Source: Patellaria atrata CBS 101060 (Eukaryota). From it: DNA of 64,000 bases. Numbering within the stretch: the stretch's first letter is position 1; each line of letters begins with the position of its first letter. Both the position numbers and the translations under genes were made by a program. Shown here piece after piece: positions 1 to 64,000 of this stretch. The notes beneath the pieces were generated by a model. That model saw only the letters and a list, made by a program, of their open reading frames with translations. It had not been told where the DNA came from and made no database searches. The DNA is taken from positions 1,215,550-1,279,549 of the forward strand of contig MU006094.1 of NCBI GenBank assembly GCA_010093705.1, given 5' to 3'.

Positions 1-1761
1 TATCAGGTCGACCCTAGGAGATCTTGCCTTCGTACCATACCGCTCGATACCAATTGCACCGCAAAGTCATTCGGCTTCCGCGCAGATAACACAGACTTCG
101 AGACCCTCCGATGAACCCGATGATTATCTCAGTCCACCACAGAAGAGCGGCGCTTCTACGAACCCTTCTAAACCTGTAGAAGTCGTTGGTTCAACAGACG
201 ATAAAGCAAGATCTGAAGCTAGCTATGATGTCAGATCGATTAACGAGAGCGACACCGATGCCCTGCCAGATGATTCGCGGAGAAACTCAACTCCAAATGA
301 GCGACAGCCGTTGAATAATGCACCAGCTAACGGTTCTCTGGCTTCTTCACTGGATGCACCTCCTGATGGACCACCAGCTTCAGTGCCGGATGGACCACCA
401 GAGAGATCATCTCAAATCGCAGACGGGCCCCCTGATGCACCCCCTGATGCACCGACTGATGCCCCCCCTGACGGTCCACCTGATTTCCGGACACCCAAAG
501 TTGAAGTGGGTCTTTCAGATGACGCTCCTCCCCAGATCCTAGATGGGCCCCCCAATGGGCCACCATCGACTTTAGGACAAGGCACTTCAGATAAACCCAA
601 GGCTCTTCAGCAGCCGCTTCCTCCTAAACAAACTTTGGACAGACCCACAACCGAGAATTCCTCTATTAATGGCCCAAAGAGTGAGGAAGTAGACACCGAA
701 CGCCAATTAATCGAAGCCCGACAGAAAGATGCAACCCCCCCTGAGAAGATATCATCCAAGGGGCAATTGCAGAGTAACAAAGAGATCGAATCTTCAGAGC
801 AGCACCAGATGAAACAAGGAGCAGACCATCCTCCAGAACTGTTTTTCAACTTCGACGCTTTGATGCCGCCAGAGATCTGGGAAGATCTACTCCCTGTAAG
901 TGCAGCACTCTTTTGCCAACTCTTTGTTGGATGTTGTCTAACCCCACACAGAAGCCTAAAGAAGATCCTTTGTCCGGACTTAAAGGTTCCACAGTATCCG
1001 CCCTAGGCCTAAACTCATCCAGCATTGGTGGACTTACGGCACAATTCCCCCCACCTCCTGACGACTACATATATCCCGAAGTTAGACTTGCCCAAGGGTT
1101 CCAAGATGAGCTTGCTCAAGCCAAAAAGGCCCAAAACGACGCGGAAGCGGCAGCACTCGCAGCAAAAGCGACCGAGCAACAGGCTCTGCAAGATGCCCAA
1201 ACCGCGAAAGCAGAGAAGGATTCCCTAAACATCGACCTGAGCGCGAAACTTGCAGCGTCTGAGGCAAAGGCATTATCCGCGAATCAAGAGTGGGCCAAAT
1301 CGCTCGAAAGGAACACCGTGCTTCAGCGCGAGGTTGAACAACTGCGCGCACAGAAGAGCACCGCGGAGTCGGAGGCGAATACTTTCAGATCTAAGGCGGA
1401 TGCGGCAAACAACGAGCTGATGGAAAATAAACAGCGACTTGCGACGGTTGAGAACTCACTTCAGCAGGCAAAATCGGAGTTGTTACCCCGCGAGCCGGAT
1501 AATAGGGTCTGGATCGCGTCTATCTATTATGGAAATAAGTTCTATCATGATGCGTGGCTCAACCCCAATGATTGGCTCAAGAGAAAATTCACGGATCTTG
1601 CACATCGCCAGGAGTGGTTCCAGGTTGGAAACGATCTTTTTGGTGAAGATCCGCTGCACGGTCAGTGTAAACAGTTGGTTGTGACATATAGGTATGACGG
1701 GGGAAGGTTGAGGTGGGCTTCAGCTGTGGAAGGTCAACATGCTAAATTCGATCCGTTCTAA
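1..1761 (+). CDS. Hypothetical protein, 5'-partial: DGPP-repeat low-complexity region, coiled coil, C-terminal 'FGEDPxxGxxKQLVVTYRY' domain (DUF3395/lectin-like)
   Basis: Frame of ORF 311..1006 is open back to position 2. Phase-0 intron 896..951 (GTAAGT...CTAAC...CAG) joins it to the frame of ORF 913..1761. Confidence 0.75.
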
Positions 1762-2588
1762 GGTATGATCTCGAGATGCAGTCCCATCACTAATTTATAT
1801 CCGGTACACTGTTGTAACCATGAATTAGAAGGTTAGGTTACTGCTCTTCAGTCCTCTTTATTTGATTCGATGATCGTCTTGTACATCTCCTAATACACAT
1901 ACTGTTGCGTATATTCACAGCCGCGCCGTCGAGCTTGAAGTAACGTTGAAGGTGAAGCATCACTAAGCTCATTGGTAGTCCAATCTCGGTGACAGTACCG
2001 GTTAGGTTCACTCGTTCAAAGATGTACTTTGTAATCGCTAGAATGCCATTTTTGTGGGGAGGGAAGCCGGGAGAAGGAATAATTTGTCGAGCTAAGGTGG
2101 TTCTGTAATAAGGTAGAACTACCTTTAAGCGACCTACCTTATTTCGATCACTAAGATACCTTCTCTCATAGCACCTTCACAGACGGAATGCATAAACCTC
2201 AATCTGATGAAAACGCACCAAAAGCCAATGGATACCAACATCCCCCTCTGCGGCTTTCCGTCATTTAGAGGCCGAGCTTGAGCTGAGCCTTAGAACTCCA
2301 TTCTCACTGACATTTAAAAGATCAAACGCAAGGTCCCATGAAATAGAAAAGTCAACCTCCCGGTCTTGTCGCCAATAGTCTTCTTTGATCATTTTGTATG
2401 ATCCGGAGAATGCGATGCTACTTGTCCATCCCCAAGCACTCCCTGTCATAGGTAAGGAAATTCAGCCTTGTCCCCAGAAATATATTTCAGGCGGGGTATG
2501 TCCGGAGCCATGCGTACTCTCTTAAATGCTCGCTTTCTCTTTTTGATCTCTTTTACCGGATTTCTCCACCAGATATAAACTACTGATC

Positions 2589-5500
2589 ATGTCCGGGTTG
2601 GAGGCTTTTGCAGCCGCCGCCGCGGTCGCGCAATTTGTAGACATTGGTGGTCGAACTGCTGTCTTTAGCTCAAGTTATTGGGACGTTCAAAGATGATCCT
2701 GAAACCACAAGACGAATATTCCAGGCCGTTGACGATCTTGTTACTCTGATGAACCTACTTAAATTAAAGCTCGATGCGTATAATGCTCTAGGAAGTGCAG
2801 TGCACTCAAACGTCCAGCACTAGAATCTGCGAACTCTATCGTCGATAATTGTATTCGAGATGTCCAAGCTCTTTGGCTATTGTTACAACCCTAGTTCTTG
2901 ATCATCAAGATGGACGTCCGAAGAAAGTTTGCAGGATCTCTTGGGCTTTTCAGAATGAGAAGGAGATCACAGGAATGTGTAGACACTTAGAACACCTCAA
3001 GTTCTCGCTATCTCTTTGGATCAGCAGTCAAATTCAAATACACCTTGAAGAAATCCTGTAAGCTTGAATCTTGATCTCACTTACCGCTCCGCCCGCTGGA
3101 ACATACTTCTAAATAGATATATATCCCAGGAAGATAAAAAAAATTCCCAAGAGGCGATGTTACAGCCACAAGAGACCGTGTTCAGTCATTAGAACAAACC
3201 CTAGATCCCTTACCTAACCAAGCTACCTCTATAATCAACTCCGTTCGGACCTTGGACCGTACCTTGACCCCTTTACCCACCCAAGTCCAAAGGATCGAGC
3301 AAGGGATTCGGTCATTGAACGCCAAGGCAACTTTATCAGTACAAGAATACAAACAACTGTCGGACGGGACAAATGCCTTGGCCATTTCCCGAACATCCCC
3401 AAATCCTCTCAGATGGTGACCATGAATGAAAAAATTCATGGAATTCGGGATACACTCAATGTCCATGCCGCATCCAAAGAGGATATTTCGATGGCAAGGT
3501 CCCTTCCAACTGATTTCGCAACTCAATAGTAATGTAGCCAATAACTACCGAGAATGCTCATCGATTCGTGACGGGAGTGCAAAATTAGTGAGGGGAACAA
3601 AACATCGAATTGTCATCGGGCTATGGCTAATCACGCCATTCTAGGTGGATAGCATTAGCCGACGTTGTCTTAGCAAATCGAGTCTTCTCGCTGAAGCAAT
3701 TCGCGAAACCCGGCAACAGTCTGGGGATCCGTTGGCCCAAGAGATATCCTGTCAGCTCGTCCGACGTCGCTCCTACCACGACTCTAAGATTCTCATTGGG
3801 TGCACAAACTTCGCCTTTCGTCGAGTCAAAAAACTGGTATATAGATCCAATCGGGATAAGAAGACATTCTGCGAAATAGAATGGCAAGGTCCAGTATTAC
3901 CCATCATTAAAAGGGCGTTCTAATTTACCTTCACAGCTGTCTCTAGTGCTGCAGGTTTCGCAGTATCTCAGTGTATCGTGCTAAAGAATGTTTTAAGCAG
4001 GGCGGAATCTCCAGCATTTAGACTATTTGACCAACTCGATGGCCGTATATGGGCAGCCGAGAAAGAATTAGCCCTTAGTGCAAAGGCGCTTGAGCAAGAC
4101 AAGGTAGTTTTGCAAGTGATTGCAAACATGATGGACGAACTTGCTCTTGTTCTCCGATGAGGTAAAGCTTCCGCTCGTGTCACCGACGTAAATGGGCATA
4201 CATTGTTACATGTACTGAAGCATTTCTAGATGAAAGTGGTGACCATAACTAATCTATCATTTAGGAACTAGTCCTTGTAGCTTCGCCATATCGTCGTACC
4301 GTCCCTTTATGTTTGGAGACAATCTTGCGCACTGCTGCCCTTTTAGTAGAGGAGGGTATCGACCGAAACGCGCTTGGCCCAGACAAGTAAGACCTTTTAG
4401 CTTCGGGATGACTTCAATACATATAATTCTGAGCGTACTAAGCCTTGATGCATTCGCAAGTTTCTTCTCGGGCAGTCTCCCTATCAGAGACAACACTACA
4501 CAACCCGTTGTTTAGATTTTACTATCCATTGGTTGCGAGCTCGTTTCAACTCCTGGTATTCAGAGTTTGTTGCTATTTTTTTTATGGACCTCCTCCCACA
4601 GATAGACGGCCTCGCCGAATGTAAGTTGATTTTTGTCTCGTATTGCAATATCTCTACTAAACATGAAACAGTGTTTGGTTATGGTCCTCTGGTGCTCTCA
4701 ATTATGGAGAGGAACGGAATGCTGATGAGAAAATTCTTAGACCGCGGGTGCAACCCAAATTTGTCCTCTAGGCCTGGCTTTTTGAGCGAGGAACGCCTTC
4801 TACTGTCGCCTCTCACCCTAGATATTGACTGATATAAGGGATTTCAAACACTCCTTGAGCATAACGCGGGCCCAGCTGAAACATATCATGCATTAAAGTA
4901 AGGAAATGAACCGATCATCTCAACGCTTCTAAAGGCGGGAAAATTATACTGAGCCTCTTCAGATCGTCTCTAGGCCCATATAAATCCAATAAGGGGGAAT
5001 TGCGTTCCTCTACAGTATCATCAGGAATCAAACAGGAGTTTATTATAAGTCTAGTTAAAAACCGAGAAGAGCTCAAGACCTTAAGAATGACACATTTCCC
5101 AGAGTTGGAATGGTACGAAGAAGTATTGGATGTTGGCGCTTCTGCAGTCTCCATCCTATTATTAGATATTTGAGTAGACTTACCGTTTTATATCTGGCTC
5201 AATCCAGCCGTATGACGATTTATCATCGTTCCGAGTTTAGTACTGAAGTTGCAAAAATACTTTTCAGAGCCGTATTTCGCTCCATTGACCACGATGATGA
5301 AGAAGGAATGAAACCACTCGTGGATCTAAGTTTTCACCGAGTTCACTGTCGGTTTTTGGAAGAGTATCTGCTCTGTCTTGTTAGCAAAGGTTCTAAAACG
5401 ACTTTCACCCAACACGAGCAGTCTTTCAGTGTGTTCCAATTGCCAGACTGGTGTTGGCTGCCCCCTCTCTCCAATGACACTATTACTTTAATAGTAGAGA

Positions 5501-6347
5501 CTTGGGATTCAATAATTACCGATAACTGTGTTTGTTACTGCTCATCCTAGGGGTGTAATGCTGTGCAATTCAACTTAAGGCACTACTGTATTAGTAAAAA
5601 ACGCAGGTGGTCTGCCCTTGAACAAGGTTTGAGGCTATGCAATTCGAAAGTGCGCGAAGAGGTTTACTATTCCTAGGCCTGCAGATTGGTCGTATTTGAA
5701 CCGCTTGGCATGTCCCATACATGTTGTTCCTGGAAGCGAGATGATGATGATGACGACAACGACGATGACAAGGTCTCAAAAGTGTCAAATTAAGGAAATG
5801 CGGCCAGACTGTCCAACCTAGAACAAGAAAGGATAAGAGAAGAGGATGAGGAATCACGAGCCGATTTGGCTACGATCATAGATACCTACGTACTAGCAAA
5901 AAAGTACTCTGGAAACCTTCAGCGAGAATTCTGGACGGATTGGCTGGCGGTTCTGAATCGCGTGCTACCTGAAAAGGACTGGCAACGGGAACTTTGTTAG
6001 AGCTAAAGGACGCGGAGATTTGCGGCAAGGCTCTTGAGAATCATGTGCTAACGCTTGATAACGGCGATATTGAATTTAGGGGAGCGGGGGGGTATGGTAA
6101 GCCTTCAATACTGCATGTTTGGGATGAAGAAGACAAGCTATTTACCTACTAAGAGCTAATCCTGCGATAACTCATTGGGGAGGGAGAAGCTTATGCTCTG
6201 ATACGCAAAACAAAGGACAGCGATATTCAAGAGAGTACTGGCGATGGGATGACTACGAAGGAGGTCGCCTGTGAAAGAACTACACTAACGCTTTTCGTGT
6301 TCAATGAAACAACGACAGCCTCTCGCAAGAGTGCTATGACGGCTTGA
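2589..6347 (+). pseudogene. Degenerate fungal N-terminal helical domain / ankyrin-type gene
   Basis: Starts MSGLEAFAAAAAVAQFVDIG (typical fungal STAND-like N-terminus). Later SPAFRLF and GKASARVTDVNGHTLLH motifs. Many stops and frameshifts break it into short ORFs (3978, 4533, 5110). End approximate. Confidence 0.6.
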
Positions 6348-6972
6348 ACGACACAATGTCATATGTTCTGCATGAAGAGAGGATGTACAAAGGGGCTAAC
6401 AAATTGCTACGGGTTGTTTTTAATTTTACATATTCAATTCTCTCCACCTTTTAGCTCAAACCCTCAATTTCCCCTCAAAGCTCTTATGAATTACTGTAAG
6501 ATTTTTTGCCAAAGATATCCGGCGGATTCAATATACGAACGTTTGGCCTATTACCTACGCGGATTTTTTAGGACGTACGCTTTATCACAACAACTACAGT
6601 TAAGAGCACCACATGAAAAAGGACCGGGATATAAAAGTTTACAGAACAAAGAGATTGTCGTCATAAACACTTTGTTTATCTACGAAAAGCCATCGAGCGG
6701 AGTGGGGTACTGTATTCCCTGGCGGAGCTTTGTTCTCTTTATATGCTTGTAGAAATATGATGTCCACCGAAGCCTCATACCCCCATTCATTAGCTTTATT
6801 GATTCTGTCGCCAGGGTTGTTTCTTGTCAATAGAAAGGAGCACAACCCATTCAGATGAATACAATAGACTTGATTATGTGCAAGAGAGCAGTTTCATAGA
6901 AGAGTTTATGTTCATATCTCGCATCATCTCCACATAGCCTCTCATCCACAGTAGCTTCACTCCTTTTCCGGT

Positions 6973-7707
6973 TCATCCTTTGAAATAACTTTTCTCCTCT
7001 CCCCTTTCCTCTCCCAGCAGTTCCTTCCCATCCTCCCCTATTTCTCTCTCCCTGACTACCCCCTTTTCCTCTTCCTCTTCCTCTGCCATTACTACATCCT
7101 CCTCCTCTCCCATTTCCAAATCCCTCAGATGCCTCACCTCCAGCCCGGTCAAACATTTCTGCACACTGGCATACTCCACATCCTCCCCAATAGCCCTAAC
7201 CGTAAACTCCGTATGGCCCTCCGGACTCTCCCACCCGGAGATAACCACACACTCAGGCCGTCCCTCTTCCGCATCCTCCCGCCACGCCGCGAGCACCGGA
7301 TACCTCGACGCAGCCGCCAGCACATCGACCACGTGCGGCAACTTTGCCACGAACTCTGCAACTCGCGCCGGCTGGATGAAGAGCCGCGTGAGCGCGATCA
7401 CGGGAGCGGAGAGGGGTAATTGGGCGCTGGGGGAAAGTGGGATGTGGATCCCCCAGTTGAATTCGAGGAGGTCTTCTTGCGGCTCTAGGATGCTGGCTGC
7501 GGAGGACGAGGAGAGGAAGTCCTGGTGTGCGCTGAGGGAGGCCCAGTGGCCCAGGATGTAGAGTTTGCTGGGGTCGTCGAGGCAAGTGTAGAAGTGGGAG
7601 TTTGTTTGAAGGGCGGTGCGGACGGTGCGGAGGACGGGGAGGAGGGTGGGTGTTGTGGCTGTTGTGGGGGGGAGCAGGGAGAGAGAGGTCAGTTCTAGAG
7701 TGGGCAT
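6973..7707 (-). CDS. Dimeric alpha-beta barrel (ABM-like) protein with acidic tail
   Basis: Single exon from ATG 7707 (MPTLELTSLSL). Duplicated barrel motifs LYILGHWASLSAHQDF and VVISGWESPEGHTEF. Confidence 0.75.
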   Translation of the reverse strand: MPTLELTSLSLLPPTTATTPTLLPVLRTVRTALQTNSHFYTCLDDPSKLYILGHWASLSAHQDFLSSSSAASILEPQEDLLEFNWGIHIPLSPSAQLPLSAPVIALTRLFIQPARVAEFVAKLPHVVDVLAAASRYPVLAAWREDAEEGRPECVVISGWESPEGHTEFTVRAIGEDVEYASVQKCLTGLEVRHLRDLEMGEEEDVVMAEEEEEEKGVVREREIGEDGKELLGEERGEEKSYFKG

Positions 7708-9099
7708 TTTGTGATTGGTGGGTTTGGGGTTGGTCTTTGGGTAGTTATGTTGTGGGGAAATGACTGAGTTAAAAGTAATGAGTTGAAAGACTGGCAAAGT
7801 TACTGATTTGAATTTTAAAAGAGTGGAGATTCAGTTGGTGAAAACTAAAAGAAAGTTGAGGTCACACAAAAAAATGGATTTGTAGTTCGCTTCCCTAGAT
7901 GTCCGCCACCCTTATATACGGTTCTTCTACCTTAGATTGATGTTAAAGTTACCCTTATGAGTTGTTGGACGATTGTTAGAGCCGGAATCCTGATGCTCGG
8001 AATGCTTCCGAAGAGTCTCAGAATGAGGTAGGGGTTCACTTTGCAACAAAAGTGATCTCAGCAAAGTGATAAAACCCTAGACGGTTATACTTGTCTTGTA
8101 TTTACCTGGAATTTAAATTTCTTATGCTTTCATGATAGGATGATTTTAAAACAAACGTTGGTAGAAGAAAAGGGGGACGTTAGCCGAAAGGGGTAAGCGG
8201 CATGGGCTACTGATTATGTAATATTCCTCTTCTTTTCGTCCTATCACATCTTACCAGTCACCACCACCAACGCAACATCCAATGTTAGTTCGCACGGAAG
8301 TACAAGTAATGAATGATTAGGAAGACCTGCAAGCGTAGAAAGCGTAGACCCGATCTAGTTCTACAGCAGAGCAACACGGTCAGCCCGACTCGAGATCTGC
8401 ACCGTCGCTCGTCCTCACCCCCTGGTCCCGACTGTACAGTGTCTTCGGAATCATGCTGACAAGGTGGTATAGTTGTTACCCCCCATCATCAAACTGCATC
8501 GAGTAGAAATGACAGACTCTCTGTAGTGGCAATACTAACAGAACGATGTCGTGTGACTTACTCCAAGCTTTACCATCCAATCTACATCACGGGGTTAAGA
8601 GTAAGCAAAAGACTTGATGTCGCAGTAATGGTCATTGGGTATCATCCCCTCGAAATGAGGGTTGAGGAAAACTGAGCCGTACCACAGCCTCAGCCAACGG
8701 ATCGAAGCATATGCAAATTCCGACGAAAATTCTTCATCTATTCGATGAACTCCTCTGGGCAAAATTTTACGCCATGCTAAGCAAGTCTCCTTACGATCAA
8801 GCGGGTATTGTCGCTACACCCATCTTGCGCTTTCTGTTTTTCCAGTACAGACACTACTCTGTCTGCATTTTATGGCGTCATATGGGGTGGTGCAAAACCC
8901 TCAGCAGCTACAATTGTCCAGTTGCACAATCGCGGCTTTTATTGCCTCTGTCTATTCTCTGTAGAAAGGGGTCCTGTCATTAGAATTTCGATCTGTGTCT
9001 GATTTACTCTCTACTTCACCCTGTCATAACATTGCGCATCTCCTTTTTTGTCTCGTGTGGTTACTATTATAACTCGATAATTCTCACCCACGAGGGAGA

Positions 9100-9527
9100 A
9101 TGGATCCTATCTCAATGATTGACCTCGGAGGCTCACTATTTGAGATTTGCGGCCTAGGGTGTGAATTAGCATCACAAGCTCAAGAGATCTATACCTCTAA
9201 AGACGGACTCCGCAATCAAAATGCTGAATTGAGGGATAGAACTACTTGCCTGCAAGAGCTTGTTCGGCCTTTGGCGGCGGGTGAGGTCCCCCATACTTCG
9301 GGTGAGGAAGCCTTGCGACGCATTGCTATGGAATGTTGTTTTCAATTGGAGAAATTGCTAGAGATTCTGAAGGGCTTACAGATACCTGAGAACGGTAAGA
9401 ACAGGTTCCTCGGCATCCCTGGGAAGGTGATTTCCAGGTGGTGAAAGAAACAACAGATTGGGACGATTGAAGTGCAAATAGAATAGTTGAACACTCAAAT
9501 CAACACCCAAGCAGTATTACTAGTGCG
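9100..9527 (+). pseudogene. N-terminal helical domain of an NLR/STAND-like gene, truncated
   Basis: MDPISMIDLGGSLFEICGLGCELASQAQEIY...N.EL motif, in-frame stops at 9442 onward, GTAAGT donor ~9528 directly followed by LINE sequence. No downstream exons seen. Confidence 0.6.
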
Positions 9528-9885
9528 GTAAGTCCACGTTAAATGCCCTATCATTTTAGGAAGTCCAAATAGTATGGTAAAACATCTTCAGAGTTATTAT
9601 AGCAGCAATAAAGTATATTACCAGCTCCAAAAGTCAACTGATGAAGCTTTTAGCTAGGAACCAAACGCTTATTAGAAATTGGAAGATTGAGAGAATGATA
9701 GCACAATGCACACCACCCTGGAAGAACACAATGCAGGCAAATACCTGTATCTTTAAGAAGGACAAAGAGAATGCTGCTAAGGAGCACAATCAGCTACTCA
9801 AGTGTCTGGCACCAGAATTGAAGGACGGAAAGACTAGTGTGTATTACACAGATGGGTCAAAAGACGGCAACAAAAATGCAGCAGG

Positions 9886-10048
9886 TGTGAGCGGCCTCTA
9901 GTAATTGTGTTCCAACTATCTAGTCCAGATGCTATCTACAATCAAGATGAAGAAGAAGAGAAAAGTCTGAGGATAGGTTTGAGGGAAATATTACTGGCTG
10001 ATCTTCGGATTCAGGGCATCCCATACCACTAGGCTCTAGCCTGTTACA
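9886..10048. mobile_element. Solo LTR, family A (163 bp), nested in LINE RNase H
   Basis: TG...CA ends (TGTGA...TTACA). 5-bp TSD GCAGG at 9881-9885 and 10049-10053. Removing it restores the RNase H frame. Confidence 0.92.
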
Positions 10049-10738
10049 GCAGGAGCTTGTAAAATAGGCAAAGACAACTTAATTCTATTTGCCAGCAACT
10101 AGAACCTGGGAGACAGCATTGAAATCATGGATGCAGAACTTTTTGCAGTGCTGAAGGCAATGGAAAGGGAAAGAAAAGAACAAGAAAAGGGACAATCAAC
10201 TTCCCAAACAGTTTGGATCTTTATTGATAGCCAAGCAGCAATTAAAAGACTACAGAAGAACTGCCTTGCAGGAGGATAAGAACTGGTCACACTGATAGGC
10301 AATCAGTATGACATCCTGACAACAGAATGGGGTATAATTGTCGATTTCAGCTGGGTCCCAAGCCACAAATTCATTTTTAGCAATGAGCTGGCAGACAAAC
10401 TGGCCAAACTTGGATTGGAAAGGAAATCTGTACAAGCATCATTCACCTCACTTAGCCACCTGAAACGTATAAGTAGAGAAAAGATTACAACAGATTGGAA
10501 AAGACAATGGGAAACAAACTCTAGAAGACAAGGGAAGCATTATACCCAAGTGTGAAGAGCAGCAATCTCATTTTCAACCAAATCATCGATCTCAAAATAT
10601 TCAACGAGGACTCAAGCAGCATTCTTTCAGCTGAAGAGTGGAGCAGGCTTCTTCAAGTCATACTTCAAGAGAATTGGAAAGGACACTGAAGGGAAATGTT
10701 TTGGAGACTGTAGGTTTATCCAAAACCAAGACACCTGA

Positions 10739-11018
10739 TGTCACGGGTTAGACCCGATAGGTATAAGTACCTTGGATGATCCAGCGGCTTAGCTATGCTA
10801 TACTTAAATTGAACAACTTACGTTGTTCTGGCACTTTCTCTTACATTCTTTCCTTAAGTTTAAGCTCCATGCATGATCCAGTAGCTTAGTCATGTTGTAC
10901 TTTAATAGAACAGCTCACGCTGTTCTGATACTCTCTTTTACTTTCTTTCCTTAAGTTTAAGCTTCATGTACATACAGCAATATACCTTTCAGCTCTCATC
11001 TGAGGTTGAGCCTTGACA
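10739..11018. mobile_element. Solo LTR, family B (280 bp, internal tandem duplication), nested in LINE
   Basis: TGTCA...TGACA ends. TSD CCTGA at 10734-10738 and 11019-11023. Confidence 0.9.
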
Positions 11019-11569
11019 CCTGATTCTTCACTGCAAACATTACTCCAAAGAAACGCAAAATCATGGAGAAGCAGCTAAAGTCAAGAATGACGCTAACAAA
11101 ACTCTTTTGTACAGAGAAGAGTAAAGAAGTACTCTTCCAATACTTACACAATACACAAATCTCAACAGCTAAATTGCTACTACATAGAAGAGAAATAAAT
11201 GAAGAAGAACAAGTAAGATATTAAAAATGATAGCATACAGGGGAAAAGCTAGATTGATATATAATGCAGGGGACTGAAGAGCAAAGGATACAGTGGAGTT
11301 GGTTCAAGTTTTCTAATGCTTCGATTAGACTGCAAAGTTTGGGCAACTAGGGAGCTTCACTCCTCAGACACTCTCACTAGACATATTATTGCCCTAGGAT
11401 AGGGGTTTATGTAGATAGAAGAGTAACGCCATAGCCCAAGAGGCTGCATGCGCAGTATTGTAGATAATGCAATATAATGGATGAAAAGAAAAAAAGGCCA
11501 TACTTTTGAAAATTCTCATAGAGCACTCATTACCTGCCCATCCTCCACGCTTCCATCCAGTAAATAAGC

Positions 11570-12153
11570 ACGCAGCTTCCCGCCATAAATCTCCGCGCTC
11601 TCCTCTTCTGCAACATTCTTGCCTTTACCACCGCACTCCCAGCAGCCACACCCGACACCCCCTCCTACAACAACCCACCGCAAGCCAACCACGTCCCATT
11701 TCTCAGTAGGTAGGCCCTTCCGCACCTCCTAAGTATATGCCTTTCACACCGACGTCGTAACATGCTACGCTTTACCCGCTGGTATGAAGGACGCTACTGT
11801 CAAGGCTCAACCTCTGATGGAAGCTGAAAGGTATATTACTACATGTATATGAAGCTTAAACTTAAGGAAAGAAAGTTTTGAGACAGCATATGCTGTTCTG
11901 CTAAAGTACAGTATTACTAAGTCGCTGGATCATCCAAGGCACTTATACCTATTGGGTCTAACCCGTGACAGCTGCGGCGTTCAGGCTCGAGTGGCCGGGC
12001 CCGTACAACTGCGTGCTGTATACGGAGGCGAAGTGCACGGGTTCGGTATTGCGGATCTCCCCGCATATGGGCCGGACTTGGGTGGCGATACACGGTACGC
12101 GGGTGGAGAATCACGTGCGTAGGTTTAGATGCGGGTTTAAAATTACACCTTGA
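11570..12153 (+). pseudogene. Small secreted Cys-containing (effector-like) protein gene, disrupted
   Basis: Signal-peptide-like (T)QLPAINLRALLFCNILAFTTALP from an ACG. After LTR removal the frame reads CYALPAGMKDAAAFRLEWPGPYNCVLYTEAKCTG...VRRFRC. A stop/frameshift lies near 11710-11750. Confidence 0.6.
11798..11970. mobile_element. Solo LTR, family B (173 bp), inverted relative to the 10739 copy
   Basis: TGTCA...TGACA ends, reverse-complement homology to 10739..11018, TSD GCTAC/GCTGC (1 mismatch). Confidence 0.88.
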
Positions 12154-13084
12154 TGGTTATAGGGGAAGAGGCGAAAAGGGATACTCTTGTCTCTTATAGT
12201 TGGGTTGAGTACCGGGAACGAATTGTGTTCGTGCCATCTTGATTTCTGTAAAATACAGTACAAAACAGGAATTCGAAAGGCTTTTCTACACAATATTGAA
12301 TATGAGCGAGGAACGCTAATATGAACCGTTTCTTATCGTTGTAATTTTAGACTTTAAGTGTACTTCGGTGTGAAAATAGGGATACGAATTCTGATGTGGA
12401 CCGGAAGGTTAATATCTCAACTGCAAGTTGAAAGTAATATCACTCAATTCAGAATCCTTTTATGAAACGACACAGATCGTTTCAAACGTGGACTTGGTAT
12501 TTGAGAGAGGAATGAGCGCTCGGAGGCGGGTTGACTGCGTGTTTCCATTTATTCGGATGCTGCTAGGAACAGAAGACTTGCTCAATGGTGCGTGTTATGA
12601 AAGGGGGAAGCTTAGCGTCAATCATACGTCCAATTGCATTGACTATCGCAATAAAAAGTAAAAGAAAGTGCACAAGTGGCCCATAGGTCTTGTTAAGGGG
12701 AAAATATACAAAGAACGGCGGAGATCATCAGCTCGTCTTCATATACCGTTTAGCACAAATTCCACTGTCGGAATATTCATTGAACATGAAAAAATATCAA
12801 AGATCGTGTAAATATTATTTCTGCCAGGAGAGATTTCATATATAAGGAGAAATGGCCCAGTCTCTCGGATACAAACAAATTTGAGCATACGTGATGAATA
12901 ACTGGGAGATAAATAGTAGATCCTTTAGACTAGAAAATATTAATAGACTCAGGCAAAAAGTTGAACAGTAAGACGTATTTGATATATTGGTTTGCGGGTT
13001 TCCAATCAGAACAATTGAATAAAGATCTGCAATGTATATAGATATGAACCGGGTGTTGGTAAATTAGCGTAGTAGAGGTACTTG

Positions 13085-14265
13085 TTAGGGCCATCCCCTA
13101 TTTTGTTCTTGCTTCCACTGCAAGTCGAGGAGGTTTAGGTGCTCGTCGATTACGTTTCCTATTTCCTTTACCTTCACGTTCGTTTGAATAGATTTTGTTT
13201 CAGCAAAATTGATTCGGGACGCCGAGTGCAAATATATATCGTCAGTCACGGGTTTGATCTTGATAGACTGATATATAAAGGGGGGTTCTCCAGTAATGGG
13301 TTGGGGTTCATATTCAGAGGTGTATATGATACCGTGCTCTCTGGCTTTCTCCGGGCATTTTGTGCACCCTCGTTGGCTGTACGTAGAAACAGGTCTGCAA
13401 AGGTAAGTTCTCGTTTGACGTATACATCTCCAAGATACTTACAGTGCAAGACAAAACCCCCTACGTTCCTGCACTACAACAAATCTTCGGATATCCGTGT
13501 ATGCGTATTCCCCGTACCGAACAACAGAGACGTTTGGGTTGCTGAGATCGGGATTGGCAGTAGCACCCATACCTTCCGTGAACAAACACGCAAACATCTT
13601 CCATAAGGTTAGACTTTTCCTGGCTAGAAGACTCCTCACGTACCTTTCCCTGCACAAAGAACGTTCGAGGCCTGACAAAATAATCTAGCCACAAGTCAAT
13701 AATCTCTCTAGAGTGTAAGCGAGTCAGCAATACTTGAGTCCAGTGCCTCAAATTGCCCCAATGTTCCGGTTATGGTATTCTGTGGAAGTTCGCTATCCAC
13801 ATTTGACGGGACTTGTCTACAATTTCAGTATCATTGAAAGTCTAGAGAGCTCAGCAGTGACTACCTGCATATAGCTGCCTAGGGGCGTTGTTACCCTGAC
13901 GCGGGTTGAATGAGGGATTGTACGAGTCGTACTGCGAATAAGGCGTTTGAAGGGATTGAGGATAATTTACGTGTCCCTGAGCCTGCGTTGCATAATGGGA
14001 ATAATATTCCCCACCAGAGGGATAGGCATTGATGGGAGGCGTCGCCGTTTCCACGCTAGAACTAGTATTCTGAGGGACACTTGGAGAAGTGAGCCGGAGA
14101 GAAGGATTTAGTTTTGTTATCTGACGAATATACCTAGAATCCTGCCGTGGAGCCCAGATAGGTCGGTATATTTGTCGGTCTGTTAGAACTATGAGATCAA
14201 TGTATATAGGGTGGTCAACGATGGAGCATTACCTGCATCCCCTTCATGTCTAAAATAATTCCCAT
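13085..14265 (-). pseudogene. DUF6590-like protein gene, degenerate
   Basis: Motifs FFVQGK|VFACLFTE, YGEYAYTDIRRFVVV, STYSQRG...EHGIIYT, SRINFA, NVKVKEIGNV across introns. Frameshift near 13200. Start uncertain. Confidence 0.6.
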
Positions 14266-15230
14266 GATTATTATCAATGGACCACGCAGTGGGATTAGCC
14301 ATAGCGTAAGAGGTAGCGATAGCTACTTGAACTGAAAATTGTATTGTACGTACTCGTACGATGAATTCATCGACAGTATGGGATCCATTAGGAAGAACAA
14401 AGGATGGATAGATACATATACCGAACTCTTTCGACTAGATAAAATGCGGCTCTACCTGAGGGTCTTTAAAGCGGCCCAGAGTTGCTTGATCTTTGGCGCA
14501 TTGATATTATCAAGTTTAACTTTGTGTAGGGGATGAATGGAAACTCATTGGATGGACGCATCGAATTCAACTCGTTCGCTTCCCAAATAGGCTGCGTATG
14601 CATGTTTTAGAGAAACGAGCAATTATGTAGTACTATACTGTACATAATCCGTTCTGATATTCCATCCCCATACGTTCACGTTGTTGGGTGTTGTCTGTTG
14701 TCTATGGGTTTTGAAGCGGGTTAGCAGGCGGCTATGTCGGCAAATCCTGCCACACTCTTTTACGACAGGGTTATTTAATTACCCTCGTACTCGTACCGGT
14801 AATTACGAGGTACTTCTTACCTTACCTTTCGGTCTTCCCTGAGCTGTATTGAAACACGTCCGATACGCTCAATATTACACACTGTTCGATTCCCTTGCTG
14901 AATGGGGCTCAAGGACAGGGCTAACCATAAACCGGACTGTGATAGACCCAGACACGCGTGTTACAATGATTAGTTCTAGTTGACCCACTGGATGAAGCTG
15001 AACGGACACTTCGCGATGTTTTCGAATGCCAACGAAGAGTAAAACACATTCTTCGTTCCATGCAAGGTTGGACATGGCAACAGATGCTCGTCCTTCCTTC
15101 ACTGATAAAGTCCATATCTTGCGCTGATGGTTATCCTAACAACACCAGTCTCCACGAAACGCAGCCTCGAATCTAAGTAGAATCAGCAACAAGCGACGAT
15201 TACACCCTCTTCGGGATTCATGTTGAGGAT

Positions 15231-16820
15231 ATGAAATTCTGCTCCTCCCCTTCCTTCAACCCAATGGGTCGGACAAGCTCAAGCTCTAAGAAACCGGATA
15301 CACCAGAGTGTATATTCATAAACCAGGTTAGGGAAAAGCAAGAAAAGTTATGCGGCGACAGAGAGGCAACAGTTCTTCAGCGTCTAAATCTCCGTGAAGC
15401 TCGATTCGACCTTCGTCAGAGTCGCAAAAAGCTCCTGGATGCTTTGGCACAGCTAGTTGGCGGAATTCGTCGTGAATTCGCTACCCATCCCGACTTCATT
15501 GGTTCAGAAAATCTGTCAAAGAATTATGAGGAGTTTCAGAGGGAACACGATAATTACGGAATTCAGGAAGCAGACTATGAGTCCTCAGAAGATTCCTACA
15601 ACGCAAAAGAATGGAATTTTGACAAGGAGGAGAAGGCGTTCTCTAGCATGCTCAGTATCCCAATTCCTGAAGATGAATTGGATGAATTCTACGACACCTA
15701 TCTCAAAGACCCTATTACATTGAACCAGCTACACCCGCTCCCTCCTCCGCCACCTCCGAATTATACATTTCCGTTCCCACCTCCGCCGCCTCACAATTAT
15801 ACATTTCCTTTTGAAAATCCCCCTCCGCGACCCCCGAATTATACATCTCCGCCCCCACCTCCCCCTCCACTGCATCCGAACTATACGGTTCCGGCCCCAC
15901 CTCCTCCACCGCCTATACCTGATATGTCCTTAGCTAAACCCGACGGACAGGGAACACTCGAATCACCTCCTTCATCTCCACCACCTCTCTCTTTCCCATG
16001 GAAGTCTTACCAGACTCCTTATAACCATGGAGCCAATTCCCAGATTTATCTTCCTGCCGATTCCGACTCGAACAGATCACGGGTAGATAGCTCTACTGTC
16101 GCCCGGTATCTCTTCTCCGTTGAGAAAGCTGAGCATATAAGGGAAGACCTTGTGGATCTGCGTTCCAAAAAAGTAGAACTTCTGGAAATCAGTGACAATT
16201 TTAAGGACGTCAATATTTCGTCGGAACTGGCGGAAGAGATAGACAACGAATACACTGACAAGCTGGACGAGTCATTCCACGCTGAGAGCGACATTCAGAC
16301 ACTGGAATTTTCTATCCTTGCTGGGGAAAATCCCCTCAAACCGATCTTGCCATGGTTTTTGCTCAATCATGGTGCAGTCGATACCAACGTTTTGGTTTAT
16401 GGGAAGTCCAAGAGCGAAGCGGACCTCCCTGATATCAAAGATAGGCTTCCAGAAGTTTGTTCTCAGGTAAATAATTGGATTGGTGTCACGTTCAAGGACT
16501 CCCCTTTAGAACGGGCTCGACAAAAAGCCATCCTAGACAATCCAACCATGACTGATTTAGAATTGTTCCGCCTAATTAAACATATCTGGAATAAAACAGC
16601 CATAGCAGACCCAAACATTGCGATTTTCGACAAATCAGTTATGGGAACAACTACATCTCCAACAACGATGAAATATTCGCCTCAATCAGCACTTTCTTCG
16701 AAGAAGCGAGCTGCTAGTCATAACGGTCTATCTATAGGACGTCGGCACATACTGAAGGATGGACATCTAACAGATATATGGGCCTCAGTTACTGTCAGAT
16801 CTCACGCTATAACTGTTTGA
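15231..16820 (+). CDS. Hypothetical protein with coiled-coil segments and a central poly-proline NYT repeat
   Basis: 529-aa uninterrupted ORF; no family recognised. Confidence 0.7.
   Translation: MKFCSSPSFNPMGRTSSSSKKPDTPECIFINQVREKQEKLCGDREATVLQRLNLREARFDLRQSRKKLLDALAQLVGGIRREFATHPDFIGSENLSKNYEEFQREHDNYGIQEADYESSEDSYNAKEWNFDKEEKAFSSMLSIPIPEDELDEFYDTYLKDPITLNQLHPLPPPPPPNYTFPFPPPPPHNYTFPFENPPPRPPNYTSPPPPPPPLHPNYTVPAPPPPPPIPDMSLAKPDGQGTLESPPSSPPPLSFPWKSYQTPYNHGANSQIYLPADSDSNRSRVDSSTVARYLFSVEKAEHIREDLVDLRSKKVELLEISDNFKDVNISSELAEEIDNEYTDKLDESFHAESDIQTLEFSILAGENPLKPILPWFLLNHGAVDTNVLVYGKSKSEADLPDIKDRLPEVCSQVNNWIGVTFKDSPLERARQKAILDNPTMTDLELFRLIKHIWNKTAIADPNIAIFDKSVMGTTTSPTTMKYSPQSALSSKKRAASHNGLSIGRRHILKDGHLTDIWASVTVRSHAITV
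15738..15920 (+). repeat. Coding tandem repeat, 4 x P(n)-NYT unit
   Basis: AATTATACAT/AACTATACGG recurs four times between poly-Pro codons. Confidence 0.75.
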
Positions 16821-18747
16821 AGCTCTCAGTGAACAAAGGGTGCAGTCTTATCTTTTTTTCCTAGTAGGAAGTATACCTCTCGTCGAAATGTTCAGCACAC
16901 TTGTATTTCATTTCAGATTGTTCAAATCTGCTCTATTTCCTTTTGGGGTTTTCAAACCTCGCTTTATATTACTTACCACTGCTTTTATTATACGGTATTT
17001 TCGGCGTCCCGCGGAACCACTCTTCAAAAGGTGTCCGTGTCTTAACCCCTCTTCCACAGCGTGCATACTGCACATGCGGTAGGTCATCTGAACATGATAC
17101 TCACATTTACAATGCCAAGTGCTTTTTGAGCCTCAACTTACGAGCAACCCGCCTTCCACCATCTATCTGGACCTCTAGAGTCTCAGACTGAAAGCCAGCG
17201 CACCCTGGAAGCCCTTAGAGTGTGCTCCCACACTTCGCCAGGGAAAAGCAACACAGTTGTGGTTTCAGGCAATTGATCCGCCGTTCTCCATCTATTTCAT
17301 TGGCGAACCTCTTTTCCGCATGGAGTCTACCACTTAATCTCAAATAACAGGTATCCAATCACGCATATGTGGCATGTATTCCCGTCTGTCACCATTGATA
17401 AGACCCCACGTTCCACAGTGTTGGCAAACATAACTGGGAAGCATTAAGCGCGCTGTGCGTTTTACAGGGCTCGATTCAGGACGGGACGGCACGCCTTGGA
17501 TTACTCCATCACCAGGTCTCACCCCCAACTTTGTTGCCGTTGACGAGGATATACAGGAGTAGTAGACAGCCTTGCGATTCTGTTTGTTCCGGTTGCGCGC
17601 GTTCCACGACGCCGGACCGCTGTGCGCCCATGTCCCCACCTTATCGTTCGAATCAGAGTTGGGTCGAATGCTGGAAGGGAGGTGCCGTGGCTTATAGGAT
17701 GCGGGAGGTCACAATTCCCGTGAGGCGCAGCAGATCCCGGGAGGATGGGGATTTCCAATATTTTGTAACCATGTTTTCGGGATCTAGCCTGAAAGAGGAA
17801 ACTTTGCATCTCATATACTTGTAATGAAATAAGCAAAAAGGCAAATATGGTACTTGGTATCGTTTTGTCTGATTGGTGGTACAGAATACCTACCTTCTCG
17901 GGTAGGGCTTGCACGGCGTCTTTGCTTGTGGTTGGCTGCCCCAATAGGTACTAGTAACAACCTTCTTCCGATGTCACTCAAAGAAGATACATGTTTACAA
18001 TTCACGTTGCAAGGTAAGAGTAATAGATTTCAAAGAATAAGTTAGATCGTATAAAACTACTGTTCGTTTCTATCTCGCACTTTCGATTCCAGTATCATCA
18101 TGTCTCACCGCTGTGAATTGTTCTCTCATCCTACTAAGCCATTATACATGCGGATATAAGATATCAGATTCGCACAACACTGTTGCCTACCCAAATCCTC
18201 TTCGTGACTCATCAGTCCTCCTTTCTTTTCAGCTAGGCAATGACGTTGTGTTGCTTCGATATACTCTCTACGAACTCTTAGAAACCCATATCTCACTCCC
18301 AGTTTTATAAGCGACTTGCGCGAATGCCTATTTCAACCAACCAGGCAATGGTATTGTATTTCTTCAAGTAAGCAGAATAATAAAGAAGTAGAAACCATGC
18401 CTATTGCTTCTTTTTCTCTCCCTCCAACCTAAGAACCGCCAGTCACATCACTGAAAATTAGGCTTCCCTTATATCACATATCTCCCAGTCCAGTTCCTTA
18501 CGGCCCACTCGTTTGACATGACACGCGAAAGAGCACAGGTTAGCTTGCCTACCGGGATAGCAGATTGACAGTTCCACAGCATGTAAGAACAATAACGCAA
18601 AGCCCAAAAATACACGAACACAATTCAACCCGAATAAGAATAAATACTTCGCTACGTCTGCTACGCGCAATCAAACCGCAACCCCATCACCACCACCCCA
18701 AAAAAGGCCTATAAAACTAGACCAGAAAAATAAAAATAAAATTAAAG

Positions 18748-18901
18748 CCAAAACAGTTCCCACACCCTCCGAAGAGGGTGTGGTACATCTGCTGCCCGCG
18801 CAGGGGTTCAAGAAATTTGGGGGCCCTTTTGGCCCCCTCGGGAGTCGACCCCGGGGCTGTCGTGTGATGCCTGGTGGCGCTACCACCATGCTACCCCGGG
18901 C
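18748..18901 (-). ncRNA. tRNA-derived Pol III-type element (SINE-like head + hairpin tail)
   Basis: Minus strand: A box TAGCATGGTGG, B box GGGTCGACTCC at tRNA spacing. D and T arms pair, anticodon and acceptor stems do not. Downstream 10-bp hairpin with TTCG loop, then TTTT. Confidence 0.5.
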
Positions 18902-20213
18902 TATGGTATTTGCCCTGCCGCAGTTTTACTTCTAACGTGTTGGTCACGGGGGTTGGGTTTACTGCGGGATGGGGGGATCGGGACTTGAGAGGGATGTGAG
19001 AGAGATGGAATAGGGACATTCGTACGCCTGGAGAATTATGTCCGTATTGTGAGTCTTTCTCCTGGGAGAACTCTGTATGTGAGAGCGGTATTAGGGACTA
19101 GGACAAATAGTAAGCTCAGTAATTGTACATATACAATATCGTAGCCAAGTCTACATAGGTCTACACCTATTCGTTTAACGACAAGGCCCCACCTGGCTTC
19201 CTCCCCTTTTCTTTCTCATTTCATAACCAACGAGATCTCACAACTATCTCATTGCTCATATGTGCACTTGGATCAAGACGGAAAGGGACGAACATCACAA
19301 GAGAAAGTGAGGTATCAGTATCAGAATTACCTCGTTCAAGGACATGATATTGCTATCTAGATAAGCTTCCTAGACCTAAGTCCTAGTTCTTCTATATAGC
19401 ACCGCTAGACCAGAAGAAAAGAGGTGCAATAATCAAAGGAGCATCCTTAGCCAAGCTCGATAGTAATTCATCTGTTCTTGTATGTTTAGAGATTAATTTC
19501 ATCAGAGTGGATTTTCCAGATCCAGCTTTCCCGTTAATCCAGTAGCAACCTTTACTGTCTTTCAACCAACCCGAAAGATTATCCTACTGTTTGAATTCAC
19601 CTCCGTCATCCCCTTCGCAGCCGTACCCTCCTTCACTATCGAAGTTTTCTTAAATATTGTAGAATCTTGCAGTAACGTTCTCTATGCACCGAGAAACATC
19701 ACAATATAAATTTCAATTCCGGTTCAGAGCTTTTCAGACACCTAGTTATGCCCCGTTAAGATCTGTGAAGCGTTAACCTCAAAGATGTTTCAATTTCGGA
19801 TGACACATACAATCACTACTCACATGTTTGCTGCGGTCCGTACCAGACAGTTCCAAATTGAGAAATTAATATCAGTATTACGGTTGGATGTATGCTCATA
19901 GTTAAAGGACCTTGATCGTTAAAGGATATTTTCCCGCAATTATCTGCATCTCTCGATACCTCGACGCTTGTCAAGATAGTACTAGTAGCCTCTTGGATAT
20001 GAAGTATAGAGAGACTTTCCTGACTGGAAAATTCCATACCATTTGTTCCCGCCGATACGATGAAGTCAGAGATAACTTAGCGGAATACAGAACAGTAGGT
20101 GAGGAATACCCTTAAGGAAAGGGATACTTTCTCATGCTATGCTAAACTTTGTTATGCAGTCTGGAAACCAGCCTCTGCAGGTATCTCGATCTCGAGTCAC
20201 AGACGGTACTCCG

Positions 20214-22197
20214 TTAAGAAGTCCTCAATCTCTTCCCCGCCGGTTCACCACCCTTAGCTTCAACAGGGATGGTCCAATTGTGCTTCAGATTGTCATTGAC
20301 CCTTGCTTCTTCATGGCTTGATTGGGTTACATCCGTCTGTTTAGTGCTCCCTTCATCCTTCTCCTTCTTCTCCTTACCTGTCTTCAGCGGCCAAGGAGCA
20401 GAAATAGAAAAAGAAACAACCTCATACCGCTGTCGCTGTTTGCTGGGCGACCCTGCTTCATTTGATCCAAAAGAGTTCCCCGCATCATCATCGCCGTTCT
20501 CGAAATACGGTGCCAGAGCTTTCTCCAGCCTCTTCGCGTCCATCTCTCTCTTATCTTTTGAAAAGATGGATTTGTGCGAGAGGTCCTTCTTCTCCGGGTC
20601 CTCGTTTGCAGCTCCACTATTTGGAGCAGGGAAATCCTCTTCTTCGACAGCTTCGGAGAAGGCCCACATCTCTTCCGCCTCACCCCTCATAAGAGCAGTC
20701 AACCATAGAGACAGGAGCACCGTAGGGACAAGGTAGAGGAGTGCGGGTTGTGCATGATTTGACCATTGCATACCTATAAGTGTGGCAAGCATACCGATTA
20801 CATACCCGAAGATACTTACCTTGAAGTACGTCTTGGGAAACGCTGGGGACGAAAAGGAAGGCGGTGTCGTCGAGTGCGGAGTGAGTTTGGAGGGGACACG
20901 CGATTTCCCAAACCAGGACGTGGTCCAGAAAACATCACCCCAATGATGTGTGAGGGGATGGTACTCTGATTTTTCAACGCAGATTGAAGACTGAGAGATA
21001 TTTGTATCTTCAGTTTTGGAATCAGAGGTTGACTCTGTGGAAGGCGATGTGTGGTGGACTTTCTGCTTGCGCAGATAGTGCAAGTACAGGTCAAACCGCA
21101 AAGCTAAACCAATCATGATTCCAGGAAGGACAACATCGCCAAGACCGAGCATGGCATGGGATACTTTGATCGCATCTGGAGCCTTGGGTCTTGGAAACAC
21201 TAGTTTGATGGGAATATCTAAAGATGTAGCTACTGTGACCATCATGGGACTATCCAGGTCAGACTTCTGAACAATCAAACATAGATTGAGTAACTTACGT
21301 GTAGAAGACAAAGTAGATATCATAGAAGAACAGTGCAGCTAGTATCAAGCTACCTGTCCCGAACGTTGTAGGTGAGAGTAACTGCAACGCACCATATGCG
21401 AAAGCAAAACCCATGAGATTTGTTAGATACCATGGCTTGTCAACAAAATTGAAGTATGCAACAACTCCCAGTCCGGTGAATAACCCAAGAATCCCATGGA
21501 TACCCAGACGGACCTTGAAAAATACCAATCGGTGGATATATGTTCGTATACTCCACTTTTGCTTTGGTAGTTCCCTCACAGACCATAGTAAGTTGGTGAG
21601 TCGTTTTGACAACGGTATATAGGCCAGAAATCCCGGCAACGGCGTGTTTCTAGGGCTCTTTCCTTCCTCCTTAACTTGATCCACATTATCTGGGATCATC
21701 TTCTTCTCCGAGGCTCTTGCTTTCCATAGAATGCCACTATCAACATAGACGCGAGGAAATATTAGACTGTGTACCACATCCATACCATCGGTCAATAGCT
21801 TCCCAACGCTAGCCAGTCCAAAGATGGCGAAATACCAATTCAGGATCTTATTGAGAAGTGTGGGATCTTGCAACCACTTGAGCAAGAAGTACAGCCCTGC
21901 TAACGTGCAACCAGCAAACAAGGGCATCATGAGTGCATCTGTTGGACTTAGGCCCTCCATCTTTTGGGCGGTTTCTGTCTCTTCGTCTTCGCTCTCCTCA
22001 TGATCAATATCCTTCTTCTCGTTCTTTATTGGCTTTGCAGCGGATGCAGGGCGTGAGAGCGACGCATGAGCTCCAACGTAGATAGGAAATAGAGCAGAGA
22101 GGATCAGATGGATGTAAGTAGGTATCAATGGTTGGATCTCTGCAAATTCGAACGCGAGGCGACCGAGCAGTTCAGTGATGGGTCCTGGTTCTGCCAT
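20214..22197 (-). CDS. sppA: Signal peptide peptidase (A22B intramembrane aspartyl protease)
   Basis: FFYDIYFVF (YD), LGLGDVVLPG (GxGD), QPALLY. Intron 21250..21298 joins ORFs 21295..22269 and 20214..21323. ATG 22197. Confidence 0.95.
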
Positions 22198-23495
22198 GAT
22201 ACGATTTAGGCACAAGTTGTTGTGAGAATTTTTAGGAAAAGACGTAAGGGGGATACAACCCCACAGCACCTGTATGATTTGATAATGTTTTTGTGAGCCT
22301 AGACATCAGTGAACTGGGTAAGAAAGTTGTCTTTCAAATGGTGGGACGAAACGCGCCGAATTAGGTTGACGTCGCGGCGCGGAGTTTTTCCGCTCTCACT
22401 CAAAGTGAAGATATATCACATTATTTTATGAATATATTTTAGAACAATCATTACACAATTTTTGGAAATATCACCTACGCTAGCAGTTTTAATCTAGAGT
22501 GTGACCATATATTGAGCTGACTAGACATCAAGACAACCTCACCTCACTTCGCAATGTATTTGAGACTGTTTTAAGAATGGCACGAGTAGGTACCTATTTG
22601 ATTGTCTATCTCATCATCACCCGGGACTGCCTCTATATACAATGTCCTCTTATCATACACATGTTTCGTCTTGTCCATGAACACTGCGGACCGTTATGCT
22701 GCGGTCTGGACCAACTCCGTCACCTTCTGCTCTATGCCCTTGTCGTCTAAGCCTAGATATTACATCAGTAGCTGTCGAATAATCGTATTTGCGCGATACC
22801 CACCATCGAGGGATACTTTCTTCTCCTTTCCGAACTCTACGTATGCTTATTAGCTCCTTACCGTACTAACAGAGGTCCCGTAAGGTGGATGTCGCCATAC
22901 CGTATCGTGCGTATACCACGGGTTGCACATTCAAGGCCTCCCTTATCATGATCGGAGTATGTGGATTGTGTTTCTTCATCGTCGGATACGTTCTCGTGAG
23001 GAAAGACCTATAACGCCATAAACAATTAGCTCCATCTAATGATGAACCCCATACAAATCCCAATTGATGCCCCATACCTCGTCGCAGCACTGTGATCCGA
23101 AGTCTGACACAACAAGAACCTCAATTCCCTCAAGCTCTGCGTAAAAGCATATTTCGACGCCATTGTCACACCCTCAAAACGATATCCTTCGAATTTGCAG
23201 ATGCTGGAGAGCTTCGCAACGAAGTCGGAGCTCTCAGCGGCCGGAAAAACCTGGTCGGAGGCGGCTCAACCAACCCGAGACCAGCAATTCCATCACAACC
23301 GTCAGCGCGCTTTTCCTCTCCCGGCCCTCCACCTTAACCACCGCCTAAAGTCCGATTAGCAAAGCTCAACATCTTGTTTTCCGACCTCATAGCCATATTA
23401 CCCTCACCGCACCCTCTTCATTCCACTCCCTCGCCAGTTCCCTCCTCCTCAAAGCTCTGTTTTCTTCGTCCCTTTGACCCCCATATCCCGTCACG

Positions 23496-24293
23496 ATGTG
23501 GAAACAACCCGGGCTTCGCGCCTTCAACCAAGCATTCCGAACATCATTCAGAGCACAAACACTGCGCCAACCCATACGAAGACGGCTACAGACTGCGGCA
23601 GAGACGAATGTAGAGCCGCCGAAGCCGACAGGATGGGCCGGGTTCTGGAACAGCGAAGTTGGACCAAAAACTGTGCATTTCTGGTGAGTTATCCATCGCT
23701 CCAACGTTGGGGAGAAACGAGATATATCCGATTCCGGCAATATGACACACGAAAACTTGCCCACAAAATCCCAGCTCGAAGGTCGTAGCGCTGACTATAT
23801 CCTTTCATAGGGCGCCCGTTCTTAAGGTACGACACCATATCCACTTCGCCGAATCGATTCTATACTCAAATCGCCCAATCTTCGGCTCCCCAATGCACAT
23901 ACGCTAACAGAAACAGTGGGCCGTCGTCCTGACCGGTGTATCCGACTTCGCGCGCCCGGCTTCCTCCCTCTCCCTCACCCAAAACGGCGCCCTCATGGCC
24001 ACAGGCGCTATCTGGACTCGCTGGTGCTTGATCATCAAGCCGCGCAACATCGGGTTCGTATCCTTAAACCCTATCCATCCACCCAACTAACAAACGCCCC
24101 CCTGCCATACAGCCTCGCAGCAGTCAACTTCTTCCTCTTCGTCGTCGGTGCGATCCAAGTCAGCCGCATCTTCGCCTATAATCAGTCGCTCAAGAACAGC
24201 TCCCTCCCGACCGAGGCGAAGAGAGCGCTGCACGAGGAGGAGGAGAGCGCAAAGGGCGTCGTTAAGGATACCCAGGGGATCATGAAGGCTTGA
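23496..24293 (+). CDS. MPC2: Mitochondrial pyruvate carrier subunit 2
   Basis: FWNSEVGPKTVHFW|APVLK|WAVVLTGVSDFARP...TGAIWTRWCLIIKPRN...LAAVNFFL over three introns. Confidence 0.93.
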
Positions 24294-24847
24294 GTTCCGG
24301 GTTTGGATGTCGGAATTGGTGTGAAAAGCGTAGATGGGTGTTTTTGAGGTAGAAAGGGAAGGGGTTGAGAGGTAGAGTTTGCGTATGCGTGGAATAGATC
24401 TCCATAGAGGTCAATCGGGGAATCCGAAGATTGTAAATGTTTTAAATGGGAGTGAGTGCTTGGATTGGATAGCACAGTGCTGTCCTTTGCTCGGCGTTCT
24501 GTACTCAAATTCAAAGTTAATTTTGACCAGAGACACGTTACTATGCGTATTTGATTTTCCGTCGCGACAAGTCACTGAAGAAATAGAGCGATGAGACGGA
24601 GAACGATATAAATTAATCCTTCATGAACAACTGGAGTCTATGTACAGTACAGGACACAGTACACACACCAACTCAACAATAACAAAACAAAACCACAACC
24701 TCCAAAGAAAACGGGGGTATCTATACAACGCACATAAAATCCTCCACAACACAAGAAAAAACAAGAGTCCTACCCATCAATAAAGTCGATCTCGCTATCC
24801 CCAACCCCAAATAATAGAACTAAAGAAGAAAAAAAAAATACCACACC

Positions 24848-27800
24848 CTAAACCCTAACAACAACACCAACACCCAACCCCTTCGCCTCCCTGACCGCAC
24901 ACGCCAAACATGTCCTCCCCACCCTAGCCACGACTGCATGTCTCCCCGTCTCCGCACACCAGGCCCTCGCCAACGCAGACAAGACCGGGGAATCGCGGGC
25001 GTCAAGTATCAGCGCAGGAGTGCTAGGGCTCTCTTCATCCTTCTCTTTCGACTCAGTAGCGTGACGCCTCTTCCGTTTCGGCGAGCTCCCAGCGCGCGAC
25101 AGCGCCGGCGAGGGTGGGACAGAAGTCGTGAAATCGGGGAAGAGCAGATCCGTGGCTGGAACGGTACGGTACTCAAAGTCCTTGTGTAAAGGGTGTGCGG
25201 AGACTGGTTTCGCTCTCTTCGTTTTGGACGGGGAGGTCGGGATCTCTACTACGGTGCGGACGTCCTCATTTGGGGGAGTGCAGGGGAAGGCGGAGATGAA
25301 GTGCACGTCGTATTTTAGGGTTAGCGTCCTGGTTTCCTCGTCGTTGTCTGATAAGGCGCTGGGGAATGAGAAGGTGAGATGGGCGGTATGGCTCTGGAGT
25401 CTGGTTTCCACCTCCTCTTGCTCTCTGTCTGCGAGTTCCTCGACGAAACGACTGCCGCCGGACCCATCCACGGAAGGGCAGTTGATAGTTGGATCTAGCT
25501 TCAGTCCAACAAACTGCACATCCTCTGCACCCTCAACTGGGGAACCGTCCCTTGGCATAGTCAAGTCCATTTCCTCTAGCTGACCTGGCTCAAAGTTACT
25601 CAGAAAGTCCGACTCTTTCTGGACCTTCTCCGTATCGATTCGCTTGGTGTCATTATCATCCATAGCGGTAGAGATAGCTTCGCTAGAAACATCGATCCAG
25701 CCGTCTTGCCAGCCTTCAGGAACGACGGGAACAGAAATCCAACCCATGCACTCCGCAGTCCCATCCAAGGCAGCAAGGACACGCCCGGCAACGCACGCTT
25801 TACTCCACCAACTACGGTGGCCGTAAGAGAATCCACCGTACAAATTTGCGTCGTCGCCTAGAGCTTCTATTGCAGCGCTGTCATTCTCAAGAAGGGTCGA
25901 GATTAGAAGATGGGATAGGGGTTCACCCGGCATAATGAGGCCGGTGAAATAGGACCTGCTAAGCCATCCGCCAATATCAAGAGGAGCGGTAGCTTCGTCC
26001 TTTGCTTTGATATCACTGGATGGTGGAGGGTTTATGGTTCTCAATGATGGTTGGAGCTTGAGTGAGCGTGAGGTAGCGGTTCTGTTAGGCTGAGTACGTG
26101 AAAGGGAGCCACCAAAATAACTGCTACGGTTACTTGTAATGGACCTCGGGGTACTAATTGGTGTGGCATATATGCTTGGAGATGGCATATTCTCCGCATT
26201 TGAGTCTCCCTGAAGCTTAGATACCAAGTGAGAAGACAGAAGGTCCAGATGTGGCCATGAGATGTTGGTGGCAAAATGAAGGAGGCCGTCTAGCTGCCGT
26301 GACTGGTTACGTGGAAGTAGGATAACCTCCGGTTTAGTTTCAGCAGGTTGCTGATCCTGAGTAGGATTTATTGTGAGAAATCCCCATTTCTTTGGTTGAG
26401 GCTCGGGTCGAGGAGGGGTGTATTCGATAGCCTTGACATTCTCGAGAAAGCGTCGAGCAAGAATAAGGTCCCAATCTATTTTCCGAGTTTTCAGTGATTC
26501 AAAGGAAACCACTTCCTCAGTTGTGAGGTTGATATCATTTTTAACCTCTTCTGCTGACAGAGTGGACACTACGTCCAGACGGACGAGAAGTTCGCAGGCA
26601 AGGCTGATCTGTAGTAGAAGAATATTCCGGTCATTGACTTCATCTGGACCATCAGAAGTTCCACTGTGGCCGTCCTCGGCTGTGTCCGATGACCATAAAA
26701 GTTGCCCCAATCTGATGCGCCATTCCACAAGACTAAAGTCTTTCCATATCCCCTTTAACCTGAGAGACTTGACAATATCTTCTATCTGGACCTTTAGCCC
26801 GACTGGATCTCCTGCTTGATTATCGAATTTTGGGGGAGTAAGTAGCTGACAGAAAAGTTGTGTATACATCTCTCCTATATTTTGCTTGTCTAAGAGAGTA
26901 GTCTTCATTCCACTTGCTCTGAATTCCTGATACCAAGTACCTAGCTCCTGCAGACGTTCCGCCATAAAAGTAATGTTGATTCTTCGGATGCCCAACTTTT
27001 CAGGATAGGTATGAAGGAGTTCATAATTTCGGGCTGGATCGAAGACGTCATCTTTCAACGGAGGATCCTCGTCCTCGACTCGGAGGTTGTCCGATATAGG
27101 TAACTGTAAGAAGTATTCGAAACCAACGGTTCCAGGCTCTTCACCTTGTGCACTGAGTGTATTTGGGACTTCCAACGCTGGAATAGCATAGCCCACGGAT
27201 CCTTGACTTCGACCATCTTTGTTTCCCGGCGCGCATAGGTGAGGTCTGCAAGTGACAGCGGAGAATGAGGGATGCGAGATAGATACCGAATCACTCAAGT
27301 CTTTTTTAACCAGACCAAAGTCGAATGGAAATCCCGCCTGAGGTTGTCGTCTATCCCCAGCCATATCCTTAACAATGAACTGTGAAGCTCCAGAGAATAT
27401 TTTGCGGATTCCATCCTCGCTGAGAGTACGAGATATATTCTGTTGGGATTGGATGTCCTTGCCCCCTTCTATAGTATGGCAAGCTAGACCGTCGTGAGAG
27501 GAAGGAAGGCCCGTTGGGACGTCATCATTAGGAGGAGAAGTGTCTGAAGGGTCAATGGGATCTCGCCTGCGCGACTGGGTAGGCGCTGTGGGGTCCCTTG
27601 AGTGTTCAGATGGCCGAGTGGCACTAGAATCATTGCCCATGGCCTCTTTTTCCTTATACGGCTGAAAGCCGAGATTCATTAGCAAAGACCGTCAACGGGT
27701 ATAAGGTACTTTGTACAACTCGGCCGGTTTTCGGCAACGCACCGTGATCCCATTCTTCCCTGTGTCATATGTGTCATTGCCTTTGCGCTTATTCTTACTG

Positions 27801-27913
27801 AATCCGAATATACTGCGGAATCCCCTCCGCTTCTTCTCCCATTTCTCTTTTGGTTCCTTTACGATCGGTTTTTCAAGGTCATGCTTGTTACGCTTCTTAA
27901 GCTTAAGTGGCAT
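24848..27913 (-). CDS. Large hypothetical fungal protein (~1000 aa)
   Basis: Exon 1 (MPLKLKK...) spliced via a short intron near 27663-27709 to the 945-aa ORF. Ends LARAWCA...RTCLACAVREA. Confidence 0.8.
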
Positions 27914-28579
27914 GGTATGTGTAAAAGGGTTGGGAGATGTTGGTGGGAGTATCTGTTAGGGTGAGGTTGAGAAATAACAAACTTTTCGAAAGTCATATTG
28001 ACCGGACACGTGAATAGAATACTTGTAATGTGATATGCAAGACAAAATACCAAGGCTTTACTATCCAAGATATTGTGATTTCAGACGGTTAGAAACAGGG
28101 AAACGAACCATGTGTTGTATCTGGTTGACGGTGATCGGACGTGACCCCATGTCCCTTCCACGCTATCTCATCGCCAAGCGAGTGAGACGAGCCACTTGAA
28201 GTCAGTGGCTGATCTTTCATGCTACTTCTATTTATTACTCATTATTACGGGATATCATGTATTAAATAGTACCTACAATACTCTTCTGAGGAGATACAAT
28301 AAGGTACTCTGCTCCTGCACGCAAAATAAAGGGTAATGCACAGTATAAGTTGAACTGCATTATAACTACCATTTAGATCTACTGTACCTGAGCATCAAAA
28401 GCTTAGGGCGGAGTGAACTCCGTCCTGAGTCCAGGTAGGTACAACAACTCGAAAAACTTCTACGGGAGCTTGGAGGATGTAATTCTAATCAATGCAACTA
28501 ATAAAACACATATAATGTATATACACGTAGATATATCAAGTAAATGGATGCTACATATGCTATAACGATCCCCAAGTCC

Positions 28580-31500
28580 CTACTCCACCTCTTTCCACAT
28601 CGCCTCTAACTGATACGCCCTCATCATATCCCCCGCATTGTGCGGCCGCATATTCATCGCATTATTAAACATCTCTGCACCCTGCACACCACCCGAACTC
28701 GCAAACCCATATCCAACATTACTATTTCCATAATCGTATCCGCTCCCTCCTGCCGCAGACAATATCGCATCACCACCTTGCATCATCAGTCCCGCGGAGA
28801 ACATACTCATCTGGGTCATCATCCTTATCCGACCCATTGCAAGGATCTGCTTCATCTCAGGTATGACCTGTAGATATATGTCGGTTCTGTGCTTCACGGC
28901 CGCTTGGAAGAAATCCCAGTCGTCGTTTGCGCAAGCGGTACGCCAGTGTGCCCGTAGCTTACCGTACATGTGGCAGACGCCGTTGTCGACAGAAGGTTTG
29001 TACTGAACTTTATCTGCAAAGCGGGTTCCGGTCATGACTTCTTCATAGCAGGACAGACAAGCGGTGAAGTAGTCCTTGGAGTCACCATAGAAAGCTCGTC
29101 CACTGACGTGTTCGGAACGTGGACAAGGTGGTAGATTAGCGTATTTGCGCAGAGTTATGGATAGAGGGGAGAAATTGTTGGTAGTAACGGCTATTTGAAG
29201 TTTCTCCATATACAACTGGAATCTCTGCATCTTTGGATTCAAGTCACACATCCGTGCGCTTCCTGGGGCGTAAGTGACGTCCTTGAAGAAATGGGCGAAT
29301 CCAAGTGGCTTTATCACTCCCGTATAGCATGCTAAACAGATATCGAAGTTCTCACACCCTTCAGCTAATGTGTACCACTTATCCCTTTCGGTTGCTTCAT
29401 GAGAACATTGACTATTGGCCAACACCCTAGCACTTTCAAGAAAGATATTAAAGTTCTTTTGCTCGATAACCTCGCTCCAGGCTACGCATATCGGTGGCTG
29501 CCAGAAAACGCAAGCCCATGTGGTCCCCTGGGGGAGTGTATCCGTCCGTAGCTGGGTAAACTGCGAGGTGAACTCCGTAAATATGATATTATCTGAGTAA
29601 CAAGTCTCGCATATTGCTATATTATCGATATGTTGAACTGGTCCAAACCATTTCCGTGAGTTAGGATCGACGTGTTGAGATCCAGTACACTTTGGTAAAC
29701 AGGCACGGTCATTCAGCGACCGAGCAAAAGCCGGCCAGGAATTCTGCTTTGCGCATTCCTTCAGTGCTCTATCCACAAGCTTAACTCCAAACTCACACGC
29801 CAGAGGTGTTGGTTTGGAGGGGTCTGGGTGGCCTGGCTTGAAGTATGGCTTGAAATTTGTTGGAGCTATCCTATCCTCGTAGCAAGCTTGACACGCTGTA
29901 AATCTGTAATCAAGGCCTTCAGTGGTAGTGTACCAGGTCCGCTCCGAAGCAACCAACTTAGGGCATTCAGGGATTTTCGGGCGAGACTCCATGAAAGTCT
30001 TCAACTCTGTATCTGATTTCGACTCGGTAGTTTTACTCCAAAGTTGAAGCATTCGCGGTGTTTTGAAATAGCATCTGGTAACCGTGCCCGAAGCCATAGT
30101 TCTACCTTTGAAGAGATTACCATACGGGCTACGGTATATGTAATCATTATAGCACTTCGAACAAACAAAGAAGCCAAGGCATTCCAGATGCGTGTACCAG
30201 ATACCTTCGAAATCGGTAAAATCTCCTTCCGGACAGTACCGTAGAACATCTCGAGGTGCCTCAGCATCGGCATGGGGCCCTGGTACGGGGAATTTTTGAG
30301 GTGCTGGTTTCGTCGACTGTTGAGCGTTAGCACTAGAAAGTTTTTGAGTCGCTTCTGGTAAGCGATTAGTAGCCGGAGGTGGTGATGGAGGATGAGCAGG
30401 TAATTCTGCAATAAAGCTTGGGGGAGACGCTACAGTTTGCAACGGAGTATTAACATTTACTATAGGCATGCTTGGATATTGGTCAGAGTGGGCTGAATTC
30501 GGGTTGTGGGGTACCGGAGGCTGTTTCCACTGCTGTTGAGTTTCATATACCTGTGGATTCATGCTTGAATCATTCGGTATGCCGAGAATCCCCTGTTGTC
30601 CGACAGGGTTGGGTGTGCTGGGCGTGCTAGGTGTACTTCCAACTCTTCTGCGGGGTATGAGATGATGTTGCGGAGTTGGTCCTTGGACTGGAGGGGTATA
30701 CATAGGATACCCAGAATTTGGTGAGTGGTGAGTCTGTTGTAAGTTCTGAATGCCTGAGCTTTCTGGGCTAAGGGGAGTTGGTTGCTGCCATTGCTGCTGC
30801 ATCTGAGAAACATGCTGCTCAGGATTTACGTTATTTAACATCACAGGATCGTTCTGTTGATGATTTAGTATTTGTGGATCCCCTATGATTGAATATGATG
30901 CACCAAGCGGTTCGTGGTGTTGTGCTTGGGCCAAAGGAGTTTGCAGATGATACACTACAGTGCTTGGGGAATAGTTCTGGGACCAAGTTTGAGCTCCTGG
31001 AGTCTCCGGGCTGGTGGAAAGCTGCTGCAACTGCTGCTGTGTATACGGAACTTGTGGTTGAAGAGTCTGATTGCCCCCTGCCTGGTGCTGCAGGCCTAGT
31101 GAGGTCTGTGAACTTCCCATAATAGGGGGCGATCCAGGAGATGGCTGAGAGTTTTGGGTCTGATGGTTGATATTCATCGCAGAGAGACCATGCTGTAACT
31201 CCGTTAAGGGTCCCGAACTTAGTGATGATGCAGGAGCTTGCTGCCTCTGTTGCTGGGTTCGATGTTCGGGCAGTTGCTGGTTGATGTTCTCCGGATATGG
31301 GTCTTGTTGTTGGCCGTAGCTTACCCGTGAGATAAGCGGAGATGCAGTGGGTGCTTGAGGTCTCGTCGTTGGCGGTTGATGGTTTGTACCCACGTATGCC
31401 TCTTGTTGAGGACGTTGGCTTGGGGCCACGGGAGTAGTTTGAGAACCGGTTACGAGTGGCTGGTTCATTGCACTATTCATATATGAGTTCTGTTGTTGAC

Positions 31501-32413
31501 CATATAGGACCTGTTGGGCTCCTCCAATTGATGGAGATCCAGGGATGGGTGGTTGCCATTGGTGTTGAACTTGGGATGCTTGTGGTTGATGGTTTATATC
31601 AGTCACATTTTGACTTTGGTGTTGTGCAGATGTTGCTCCAGAGCTTGACGATGATAAATCTGGTTGTGGGGTATGAGATTCTGGTGTTTGATGACCTGAA
31701 TTAGTTGTATGTAGATGCTGTTGTTGCCCATATGGTCCCTGTGGAGGTACCGAACTTAGAGGAGAGAAAGGTGTGGGCGGCTGCCATTGCTGTTGGACAT
31801 GGGAAATAGGTGGTTGATAGCCTGTATTATTTACTGTTGAAGCCGATAGTTGGCCATATACAATCCCCGAGCTCTGGGAAAATGCGTCTGGCGATTGGCT
31901 ATCAGATATCTGTGGTTGGTTTCCCGTATTCGTCACAGGTTGGCTTTGATATTGACCATACTGTGATCCAGGGCTTGGTGATGATACAGGAGCTATCTGC
32001 TGCCATTGTTCCCCTTGATATAATTGCTGCTGATACTGCACCTGTTGTCCATTTACCGCTGGATATGGTGGTTGCTGGGTAAACTGTTGCGGAACCTGCT
32101 GTCCAGGGGGAGGACTGGAGTATGCATACTGTGGCTGAGAAACTTGCTGCCACTGCTGTTGGCCAGGCGATTGATATGGTGGGTTAACGTATGAAGGTGC
32201 ATAAACTTGGGGCGTTGAAGTGTAAGAACTATACTGTTGCTGCACTGGAGGGTGTTGGGATGAAGACACCTGATATTGGCTCTGGGCAGCGCCAGACGGG
32301 CCCTGCAGGCGATTCCCAACTTGCCCAAGTGTTTGCGTTGCTGACGCCGCAAGCTTGGTTGCTTGCTCGCGCCAGTTGGAGAGGCCAAACTTGGACTTCT
32401 TACTGAAGTCCAT
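28580..32413 (-). CDS. 1277-aa protein: Q/P-rich disordered N-half plus five Cys-rich repeats
   Basis: Uninterrupted ORF with repeated W/F-Y...CxxCY...C modules in the C-terminal half. Confidence 0.85.
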   Translation of the reverse strand: MDFSKKSKFGLSNWREQATKLAASATQTLGQVGNRLQGPSGAAQSQYQVSSSQHPPVQQQYSSYTSTPQVYAPSYVNPPYQSPGQQQWQQVSQPQYAYSSPPPGQQVPQQFTQQPPYPAVNGQQVQYQQQLYQGEQWQQIAPVSSPSPGSQYGQYQSQPVTNTGNQPQISDSQSPDAFSQSSGIVYGQLSASTVNNTGYQPPISHVQQQWQPPTPFSPLSSVPPQGPYGQQQHLHTTNSGHQTPESHTPQPDLSSSSSGATSAQHQSQNVTDINHQPQASQVQHQWQPPIPGSPSIGGAQQVLYGQQQNSYMNSAMNQPLVTGSQTTPVAPSQRPQQEAYVGTNHQPPTTRPQAPTASPLISRVSYGQQQDPYPENINQQLPEHRTQQQRQQAPASSLSSGPLTELQHGLSAMNINHQTQNSQPSPGSPPIMGSSQTSLGLQHQAGGNQTLQPQVPYTQQQLQQLSTSPETPGAQTWSQNYSPSTVVYHLQTPLAQAQHHEPLGASYSIIGDPQILNHQQNDPVMLNNVNPEQHVSQMQQQWQQPTPLSPESSGIQNLQQTHHSPNSGYPMYTPPVQGPTPQHHLIPRRRVGSTPSTPSTPNPVGQQGILGIPNDSSMNPQVYETQQQWKQPPVPHNPNSAHSDQYPSMPIVNVNTPLQTVASPPSFIAELPAHPPSPPPATNRLPEATQKLSSANAQQSTKPAPQKFPVPGPHADAEAPRDVLRYCPEGDFTDFEGIWYTHLECLGFFVCSKCYNDYIYRSPYGNLFKGRTMASGTVTRCYFKTPRMLQLWSKTTESKSDTELKTFMESRPKIPECPKLVASERTWYTTTEGLDYRFTACQACYEDRIAPTNFKPYFKPGHPDPSKPTPLACEFGVKLVDRALKECAKQNSWPAFARSLNDRACLPKCTGSQHVDPNSRKWFGPVQHIDNIAICETCYSDNIIFTEFTSQFTQLRTDTLPQGTTWACVFWQPPICVAWSEVIEQKNFNIFLESARVLANSQCSHEATERDKWYTLAEGCENFDICLACYTGVIKPLGFAHFFKDVTYAPGSARMCDLNPKMQRFQLYMEKLQIAVTTNNFSPLSITLRKYANLPPCPRSEHVSGRAFYGDSKDYFTACLSCYEEVMTGTRFADKVQYKPSVDNGVCHMYGKLRAHWRTACANDDWDFFQAAVKHRTDIYLQVIPEMKQILAMGRIRMMTQMSMFSAGLMMQGGDAILSAAGGSGYDYGNSNVGYGFASSGGVQGAEMFNNAMNMRPHNAGDMMRAYQLEAMWKEVE

Positions 32414-33055
32414 CCTTCACAGTTATCGTGAAATGATCATAGTCGAATCTCGAGAGACTTCGGAACAATGATCTTTACTACTTTCCCGTTCGAAGTTTTA
32501 CGAGTTCCCCGTCCGGTGAAGCGCCTTCAGCTGCCAAGGGAATGGCTGGTGCGCTTCGTTCTAGACTATAAATCTTCATATTCATCAAAGTTCCTATTTT
32601 TTCAGAATTGTATACTTCGTACCTATAGCAGCAAGATTTTGCCTTGTTCGACTATATGTAAGACGATTCCGGGAAGGTCCAGGAAGCGGATCTTTAACAT
32701 CAGACGTGTATTTGCTTCTCTAGCACCAGACGATAAGGAACAGGTAAGTCAATAGAACTACAGGGGAAGGCGTATCGAGGCGCACTCTATAGGACTATAA
32801 GGTACTGGGTATAGTTCTATATTCGTTCAGCCGGGTCTATCTAACGTAGAATTCCTGATTTCTCCGTTTCCCATTTCTCGTTATCATTTAAAATCGTAGT
32901 CCTCTCCTTTTTAGTCCCGTCCAAAGCAATAATTCGCGATTTACGCCATCATAAAGATCCCTTCCCAAGAACTTAAAATATCCGGACTCCCTGCTGGATT
33001 TTGGCCTGAACTAGCAAGGCCAATTCGAAATGAATAAAACATCTCCAATTCAATC

Positions 33056-34433
33056 TTACATGATGGAGACTGGCGTCTGATCAAAATATAATTTCGAAGG
33101 TACCGAATAGTCCGAATTTCTGATTGCTACGCTCATATACCAACAAATCCCGCGAAGGACCACCATCCACCACGCTTGTTCTACGACACCCTCGCTTTTA
33201 AACGGCTCTCTCTGTCTTTGTGACCTCTTTTCTTCGATCTCTGAGACAAAACGAGGCAGGCAGCCACTAGATCGAGATATGGGATGTGATTATCGTTATT
33301 GCATGTGTCGAAAAAGTTGGTCGTCCAATCATGAATCTCGCGGAGCTCTTGAAGGTATCTCAATTTGACTCCTGTGTCGACGAAGATTGGCAGTGATATC
33401 GCGTTATCCCACCGTTTGCAATAGAAATCATCTCTATATTTCTTTTCCAACTCTTGGAGACGGAAAAGAATAGGTCTCAGCAGTCTCTTGCCTTCTTCAT
33501 TTTGCCACACATGCTGTTCCAGTCCGTTGAGAAGGGTCTCTCTACACTCCCAGAAGAGAAAGGCACTTAAGTTGATATTAGTAAGACCTGGGTGTGCCAT
33601 TAGATTGAGTGCGGAGTCGAGAGAGGGCATGAATGGACACATTAGAGCTAAAAGATCGTTAAGAGGAAAGTTTATGGGTGAATCCTAGCCTTTGGACCAC
33701 AGTTGTTCTAGTTCCTCCTGGGCAGACATGGCCTCGGCCGTCCTTCGGTTGACACCCATGCTGGTCAATGTTGAGAGTAACGCGTTTGTACCTTTATCAT
33801 CCTTTCCTCTGTTCAGTTTAATGTCACGTAGTCCCAACCGACGATGACCGGCCGTGTAGCATCCACCGGCATGAGGTCCCAAGTACGCTCACGATAGATG
33901 ACACCGATGTTAGTAATCTCGTATTGGTGAATATTTTCATTGCGAGAAGTAGTTGTCGGTTCCAAACTCTTCTGGCTCTTTCGCGCTACTGTGGATTTTT
34001 GCTGCCGATGGAGCTGTCGAAGAAAAGATATCCACGTAACCGTATCTCCGCTATATTCCTCTAGTCCAGACTTCTCATCAGATAGATGGACGCTCCCATA
34101 GACCTCCGGTGGTAGGTTTTTTGCATTCAAGCCAATCACTCCCCGCACAGGTCTTTGTCTTATGGACAGCGGTCTGGAAGGCTCCTCGTCTGCTTTGATA
34201 GAAGCGTCATAGAGCACAATTTCAGGCGTCGTAAATTTCGTCTCGAACCGGAATTGACTCCAACGCCAGACTAAGCGTATCCGTCTTGCCCAAGGGCCGA
34301 TAACAGATTCCTGACATCTTCGATATCCATCAGCTGTGCCGAATATCTGCGCTAACAACCGTCCCTAAGCTATAGAAAGCGCAGTTAGACCAACGACGAG
34401 CGCTGCAAGAGCGACTGAGGTTTCGCTAACCAT
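33056..34433 (-). pseudogene. Modin-like gene, degenerate
   Basis: N-terminal TM, then QIFGTADGYRRCQESVIGPW...WRWSQFRFETKFTTPEI. C-terminal WWMVVLRGICW...VPSKLY...PV. In-frame TAG near 34366 and several frameshifts. Confidence 0.7.
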
Positions 34434-35015
34434 TTTAGAAGGTTAATTGTAACATCACAGCTCTCGGGTGAAGTGTAAGTATGATGTTGATTCAGAATAC
34501 AAGTCCAGCCCAGCGAGATGGGGTGTCTCGTGGGGGCTAGTAACCAGGATCCAATCGCAGATCTATGGCACAAAATCCTACTATTATTAGTCTCTGATGT
34601 TATTTCAGCTATTACCATCTCAGCTTTTGGTGGTGTTGCGAGAATGGGATCATCTGCACGCGAGCGTCGACCCCTGTCTGTCAGTTAGTCCTTCGGATCT
34701 TAGAGACTCCGAAACATAGCCACTGAGCCAAGGAATATAGAATTCGATCGAAACCTAGATTTTAAGCTTACTTAACACTGCAATCGACGGGTGACGTAGC
34801 TAGGCCACCAACAGTCCACTAAATCCCTGCAATCCACCAACTCTTGGCGAACGTTGTCGATTCAAGGTCAAGGCCCCGAACGTTGACACCCTGTCTCCTT
34901 TGTTTCAAACGATGCAGCCACATATCCTCGAGGCTGAATACTCTCGATTTGAAATCATTGTAGCCATTGATGCCACGCAGCATGCTCAGCAGCATACCTA
35001 AGGGTATCTTGCTTC

Positions 35016-36067
35016 CAGTGATGGCCGTGGATTGGATCTGGACTGGATCGACCCCTGATCCAGATCCAGTCCAGGTCTTGGCCTCTAATCCAATCCAAAT
35101 CCAGTCCAAATCCATCAAATCCATGATTTTTTGTATGAGGAATCCGTTCCTCTATTCGATAGGCCCGTTCGAAGTGCTTGAGTATAGGTGTTCGTCCGTT
35201 TTGAGTACCTACTAACACTCAGCTATCCCGGGGCGATCGGGATGATTTTAGAGATTTTATGGATCTAGATTGGCTCGTACGTAAAGTCCTTCTTGATATC
35301 AAGACACAACGTACAGTAGAAATACGAATTCTTATTGACCTCGCTAATAATCTCGTAGCCTTTTGACCATATATGCGACGTCCTCTTCTTCTTCCGATCT
35401 ACCATTGTAGCCCCCGAGCCCTTTAAATACCACTTGCTGCGGATCCGTATTCGTTCTGGGGGGAGGTGGGGTGAGGGATCTCGTCGGAGGACTCTGAGGA
35501 TTCGATATATTCAGGAAATTGATGGGAAGATTCGCCACCGCTCTCAGCATCACCAGCCGGACCTTCCTCCGGCTCTCTAGTCGAAGATTCGGCTGTAGCC
35601 TGAGTATGCTGAATCTTCGACCCCTTCTGACGACGAGGTCTTTTGGTAGGCCGAAGAGCTTCTGTATCATCCTCTTGAGTCTCTCTAAGCTTCTTCGATG
35701 GCACGGCAGCCCGGGCAGACGAACGAGTAGTAACAAAGCGGTTCATATCAATTAGAGATGAGATAGTTGGTATACAATAGATTTAGGAATTTTGAAGATT
35801 TGGTTTGGGAGATTTACAGTCAAAACTCAAGCAGAGAGCACCATATGGCTGATGCTCTGGCCTACTTCCCCCATTACATTACCCAAAACAACACCTACAA
35901 CACCATTTTTTTTAAGATATCTACAACTATAATATGGATCTGGATTTCCTGGATTTTTTGAGCATCGAATCCAAATCCAATCCACGACTAGTCGAATCCA
36001 AATCCACGTCAAATCGCGTTGAAAATCCAGTCCAGATCCACCTGAATCCAATCCACGGCCATCACTG
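35016..36067 (-). mobile_element. Non-autonomous hAT transposon (1052 bp, internal deletion derivative)
   Basis: Perfect 22-bp TIR CAGTGATGGCCGTGGATTGGAT. 8-bp TSD CTTGCTTC at 35008-35015 and 36068-36075. Subterminal ATCCAA/GGATT repeats. Remnant ORFs 35344-35746. Confidence 0.95.
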
Positions 36068-36434
36068 CTTGCTTCTTGTGCAGCTTTTTGTCGAGAGGCT
36101 CTAGAGCCGTATCCTTGGTTGGCTTTGTTCCTGTATACTCTTACAGTACTAGACGTAGTACAGTAGTAGCGGCAGTGTTCATCTTCAACCATATCCAACG
36201 CCGGAAGAGGGTTCGAAAATGGGCTCTCAAAGGCACTAGGCATCCTGAATCAGGGGGCAGATTTTGGTCCTGAAGGCTAAGCAACGGATGGTACGCATCC
36301 GATGAATAAGCTCATTGAGAGAGCTCTGGCATTAGCATACTTATACACATCAAGAACACGTGTCTGTGCTTCTTCATTGACTTGCTTGTTACTTTCTCCT
36401 AACTCCAGGATTCAACCCACATTTCGCCGCAACC

Positions 36435-37014
36435 ATGTCTGGTCCATGGACAACCTCCACACAACTGGTCGAGAACCCGCTAGATTCAACTCTGCCAGGC
36501 TACTTATCATTCGATCTTCTAGATCATCTTGATCCGGTAGAACCCGTACTTGATATCACGCCTGGCACACTCAGTATGCCAAGCGATACAACCTTCGACT
36601 GGTCTAGCGGCATTGATCCTACCCTCCTACTGTCTGAACCGGATGCTTTCGTCATCGAAACACCCCCAGGAGATGACAATACTTCCAGCAAACCTGCAGC
36701 CGACGAGCAAAGCCTCAGAGAAGCTATACTACAGCTTGGACACAGCATGGAAGCGAGGCTAGCGCAGATAGAAGATAGCCTAGGGCTAATGGGTCAGAGA
36801 CTGACAAAAGTCGAAGACGCCAAAGAGACACAGGATACTGAGTACGTTGACACTTCCCTCTGTGCACGTAAGTTCTTCTGGCTGACAGTATGAAAGAATG
36901 CAACAACGTAAGGAGCAAATTCGGGCAGAGTCGAAGAAATTGCTTGATGACATCCGTGAGTATCACAATCTCATGAATTTGACAGCCAAACAATTGGTTG
37001 GGCCAGTCAAATAA
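36435..37014 (+). CDS. Small hypothetical coiled-coil protein
   Basis: ORF 36435..36893 with probable intron 36842..36896, stop at 37012-37014. Confidence 0.55.
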
Positions 37015-37367
37015 GCTTAGGGTACTATTCCTCAATGTAATTACCATAGAATTCGGGTTGATTTAGCTGGGTGGATCGTTGCAATGACAACTCTGTTTCT
37101 TCCAATGCTCATGTCGAATGAACACTCATATTTTCTCTCTTTCCAGTTCGACATCCGAGCAGGACAGCGTGGCTCAGGGCCCTGAAAACGGGACAAGATG
37201 CTCGCAGAGTGGCTCGAGGGCCCAAAATCGGGTAACCTTTGTGGCATGAAGTGGTGTGCAGTAGTAGTATAACTCTTCGAGATTGGACTTGCCCTTGGTT
37301 CACGAATATTCACAATTCTTGTGCCCAAAGAAGGTTCACCATCAGAACCAGAATTCTTCACAACATC

Positions 37368-37721
37368 ATGCTGAGTTACAACAAGCTTAAGAGTCGCCCC
37401 ATAGCTAATACTGACTTACCCCCAAAGAACAATGTTAGTCAAGCTTCACGCAAGCAGGGCACTCACCCGGCGAGCGATACACCTTCAAAAAGGATAGAGT
37501 CGGCAAAGAAAATGCCTACCCCAGATATTTCTATCATACAACAACAAAGGGAATGGGAGAACACTCAGCTCAGGAAAGAACTTCAGTACCAACGAAGAAA
37601 GCATGGTGCCAGCATGTATTTACTGGAAGAGGTTCGACTTGTGGTCAAATCTCTTCAGGAGGCACTTGTCAATTTCGAGAAGCTGAACTCTGAATCTGAA
37701 TACGAAGTGACGGATGAGTGA
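37368..37721 (+). CDS. Small hypothetical coiled-coil protein
   Basis: ATG 37368 within ORF 37239..37721; ENTQLRKELQY...LLEEV..VVKSLQEAL heptads. Confidence 0.6.
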   Translation: MLSYNKLKSRPIANTDLPPKNNVSQASRKQGTHPASDTPSKRIESAKKMPTPDISIIQQQREWENTQLRKELQYQRRKHGASMYLLEEVRLVVKSLQEALVNFEKLNSESEYEVTDE

Positions 37722-38385
37722 ACTTAGAAGATAGCACATCAAATGAATTCGTGCAACTGTTCAGTCCAGTCCACATACAAAAATTGCATATCTTGACTTT
37801 GCTTTGAAGTTGAATTAAGCCCTGCATGGGAGGCGTTGTTTGGGAGGCGTTGTTTCGAAACATGTACGATCTGGCAGTTGACCTGCAGACAAGGACCCAT
37901 GCGACAGGAAGCAGGGGCTGAGCCGCAACGAGCCAGGATCCGGGTTTTGTCGATCGCTTACGTAGTCCATTGCGCAACTTCTGGCGAATGGAAGCAATGT
38001 ATTTACATCCACCGCCCCTTTCTATTGTTGGGCTGACCACAGGCTACCTGCCCTGGTCGGATGGAACAGCTCACGCCCATTTCCAATCTGGAGCGTGTCT
38101 GGGCCCACAATCAGGACCTTGAGACCAAAATCGGGGTACATTTGGAACGGAAGCTTCCCTTGCCGGCAGTCGATCACGATTGGACACATCAACTCTATAT
38201 CTCATGAAAATGGTTTATTTATGTTCACACCTCAACGCGAAATGGTTTGATTTTTAAACAAAACATCTACCTTCAAGCCCATTCGTTGCAGTTACAAGTA
38301 ATGGTGAATCATATGCAAGCGCAACCGGTAAGTTGACATTCTGCTGCTGGGCCAGGCACAGCGTACTGATATACACTGGTAGTCT

Positions 38386-38910
38386 ATGGCTCTCCCTTCA
38401 CCAAGTCCAATGGTCCAGGATGTTCTCCAAAAACTCAACTCGATTGGAGCCGACTTCGTTTGGATCTTTGCCATATATCAAGAACAGACGCGCATCATCA
38501 AGGCGTTGAAGGATGACATCACCAACATCTCAGCCTCTCACGAACTGCTACGCGAGACATACAATCTTGCAGAACAGGAGATCACGTCGCTCAAGTCTCT
38601 ACTATACAATAGCGGTGACGATGCAAGCGATGGTTACACGGAATCTTCTTCTTAAAGCTCCACTGAAGAAATGATGAAGGACCAGCAGGAGGAAATATCC
38701 TATCTCAAAGCGGAAAGCCGCAGAGTTGAACGCGAACATGAGGTTGGAATGGCTGGAATGACTGAAATCACCCGAAAGTATGAGGAAGCACTAACGCACG
38801 CAAGTGCTCTGGTTGCTGCCGGTGCAAAGAAGATAGCCGAGCTTGAAGCGAAGGGCGAATCTCAAGTCAGCGATCAAAGCCATGAGATGAATGAGAGTGA
38901 AGAGGCTTAA
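38386..38910 (+). pseudogene. Coiled-coil protein gene with one in-frame stop
   Basis: ORFs 38386..38655 and 38671..38910 share a frame, separated by a single TAA. Confidence 0.6.
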
Positions 38911-39461
38911 GGGGTGTTTTTTTAAGCTACATCGTTAGCCTAGATCTCTTTCAATATCATTATCCCGCGTCAACGTCAATAATAACCAGGAATAACAAAC
39001 ACGTGAGAATACGTGTGGATGCACTCTTCGAGCCTTTGGGCTCTCTTCAAGTCATTGGCGCCCAAGCACTTCGATCGCTAGGATCATGATTCAAGTTAGA
39101 GCATATTTCACATTCCAAAGCGGTGAACGGAGTGATATTGGCATGGACGGAAACCGAATTGCCATGATGGCGCAGTAGGTTTCAGAAATTCGCTCTTGGA
39201 ATGAATAACGTGATGTCGTAGGACGGAAGCCCGGGGTGGGTTGGGGAGGGGGGCCAAAAGTGGGACTTTGGAACTGACTATGGCATCCATCCATTGTGAT
39301 TTTATTATAGATCCCTCTGGTAGAAAAGAAGTGTGGTTACGAATCTTTTCCATTCACGGCAGCTCCGACTGCAAAAACTTTGACCATGGCCAACTCGCCT
39401 GTTGAGCAAGACATGCACAATGTACGGCTTCAAGCGCAGCGCAGGGAAGAGCACTACTAAT

Positions 39462-39956
39462 ATGGCATAGGAAATCTCTAGGCAAGCAGCAGCACATTTA
39501 CCGTCTCCTGTGGCTGCAATCATGAACGGATTGCGAGCTGCAGTTGAAGAAGCAGAAGGGGAAATTCGGCACTCCACGTTCTCTATGAGGGCCTCTTGCG
39601 AGCAGAGAGCAGACCAGAATTCGCAAGCCTTGCAAGAACAGGCTGACAATGCTCAACGGACTCATTTCATCCTGCGGGAAAGGAATCAAGAAGTGTTGAT
39701 GATCAACTCCATGTTGCGCAGCGAGCTTGCTGAGGTGCGGAGAGAAAATGAAGCGTATAAACAACAACTCAAGCTACTCGAGCAAGAGTGTCGATCTAGC
39801 GATGATGAATCAGCTCGAAGTCTGGCTGAACTGACGGATGCCACCACAGTGCTGGCAAGTTGCATTGCGTTGCCAGCTCAGAAGAAGAGGGCTGGTATTC
39901 GCAAACCAAGGCTGAAGCAGAGAGCAACAGGCAGGGAGCGAAGCGTGAAGAGGTAG
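39462..39956 (+). pseudogene. Coiled-coil protein gene, TAG at codon 3
   Basis: ATG GCA TAG GAA... is in frame with ORF 39510..39956; could still be translated from a downstream ATG. Confidence 0.55.
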
Positions 39957-41090
39957 AAAGTCAAAGAGTATTTGGAATACCATTTTGATGTCTAAATGAC
40001 AGATAGAGAGGCTTCTGCTTCGAATGTCATTGTTCTCACCACATTGTCGAGCGTGCAGACGTTGGTGGTTGCATTAAGGTTTGTAAGACTCCGCGCGCAT
40101 TGGCCAAACATGTTTGAAACAAAACGTGGCCAGTAAGCCACGATCGTCGCAGGGCCAGTGGTTCGTGCATCGGGAACTTTCAGATCCGCATCACCCCGCA
40201 AGACGGCTAAGCCACACTCGTTGGATCTACAGAAATGCATGGAAAACGGCTAGAACTTGCTAAAATTGGGACATGAACATTGACTATCCAATGAAAGTCT
40301 CAAGTTTAGCGCCCCAACCCGATGCTTCGCCGGGGTTCAATCTCGCTGCAGCGGAGGCCATCCTAAATTGTTTCTCGTCCAGGACGAAGGTCGATCTCCT
40401 CCAACAATGTTCTTACCTAACGTTAGTATTTTTTTGACAGTTCTGCAAATCTTGATGCTCGTTTCTTGCCTGTACAGACTGTTCTCTGTACTAGAGGATG
40501 CCATGCCCCCCAAGAGTATCAGAGCGCTCTTTGTAGGTCTTGACGTGGCGAAGATATATGTATTGAGAATCTACTCAAATGTACCGGTCTAGCATTTCCA
40601 ATGATCCTGCATTTTTGTCCGCAACCCTTGCGGTATGGTCAGGTTTTTTGATGGATGGATCTCTCAAACTGTCTGGCGCATACCCGACTGGAACTGTCAT
40701 GGTAGACGAAGAGATGCTTTTAGATTGGCCGAACTCTCCGCGCTTCTGACCAAAAAGAGAGTCATGGAAAGAAAGTTTCTTAGTGTGTTAATTGAACGAA
40801 TGGATTGACGTGTGCTGCCTGTTGTCTGCCCGGTATGAAGCGTGAGGGTTCGAATACAAATTCGAGAGAGTAAGATTATCCGCAGATACGTACTCAGCTG
40901 GTAGGAATGACATGATCTTCTAGGAAGTCGAGAGAGCAACCATAATTCCAACAGACACTGTGATTCTTTCTGGAGTCTCTATTGTGACCTGGATTTGCAC
41001 CCGAAATTGTTGAAGAGGAAGAGCAAGGGACTGTGTATTTATAATTTCTGCAGTCAGACAGCTCCCAGTGTTTCATCATTCGGAAGGGAG

Positions 41091-41108
41091 GGTCCCGAAA
41101 ATGGTCCC
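41091..41108 (+). promoter_or_regulatory. CArG-like cargo motif copy GGTCCCGAAAATGGTCCC upstream of the MADS-like gene
   Basis: One of 10+ related copies in 36.2-48.4 kb; TATAAG at ~41161, ATG at 41210. Confidence 0.5.
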
Positions 41109-41209
41109 TCAAGGCGGTGCTTCCTTCCAGATAGTCAAAGAAGTCGAAGGCCCTGTGGAGTATAAGTTCACTGAAGCAGTCATTGAGATGGCTCACCGCC
41201 CAAACAAAT

Positions 41210-41705
41210 ATGCCTTCTCAAAAGCCCAGCCTTCATAAAAGACTAAACAAGAAGAAGAAAAGGCGATTCGGACCTTTAAGAGGCAAATGCCGAGAGTACG
41301 CAGAGCTTCCTGGAGTTGAGCTAGCGCTCTTCATTGCTTTCGAGAAGGTGGACAGAAACAACAAAACGAGAAAAGAGTTTTATTCTCTTCGATCTAAGCG
41401 TAACATCCCCTAGTTAAGAAACATAGATGGCATTGTAAGTTGTACATCATCGCCGTTGCCGTTGCCTTGGCTGACTGGTGCAGCTATCGGACGACTTGAA
41501 CAAGAACGAGTTGCTGGATGAGATGGGGAGCGACATTGAGATGCCTTGTGAAGAGCGAGATGATGAAATGGAAGGGGATGAGAAGAATACCCTTGTTGGT
41601 AGCAAATACCTGGATTTGCTGCTGGGCTCAACTGGAAATGGGCCAGTATTTCCTCCTCTACCTGATCTTGATCTCGACTTGATTTGCGATATCATGTCAT
41701 TTTAG
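41210..41705 (+). pseudogene. Divergent SRF/MADS-box-like small transcription factor with acidic tail, one nonsense codon
   Basis: KKRRFGPLRGKCREYAELPGVELALFI...FYSLRS resembles MADS core KRRxGLxKKAxELxxLxGxxVALII...LYxFS. TAG at 41411, phase-0 intron 41435..41483, acidic exon 2. Confidence 0.6.
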
Positions 41706-41833
41706 CTTACTAGACTTCAACTAGCATCGATGTATGTAATTCTTTGGCTATTTGAACACGTAAGAATGTCCCGTGTATGTCTTTTGATGTTTTTCATTTC
41801 TTTACTCAGTAATTGTAGCAGGCTAACAACAAC

Positions 41834-42424
41834 CTAGATAGCACCATTCGTGTACGCCCCTCGCTTCCTTGACTGCATTGCATACATCATTTCTGTCAGT
41901 GTCGGCTTCGTGGAAAGATCAACACGAGGTGGCTCTTCAAGGATAGTACAAAGTCGACGCGGCCTTTCCGTTCCCAAGTACTCGCATCTCGCCAGCTCGC
42001 CAGGCAATTCAATCCGACCCGTGGCTGAGCTACCTCCAGACAGCTCAGCAACCTTAATCTGGGGTTCCGCCTCTGGAACAGACTCGCCATAGTGATAATG
42101 GTTCACGTTTATGACAAGATTTTCTGGCTTAGACATATCCTTAATAAGAACTTTGAGTCTTTCGCACCCTGGTCTCCGGCAGATGATTTGATCTAAAGCT
42201 TCAACCGCGTCCATGCGCGTACGAGGTCTTCTGCTTTTGCCGCAGCGAGAGCATGCCGGTAAGTACACAAGTTGTTCGCTTTCTTGATGTTTTTTAGCAT
42301 CTTTCACTTTCTCCTTTGGCATTGGTAGAGGATGGTCTCGATAGTACGAGGTAGATGAACGGCTTTTTCGGCTCATTCTGCTTGCAATGGAAACGCAATC
42401 TCGGATTGCTGTCAAATTTTGCAT
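41834..42424 (-). CDS. Hypothetical protein with CxxC...CxxxxC zinc-binding motif
   Basis: 196-aa ORF: CSRCG...CRRPGC, INVNHYHY, AELSG/IELPG motifs. Confidence 0.65.
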   Translation of the reverse strand: MQNLTAIRDCVSIASRMSRKSRSSTSYYRDHPLPMPKEKVKDAKKHQESEQLVYLPACSRCGKSRRPRTRMDAVEALDQIICRRPGCERLKVLIKDMSKPENLVINVNHYHYGESVPEAEPQIKVAELSGGSSATGRIELPGELARCEYLGTERPRRLCTILEEPPRVDLSTKPTLTEMMYAMQSRKRGAYTNGAI

Positions 42425-42540
42425 TCTGGTATGTATGTAAGTGACAGTATCGTGTCGAACATTGTGAGCTCTGGTTCTTTATGGAAGCGCGTGGATGGAC
42501 TTCAGGGGGTTCAGGTTTTGACCCCCTCTGAGCAAATACT

Positions 42541-42584
42541 GAAATCGGGCTTCAATTTCAATATAGGGCCCGATTTCTGGACCC
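42541..42584. promoter_or_regulatory. Inverted pair of cargo motif cores in the divergent promoter of 42424(-) and PLP(+)
   Basis: GAAATCGGGC (42541-42550) and its perfect reverse complement GCCCGATTTC (42568-42577), then TATATAAG at ~42592. Confidence 0.5.
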
Positions 42585-42646
42585 AAGAGCGTATATAAGT
42601 TCGAGTCCACCTGCTATCGCTCAAGATCCCATCGTCCACGTTAATT

Positions 42647-44767
42647 ATGAAGCACTGTCAGCACACGAGCTGGCTAAGCCTTTGCTCTGAAGGCAACGAT
42701 ACGTACCTGGTGGTCTCCGATCGCCTTGATACCATTAAAACTCATATTCCTGAGCCAGAGTCCCAAACACCAAGCCTTTTTGTGCTGATTGGCAATAGAG
42801 CGAAATCCGTCGCACTACGCGAGCTTTTTGGAGCGAAGAGAAACCAACGGTTTCTTACAAAGCGAGTCCCAGGCGAAATACACCTTCATGTTGAAGCATC
42901 CAGTATCTTCAACGAAAGGCCTCTACTTATTGCCGATAGTGATATCCCAGCAAAGTCTTTGAGGGCCAAAATCCCTTCTACTAAGTGTCATGAAACCACG
43001 AAGCAGATTGTCCGGAGACCTGGCTCACTCGGCGAGATATCTAGTACCATCTACTCTCAGCTGCTTCAACCATTTGTTGACGTGTTCTGTTTCTTCGCAG
43101 ATGACCTAGGCGGTTTCAAGCAAGTTGCACATCATCTTGCTACGTGGCTTGAGCAGGTTCAAGAGTCGACAACTCTCAGGAGTACTCGCCCACGGGTGGT
43201 CATAGTGACCGAAAAAATCCCCTCAAGCGTGGAAAATGAGAAAGAGGCAAGAAAAGCCTTTTTGTGGCTGCTGAGCGAGGAAACGAAAAGAGATCTGTTT
43301 GAACAGGTTTCGGCAATTGAGATAATTGCACTTTTCCCAGCCGGCGCACTCTCTGTCAATGCTCGCCACAGACTGCTCAAGGAACGTATCATGAGTGGAT
43401 CAGACCAAGTGCGGAAGAGTAGGGAGCAGTCTAGATGTCTGTTCTCTGTGACTCACTTTACTGCGTTCCTTGCGAGTGCATGTGAACAATTCTCACGGGT
43501 TGCAAATGAGCCATTCGATTTTATCAAGGCTTCCCGAGTGGACAATCCGGCACCAGAGGATTTGGATGAGCATTTAGCTAACCTAATGAAACACATTAAG
43601 GATTCTGGAGATCTCACTGCGTTTGCAGCTCCTACCATCGCATCTAGTCTTTTGCTGGATAGCTACCCTCCCAATTCACACTGTAAGTCGTAACGCAGTG
43701 GCCAGTTTGCAAACATATTAACAAATCGATAGTGTTTCCTCCGGAGAAAGTGATGGACACTCTTTATAAAGATTTATTCCCAAAAGAGAGGGTTATCTCC
43801 TTCGCGGATTCGAAAGATGTCATTCTCCGGAGTGGCTTCATTAACCTGGTCCGTACCCATTTGATCAGCTTCTTTGAGCAGCTAACACACGGTCCATCAT
43901 CGGCCGCAGAGATTCACTTCGGCAATCTGAATCGATTTAAATACCATTGGCAAAATATTCAAAGCAGCAGCACCTGTCTCTGCTGCCTACGTCGAAGACC
44001 ACAGTATAACCTATCATGCGGACATATCCTATGTGAGAACTGCGTTCTAATCTTTGGTGACGTTGACGAACACGATCCATGGATGTACAAGATATATCAC
44101 TGTTTCCTTTGTGGAGAAGAAATGCCCGAAGGAGTGAATGTTAAAATCCATCCTCCAACAGCTGGAGTGGGAATTCTCTGCGTTGATGGTGGGGGCGCTC
44201 GCGGCGCGTCGTCCCTTAGGATAATGAAGCGTATTCATGATCGAATCGGTTTGCCAATTCCCTTCCAGCAATTCTTTAAAGTCGCTTTTGGGATCAGTTC
44301 AGGTATGTTCCTGCCTATTTTGCTGATCGACCTACAGCTAACCTTATCCAGGAGGCCTCATCGTTCTAGCTATGTTTGTCAACGGTTGGGGCATTGAAGA
44401 GTCTACTGACACTTTTGAACGACTCGCCAAAGTCGCGTTTACGCCTCGAAAAGTGTCTAAAATCCCGATCTTCCGTAACATCATTGAACTTTTGATATCG
44501 TACTTTGCTGACGGACTCTATGCTCCCGAAAACATTGAAGCGGCGCTGAAACAGGTTTTCGGGAATGACAGAAGCATTTTGGATGTCTCGCATGCGACAA
44601 CTACAGGAACACGTATCGGGCTTCCTGTGGCCACTGTTGGTGGTACGCCGTCTCGCCGTATCTTCACGAACTACAATGGTGTGGGGGAGCGTGTTGAAGG
44701 TCAAGGTACGTCTCACGCGATGCAAATGAACCAAGCCCTGATCAGAGTAGAGGACCGCATCGTAAAC
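42647..44767 (+). pseudogene. Patatin-like phospholipase (Starship PLP type), 3'-truncated
   Basis: MKHCQHTSWL start, RING-like CLCC...CGHILCENC...CFLC, DGGGARG and GISSG (GxSxG). Introns ~43683-43732, ~44303-44351, ~44707-44751. Homology stops ~44767, before the SAAP/DGG motifs. Confidence 0.85.
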
Positions 44768-45133
44768 TGCTGTCAAATTTGTCTGCAGACTTGATTCTAG
44801 AAGCTAAAGAACATCTCCATGACCTAATCCAGAGAGCTGAGTAAATCTTAGACGATTTGGAGCTCGCTCAGGATATTTCGGCATTCTCACAGCACCAATA
44901 CACCCTCTCTAAAGGTTGCAGCACTTCACAGTCTCACGATCGGACCTCAATCTTCAAAACCTCTTCCGGACAACACCCCGATGTGAGGAGATGTCAAAAT
45001 ATGCCGAGCTGAGAGATGCCTCCCAAAGTATTGTTGAGACACAAAGATTGGAGATGCAGTACGTTAAGCCAAGGGCCGTGTACATTAGGAGGCCTACCAC
45101 ATCGGACAGCTCTCAATAGGGAAGGGTAGGGAA

Positions 45134-45201
45134 GGGACCAGTTCTGGGACCTTGGCTGCGTACAAGATGACGATCCGGCTTGTAGTCCTGAAATTGGTCC
45201 C
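45134..45201. promoter_or_regulatory. Inverted pair of cargo motif copies
   Basis: GGGACCAGTTCTGGGACC (45134-45151) and AGTCCTGAAATTGGTCCC (45184-45201), then TATATAT. Confidence 0.45.
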
Positions 45202-46695
45202 CTCTGGTTCGATGCTATATATCTCTCTTATTAGACATGCTGTTCCTCCTAGGAAATAATTTCTGCCAGGTTATGCAAGATCTTCTCTACTTTGAATCTC
45301 AAATAGAGCGGAGGTTTCTCACTACAAACGCAGTCTACAGATACACATGCGATAACACAAACTACGGTTTCAGATCTGGAGTGCCACATCTTTTGTTGAT
45401 CGTAAGAGTAAGAGGTCTTGCTGACGACCAGATTGGTATTATACTCTAATCTGCCGGGAAGCCTATTGAGAATATTTTGCCTGAAGTCCCTAAGCCGCGA
45501 TATAGCGATAGAACATGGAGGAACTCGAGATGGCACATTATACGGCGAATGCTCTTATGCTTATATGCGTTTTATATATATGGAGACATGCAGCGTATCT
45601 GCCGGCTCACAACAAGACCTCTACATGTATATATCCTCGGAGGTATTATAGGAAGGGTGCTTGACTTGCAGAAGCGGTTCTTACTAGCGAACCCGGATAA
45701 GCTAGAAGATCGCGAACCAGATATGCTGGAAAAAGAGATCATGTTGTAGGTGTAACTTAGGCAGTTCCTTATCTTCAGCCGTTTCGACTTCGTCCATAGA
45801 CCCACAATTCAAGTTTGCCTTCCCTTCTGAGACTTCGATGTAACATCTATCTGTTAGACAGTGGAAGGAAGAAGTGATAGTTACTATCTAGCGATCTGAG
45901 AGCTTTCTTATATAGTCCAAGCGTGCAAGGGTGATGTCTGAGAGTGACACTATCACCAACAGTGATTGTATCACGAAGTATAAACATCACAGTCACATAG
46001 GTGAGGGTGTCCTATTCAACACTATCCCGGTGCAACGAGCCACCCGGTGCGGCGAGCCATATCCCTCGGTACATTATCCCAAAGGCAGTCGCAACAACGC
46101 AATTCTATCTATACTCCATCTATTCCTGCTGAATACTATAGCTTGGTATCTTTGAGTGATGTGGACACCTTCAGACTTAAATATCACATTTTTAATCATT
46201 GCTCATTTGCCCGGTCTACACATAGCATCATTCTGAAAAGATCTTCGAACATTCTCGTCACAGCTTCGCCAGCATGCTCTTGTAAGGTTCAGCGTCTCTG
46301 AATGGCGCTGTGTTCGAGATTCCATGTTGGTAAGTTCATGGTCGGAATTATAGAGAGCGATGGGAATTATAAATCGATGAGTGGTGTTGTTGGGGGGACC
46401 AGTTTTGGGACCTGTTGCCGAAATGCTTGTCTATGGAGGGAGGGTTTCAAAGTGCAACCTTATGTCAGTTCGAGAGCTCACAGCCTTCTTGGAGACACAA
46501 TTAGATTTAAGATACGCGATGAGAGGAATCTATTACGATCATCCACAACAGATCACTTGTCGCTTCAGACTTCTACCGTCTAACTCTACTTTAGCTAGCT
46601 TCTTTCTTATCCCAAGAATCATGCAGTGTTATTGCCTCATACTGCTCACAAAGATTGGATACTGAGGTCGTAGAGCTACATGTGGTCGCCCCAGG

Positions 46696-46896
46696 TTAGT
46701 TCTGAGCGAGGAACTCTGCGAAAGATTCGCTTTCTTTTCCAGCTGGCACGCAGATCTCAGCATCATAATCCATCTGCATCTCGTCGAGTCGTTTGCTTAA
46801 TGCCATATGTGCGATGAGGTTTCGCAAATGTGATTCTTTTTGTAGTTTCTGTTCTACAAGGTCTTGAAGATATAGCATCTGGAATAGATATACCAT
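46696..46896 (-). CDS. Small ECM13-like protein (KL..E..LR.LI.H...L motif)
   Basis: 66-aa ORF QKLQKESHLRNLIAHMALSKRL; cargo motif copy 100 bp upstream (46996-47013). Confidence 0.55.
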   Translation of the reverse strand: MVYLFQMLYLQDLVEQKLQKESHLRNLIAHMALSKRLDEMQMDYDAEICVPAGKESESFAEFLAQN

Positions 46897-47218
46897 TGCT
46901 TGAATGTTCAGTATGAAAAATTTTGGTTATCTCTCTGTGAGATTTGAAGTGCATCTCGTCTGACTTTAAAGCATTTGAGCCGGCGAGCTGCGAGAGGACC
47001 CATTTTCGGGACCTTTCGCTCGCAACAGAACCGGGCCTTCAGAAGTCGTTGTGTGCAGCGATGCATCTCCGCGAAGTCCCTTACACGGTTAGGAGGATCA
47101 AACTCAAGACTTCGAAGATTGACTTACGAACTCGTCATGTCATTGTGCCGGTTCTGCGGTCACCCAAAAACTGCCTCTATCGAGTGCAGAGGGATCAAAT
47201 TTTCATTTATCTCATTGA

Positions 47219-48261
47219 TCACAACTGGCCATGCCACCTTCTCCTTTCAGCCGACCACCCTGTAGGTTCTTTCAACAGGAACAACATTGTAGATATCAGC
47301 TTCGTAAGAGCTGCAGTGTAGAGAGCAATCGCTAAATCGACAGTCTGAGTAATGCATGCACCAGTAAAGCTGCCTACAGCCAGACTGAGCAACGAAGCTA
47401 GTCGGTAATCCCGAGCGCTGTTGAAACCTTTATTCAACTGTCCATTTGCCAGAAGGTTGATATAGGTTGATGTTGATACCGATGTCAATTCGGATCTGGA
47501 GAAGTCTCGAACTGTGACGAGTTGAGACGCGTGTAACAGGCTAGAGCCTAGTGGTATGAGCGCGCCCTGCATCCGAAGATCAGCCAGTAATATTTTCCTC
47601 AAACCTGCCTTCAGACTCTTCTCTTCTTCTTTATCTTGATTGTAGATAGCATCTGGACTAGATAGTTGGAACACAATTACTAGAGGCCGCTCACAACGCG
47701 GAGGAAAATGATAGGAAGGATAAGATGACATAGACAGCTGGGCTACCTGGGTCAATCTTAAATGACTGGTAGATGACGCCGGCGGCCCAAATGAGGGTTG
47801 CTTGTGTCAAAGTAGAAGCTACGAGCCATATTCGACGTCTAATACTACGCAGCACTCTCTCAATTTGAGCTGTAGTATATGCGCCGGTAATGAAAAGACA
47901 AAAGCAAACACTGCTGTTACCGTAGTGAAAAGCTTTAGGTGCAAGTCCTGTTGCTCCAATAGAAAGGTATTGCATGTTGCTGATTTGGTTCGAAGTGGAG
48001 CAAGAGAAGGTAAGTAACTGATCATCGGATTAAAAGTGAGCGTCTGTTAAGGGTACCCAAACTCACCACCGAAGCATCTTGTATACCAGTAGCAAGAGTG
48101 AATGTTAAGAGCCCAAGCTCAAGGAATATATTCTCTTGAATATGGTCATTGAGATGTGCCCAAAACGTACTTCTTCCATAAGAGACCGAAGACCTAAGTT
48201 CTCCTTCTTTAAGATTAGTTTCTCGTGATGTGTCGGCGGAAGATGAGTTAAGGATGTTCAT
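47219..48261 (-). pseudogene. DUF1275/YoaK-family membrane protein gene disrupted by a solo LTR
   Basis: LTLATGIQDA, SNQ, WLVASTLTQA, SASQLV...ELTSV.TSTYINL, RDYRLASLLSL.VGSF.GA. Frame restored on LTR removal. Confidence 0.75.
47532..47695. mobile_element. Solo LTR, family A (164 bp), inverted relative to the 9886 copy
   Basis: TG...CA ends. TSD ACGCG at 47527-47531 and 47696-47700. About ten differences from the 9886..10048 copy. Confidence 0.92.
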
Positions 48262-48660
48262 CTAAGCCTGTGGGCCATTCTACATGGACCTTGACAGGAG
48301 TTAAAGATGGCGGGACGCGATCCGTCAAAGTAAGTTAGTGTTCAAGTTCTTCTCAAGTGGAAATTGGGACCCGTCTTGGCCTCAGTGGCTCGTTGAGTAT
48401 CAGCCTTGGGCAGTATGGCACCGTAGCATGTTGATAGCAAAGAAGCATTGTATCTACACTGTTATACTCGTAGGCACAATCCGAACCAGATAGCCATGCA
48501 GTGGCCGAAAAATATCAAAACAACGACGGGTGCAGAACGCGAAGAGCCGGTGTTACGCTATAACAAGAACAGAATCGTACTCTAGGCATCATCACCAATC
48601 TCATTCCCGTCACTCTCTGAATCGATCTCTGCAGTACTCAAGTTAGAATATGGAGTCGTT

Positions 48661-51064
48661 TCAATGGTGCGCGTCGCTTCCACACATACCAATCGGCTCC
48701 GCTACAGTTCCTTGAAGAATTCTGATAGGAGTAGATGCTATGACGTGAAGATACTTTGAAGTATCTCCAAACTCGTCAACTCCGTACCTAAGGCGCTTGG
48801 TGGTGCGTGAGTTGCGCAGGCCCACATCCTCTTTGCCGTTCAAGCGGCCAATGGCGTGAATTACGAACTGGATTCCTCGCAATTCGATGAGAATGTAGAC
48901 GCAGCCGTTGATGACTGGCTTGTCATCAGCATCCAAGCTCGAAACTCCAAAATTTCCAAGTGAGTTGTCAAAGGGAAGAGGAATTCTGTGAATTGGAAGT
49001 TGAACCTAGCCGTCAGCGGTGACTTCTTTGTGATTGAGACCCTTTGTAGGCTCTATGCCAGAAAGATCTTTGTCTGACTTCAGAATCGTGAGGTCCATTT
49101 CCCATTTTCCGTCAGGTGGCTGGGGGATGTAGTACGGTATAGACGATATAACGTCCGGAACCCGCGTGCCCTTTTCCGCGATGACTAACACGTGTTGAGG
49201 TTTGTCTGTTTCACCCACAGCAGCGTCAGGTAGGTCCTGAGGCAAGCCGTAATTGGATTGAAAATCCTGGATAGTACTTCGTATCTGTGGCTGTTGCTTG
49301 AGGCCATCCAGCACGTCCTCACCACTTGCCGCGATAGAATACATGCGTAGCACAAGCTTGAACACTTACCAGGGATTTTTTGGATTATGAAATACCGAAT
49401 ATGGTCCGGCTTTACCGTTGAATCTTGTTTGAAATGGCACGGATGACGCTCCTCCACCAGACGTAGCAATCCACTACAGAAATCAGCAAATGCGAACTCA
49501 ATGCTCATAATGACAGACCTTGAGGGCTGTTCCTGTACGCTTAGTCCATTCGTTAAACCAGCGGATGCTCCAGTTGATCACTCTATCGAAATGGTCGATC
49601 ACCTGCTCTTCAATATCGTCCGCTAAATTGGCTGGCAATGCATAGTTGTTGATCTCAAGCTTCCTTTGCTGGCCCGAGCCAAGTATTGGCTTGTATTTTG
49701 TCAGAAAAGTCGTCTGCATCCAAATCTCTAAGGTTGTTGTAGCTTGGTCCCCGAAAGTCTTCTTCAGCCACTCCGAGGTACCAAGGATGTCTTGAACAAT
49801 TCTGTTGAGATGGCCAAAGCCAACTAATTCTGTAGCGCTGGCGGCAGGCTGGTATCTTTCCGAGTATGCTGTGGTAATATTCTGTCTTGATTAGCAGAGG
49901 GTATAGCTCTCGAAATGTGCAACGTACTCCGGTTGCATCTCTAATATCCAAGACCCCTCCATACTCGGTGTCATTGAGATACACCCCAAGCGCTTTTCTT
50001 TGCTCCACAGACAACGACTTCAAACGGCCATTGATGGCCGCAGTAGGCTCGCTAATGATGTGGACATCAACCTTCCCTTCCCAGCCTGACACATTTTCAA
50101 TGATTGTTTGGTACTGGTAAGAAATGTTCTCTGGCCATTCTGCTGGAAGTCCGGTGTAAACGCGAAAGTACTGTATGTCTGGATTGGCCGTTTTCGACGC
50201 GTCAAAGATCGTACGGAAGAGCCATTCAATGAAGCTCCGATAGATAGCTTTATGCCCAATCTTCTTCTCCTTTTCCCGTTGTATTTTGGCGTGTTGGCTT
50301 GCCGGATTCATGGCGAGTTTCATATTGTCAAAAACAACCACTTCGCCTTCCTTTTCACACACAACGTCCGTATCTGGCCCAAACTCCAAGTCCCATTTTC
50401 CGTCTTCTCTTTTCCTAGCCGCAGCACGAGTCCGTATCTAGCTACTACGCGCCGCGGCCGCTACATTCCAGAAATCGATATCTTCGAGTTCGCCGAGGCC
50501 AAGCACCCGAGATGCTGTAGTGGTGTAGTTTCCAATGTCGGCCAGCACAATCCCAAGGTTCTGACTCTGTCCCTTAGCTGCGAACCTTGCTCTCGGGCGT
50601 GGGACGGCGAAGACTGTTGCGGGATTGGAGCCAATTTGCAATGAATCATGCGCAGCATCAATGCGTTCCGACTTTCTCACACTCTTCGCGCCTCCTGCTG
50701 CATCCTGGGAAGAGCTTAAGCTGTTGATGGCGAGGAATCCATGACCGCTAGCCTCATTCGCCTCGTTCGATGCCATGAGGTTACTCTCCTGTTTGTCGCT
50801 GGTCTTCTTGGCCTCGGAAGTGGCTTGCGTTTGCTGCTTCGCCAGCACCTCCACCTCTTCTCCAATTCGTAATTTGCGTGGTCTGCCTTTGGCATCCTTT
50901 AGCTTGTCCACAACGCCTTTACCGGCTTCCAGGCGAGTCGATCTGCCTCTCGGTCGCGTTGGCTTGGCCACACCTTGCGGCGCACGGCTCGAGTTGGCCT
51001 TCTTCGCAGCGTTTGGAGCCTTTCGGCCGGTCACACGCTTCCCTTCGACTCTTGTCTTGGCCAT
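48661..51064 (-). pseudogene. Hsp70/actin-like ATPase gene with histone-H3-tail-like N-terminus; two in-frame TAG stops
   Basis: LADIGNYTT (phosphate-1), GLPAEW, IISEPTAA, VLDIRDAT (phosphate-2), TSGGGASS (adenosine). Three introns. ORFs 50438..51064/49655..50389 and 49006..49365/48661..48936 are each joined through a single in-frame TAG. Confidence 0.75.
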
Positions 51065-51585
51065 CGTGACTGTAGCAGGTACGAAGAGAAGGGCTCAACT
51101 CAAAACGGCGGCGTTGGAAGATGGGATTTAGTTGCTTCGTCCAGGAAATTGGACACTTGTAATACGGGGTTTTGGAGCCACTTCTGTGCTGACGACAGAG
51201 AAAGCGATTGAAGCGGCAGAGGCGGACCACAGTGAGGTATAAGTATTGCGCCAGGCTGTGAAGTATGGAGGACGAGTTCCTGGAGATGATGAAGCCGAGA
51301 TTGTATCCAAGCCGCTGAAGTTGTTTCGAAAGCTGAGCAATACTCCTGCCCACAGCCTTCTGGACCATGCTTGATGGTACACGATCATCCAATTAATCGT
51401 GACACGTCGGCAAACAATGAGTAACAGTGTTTGAAGACTACTCATTCCTGTGCGAAGCTGCTGGCAAAGCCACTCGGCACAGCAGGAGGCGGTTTGACGC
51501 ATGAAATCCCACTCAGGGCTCTCCATCTCCGCCTGCGGTCGCTGCGTAATGTGGAGGCTTATCGGTCGGCTGCGAGGCTACAGTA

Positions 51586-52240
51586 TTGTCAGTACTTATT
51601 CAGCCCGAGTGTTCTGGAATAAAAGGTGGTCGTCTGAGATCCGCTCGAAGCACCAGCAAAATCTACGTCCCCTCCATGAACCGGCCGATCACTGACGCTG
51701 TTTCCGCATTTCGAATGCTTGCCGAACTATCCTCACCGGGAAGCATCCGAGAGGGAGAGGTTCGTACTCTTAACCGGGTTGTACTATCCACCACTGACAT
51801 GCGTAAGCTTGACTCACGTACTGCGAACCATGACGCCGCGATCGACATTGAGGGCGCTGAGAGTTTGATGTCGCTTCACCTGCAGCAGCGACAGGCCGCG
51901 ACATCCGTTCATGATACTGAAGCTGTTGATGATACTGAAGATCTGGAGAACGTGCAAGCGCAAAGATCGCTCAATCGAGGTAGTTGCAAGGTCCAATCTT
52001 TATCGAATTTACTGATCCGCAGTTAAGGCAAAAAGAGGAAACGGAATGATAGCAGCAGGAGCGGAGCCAAGAATGCTTTGCTGAGGCTGGAACGAGGAGC
52101 GGTACATGTCGAGGGAGTAATTCGCCAAACCATACGAAAGGCATCCCTGATGCTGAGCGAGGATATCAATGATTTTGCGCTCGCTGAAATCAACATCTAT
52201 ATGGGGACACTGTCCAGACTTGTCAGGGCACTTGTAGCGT
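51586..52240 (+). pseudogene. Remnant of a hypothetical gene
   Basis: ORF 51586..52026 continues past TAA as GKKRKR...GAVHVEGVIRQ...NIYMG; upstream part is decayed. Confidence 0.35.
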
Positions 52241-52313
52241 TGCAGAACACGGAATGAATTGAGTTATCTGAATACCTAGACGAACCATGACGTACAATCG
52301 TTGCCGACATGCA

Positions 52314-54215
52314 TTACTCTCCTTCAGCAAGCCTTTTCCTGGCCCTCTTCGATACGCCTCGGCCGGTAAGAGATGTATTGGGGGTGGTGTCTCTTGCGTC
52401 GTCCGTGCTGTGCCCTTGTGGTTGAGAATCGGGCTGACTCGATGCTGAAAGATGATGACGCTCGAGGTCTTGTGAAAGGCCAAAACTTTGGGAAAGTTGG
52501 GGAACGCTGAAATCCAGATCAGCCGGTATTTTATCGATAGCTGAACATAGCCGTTTGAAATGGCTCGGCATCCATATGTCGTAGACGTTCTTGGTGAACT
52601 TGTATGCCGTCCATTTCTCCTTGCCATCCAGGGCTGTGAAGCTGAACTCGTGTATTGGATGACGGTAGTACTTGGTGTCTTTCCCATCAATGACTGGGTA
52701 GTGTCCATAGATTCTCACTGATCTGTGATCATGCGAGATTGAGAAGGCGAGAATCTCCCGATGAAGCTCCATCTCACGGCCAACGAGTCGAAAGAGTTCG
52801 ACGGTAGCTCTTACAGCAAGTGTCATGCTGTGGGCATTCTGTCGATCCGCGATATCGAGCGCTGCAGCACCGCACTTTACCTCACAAGTAAGGAACGGGA
52901 AGTACATGTAGTACGTGGCCATGAAGTACGACTGATCACCGGAGATGAAGTTGCCAATGAATGGGGCAAGCTTGTCGAGCTGCTCTTTGCTGAATGCTTC
53001 CCGTTTGAATCCCACCGAGAAGTCCGGCTGTGGACGCGTCCCTGTCAAGGGAAATGAGTTATTCCAGCCTTCGTTGACACTCTCAGCTAAAATCTTGAGG
53101 GATTTAGCACCGCGTACAGCCAATACTTCCGCCGAAGGAACGATGAGCTGTGAAACATCGCGGATTATTCTTGCTTCATTCTTGTTCCGTATCATTTCGC
53201 AAGTGTCTTCGAACAGTTCATCGCAGAATAGTGAATCGTTGGGGATAGTTTGTCTTGCATCAAGCAAGTGGAGATAGCTTTTCTTGCTAGTCTGCGTGAT
53301 TCCTAAGGCAGGTTTGCCCATAAAACTCCCCTTTGTGGCGAGTAAAGTTTCGTAACGTGCATCTTGATAAGGTGCACTTTTGACCTCTCTTGGCTTTTGG
53401 TCGCTTGGTGTTGTAGAACTCGGCGCTATCGAAGTCGGCGCAGTCGCAGCTGGATCAACAGAGATCAATCCAGACTGCCTTCGGCGAAGGGAGGCGGAAG
53501 ACTTCTGCTTGCTAAGTAGATGGCTCATATTCTTATCGCTCTGTTCGGTGTATCCCTGGGGCCACTTGTGGTGCTTTGTCCAATAGAAAACCGGATCTTG
53601 TCCGTCCTCATCAACTTTGCTTGCTTCCTCTTCCTGACCAACTGAATTGCCAACGACAGATTGATGTCGTCGTGTCCGCTTTCGAGGAGCCTGAGCTGAG
53701 CCCAGCTGAATGGGATCTAAGGTGTCTATCCGTCGCTTCTTCCCTTCGGGTTGCAGGATAGGTTTCCGAGGTCGCTTGGCTCGTCTGACGTCGGTGGTTT
53801 GCTCGGCTTCGGTTTCTCGAGAACGCTTCCGCGTCGCCGCTTTCTGGATAGAGGATACGGTTGCTTGATTGCGATTGCCAGCTCGGAAGCGTAAGCTTCT
53901 TCGTGGCGAATTGCTCCTAACAGCTTGATCCTATGTATTGTTAGATCGCTTTGTAACAACCAATGCCATCACACACTTGCCTCCTGTTGCTTGTTGCCCG
54001 TCTGAGATGTAGACTCTTCTGGAGTCGCCGACGTCTTCACAATGTTGATGTTTCGACGGCGTGTAGGGCGTTTGCGATTCTCGAGATGCACTTCAAGGTG
54101 TTAGAACATGCTCCGTGTACCCAGACACCGATGCGCATATATGCATACCTTTCTCCTCTGAGGGTGGCATGGGCAGTCTCTCCTGGACGGTTAGAGGCTT
54201 CGAACGGACAGCCAT
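52314..54215 (-). CDS. DUF7924-like, PD-(D/E)XK-like fold protein
   Basis: PQPDFSVGF, YFPFLTCEVKCG, ADRQNAHS, FSISHD. Exons 54215-54149, 54090-53981 and 53930-52314 give an open frame; second intron is GC-AG. Confidence 0.8.
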
Positions 54216-55935
54216 TTCGTCTGGGTTGAGATATCGAGCGCTTATGTCTTGCCGCGGGATTTTGTCGCGGAGTTATCTAGCGCAAAAGTGAGATGTATGA
54301 CAGAACCCAACGACAACGCCAAGCCACTTGGATACCGCAACGCACGGGCCCTTACCCCTGCCACTTAGTTGCGGCACCTATCACCACATTTGCGCATGTG
54401 ACTTTTACTTCGTAACTAAGTGATAGTAACACGTTCACTACGCCAATGGAGAACCGCTGAAGCACAATCATTCTGATGATATCTGAACTTACGCCATCGA
54501 CTGGACAGGCTCCGTTCCTGAATGATCTATCTAAATGGGTCGACTTGCTTCTGGATCTCCACCACCATCTACGCAGAAATGCCTGCGGGAATGGCTAGAG
54601 AAGAGCAAGGAGAACGAAGCAGGCTTCAAGAAAGCACCTGGGATTACTACAGCTCAATCAGCACATTAGGCTGCCGTATGCCGTCCATGTCCCTTCTTTG
54701 GAATATCACACGCACTTTTGGAGGAGAACCAGTTCTACTAGTGGGGCATTGTACACCTGCTTCAGCATAGCATGCTCGCATGAATATACAGCTACCTAGT
54801 CATGGTCTCCAGGCAGTAACTGTGCCACGCGGATGCAGTCTTCAGTCTCATCAAGCGCCTGGATATGCTGGCACGGATGAGCAACCTGTTATAGATGAGC
54901 CATCATCATAGGGGTACCAGGAGTCTTGTATCCATTCAGCTTGCGCAGAAGACGCAGTTGTTCTACTATCAGGTCACGCTCTAAAGGTCTGCTAGCACTA
55001 GCTGCCTATACTATGCTTGTTAAGTATCATGCCCTGCTCACGTTGTATTTTAGGCAGCAGAAAGGGGCTTGACAGAACCACGTCCTAACGTTTTTTCTTC
55101 TAGTAAGCATGATTTGACCCTGTTCACACAGTACAATGCGACCCGCTAGTTTCTTACATAGCCCCGCTCAACTATGGCTAATATACCTTTAATGGAGGAT
55201 TTATTCTCCAATTAGATATCTGCAGCTCACCCCTGGATGTCACCAAGAGCTTGTGACTTCTTGAACGTGGCTTTGACGACGACAGACGTCCTGCAATATA
55301 TGGTTCCGACTCGCTCGGAAGGCGTATCGTCAAACAACTCGTTAGTCTTCCATCTCCCGTAGCTGTTCTAGAAGCTGAATTCTTGTATTCTGTTAGCTCA
55401 ATTGCTCCGAACATTGTCGAAATTTCGACAATCATGAATGGTATACTGCAGGATAGCTCCGATCCATTTACGCTCGTCCTCGAGTGGACCGAAGACCCGG
55501 ATAATCGAATCGCTTCATTCGACCCTTGCTCAACGTTCGCTCTAGGCAGCAATTTCTGCACCTGGCCAGATGATATGTACGCTCGAGAAAGAGACGACTC
55601 GTCGAGGTAGGATTCTGGTAGTGACGAGGCATAGGAACGGGTTAGGAAGGCGAGATCTATCCGCACGCGAAAGAGTCAACGTTTGTGATAAGATGTGGCT
55701 GTGGATAGATTCATAGTTTCGATGCTGAATGAGGTTCGCGCACGGAACGCATTCCTGTCAATCTGACGGAGGGCGATACTACGAAGTACTGTGGAGACGA
55801 TCGGATTTAGTAGACGTGAAAGCGATTTGAGCGGCCTAATGCGTCAAGATGGCTCGAAGGAAGTCGCCAACTCTATATGCAAGTAAACGATGAACAGGAG
55901 TCATCCATACCCAAATCAGGGCAATCTGTCCATTA

Positions 55936-58185
55936 CTAAATAATAATGACCATGGCAAGCGATAAGCCCACCGCTGCACTGACTGCTGCATGCTGGAAAG
56001 ACCTGATGATCTTCCGTGAATGAAACATGTACTCGCCCGCCACGTTTTGAACGTCGCCGTATGTGATTTTCTTGATGCCAATGCGTTGTAGACCGCCTTC
56101 CCCATCAACAGCGACAATGCCTACATCGCCGATTCGACCATTAGCTACCTTGTAGTGAGCTATACGGACCCAAATGGCCTCAGTCGGTAACGGATCTAGA
56201 GCCACATCCTGGTGCCAGGTATCCGGCTCACCGCTGTCAGGTATGGCTCGCTGGAATTGATCTCCTTCGTCGTCTTCGTTGCTGAGAATGGGCCTAAGCC
56301 ATTGGAGCTTCTGTCCCGGGAGCAGTCGCACACGCCACATGCCTCGTACAAGAAGTGCCAAGCTATGCGCAGGCCTGGCTTGCAAGCGGCTTTGAAGAGC
56401 CTCGGAGTCCATAGAAGGCGACAGAGGCTCACGATGACCTGGCCCGGCTAGCATTATAGCAGAGTGCTCAGGTTGGATCCGGTATTTCGTGATCTTGATT
56501 GTATCCTCGATGGGAGCAACAGCTGACATCCAAGACCAGGAAGGGGATTCATATTCTGTAGGTCGCTGTCCAATTGAAGCTACTTCCCAGCATAATTCTC
56601 GGACTATAAAAGGGAGCCACATTCCATGAGCATGCTGAGCATTTCCGGCGGCTGCGATGAAGTTCATCAAACCAGAAATCGCGATTGGTCGGTCCTTTTC
56701 ACGTGTCAAGTTACATTTTGTGTAGTAGGATCGGATACCGGACCACGATAACATGAGATTGGCGTTGTCACCAAGAGCCTTGTGCAAGGCCAGCTTGAAG
56801 TTTGCTGGTGCCGACGGATCGTCATCTGGGCGGGTTCGAATACCAAGAACATCGGATTCTGAAGCAGCGCAACATGAGCACTCCCAGAAGAGGCCCAGAC
56901 TGCCGAAGAATAGCGTTCGCCGCGCCATGATCCTCTCTTGGACTACCCACCCACGAGTCTGTAGCGGGGCTTGAGGTGAATCAGGTTCCGCAAGACCAAG
57001 ATTCAAGGTGTTTGTGATCTCGAATGAGGTTCCCGGTATGCGCAGTGGCCGATCATAGAGAGGATTTCGTTCGCTGAAGAGCCCTTCATGACTCCCCGAG
57101 GCATGGAGTGCCGCTAGCGTAAGCATTGATCCCCAGTAGATGCTACCCATTTTCGCTGCTTCGGTGGCCCAATCTGCGGCCGAGTCCTGGATGATGCATA
57201 GGCTGTCTATCCACAGGTAATGGTAACCCAAGGCTCTGGTGAAGATGATCGCGTCCCGGATTGTTCGGGGAAGGGAATCGAGGTCGATTTCCGCTTTCAT
57301 AGCCTCGAGGTTAGACATCTCAAGGCGAACTGCCTTTTGGCTACCCCAAACGTAACTGAGCGTAAGGTAGACAGGCATAGAGGGTAGATCCTGAACCTCT
57401 ACCACTCGCAGATTGCCTTTTGACGAGCCGATGTCAAGATGCAAAAGCCGGGCTGGCGATGCGGAAACAGCCACAGGCTTGACATTGCAACGTGCATCGT
57501 GCTTCGCAAGACAAGTCTGAAGCCACCACTGAGCCAAGTTCAAGGTAGCAGAATCATCTGTACACGGGCATAATGGGCTTTTGGGCACTTCGCCCAGAGA
57601 ATCGTGTCCTCCTAGCATTCCAGAAGACGTCTTTGCTCTGTCCGTTGGCACGACAAATATCATGTTCCAGACTGGTAAGCCTTCAACCTGCAATTCCAGG
57701 ACCGCATCCTGGGGACCTCCAAATTCAATGCGTTGATTTCCGACCATAGCAAAGTCAAAAGTGGAGCGCTTGATAGATATGGCATATCGAGTGTTTCGGT
57801 CAAGGTCGTAAATCCTGTCGAATACAATTACTGCGGACCCCGATCCGGTCTGGTCGTCGAAGATGGATAAGATGTTGCTCGCGCTCGCTCCTTGCAGCGG
57901 CAAGGCCGCGCCGAATATCAGCGAGCATAGGTGACAGCCCTTGGTGGTCGCAGAGAAGAGAGCGCCGAGTTCCTGCCAATGCTGAAGCTGTTGCTTGTTC
58001 GGTTCTGTTCCTTGGTTGAGGCATGTCTGTATGCTACTCATCAGGCTCTTGCAATATGTGCAAAGGGTGCCTTCAGTCCAAAGCACTGACATAGCATTTC
58101 CAGCATTGCCGTCTGTGTCTTGTGATAGTGCATTTTGCCGGGACCTGAAATGGTGCTTAAGCTTCGCGAATAAGCGGTTGCGCAT
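55936..58185 (-). CDS. HET-domain (heterokaryon incompatibility) protein
   Basis: PARLL, YLTLSYVWG, LPRTIRDAI, YLWIDSLCIIQD, MGSIY, RGWVVQER, PSWSW; 749-aa intact ORF. Confidence 0.92.
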   Translation of the reverse strand: MRNRLFAKLKHHFRSRQNALSQDTDGNAGNAMSVLWTEGTLCTYCKSLMSSIQTCLNQGTEPNKQQLQHWQELGALFSATTKGCHLCSLIFGAALPLQGASASNILSIFDDQTGSGSAVIVFDRIYDLDRNTRYAISIKRSTFDFAMVGNQRIEFGGPQDAVLELQVEGLPVWNMIFVVPTDRAKTSSGMLGGHDSLGEVPKSPLCPCTDDSATLNLAQWWLQTCLAKHDARCNVKPVAVSASPARLLHLDIGSSKGNLRVVEVQDLPSMPVYLTLSYVWGSQKAVRLEMSNLEAMKAEIDLDSLPRTIRDAIIFTRALGYHYLWIDSLCIIQDSAADWATEAAKMGSIYWGSMLTLAALHASGSHEGLFSERNPLYDRPLRIPGTSFEITNTLNLGLAEPDSPQAPLQTRGWVVQERIMARRTLFFGSLGLFWECSCCAASESDVLGIRTRPDDDPSAPANFKLALHKALGDNANLMLSWSGIRSYYTKCNLTREKDRPIAISGLMNFIAAAGNAQHAHGMWLPFIVRELCWEVASIGQRPTEYESPSWSWMSAVAPIEDTIKITKYRIQPEHSAIMLAGPGHREPLSPSMDSEALQSRLQARPAHSLALLVRGMWRVRLLPGQKLQWLRPILSNEDDEGDQFQRAIPDSGEPDTWHQDVALDPLPTEAIWVRIAHYKVANGRIGDVGIVAVDGEGGLQRIGIKKITYGDVQNVAGEYMFHSRKIIRSFQHAAVSAAVGLSLAMVIII

Positions 58186-58905
58186 GATGGGGAATGACTC
58201 GACTAGGAGGATGGGTGACTTCGAATATAGCAGGAAAGATAGAGTCTACAGCACTTAAAGTACTACGAAAAAGGAAGGGCTGAGATGCCGTGAATGCCAA
58301 GGCCGCCAACCGAACATGCATACTCCTCAGGTTGGACGAGCTGAGCAGCTGCGGTATGCCGGTTGGATCGAGGCCCACAACAACGAGGCTCGTAGCTCTA
58401 CCGTTAGCCAGCCTTGAAAAAGTAGCTCTGAAGCGCTGCATAGAGCAAAGTGGACTTGTGAAACCTACACATGGCAGTGTTGTGAAACCTGATCACCACA
58501 GCGCTTTGCCACATCAAGAAGACTGCCATAGCCGTCCTATTTGAGCGGCCATTGCGGTCCACATTCGGGCTTCGAGCAGCTTCATGGCTTGTGATTGATT
58601 GCCGTGTCATCGGGCGTCCGCAGGCGTCATTAATCGATGAGCAGATAGGAGACTTGTGAATGTGAGATTAAAGGTGTAATATACCTTATAGGGAGTCCAG
58701 GCGCTCCACTTCACCCGTGCCCCACACCCGCGGAGTGCGTCCTGCTGCCCAATGGACTGCATGTCCAGTCCCGAAGATTCTAAAGTGACTCCAAATGTTC
58801 AGCAAACATAGAATACCTCCCAGAATACAGCGCTAGCCTCCAATTGCACGCCAACATAGTGATGGTACACATCCCCAGGAGCCTTCTCAACATCGCGCGA
58901 CGAGC

Positions 58906-60184
58906 TCAGTAAATGCCGGAGCTAGGAATCGGACCCGCCTTCTTCATCTTCTCAAGCGGATCCTTCCCATCAAACGACGCCTCAATCCTCTCCTTCTTCG
59001 TCATCTTGGTGATATCGTAGTTTGAAGGGCCAATCTTGAAGCCTCCGATCCGCTGGCGCGCGAACTCATTCCACTGCGGAGACAATCATTACGGGCATGT
59101 ACTAGCGACAAGAGGGGCAAGTCTTACATGCTTGACGAAGTTGAACTTGTCCTTTGCGGCGGGCTTCTCAATCAGCTTGAGCTGCGCCTGCTTGAGATCT
59201 GCGACTTTGGAGAATCCCAATTCCGGTGTGAAGTCGTAAGGTCCGGTGATTTTGATGTTGAGCTTGTCGGCCAGCTTGTGGATCATGGCAGGGTACTGCT
59301 CAACGTCCTTTGTCCGAGCGCAGCTTAGGGAGTCTGCATGCCCAGTGAGAAACTCGGTGTAGATGGCGAGAATGACACCCACATTCGGTACAGCATCGAC
59401 GAGCTTCTCCTTCTCGAGAGGATTGAGCATGGCGAGGATAGCAAGGCAGATGATGCCAGCCGTCTCGCTGACGCCTTCGCCATCGTCTATGTCTGTCAGG
59501 GTTGGTTAACATGGCGCTGCTCGTCTATCAATTCGGATTGGCAGACTCACGAGCCCACACGCCGTTCAGCTCGTCCACGTGGTGTACGAACAACCAGGCA
59601 AAGGACTCAATGTAAGACCATAGCTTCCCAGTCGATGGGCTCGCCTTCTTGAACTCCGTTGCGAATGCCTTGAAGTGAATCTTGATCACTTCATCGATGC
59701 CATAGCCTGTTCAATGTCAGTCTTCAATGACCATGCGAATCGAACCATTGAACATACCATACGTATCATTGTAGAAATACATCCCCACGCGCTCCACATC
59801 ACGCTTCTACAACGCCACATCCATATCCACAAACATCTTGTGCGCCTCATTGCTCACGATCCAGATGCAGTCAGGCGCCTCCTCAGGCTTCTTCCTCCAG
59901 ACTTTCTCCTTAGCAGCATTGTGCTCCTTGTCAAGCTTCTCGAGCTCTTCTTCGGACATCTCCTCCATTCGCTCCTCATCGTACTCACGGTGGAGGTCCC
60001 ACACGGGGCGTCCCAAAGTCAGGAATTCCAGACCGATTGGGGACGCGCTAGAGCTGCCATTGGACTTGCTGTTGGTCTCTGAGCTAGGAGTATTCTCCCT
60101 GTCAGATGCATCCTTCGAATTTGATCGTGAAGCTGGCTTGCCCAATTGAGGGTCGCTCTTCTTCTTTGTGGTTCGCTGTGGCAT
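58906..60184 (-). pseudogene. Hypothetical protein gene (multi-exon) with a nonsense codon at 59807
   Basis: RPVWD...KKPEEAPDCIWIVS...*KRD...MYFYND, LWSYIES, DDGE, C-terminal YDITKMTKKER...FDGKDPL; paralog of 62384. Confidence 0.65.
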
Positions 60185-60858
60185 GTTGGATGGTGCACGG
60201 CCGAATTCTGCTTAGATTGAAGCTCAATGGGAAGGCTGAAAGCAATAGAATGATGCCAAAGTCCTCGATACAGGGAGCCGGCTTTATAGGACAAGAGAGC
60301 GCAATGACGTCGAAAATGTGATGTGATTGTTGTCTTCTCTTTTATAAGATCGGCGGACGCGTTTGACGTCGGCGGAGAAGGCTAGTAACGCCACACCCGA
60401 CGACGCGACATTGTCGTCAGGTCACGGGATCTGATTTTACGTCGGCTTTCAAGTGATGAGAAGGAAGAAAGTCTCTGGGAGCTCATGCGTAGGAGACAGT
60501 TGCGACTTTCGAAAGAGTTTAACTTTAATACTGATCAGACAACGTTATCAGCGCTGGTGACATCCGTTACTTCTATCAAATTTGAGACGTCAGACGCTAC
60601 GTCGCCGAGTAGAATACATCGCAGGCTGAAAGTTGACTACAGAAAGTCAACTTCAGCCGCTGTGAGATCCTCACCCTCTTTCTCTTCGTCCACGAGCTTC
60701 TTTCGCGCAAGAACCTGGCAGGTTCTGTCGACTCCATCTTGGCTTCTTGGTCGGTCCACAGAATCGATCGATACTTTCTGGAGGGGCGATTTTGAATACC
60801 GGTTTGCCCGAAGGGCAATAACAGCAGGTGTTTGAATTGTATCCCTCGATCGCGCCAA

Positions 60859-61946
60859 CTACTTCTTCGCCTTCATCTTTGCCTCGTCCGGTCCCAGCTC
60901 CCTGATCACCACCTTCACCAAACCGGTCATGTCATCCTCTGGCTCCTTGCCGTCCTCGAAGCCAGGGCATATGCCAATGGCCAAGTACTTCCCATCGCAG
61001 CTGAAAGCCAAAGCTGCGACACTGGCACCGAACTTTTGGTACTGCTTGATCCTCCTCTTCGCCATGGCGTCCCACAGACTCACAAGCCCATCACCGCCAC
61101 CGCTCGCGAACACGTTCCTCGTCGGGTGGAAAGCCAAAGCGTTGACAGGATAGACAACATCGGCACCGGTGTCTGGCTCCGTAACGCGGTGGCACTTGAA
61201 GGCGTACTTCCGCTTCTGCGACTCTTCACTCGGATCGAACCACTCCACTGCGACACGACCTTCTATTGACGACGAAGCATAGCCACTATCGTCAGGCATA
61301 CACGCCACCGCCCTCGTCATGAACTTCATACTGCTCTCTCTTGCTTGCCAGAGCTGATGGTTCACTTCGCCCTCTGGTAATGTAGCCAGCGCAGCGAGCT
61401 CGTAAATCTGAAATGCGCGGTTTGCCATGGCGACGGCCAGCTTGGTCTTGGATAGTGAGAGCGCGAAGGGTTTTGAGGGTAGCGATATCGACGTGAAGCT
61501 GGTGTTTGTGCGTGAAGAGGAGAGACTGTGGATATGTAACGTTGCGTCCCATGATGCGGAGATGAGGAGTGAGGTTGATGGATCGTAGATGACTGATTTG
61601 ACAGGCTTGGAGTGGGTGCTGAGGACTGCAGTGTCGCCGGTCGAGAGGTCTAACCTGTTACCCGCGTCAGAACTCAATCCGTACTCACGCCATGAAGGCT
61701 GAAGTACCTGTGCACATTCAAGTCCAACCCGCACGCAAATGCCTCGTCATCGTCCTGGCCAAAGCAGACGTCGAGAAGCGCCGCGTCGAAAGCATACTGG
61801 TTTTGTTTCGCACCGTCGATCGCATCGTACAGGTACACACTGCTATCCCATGAAGATACCAGCAGCCTCTGTGGGGTGTACGGCGAGAAACTCAGGCCGG
61901 AGATAGCGTTTGACGGCGGTTGTGCCGATTCGTATTGATCTGACAT
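60859..61946 (-). CDS. BUB3: Mitotic checkpoint WD40 protein BUB3
   Basis: LLVSSWD, RESSMKFMTRAVACMP, GYASSSIEGRVAVEWFDPSEESQKRKYAFKCHR, VYPVNALAFHP. One intron ~61654..61707, ATG 61946. Confidence 0.93.
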
Positions 61947-62383
61947 TGTTAGCCGTAGAGGCTGTCTTGAGCAGCAGGGGCATGCACTTGAAGTCATGTT
62001 GGATTGGTGTTGAATTTGAGTTGGCGCAAAGTGAGTTACTCTTGAAGTTGCGATTCGGGGGTGAGAGTCTATTTACCCGCATACAAGAGAGTGGACACCT
62101 GCGTCCAGCGATTCTCAAGTACCTTCGAACTCAGGCCCTGCAATTATCAAAAGAAGGTCTGCGACTTATGAGAGTCTCTAGAGGAGGCAATTGAGAAGTC
62201 TCTCGAGGCTCTTGATCTAATGTTCTTGCCGTCGATGATGCTCAGCTGTCACGGGACTAGGAGCCCTTGGTGGCGCCTTCCGTTCCTCTCCCTGAAGGTG
62301 ACGTGTTGAAGATGTAAACAGAGCAGCAACCTGGACTACTGTTCTCCACCCCATTTCCTGCAAAAGAATAGTTTGGTCTCAGA

Positions 62384-63297
62384 ATGCCCCCAGCTCGAAT
62401 CATCGGAGGCCCGCCTGTGCCGAAACGTTGAGGAAAAGAGAACCATGTCTTCGAATCGGATCGTCTGAAGCACAACGCCAATGCCAGCAAAGCGAAGGAA
62501 GTGCAGAGCGGACCGGCATCGAGTTCTTCCAGGGAGCCGCTGGCTGAAGTGCGCAATGGGAAGCCTAGATCCACCAAGCCGGCGGCCAACAACGGTCATC
62601 GTCCCGCGGGTATGCATCCTGATTTTATCAAGATGCTGGAAGAGAGCCGTAGGAAGCGTGAAGCCGCGGAAGCAGTCGAGCAAGCAGCTCGTGAAAAGCA
62701 CGAACGGGAGCTGGACGCCGAAAAGGACTATGTGACCATTGGTCGGCCGTGGTGGGACTGGAGTCGCGAGCATGATCTTGGCTTCTTCTCTGATACCCCT
62801 AAAGAGAAGCGGGAAGAGCTTACCAGAGAGTACGAGAAGCAGAGAGTCACTTATTCGAATAAGCCATCTGCAGAATTCCCGGAGTGGAAGTGGGTCATGA
62901 GCAAGCGTGCGACGCTGATGCTAGAGGACTTCGATGAGCTTCTCAAGAAAAGAGATCCAGACGAGTACGATGTGTACTTTGGGAGCAACTTCTTCGGATA
63001 CGGCGTTCAGGAAGTCATCGACACGCACATGCAGTCCTTCTTTGAGGAGTACCGCAAGGGTAATTCCAACACGCTTCTGCTATGGAGTTACATGGAAGCG
63101 ATGGCCTTCTTCCTCGCTGGCGGCAGCGGTGCGATGCACGCTTGGTACAGTGAGTACACAACATGAGCGGCTCGAGCATTTCTGGTCTGAAACTGACTCC
63201 TTGCAACAGTGTGCGATGACAGCGAACGCAACTTCGAGCAATTGCTCATCATCGGAGTGGCTCTCCTCACCATGTTGAACACATTCGAGAAGGAGAT
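62384..63297 (+). pseudogene. Paralog of the 58906..60184 gene; early TGA and 3'-truncated
   Basis: ATG 62384 is in frame with ORF 62501..63166 through a TGA at codon 16. RPWWD, KPSAEFPEWKWVMS, KRDPD, LWSYMEA, DDSE. Ends abruptly at ~63297. Confidence 0.65.
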
Positions 63298-63299
63298 CT

Positions 63300-63670
63300 A
63301 GAACTCTGTACCCAACATGGGCAGAACTAACTCCTCGAATACTGCGAAGATCTGGGCCACCACGGCGAGCAAAGCGCTTGAGCTGCCGGACTAGACTGCC
63401 CTCAATATCACGCCCCGGGCGCGGTTGGAGGGCAATGGGTTGAACAGCCCGTCTGTGGAATTCTCGAAGCGCACGACGACAGAGCGGCACCCGGGAAAGC
63501 TTGTCCCAGTACTCTGGAGGAGTCCTGCTCTGCGATGGATATGGCGGCTTTTGGCGTTTGGCAGGTGGTTGTGGTTGTGGTTCCGATTCTGGCTCTGCTG
63601 TTGGCGCTGCTTCGACTCGTCGTTTTCGTTTTCGACTTTGAGACCTCAGCTCTTGCTTCAAAGGCACCAT
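63300..63670 (-). pseudogene. 5' part of a 'WDxLSxV.L.RRALRE / FARRGGPDL' family gene (DUF7924-related), truncated
   Basis: PPEYWDKLSRVPLCRRALREFHRR and LKRFARRGGPDLRSIRG, then a GTTAGT donor whose intron runs into the opposite-strand pseudogene. Confidence 0.6.
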
Positions 63671-64000
63671 TGGTCCTGGACAAGTGGTGGGGGGGTTCTA
63701 TAGATATCGACATTGGGAGTTTGCTTGCGCGCCGTGAAATTGTGGAACTGCGATGGGGGAGCATTGCAAGTCTTGGCGGGTGCTTAGCAGTGGCGATGAC
63801 TCACGGACTGCCTGCAGCTGCGTATCAATTGGCGCGCGTTGCTCTAGCCCCCAGCTATTAATCGGGAGGGTATGCGCTAATATTTAGTGCGACTCCTCTC
63901 GGATTAGGCCTGTCGCAGCACGCGCCTTCAACCCACGTTCTCTTCATTCCTGCACACCACCATTGCAAGCTTTGCGGAACCTGGTGAAAGCGCGCAATTG

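Follow-up and report, generated by a model that had tools for sequence, protein, structure and literature searches.

Giant fungal mobile elements transport many genes between species, and a 64-kb window of the Patellaria atrata genome (the whole stretch of contig MU006094.1 analysed here) raises the question of whether genes that move in this way can bring their own transcriptional control with them. The initial annotation proposed that they do, in the form of a self-contained regulon in which a CArG-like word stands upstream of most genes of the element and is read by a MADS factor encoded among them. CArG boxes have the geometry CC-N6-GG with an A/T centre and are bound by SRF/Mcm1-type MADS dimers, in which a basic helix is followed by a beta-hairpin and the two chains pair helix to helix and strand to strand. 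Fungal gene clusters also use pathway-specific regulators with shared promoter sites, AflR of the aflatoxin cluster being an example. Here we examine the word, the genes behind it and the candidates for its reader.

An 18-bp word is enriched in a compact gene cluster

The word consists of two GGNCC arms, spaced by 12 bp, with an A-rich stretch at the centre. It occurs in the window in two classes: six strong copies at 41.1-47.0 kb, which share the consensus GGTCCC-RRAANY-GGKCCC and reach 24.6-29.2 bits on their own matrix, and, upstream of genes A to D at 36.2-39.3 kb, about six weaker variants with a consensus near GGGCCCAAAATCGGG (Table 1). The variants at 36209, 36253, 37178, 37218, 38101 and 39250 score 8-14 bits, within the range of background scores, which beyond the cluster include 16.9 bits at 30967 and 13.4 bits at 55545. 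At all 12 positions where the initial annotation had placed a copy there is a motif-like 18-mer, although only 4 of the 12 match its consensus, GGNCCYRAAAHYGGDHC, exactly; the copies at 36254 and 38121 differ from it by more than two mismatches.

Exact matches to GGNCCYRAAAHYGGDHC number 4 against 0.02 expected, and none of 100 shuffles reached that count. Allowing up to two mismatches gives 10 matches against 3.19 expected (at least 10 in 1 of 100 shuffles), all ten at 37178-47013. The word thus exceeds shuffled sequence, and at this tolerance 1-34.7 kb holds no copy, as had been noted by eye. The simpler pattern GGNCCNNAAANNGGNCC with at most one mismatch occurs 10 times against 0.86 expected, 9 of them in 37-47 kb, and the half-site RAAAWYGGK 19 times against 8.83 (at least 19 in 0 of 100 shuffles), with 14 of the 19 at 35.9-49.1 kb, one of these within an inserted transposon. 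When the matches were ranked in a hold-out procedure, 6 of the 14 next-best in the window fell in 35-49 kb, or 22% of its length. The natural control for motif density is the roughly 49 kb of neighbouring DNA in the window only: at 14 bits or more there are 7 matches in the 14.6-kb cluster versus 1 in the 49.4 kb outside, and at 17 bits or more 6 versus 0. Several host-type genes lie in these 49.4 kb. Iterative refinement of the matrix at a low threshold drifted to background and was discarded.

At most sites the order is motif, TATA box, ATG: from the start of the motif it is 32-70 bp to the TATA box and 53-159 bp to the ATG. The genes that follow are mutually unrelated. No paralogues were found among the ORFs flanking the motif copies, and no longer DNA repeat that could carry the motif was found in the window; the motif is not spread by repeats or paralogous genes. 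GGTCCCGAAAATGGTCCC, before gene E, is the top-scoring site of the window, in keeping with the top-quality site claimed for that promoter.

The cluster, A to H, comprises about nine genes at 36.4-46.9 kb whose function is mostly unassigned. A Pfam scan of the long ORFs at 33-49 kb returned nothing except DUF1275 at 47222-48029. Gene G is of the patatin (PF01734) PLP type; a protein atlas places its N-domain near GBP/Smg9-type GTPase-like clusters, and it is cut short at about 44757-44768, its full relatives having about 970-990 aa. Soil metatranscriptome contigs (X24, about 90% alike) cover 38521-39912, 40657-41589, 43195-44639 and 44779-45598; because they also span a promoter, they are evidence of neither transcription nor splicing.

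Table 1. Motif copies and cluster genes in the window
Feature	Position	Strand	Motif	Description
Weaker variants	36209-39267	36209+, 36253-, 37178+, 37218+, 38101, 38121+, 39250+		Before genes A to D
Gene A	36435-36893	+		152 aa; no Pfam family; L003 orthologue 5347-5841 (42%)
Gene B	37368-37721	+		117 aa; coiled-coil-like; no Pfam family; L003 orthologue 6298-6621 (56%)
Gene C	38386-38910	+		Two ORFs, 38386-38655 and 38671-38910; L003 orthologous stretches 7296-7814
Gene D	39522-39956	+		144 aa; coiled-coil-like; L003 orthologue 8565-9008 (40%)
Strong copy	41091-41108	+	GGTCCCGAAAATGGTCCC	119 nt upstream of gene E ATG; TATAAG 41161-41166
Gene E	41210-41705	+		'MADS-like' gene of the initial annotation; exon 1 41210-41434, exon 2 41484-41705
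Gene F	41834-42424	-		196 aa; Cys-rich, CxxC...CxxxxC; no Pfam family; orthologues in L001, L002, L003 (48-51%)
Strong copy	42566-42583	-	GGTCCAGAAATCGGGCCC	Divergent F/G promoter; TATATA about 10 bp to the right; gene G ATG 42647
Gene G	42647-44794	+		Three ORF pieces: GTPase-like N-domain, RING-like finger, start of patatin domain
Strong copy	45134-45151	-	GGTCCCAGAACTGGTCCC	
Strong copy	45184-45201	+	AGTCCTGAAATTGGTCCC	TATATA 32 bp from motif start; ATG 45237
Strong copy	46395-46412	-	GGTCCCAAAACTGGTCCC	Adjoins rearrangement breakpoint 46394 (versus relatives)
Gene H	46696-46896	-		66 aa; L003 orthologue 5099-4926 (38%)
Strong copy	46996-47013	-	GGTCCCGAAAATGGGTCC	117 nt upstream of gene H ATG (46896, minus strand)

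The motif recurs before orthologous genes

A related locus, L003, is part of a 258-kb metagenome contig and carries H, A, B, C, D, E, F and G in synteny at 38-79% protein identity; outside the coding parts, its DNA aligns with the window in the E promoter alone. A matrix trained on the window alone finds 4 matches of at least 14 bits in L003 against 0.23 expected (reached in 0 of 300 shuffles) and 3 of at least 17 bits against 0.013 expected. The 5 matches of at least 13.7 bits that were checked are all followed, after 92-142 nt, by an ATG that opens an ORF of at least 65 aa. Gene E has its site at -119 in the window and, in all three of L001, L002 and L003, at -104; the TATA boxes lie at -46 to -49. 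The site in the divergent F/G promoter is kept in L002 (1384) and L003 (11915). Elsewhere in L003 there is a half-site before B and a weak site before D, and none before C or A/H, so the expectation that the motif stands upstream of orthologous genes holds for E and F/G and in part for B and D, while C and A/H depart from it. In the relatives X3, X4 and X6, a single-base indel at 45134 in X3 is the one indel at a motif copy among 40 listed of about 2600 differences. Judged from sequence, the motif lies close to promoters, is private to the gene cluster and is conserved before orthologous genes in other fungi.

It is very improbable, in our assessment, that the word is non-regulatory, whether it arose by chance or from composition or serves recombination or the marking of chromatin. 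The breakpoint at 46394, seen against relatives, directly adjoins a copy, a GGACC at 44752-44756 lies 12 nt from the other breakpoint, and the weak copies fall within the background score range, all of which would suit such an origin. Against it stand the shuffled and natural controls, the fixed distance to TATA box and ATG, and the retention of the word across 40-79% protein identity, amid intergenic DNA that can no longer be aligned.

Horizontal mobility and a Starship-type cargo gene

Copies of the cluster that are 94-98% identical occur in three Dothideomycete orders, which indicates that the cluster is horizontally mobile. The DNA shared with X3 and X6 has its left limit at 34605-34615, beyond which the flank differs, and DNA shared with relatives extends past 52 kb, so the element may reach beyond the window.

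The initial annotation had set this block within a Starship. In its favour are the strong signature of horizontal transfer, with near-identical copies in different orders, the PLP-type gene G, which is of a conserved cargo type, and a HET-domain gene at 55939-58245. Gluck-Thaler et al. 2022 (PMC9156397) give PLP, NLR/HET, DUF3723 and FRE as conserved Starship cargo and ask for at least three such cargo genes before an element is called a 'degraded Starship'. Unlike Starships, which carry a DUF3435 tyrosine-recombinase captain at the 5' end, the window has no match to the captain (PF11917), DUF3723 or FRE among its scanned stop-to-stop ORFs of at least 70 aa (104 of 104 starting at 22-44 kb, 109 of 109 in 44-64 kb and 55 of 98 in 1-22 kb, where the shortest were dropped). 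The block is a putative Starship at most, with a patatin-type cargo gene, a transfer signature and no captain in the ORFs scanned. A preprint (bioRxiv 10.1101/2024.06.28.601215) names a 'MADS-box transcription factor' in the cargo that an Aspergillus fumigatus Starship carries. A full-text literature search listed no account of a Starship promoter motif or regulon.

Gene E belongs to a small, previously undescribed protein family

A conserved family of relatives shows gene E to be a real gene. The family is small and previously undescribed, with 9 representatives among 1.84 billion proteins (20 in 90% clusters). Its members have about 148 aa; the N-terminus is basic, a beta-hairpin follows, and the tail is acidic. 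In the window the gene has an intron at 41435-41483 (GTAAGT...CTGAC...CAG) and an in-frame TAG at 41411-41413; read through, it has 148 codons, as in the intact 148-aa relative P0010. There are 21 relatives in all, and the 19 that reach the TAG position have W there without exception, which confirms the suggested change from TGG and means that the window copy of E is broken. In P0002 and P0017 the read-through upstream of the start spells ...GSRKWA..., which is the motif in translation, about 105 nt before the start.

The assignment of E to the MADS factors is a tentative one. None of the members (9 representatives, 20 in 90% clusters) has a Pfam domain on record. SRF-TF (PF00319) is the sole Pfam family matched by more than one of them, and these faint matches, in 2 of 20 members, lie in the expected register and below threshold (best E value 0.031): in P0007, residues 17-45 fall on profile positions 14-41 of 48 with 12.3 bits, whereas the curated cut-off is 26 bits, reached by 0 of 20 members. 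The window ORF gave no SRF-TF match at E values up to 10, and PDB sequence searches with that ORF, two profiles and two single members retrieved no MADS protein. Two AF2 models of low confidence show a helix, two strands and a helix, one with H8-18, H23-31, E37-47 and E53-62 (pLDDT 68) and the other with H8-19, E36-47, E53-63 and H72-89 (pLDDT 57). Foldseek and VIA-align searches with these two low-confidence models gave no MADS match and recovered no known DNA-binding fold, the best Z scores being 3.4 and 2.3 for weak, unrelated entries; MEF2B came up in Foldseek at rank 31 only, with an E value of 2.6. Compared with a MADS domain, the counterpart of the N-terminal half in E is shorter and its helix is broken by Gly-Pro.

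A homodimer prediction for residues 1-92 of P0010 scored 0.56, against 0.00 for the best of three controls, with at least 81% of contacts agreeing between runs and a partner pLDDT of at least 62. The modelled dimer has strand 36-45 paired antiparallel with that of its twin and helix 19-30 packed against its counterpart, so that a basic helix followed by a beta-hairpin would dimerize helix to helix and strand to strand as in MADS proteins. The mark applied was reached by 21 of 30 same-chain pairs and 0 of 23 single chains in calibration, and among eukaryotes by 17 of 29 pairs and 0 of 30 single chains, with only 1 of 7 pairs that have no older solved relative reaching it; the pass may stem from the model's memory of similar complexes. 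On the strength of this modelling, the product of gene E is probably dimeric.

Candidate readers of the motif

Our inference is that a protein binds the word and that this protein is the product of E. In this scheme the word would be the upstream promoter element of a compact cluster that moves horizontally between fungi, and a single dimeric DNA-binding protein, sitting on sites just upstream of the TATA boxes, would turn the cluster genes on together. The likeliest reader would be the cluster's own 148-aa gene E product, with its basic N-terminal helix, its beta-hairpin that would pair with that of its twin, and its acidic tail. That the word is read by the cluster's own dimeric E and serves cluster-wide co-activation is the reading we favour, and we give it somewhat less than an even chance. 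The best site lies in E's own promoter, which suggests positive feedback. Because E belongs to a syntenic block, the fact that it occurs together with the motif fits a regulator and a target alike. The arms of the motif, moreover, read as a direct repeat, each having T or G as its third base, and a symmetric dimer therefore fits less well.

A conserved host factor, Mcm1 or another dimeric protein, could instead read what would still be a real promoter element, with E merely one of its targets; this is a credible possibility, if a doubtful one. The cluster resides in hosts of at least three orders, as a universally conserved factor would permit, all six strong sites are retained in the window despite the broken E, and no DNA-binding fold was recovered for E. 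The form of the site speaks on both sides. Like a CArG box it has two arms and an A-rich centre, and 8 of 13 strong sites contain CC-N6-GG around an A/T-rich middle. Unlike in a CArG box, conservation is highest in the outer GGNCC arms, which are spaced by 12 bp, and the centre is not pure A/T, most sites having G or C there. A host factor is also harder to reconcile with the lack of a strong copy in the 49.4 kb of neighbouring DNA with its host-type genes, and autoregulation would suit the fixed distance at which a site precedes E in every locus seen.

Another cluster protein might be the reader, the main candidate being F, whose Cys-rich CxxC...CxxxxC pattern may bind zinc. Gene F accompanies the cluster in L001, L002 and L003 (48-51%; 9 relatives), shares with G a divergent promoter that holds a strong, conserved site, and has relatives on contigs of the same recorded sizes as those bearing E relatives (24024 and 10787). 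It has, on the other hand, no Pfam family, no usable protein-atlas match and no DNA-binding mark, and we consider it an improbable reader.

Discussion

A conserved promoter motif private to the cluster and a conserved gene E are the parts of the proposed self-contained regulon that stand; profile and fold searches do not recognize E as a MADS factor, its copy here is broken, and the captain is absent from the scanned ORFs. The broken copy of E could not act as a normal regulator in this genome, and the premature stop in E together with the truncation of G suggests that this copy of the circuit is decaying.

The arrangement recalls clusters under AflR-type control, in that one word stands in most promoters, including a divergent one, and a candidate regulator with its own site lies within the cluster. 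It differs from them in that the genes are non-biosynthetic, encoding small coiled-coil-type proteins and a patatin-type protein, that the candidate regulator E is no zinc-cluster protein, and that the whole block is horizontally mobile. In its boldest form, the proposal is of a portable, self-contained transcription module in which operator-like sites and a minimal activator, which would found a new family and might be a MADS relative reduced to the extreme, cross fungal orders together on a Starship-like element; we hold this to be unlikely, though far from negligible.

If this were so, expression of the cargo would need no host regulator. The cluster would provide a first concrete candidate for element-encoded transcription control in mobile fungal cargo, and the relatives of gene E would join the candidate DNA-binding proteins as a small new family outside current domain libraries.

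A promoter word concentrated in one gene cluster

The strict form of the 18-bp two-armed motif, GGNCCYRAAAHYGGDHC, occurs four times in the window versus 0.02 expected, a count reached in none of 100 dinucleotide shuffles. Allowing up to two mismatches gave 10 matches against 3.19 expected (10 were attained in one of 100 shuffles), all 10 of them within 37178–47013, and the simpler pattern GGNCCNNAAANNGGNCC with at most one mismatch gave 10 against 0.86 expected, with a single match outside the cluster region, at 14461. The initial annotation had listed 12 copies, and the sequences it described are present at all 12 positions; those at 36254 and 38121 are motif-like, but lie more than two mismatches from the consensus.

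A scoring matrix built from the six best window copies separated strong sites from weaker variants. The score range of the latter is also attained outside the region (30967, 16.9 bits; 55545, 13.4 bits), and 35–49 kb, which makes up 22% of the window, contains 6 of the 14 next-best matches. Several moderate matches (30967, 30979, 31209 and 31430) fall in a very long open frame at 28583–32416 (−; 1278 codons) and are probably a product of its own internal composition; another such frame occupies 24851–27691 (−; 947 codons), and neither has a Pfam family. The half-site RAAAWYGGK was found 19 times versus 8.83 expected (19 attained in none of 100 shuffles), with 14 of the 19 in 35.9–49.1 kb, one of these inside an inserted transposon. 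No longer repeat carrying the motif was found in the window, nor any paralogy among the ORFs downstream of it. Each strong site is followed by a TATA-like box and an ATG, either on the strand to which it points or across a divergent promoter.

Motif sites, promoter arrangements and genes in the window
Feature	Position	Strand	Description
Strong motif sites (n = 6)	41091, 42566, 45134, 45184, 46395, 46996	+, −, −, +, −, −	24.6–29.2 bits
Weaker motif variants	36209, 36253, 37178, 37218, 38101, 39250		8–14 bits
Promoter of E	41091		TATAAG 41161, ATG 41210
Promoter of F/G	42566		TATATA ~10 bp off, ATG 42647 (G); opposite-strand ATG 42424 (F)
Promoter at 45184	45184		TATATA, ATG 45237
Promoter of H	46996		TTTAAA, ATG 46896
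Genes A, B, C, D, H	36435, 37368, 38386, 39522, 46896	+, +, +, +, −	Small, often coiled-coil-like
Gene E	41210	+	
Gene F	42424	−	Cys-rich
Gene G	42647–44794	+	GTPase-like N-domain, RING-like finger, start of patatin domain
Host-type genes	20–24 kb		Signal peptide peptidase, mitochondrial L51/S25 protein, pyruvate carrier
DUF7924 gene, right of cluster	52317–53930	−	E 4e-115
HET-domain gene, right of cluster	55939–58245	−	
WD40-repeat gene, right of cluster	60862–62072	−	

Pfam was scanned with stop-to-stop ORFs of at least 70 aa (all 104 starting at 22–44 kb, all 109 in 44–64 kb and 55 of 98 in 1–22 kb); at 33–49 kb these matched no family except DUF1275 at 47222–48029. Among longer proteins, G has 43 relatives at E ≤1e-10, mostly of about 970–990 aa and annotated with PF01734.

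The motif recurs in related loci

An alignment search with the E family identified three metagenome loci (L001, L002 and L003). L003, 20.2 kb of a 258-kb contig, carries H, A, B, C, D, E, F and G in that order, with 38–79% protein identity and DNA alignment to the window confined to coding parts and the E promoter; its orthologue of G gives weak zf-RING_5 and Patatin matches. A matrix derived from the window only found four matches of at least 14 bits in L003 versus 0.23 expected, and three of at least 17 bits versus 0.013 expected, each in none of 300 shuffles. The 49.4 kb of the window that lie outside the cluster served as a natural control and have one match of at least 14 bits and none of at least 17 bits. 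The motif is over-represented in the cluster against both shuffled controls and the rest of the window.

Upstream of E the motif is found at position −119 in the window and −104 in each of the three loci, and the TATA box at −46 to −49. For the F/G promoter, the site reads GGTCCAGAAATCGGGCCC (window), GGTCCGAGAATCGGGCCC (L002) and GGCCCGAGAATCAGGCCC (L003), with TATATA about 55 nt upstream of G in each. Conservation upstream of orthologues is partial: E and F/G have kept their sites and B has a half-site and D a weak one, but C and A/H have none. Additional L003 sites (345+, 2049−, 3414− and 10978−) lie 92–142 nt upstream of ORFs of at least 65 aa that are outside the window's cluster gene set, and for two E-family members on other metagenome contigs the upstream read-through contains ...GSRKWA..., the motif translated, about 105 nt before the start. 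When 13 strong sites were pooled, the consensus was GGTCCC-RRAANY-GGKCCC, with C5, A9, G14 and C18 invariant and A10 kept in 12. After the cluster, L003 continues with a BCS1-like AAA ATPase gene (15406–16899, −) and a C2H2 zinc-finger gene (19231–19830, −), neither of which is matched by a gene of the cluster in the window.

Gene E encodes a small protein predicted to dimerize

The window ORF of E comprises 67 codons and is terminated by a TAG at 41411–41413, downstream of which are an intron (41435–41483; GTAAGT...CTGAC...CAG) and a second exon (41484–41705). HMMER retrieved nine relatives among 1.84 billion representatives (E 6e-29 to 1.6e-4) and a word-indexed search 20; spliced models are 148–156 aa long. 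Every relative that extends to the TAG position has W there, so the window copy is broken. A basic N-terminus (…RKRLNKKKKRRFGPL…) is followed in the protein by a hydrophobic hairpin and then by an acidic tail with the conserved end …LPxLDLDLICDIMSF.

E had been described as a MADS-like factor. Pfam gave nothing at E ≤10 for the window ORF, and SRF-TF was the sole family matched by more than one E-family member, with matches in 2 of 20 and a best E of 0.031. The family member P0007 scored 12.3 bits against SRF-TF, for which the cut-off is 26, aligning residues 17–45 with profile positions 14–41 of 48. Sequence searches of the PDB with the E family found no MADS protein. Low-confidence AF2 models (pLDDT 68 and 57) consist of a helix, two strands and a helix, and fold searches with them returned nothing above Z 3.4. 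Because the profile cut-off is not reached, filing E under MADS is unjustified.

Residues 1–92 of the family member P0010 passed homodimer prediction (0.56 versus 0.00 for the best of three controls), at a mark attained by 21 of 30 proteins with solved one-chain pairs and 0 of 23 solved as single chains; for eukaryotes the figures were 17 of 29 pairs and 0 of 30 single chains, and 1 of 7 among pairs without an older solved relative. Contact agreement between runs was at least 81%, and partner pLDDT at least 62. In the model, strand 36–45 runs antiparallel to that of its twin and helix 19–30 packs against the twin's helix. MADS dimers are built likewise, with twin strands paired and twin helices packed. 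The positive result may stem from complexes of this kind that the model has memorized, and a predicted dimer is no demonstration of DNA binding by E; E may act on a CArG-like site in the manner of a MADS dimer.

The cluster is rearranged and probably mobile between fungi

The DNA from about 34605 to at least 52000 is also present, in unchanged order, on contigs from runs labelled as other organisms. A 5784-base piece of contig X3 differs from the window by 145 letters and 61 gaps, and an 8664-base piece of X6 by 536 letters and 174 gaps. The DNA common to all three ends on the left at 34605–34615, beyond which X3 and X6 have one common flank unlike that of the window; this point marks the end of an element or else a rearrangement. 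The relatives extend G beyond 44757–44766 into sequence other than the window's, and X4 and X6 hold segment 44768–45833 inverted beside 46394, so the window copy is rearranged and its G is cut short (~44757–44768). GGACC occurs at 44752–44756, near the G breakpoint, and one rearrangement breakpoint directly adjoins the motif copy at 46395–46412. The relatives also have 165 additional bases at 45250.

The window contains two insertions. The segment 35008–36075 holds a non-autonomous, hAT-like transposon of ~1.05 kb with perfect 22-bp terminal inverted repeats (35016–35037 and 36046–36067) that begin with CAGTGATGG, flanked by a target duplication of 8 bp, CTTGCTTC; most of ORF 35827–36243 (−) lies within it. 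The relatives' contigs are without 35008–36067, and in X3, X4 and X6 position 35007 is joined to 36068. A 169-bp insert in the DUF1275 gene (47527–47695), with a 93% identical copy at 9886–10048, is missing from X3 (47526 joined to 47696) and is probably a miniature transposon disrupting the gene.

Proteins that match E at 94–98% identity come from Microthyrium microscopicum, Verruconis gallopava and Patellaria atrata (P0010, P0013 and P0020), which belong to three orders (Microthyriales, Venturiales and Patellariales); the P. atrata model has the residues of the window and skips the stop-containing part, so this species, or one very close to it, is the probable source of the window. For G, the closest relative (91%) comes from Venturia inaequalis. 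In a gene of no known function, identity this high between orders points to horizontal transfer.

Patatin-type PLP genes are described among conserved cargo of Starships, the giant fungal transposons (PMC9156397), and a "MADS-box transcription factor" is named in Aspergillus fumigatus Starship cargo (10.1101/2024.06.28.601215). The PLP-type gene G, the HET gene and the transfer signature fit a Starship, but the window shows no defined ends and no captain (the DUF3435 recombinase gene) among the Pfam-scanned ORFs of at least 70 aa. The cluster may belong to a Starship. A full-text literature search, judged by abstracts, found no description of a promoter word common to Starship genes.

A candidate reader of the motif

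Of the candidates, E is the likeliest reader of the motif, as a small basic and acidic protein predicted to be dimeric that always accompanies motif sites and has one at a fixed position within its own promoter. The main rival is that the sites are read by a conserved protein of the host, for example Mcm1, and a lesser one is that the cluster protein F does so. The motif is best explained as the putative site of a dimeric factor, which would bind immediately upstream of core promoters in a mobile cluster.

Follow-up and report, generated by a model that had tools for sequence, protein, structure and literature searches.

Can a protein carried by fungal accessory DNA begin with a working imitation of the histone H3 tail? 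The question is raised by a stretch of 64,000 nucleotides from Patellaria atrata CBS 101060 (the window hereafter), where a minus-strand frame (51064 to 50438) starts MAKTRVEGKRVTGRKAP and aligns with the H3 tail. The first-pass annotation took this N-terminus for an H3 tail mimic on an Hsp70-like ATPase borne by a mobile element, which would act on chromatin readers and writers as a decoy or as a targeting module. The likeness, the ATPase and the mobile setting are borne out by our analysis; the decoy is not. We favour, if not strongly, a tail for nuclear import and DNA tethering, with incidental H3 likeness, on a horizontally moving ATPase.

The gene corresponds to record M501DRAFT_991901 of P. 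atrata, and full-length relatives occur in Venturia, Pseudovirgaria and Sticta. A contig from another holder of the gene (X5, a different strain), classed as RNA by the tool's guess but spliced, removes four introns at exact GT..AG pairs and gives a spliced gene of 761 codons, all on the minus strand. Exon 1 (49928..51064) holds the tail, the linker and the first ATPase lobe. It is followed by intron 1 (49927–49882), exon 2 (49519..49881), intron 2 (49518–49474), exon 3 (49370..49473, with TSGGGASS at 49464–49441), intron 3 (49369–49325), exon 4 (48690..49324), intron 4 (48689–48629) and exon 5, which runs to the natural stop (48582..48628). Two premature TAG codons stand in the exons, codon 209 (50440–50438; Gln in homologs) and codon 641 (49008–49006, in exon 4; Trp in homologs), and the remaining stops of the raw frames fall inside the four introns. 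Because these introns are confirmed by another holder's RNA, both TAGs are true nonsense codons, as had been stated at first. The ATPase gene of the Patellaria strain is thus a pseudogene, whose product could at most be a 208-residue stub. The run X1, which is probably the source and so not independent, shows zero differences over 47668–55296. The NCBI model (P0002), which skips both stops with short introns, was rejected because X5 lacks such introns. The start at 51064 is supported by an in-frame stop just upstream and by X5, which has no intron in 49928–52209. An overlapping frame (51392–50919), open in the related locus L032 and stopped in L034 and L035, was not treated as a gene.

The Hsp70/actin-like ATPase claimed to lie behind the tail was confirmed at the level of fold on an intact homolog (P0003) by Foldseek, VIA and Atlas. 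The top Foldseek matches are the Hsp70 nucleotide-binding domain (NBD), MamK and MreB, with E values of 1.5e-4 and up. VIA gives Z scores of 10.3–10.4 to Sse1, Hsp110, Ssz1 and Ssb1, with rmsd 3.4–4.7 over 161–191 residues (for Sse1, Z 10.4 and rmsd 3.6 with 177 aligned). Atlas neighbours are ascomycete 'actin-like ATPase' clusters at 0.94–0.95, of whose members 18% and 53% carry PF00012. The evidence for an actin-like fold covers approximately residues 155–384 of P0003 only; the model is confident over about residues 160–335, and pLDDT is mostly below 50 in the C-terminal half. The tail of the intact homolog is modelled with low pLDDT and no secondary structure, and the AlphaFold model of a 367-residue fragment reaches a pLDDT of 32.5. 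No Pfam family matched the homologs P0003–P0005 at E≤0.01, and sequence and profile searches of the PDB with the ATPase found nothing; only the fold search matched. Identity to solved structures is 10–16%. The motifs DxGN, [SN]ExxAA/EPxAA and DxGxxT are present throughout the family, and we take DxGN, EPxAA and DxGxxT to be the phosphate-1, catalytic Glu and phosphate-2 motifs. In Patellaria they appear in exon 1 as DIGNYTT (50539–50519), SEPTAA (50053–50036) and DIRDAT (49948–49931), where Arg replaces the Gly that the homologs carry in phosphate-2. Lobe I shows dN/dS of 0.20–0.23 against L032 and L034 (L035 offers only 12 codons there). The nearest family type is presumably that of fungal PF00012-bearing Hsp70-like proteins, similar to HSPA12. 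The protein would work like a nuclear-targeted Hsp70-type ATPase, with predicted ATPase activity.

The likeness of the N-terminus to H3 is real. The basic, disordered tail (50945..51064, minus strand) is collinear with H3 1–40: its residues 1–37 hold 17 identities besides Met and two 2-residue gaps, in register from the initiator, with TGRKAP at 51031–51014. The H3 reference was the commonest tail among the H3 proteins fetched. The alignment reproduces the identities first listed (A1, T3, T11, G12, K14, A15 and P16), the K/R swaps at positions 2, 4, 8 and 9, and the replacements S10V, K27S and K36A. The pair scores 59 (p=0.00065, 20,000 shuffles), residues 1–16, anchored, give p=0.0002 (5,000 shuffles), and the tail is the top-scoring of 813 ATG-started 41-mers from the window and L032–L037, where the best score outside the ATPase family is 38 (809 such 41-mers). 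An H2A-type tail, used as decoy comparison, scores 22 (p=0.83). For one single comparison, then, the likeness goes beyond composition, and it is no quirk of the Patellaria copy, since the majority tail of the family scores 63. With shuffles beaten and the start upheld, the H3 likeness is not to be dismissed outright.

Although the tail beats its shuffles, composition-adjusted BLAST scores it at 42, where H3 against itself scores 206, with E=1.3 for 450,000 residues, about the N-termini of one proteome, and E=14 for 5 million residues, about one proteome (unadjusted, 0.003 and 0.034). Once corrected for composition, the match has no significance at proteome scale. HHalign of the family tail profile with H3 gives a probability of 38.7%, a score reached by 2 of 200 column shuffles; in a further test of the family profile 3 of 5,000 shuffles reached its score. 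For the divergent subfamily HHalign gives 4%, and its HMM is beaten by only 15 of 5,000 shuffles. By segment, residues 5–29 alone give p=0.042, shuffling around an unchanged MAKTR and GVAKPTR gives p=0.023, and residues 17–29 do no better than shuffles (p=0.35). Two of the three annotated full-length homologs score only 40–41 (p 0.06–0.08). H3 is absent from the PDB matches of the tail at E≤10 (phmmer). Pfam Histone matches none of the first 45, 80 or 208 residues at E≤1, in agreement with the claim that no histone fold follows, and the positive control P0057 matches it at 6e-47. In a search of longer proteins with the H3 tail, the 120 matches listed, of 2,456, were all tandem histone arrays, so that this search says nothing on H3-tail fusions. 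Elsewhere, a giant-virus contig (L016:1501–1938) encodes a 145-residue protein with 22 H3-tail residues at its start and no histone fold, and H3 genes on six viral contigs (L008, L010, L011, L021, L022 and L027) show, by pattern match, a tail insertion of 13–17 residues after the K27 region.

Conservation was followed in a set of 30 different N-termini, each alignable with the Patellaria copy over its first 100 residues; this filter leans towards close relatives and left out P0008, P0009, P0031 and P0052. The H3-like sites are no better kept than the rest: conservation is 0.70 at H3-identical positions and 0.72 at the others (p=0.65), and dN/dS is no lower in the tail (0.48–0.61) than in the linker (0.36–0.47), with 0.30–0.65 in the 32 codons after the tail, ratios that rest on few changes (4–10) in broken copies. 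Because many of the compared copies are broken, both tests are blurred and of low power. None of the 30 shares a 5-mer with H3 or carries ARK[ST] or AR[TS]K, and lysine stands at position 4 in two and at position 9 in two. The spacing named at first as a mark of the mimic is kept in part: TGxKAP is found in only 6/30, but G[VI]xKPxR in 16/30 and the looser GVxK[PS] in 25/30. Within GVxKP, K is kept in 28/29, P in 26/28, G in 26/29 and V in 24/29. Among H3 positions K14 (25/28), K23 (21/29) and K37 (28/29) are kept, and G12 (16/28), P16 (14/28) and P30 (1/29) vary. Short H3-like 4-mers occur in other registers in 5/30 relatives. In an ATPase-lobe tree, limited to 22 rows that contain the tail as well as the lobe, H3 scores are 40–65 in one shallow clade, 31–42 in its sister group and P0009, and 17–35 in the outgroup. 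The likeness is therefore confined to that shallow clade; in the sister subfamilies no more than MAK.. and GVxKP is left, and the middle no longer aligns. Synonymous divergence to L032 and L034 is 0.10–0.25 in tail and linker (50400–51000) and 0.39–0.53 in the ATPase lobe (49930–50560), which reflects either mosaic copies or uneven mutation.

The best-kept motif of the tail, GVAKPTR (50954..50974, minus strand), is a candidate IK-type nuclear localization signal (NLS). The IK-NLS consensus of importin-5/Kap121 is V/I-x-K-x1-2-K/H/R, and it fits 22/30 tails, a weak indication for so short a motif. In the long frames of the window, GVxKP-type motifs number 4 against 0.93 expected (p=0.02), a count that includes the ATPase gene itself. 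The H3 tail is likewise a K/R/A/T/G-rich import signal, which would account for the likeness: GVAKPTR parallels H3 34–40, and importin-5 (Imp5) binds H3 residues 11–27 and 35–40 (PMC7752055). PMC9311884 tabulates the Pho4 signal. The Kap123 consensus, given as small-K-small-X(6+)-K in PMC5677370, is satisfied by 1/30 tails only, and the K14/K23 mode of import is for that reason unsupported.

A second motif points to DNA. Motif matching finds an AT-hook core, KGRPRK (50873..50890, minus strand), and a related RPRGRS (50956–50939, minus strand). Of the 28 homologs whose N-extension is long, 14 have the core, and it stands in register in relatives of 22–26% identity that lack the H3 likeness; it thus extends to more distant relatives than the likeness does. 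It is altered in the annotated full-length homologs P0003 and P0004. Pfam AT_hook stays below its cut-off of 17.4 bits, with 9.9–13 bits (E 0.1–1) in P0009, P0031 and P0039 and no match for the Patellaria copy. Judged by these motifs, the tail would serve nuclear import and DNA tethering.

Carriage of the gene by mobile DNA, as proposed at first, is supported by shared non-coding DNA with sharp edges, by near-identity across fungal classes and by a discordant tree. A block that the window has in common with L032 and L033 (48598..54298) shows 78–87% DNA identity, non-coding parts included, and breaks off sharply at both ends, identity being about 41% outside. Its open DUF7924 frame (52314..53930, minus strand; E 4e-115) leads to a PDDEXK_12 cluster at 0.88, and its PD-(D/E)XK nuclease-like nature can be taken as a lead only. 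DUF7924 and the ATPase are linked in L032, L033 and P0006, and in Neurospora DUF7924 ranks with the families whose copy number varies most (PMC13412767). Between the two genes lies a small divergent one (51586..52258, plus strand), with similar frames in L032 and L033; the putative model has an uncertain start and probably an intron from 51980. An intron at 52210–52275 is downstream of the DUF7924 stop, in the 3′ untranslated region, and the same RNA contig extends over the intergenic DNA as far as the ATPase gene, which hints at read-through rather than a proven single transcript. L032 (3906–11961) and L033 (2413–10465) also have 8,056 bp in common at 99.7%. Their left flanks differ, an inverted pair of 9 bp lies close to the ends, and the right junction falls at a contig end; the segment may be a smaller mobile unit with DUF7924 at its head. 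It includes a MITE-like insert of 333 bp (L032:4850–5182) whose terminal repeats measure 30 bp.

Relatives of the ATPase occur in the Dothideomycetes, the Lecanoromycetes and the Sordariomycetes. Patellaria, of the first class, and Sticta, of the second, are identical at 36 of 40 tail residues and at 105 of the 112 linker residues that align; the disordered regions of ordinary cross-class orthologs are usually far less alike. The ATPase-lobe tree is likewise discordant with class, as Venturia and Pseudovirgaria group with Sticta (95/89) apart from Patellaria. Such discordance suggests horizontal transfer, though paralogy is possible as well.

The surrounding island was traced in further runs: X4 holds 42000–55296 and X3 holds 44766–55292, each with few differences; the extent in common with X4 is at least 13 kb, and the left end lies farther out than the DNA compared. 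Runs X3–X5 do not cover 55823–60000, to which no evidential weight was given. Position 55296 is unproven as an element end, since loose ends at that point go on resembling the window and the contig breaks are explained by a second copy of the stretch. X1 has this second, diverged copy of 54837–55297 some 10.6 kb farther right, beyond the window. The plus-strand frame at 55257–55607, which has no Pfam match, looks to us like a decayed piece of a hydrolase-type NLR. Nearby are a HET gene and a patatin-like gene in exon pieces (42599..44794, plus strand; Patatin E 0.037, below cut-off), a Starship auxiliary type. A solo-LTR-like insertion with TG..CA ends and a 5-bp target duplication (47532..47695) interrupts a DUF1275 gene and is absent in X3, X4 and X5. 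Together with the changed phosphate-2 Gly, this hit on a neighbour gene indicates that the cassette is decaying in the Patellaria strain. A second copy of the 164-bp element at 9886–10048 is 93% identical and has a different 5-bp target duplication; the element reaches very high depth in X1. Other observations in the window are a basic N-terminal ORF (63080–63697, minus strand) with no Pfam match, which we assume to resemble another fungal nuclease-like repeat family; an ORF of 1,278 residues (28580–32416, minus strand), also with no Pfam match, with a long Q/P-rich N-terminal half and repeated Cys-rich units; and a 97-bp tandem duplication (10776–10968) with a further inverted copy near 11798–11970.

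The transposase or captain was not found. DUF3435 captain, DUF3723 and ferric reductase were absent from the scanned frames (those of at least 78 residues over 32.5–60.5 kb, and those of 48–77 residues over 34.3–42.7 and 44.7–47.3 kb), and a captain could have been lost, could be broken up by introns or could sit beyond the window. No terminal repeats were seen in 47–56 kb, and RIP indices gave no RIP signature in the window. Since no captain was found, the cassette is called Starship-like cargo and not a Starship.

Several readings of the tail compete with the one we favour. Plain chance would make it the low-complexity basic end of a linker, with general affinity for DNA or RNA and neither mimicry nor an import motif under selection. 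Much fits this: the composition-adjusted E of 1.3–14 at proteome scale, the tail without a histone match in the PDB or Pfam, the H3-like 4-mers in other registers, residues 17–29 indistinguishable from shuffles, and tail dN/dS near 0.5. Chance does not explain why GVxKP and MAK persist in subfamilies whose middle no longer aligns, or why 28/29 retain the lysine that corresponds to H3 K37, and we think it unlikely. Alternatively, an ancestral gene may have taken a real H3 tail, kept the import residues and lost the modification sites. An alignment that stays in register from the initiator Met and needs only two short gaps agrees with such erosion, as do the true fold-less H3 tails that exist elsewhere (L016, for example) and the kept residues, which fall in the importin-binding segments 11–27 and 35–40 of H3. 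Against an eroded capture, no relative stands much nearer to H3 (the best scores 65; H3 self-score 206 by composition-adjusted BLAST), no 5-mer in common with H3 survives in any of the 30, and the sister and outgroup clades are less H3-like rather than more, which suggests a late origin of the match. Such a capture is improbable.

A shade less probable still is a selected H3-tail decoy that binds K14/K23 acetyl-transferases and readers of the K36 region, escapes methylation at K4, K9, K27 and K36, and shields the mobile block from silencing. It can draw on the nominal significance of the match, on the retention of K14, K23 and K37, on an AT-hook and mobile context that suit a chromatin role, and on the recruitment of chromatin domains by transposons, reported in bioRxiv 10.1101/2021.11.30.470311, whose pertinent passages concern domains and not tails. 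Against it, G12, P16 and P30 vary, the H3-matching sites show no excess constraint (0.70 vs 0.72; tail dN/dS 0.48–0.61), and two of the three annotated full-length homologs match H3 at p 0.06–0.08. The very residues that readers and writers recognize are replaced, with ARK[ST]/AR[TS]K and H3 5-mers both at 0/30, so the original decoy or targeting claim is left unsupported. The protein is not a histone, and three sequence tests of histone mimicry go against it. The same low standing goes to a bolder version, a 'methylation-blind' H3 tail on the ATPase of a spreading cassette, which would keep the importin and K14/K23 acetyl-transferase faces with the silencing sites swapped and, with the AT-hook, dock on the element's chromatin to draw activating enzymes or shield the DUF7924 nuclease.

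For the import and tethering reading, which we prefer, the following course can be proposed. The tail would be the start of a basic disordered extension of about 170 residues on a divergent Hsp70-like ATPase, which probably travels among filamentous ascomycetes in an accessory cassette with the DUF7924 nuclease-like gene, perhaps by a Starship-like carrier. GVxKPxR, as an importin-5/Kap121-type signal, and the scattered K/R residues would bring the ATPase into the nucleus, where the AT-hook may hold it on AT-rich DNA and where it could serve the cassette proteins as a nucleotide-dependent chaperone or switch. The H3 likeness would then come from a single shared motif and, in one shallow clade, from a collinear match by chance, an example of an import signal passing for a histone mimic. 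Were the mimic reading correct, fungal mobile elements would have a testable route to evade heterochromatin. Literature searches, whose scope left aside most subscription journals and supplements such as Starship cargo tables, found no paper on this ATPase family and none on proteins of fungal mobile elements with H3-like tails, and those on fungal mobile elements found no anti-silencing module of the H3-tail kind.

Comparison with known systems places the protein between several of them. Like the histone mimics influenza NS1 (H3K4-like) and SARS-CoV-2 ORF8, it belongs to a selfish element and carries an H3-like stretch at its end without being a histone. Those mimics, however, keep a modifiable lysine in an exact short motif, and the published screen demands an exact 5-mer around the modified residue (both from PMC11738798), whereas the Patellaria tail has K4, K9, S10, K27 and K36 all replaced and no shared 5-mer. 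With the H3 import signal and the IK-NLS it shares the parallel of GVAKPTR to H3 34–40, of which Imp5 binds 35–40, but the two-lysine consensus of Kap123 is missing in all but one of the 30 tails. With Starship cargo and degraded Starships it shares the occurrence in Pezizomycotina, the cross-class near-identity, an island of at least 13 kb and the neighbouring patatin-like and HET genes, typical Starship company (PMC9156397 and PMC13486527). It differs in the lack of DUF3435, DUF3723 and ferric reductase in the scanned frames; the term 'degraded Starship' calls for at least three auxiliary gene types (PMC9156397), and only patatin (weak) and HET stand near the ATPase. With the Hsp70/actin superfamily it shares lobe I, which superposes on Hsp70 and Hsp110 NBDs and on MreB, and the retained nucleotide motifs. 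Its homologs P0003–P0005 go unmatched by Pfam at E≤0.01, while some members of the Atlas neighbour clusters carry the PF00012 of canonical Hsp70; it differs from the superfamily in its long basic N-extension with an AT-hook and in its seat in mobile accessory DNA. The likeliest reading thus adds to the cross-class fungal cargo an undescribed family of nuclear, AT-hook-bearing Hsp70-like proteins linked to DUF7924.
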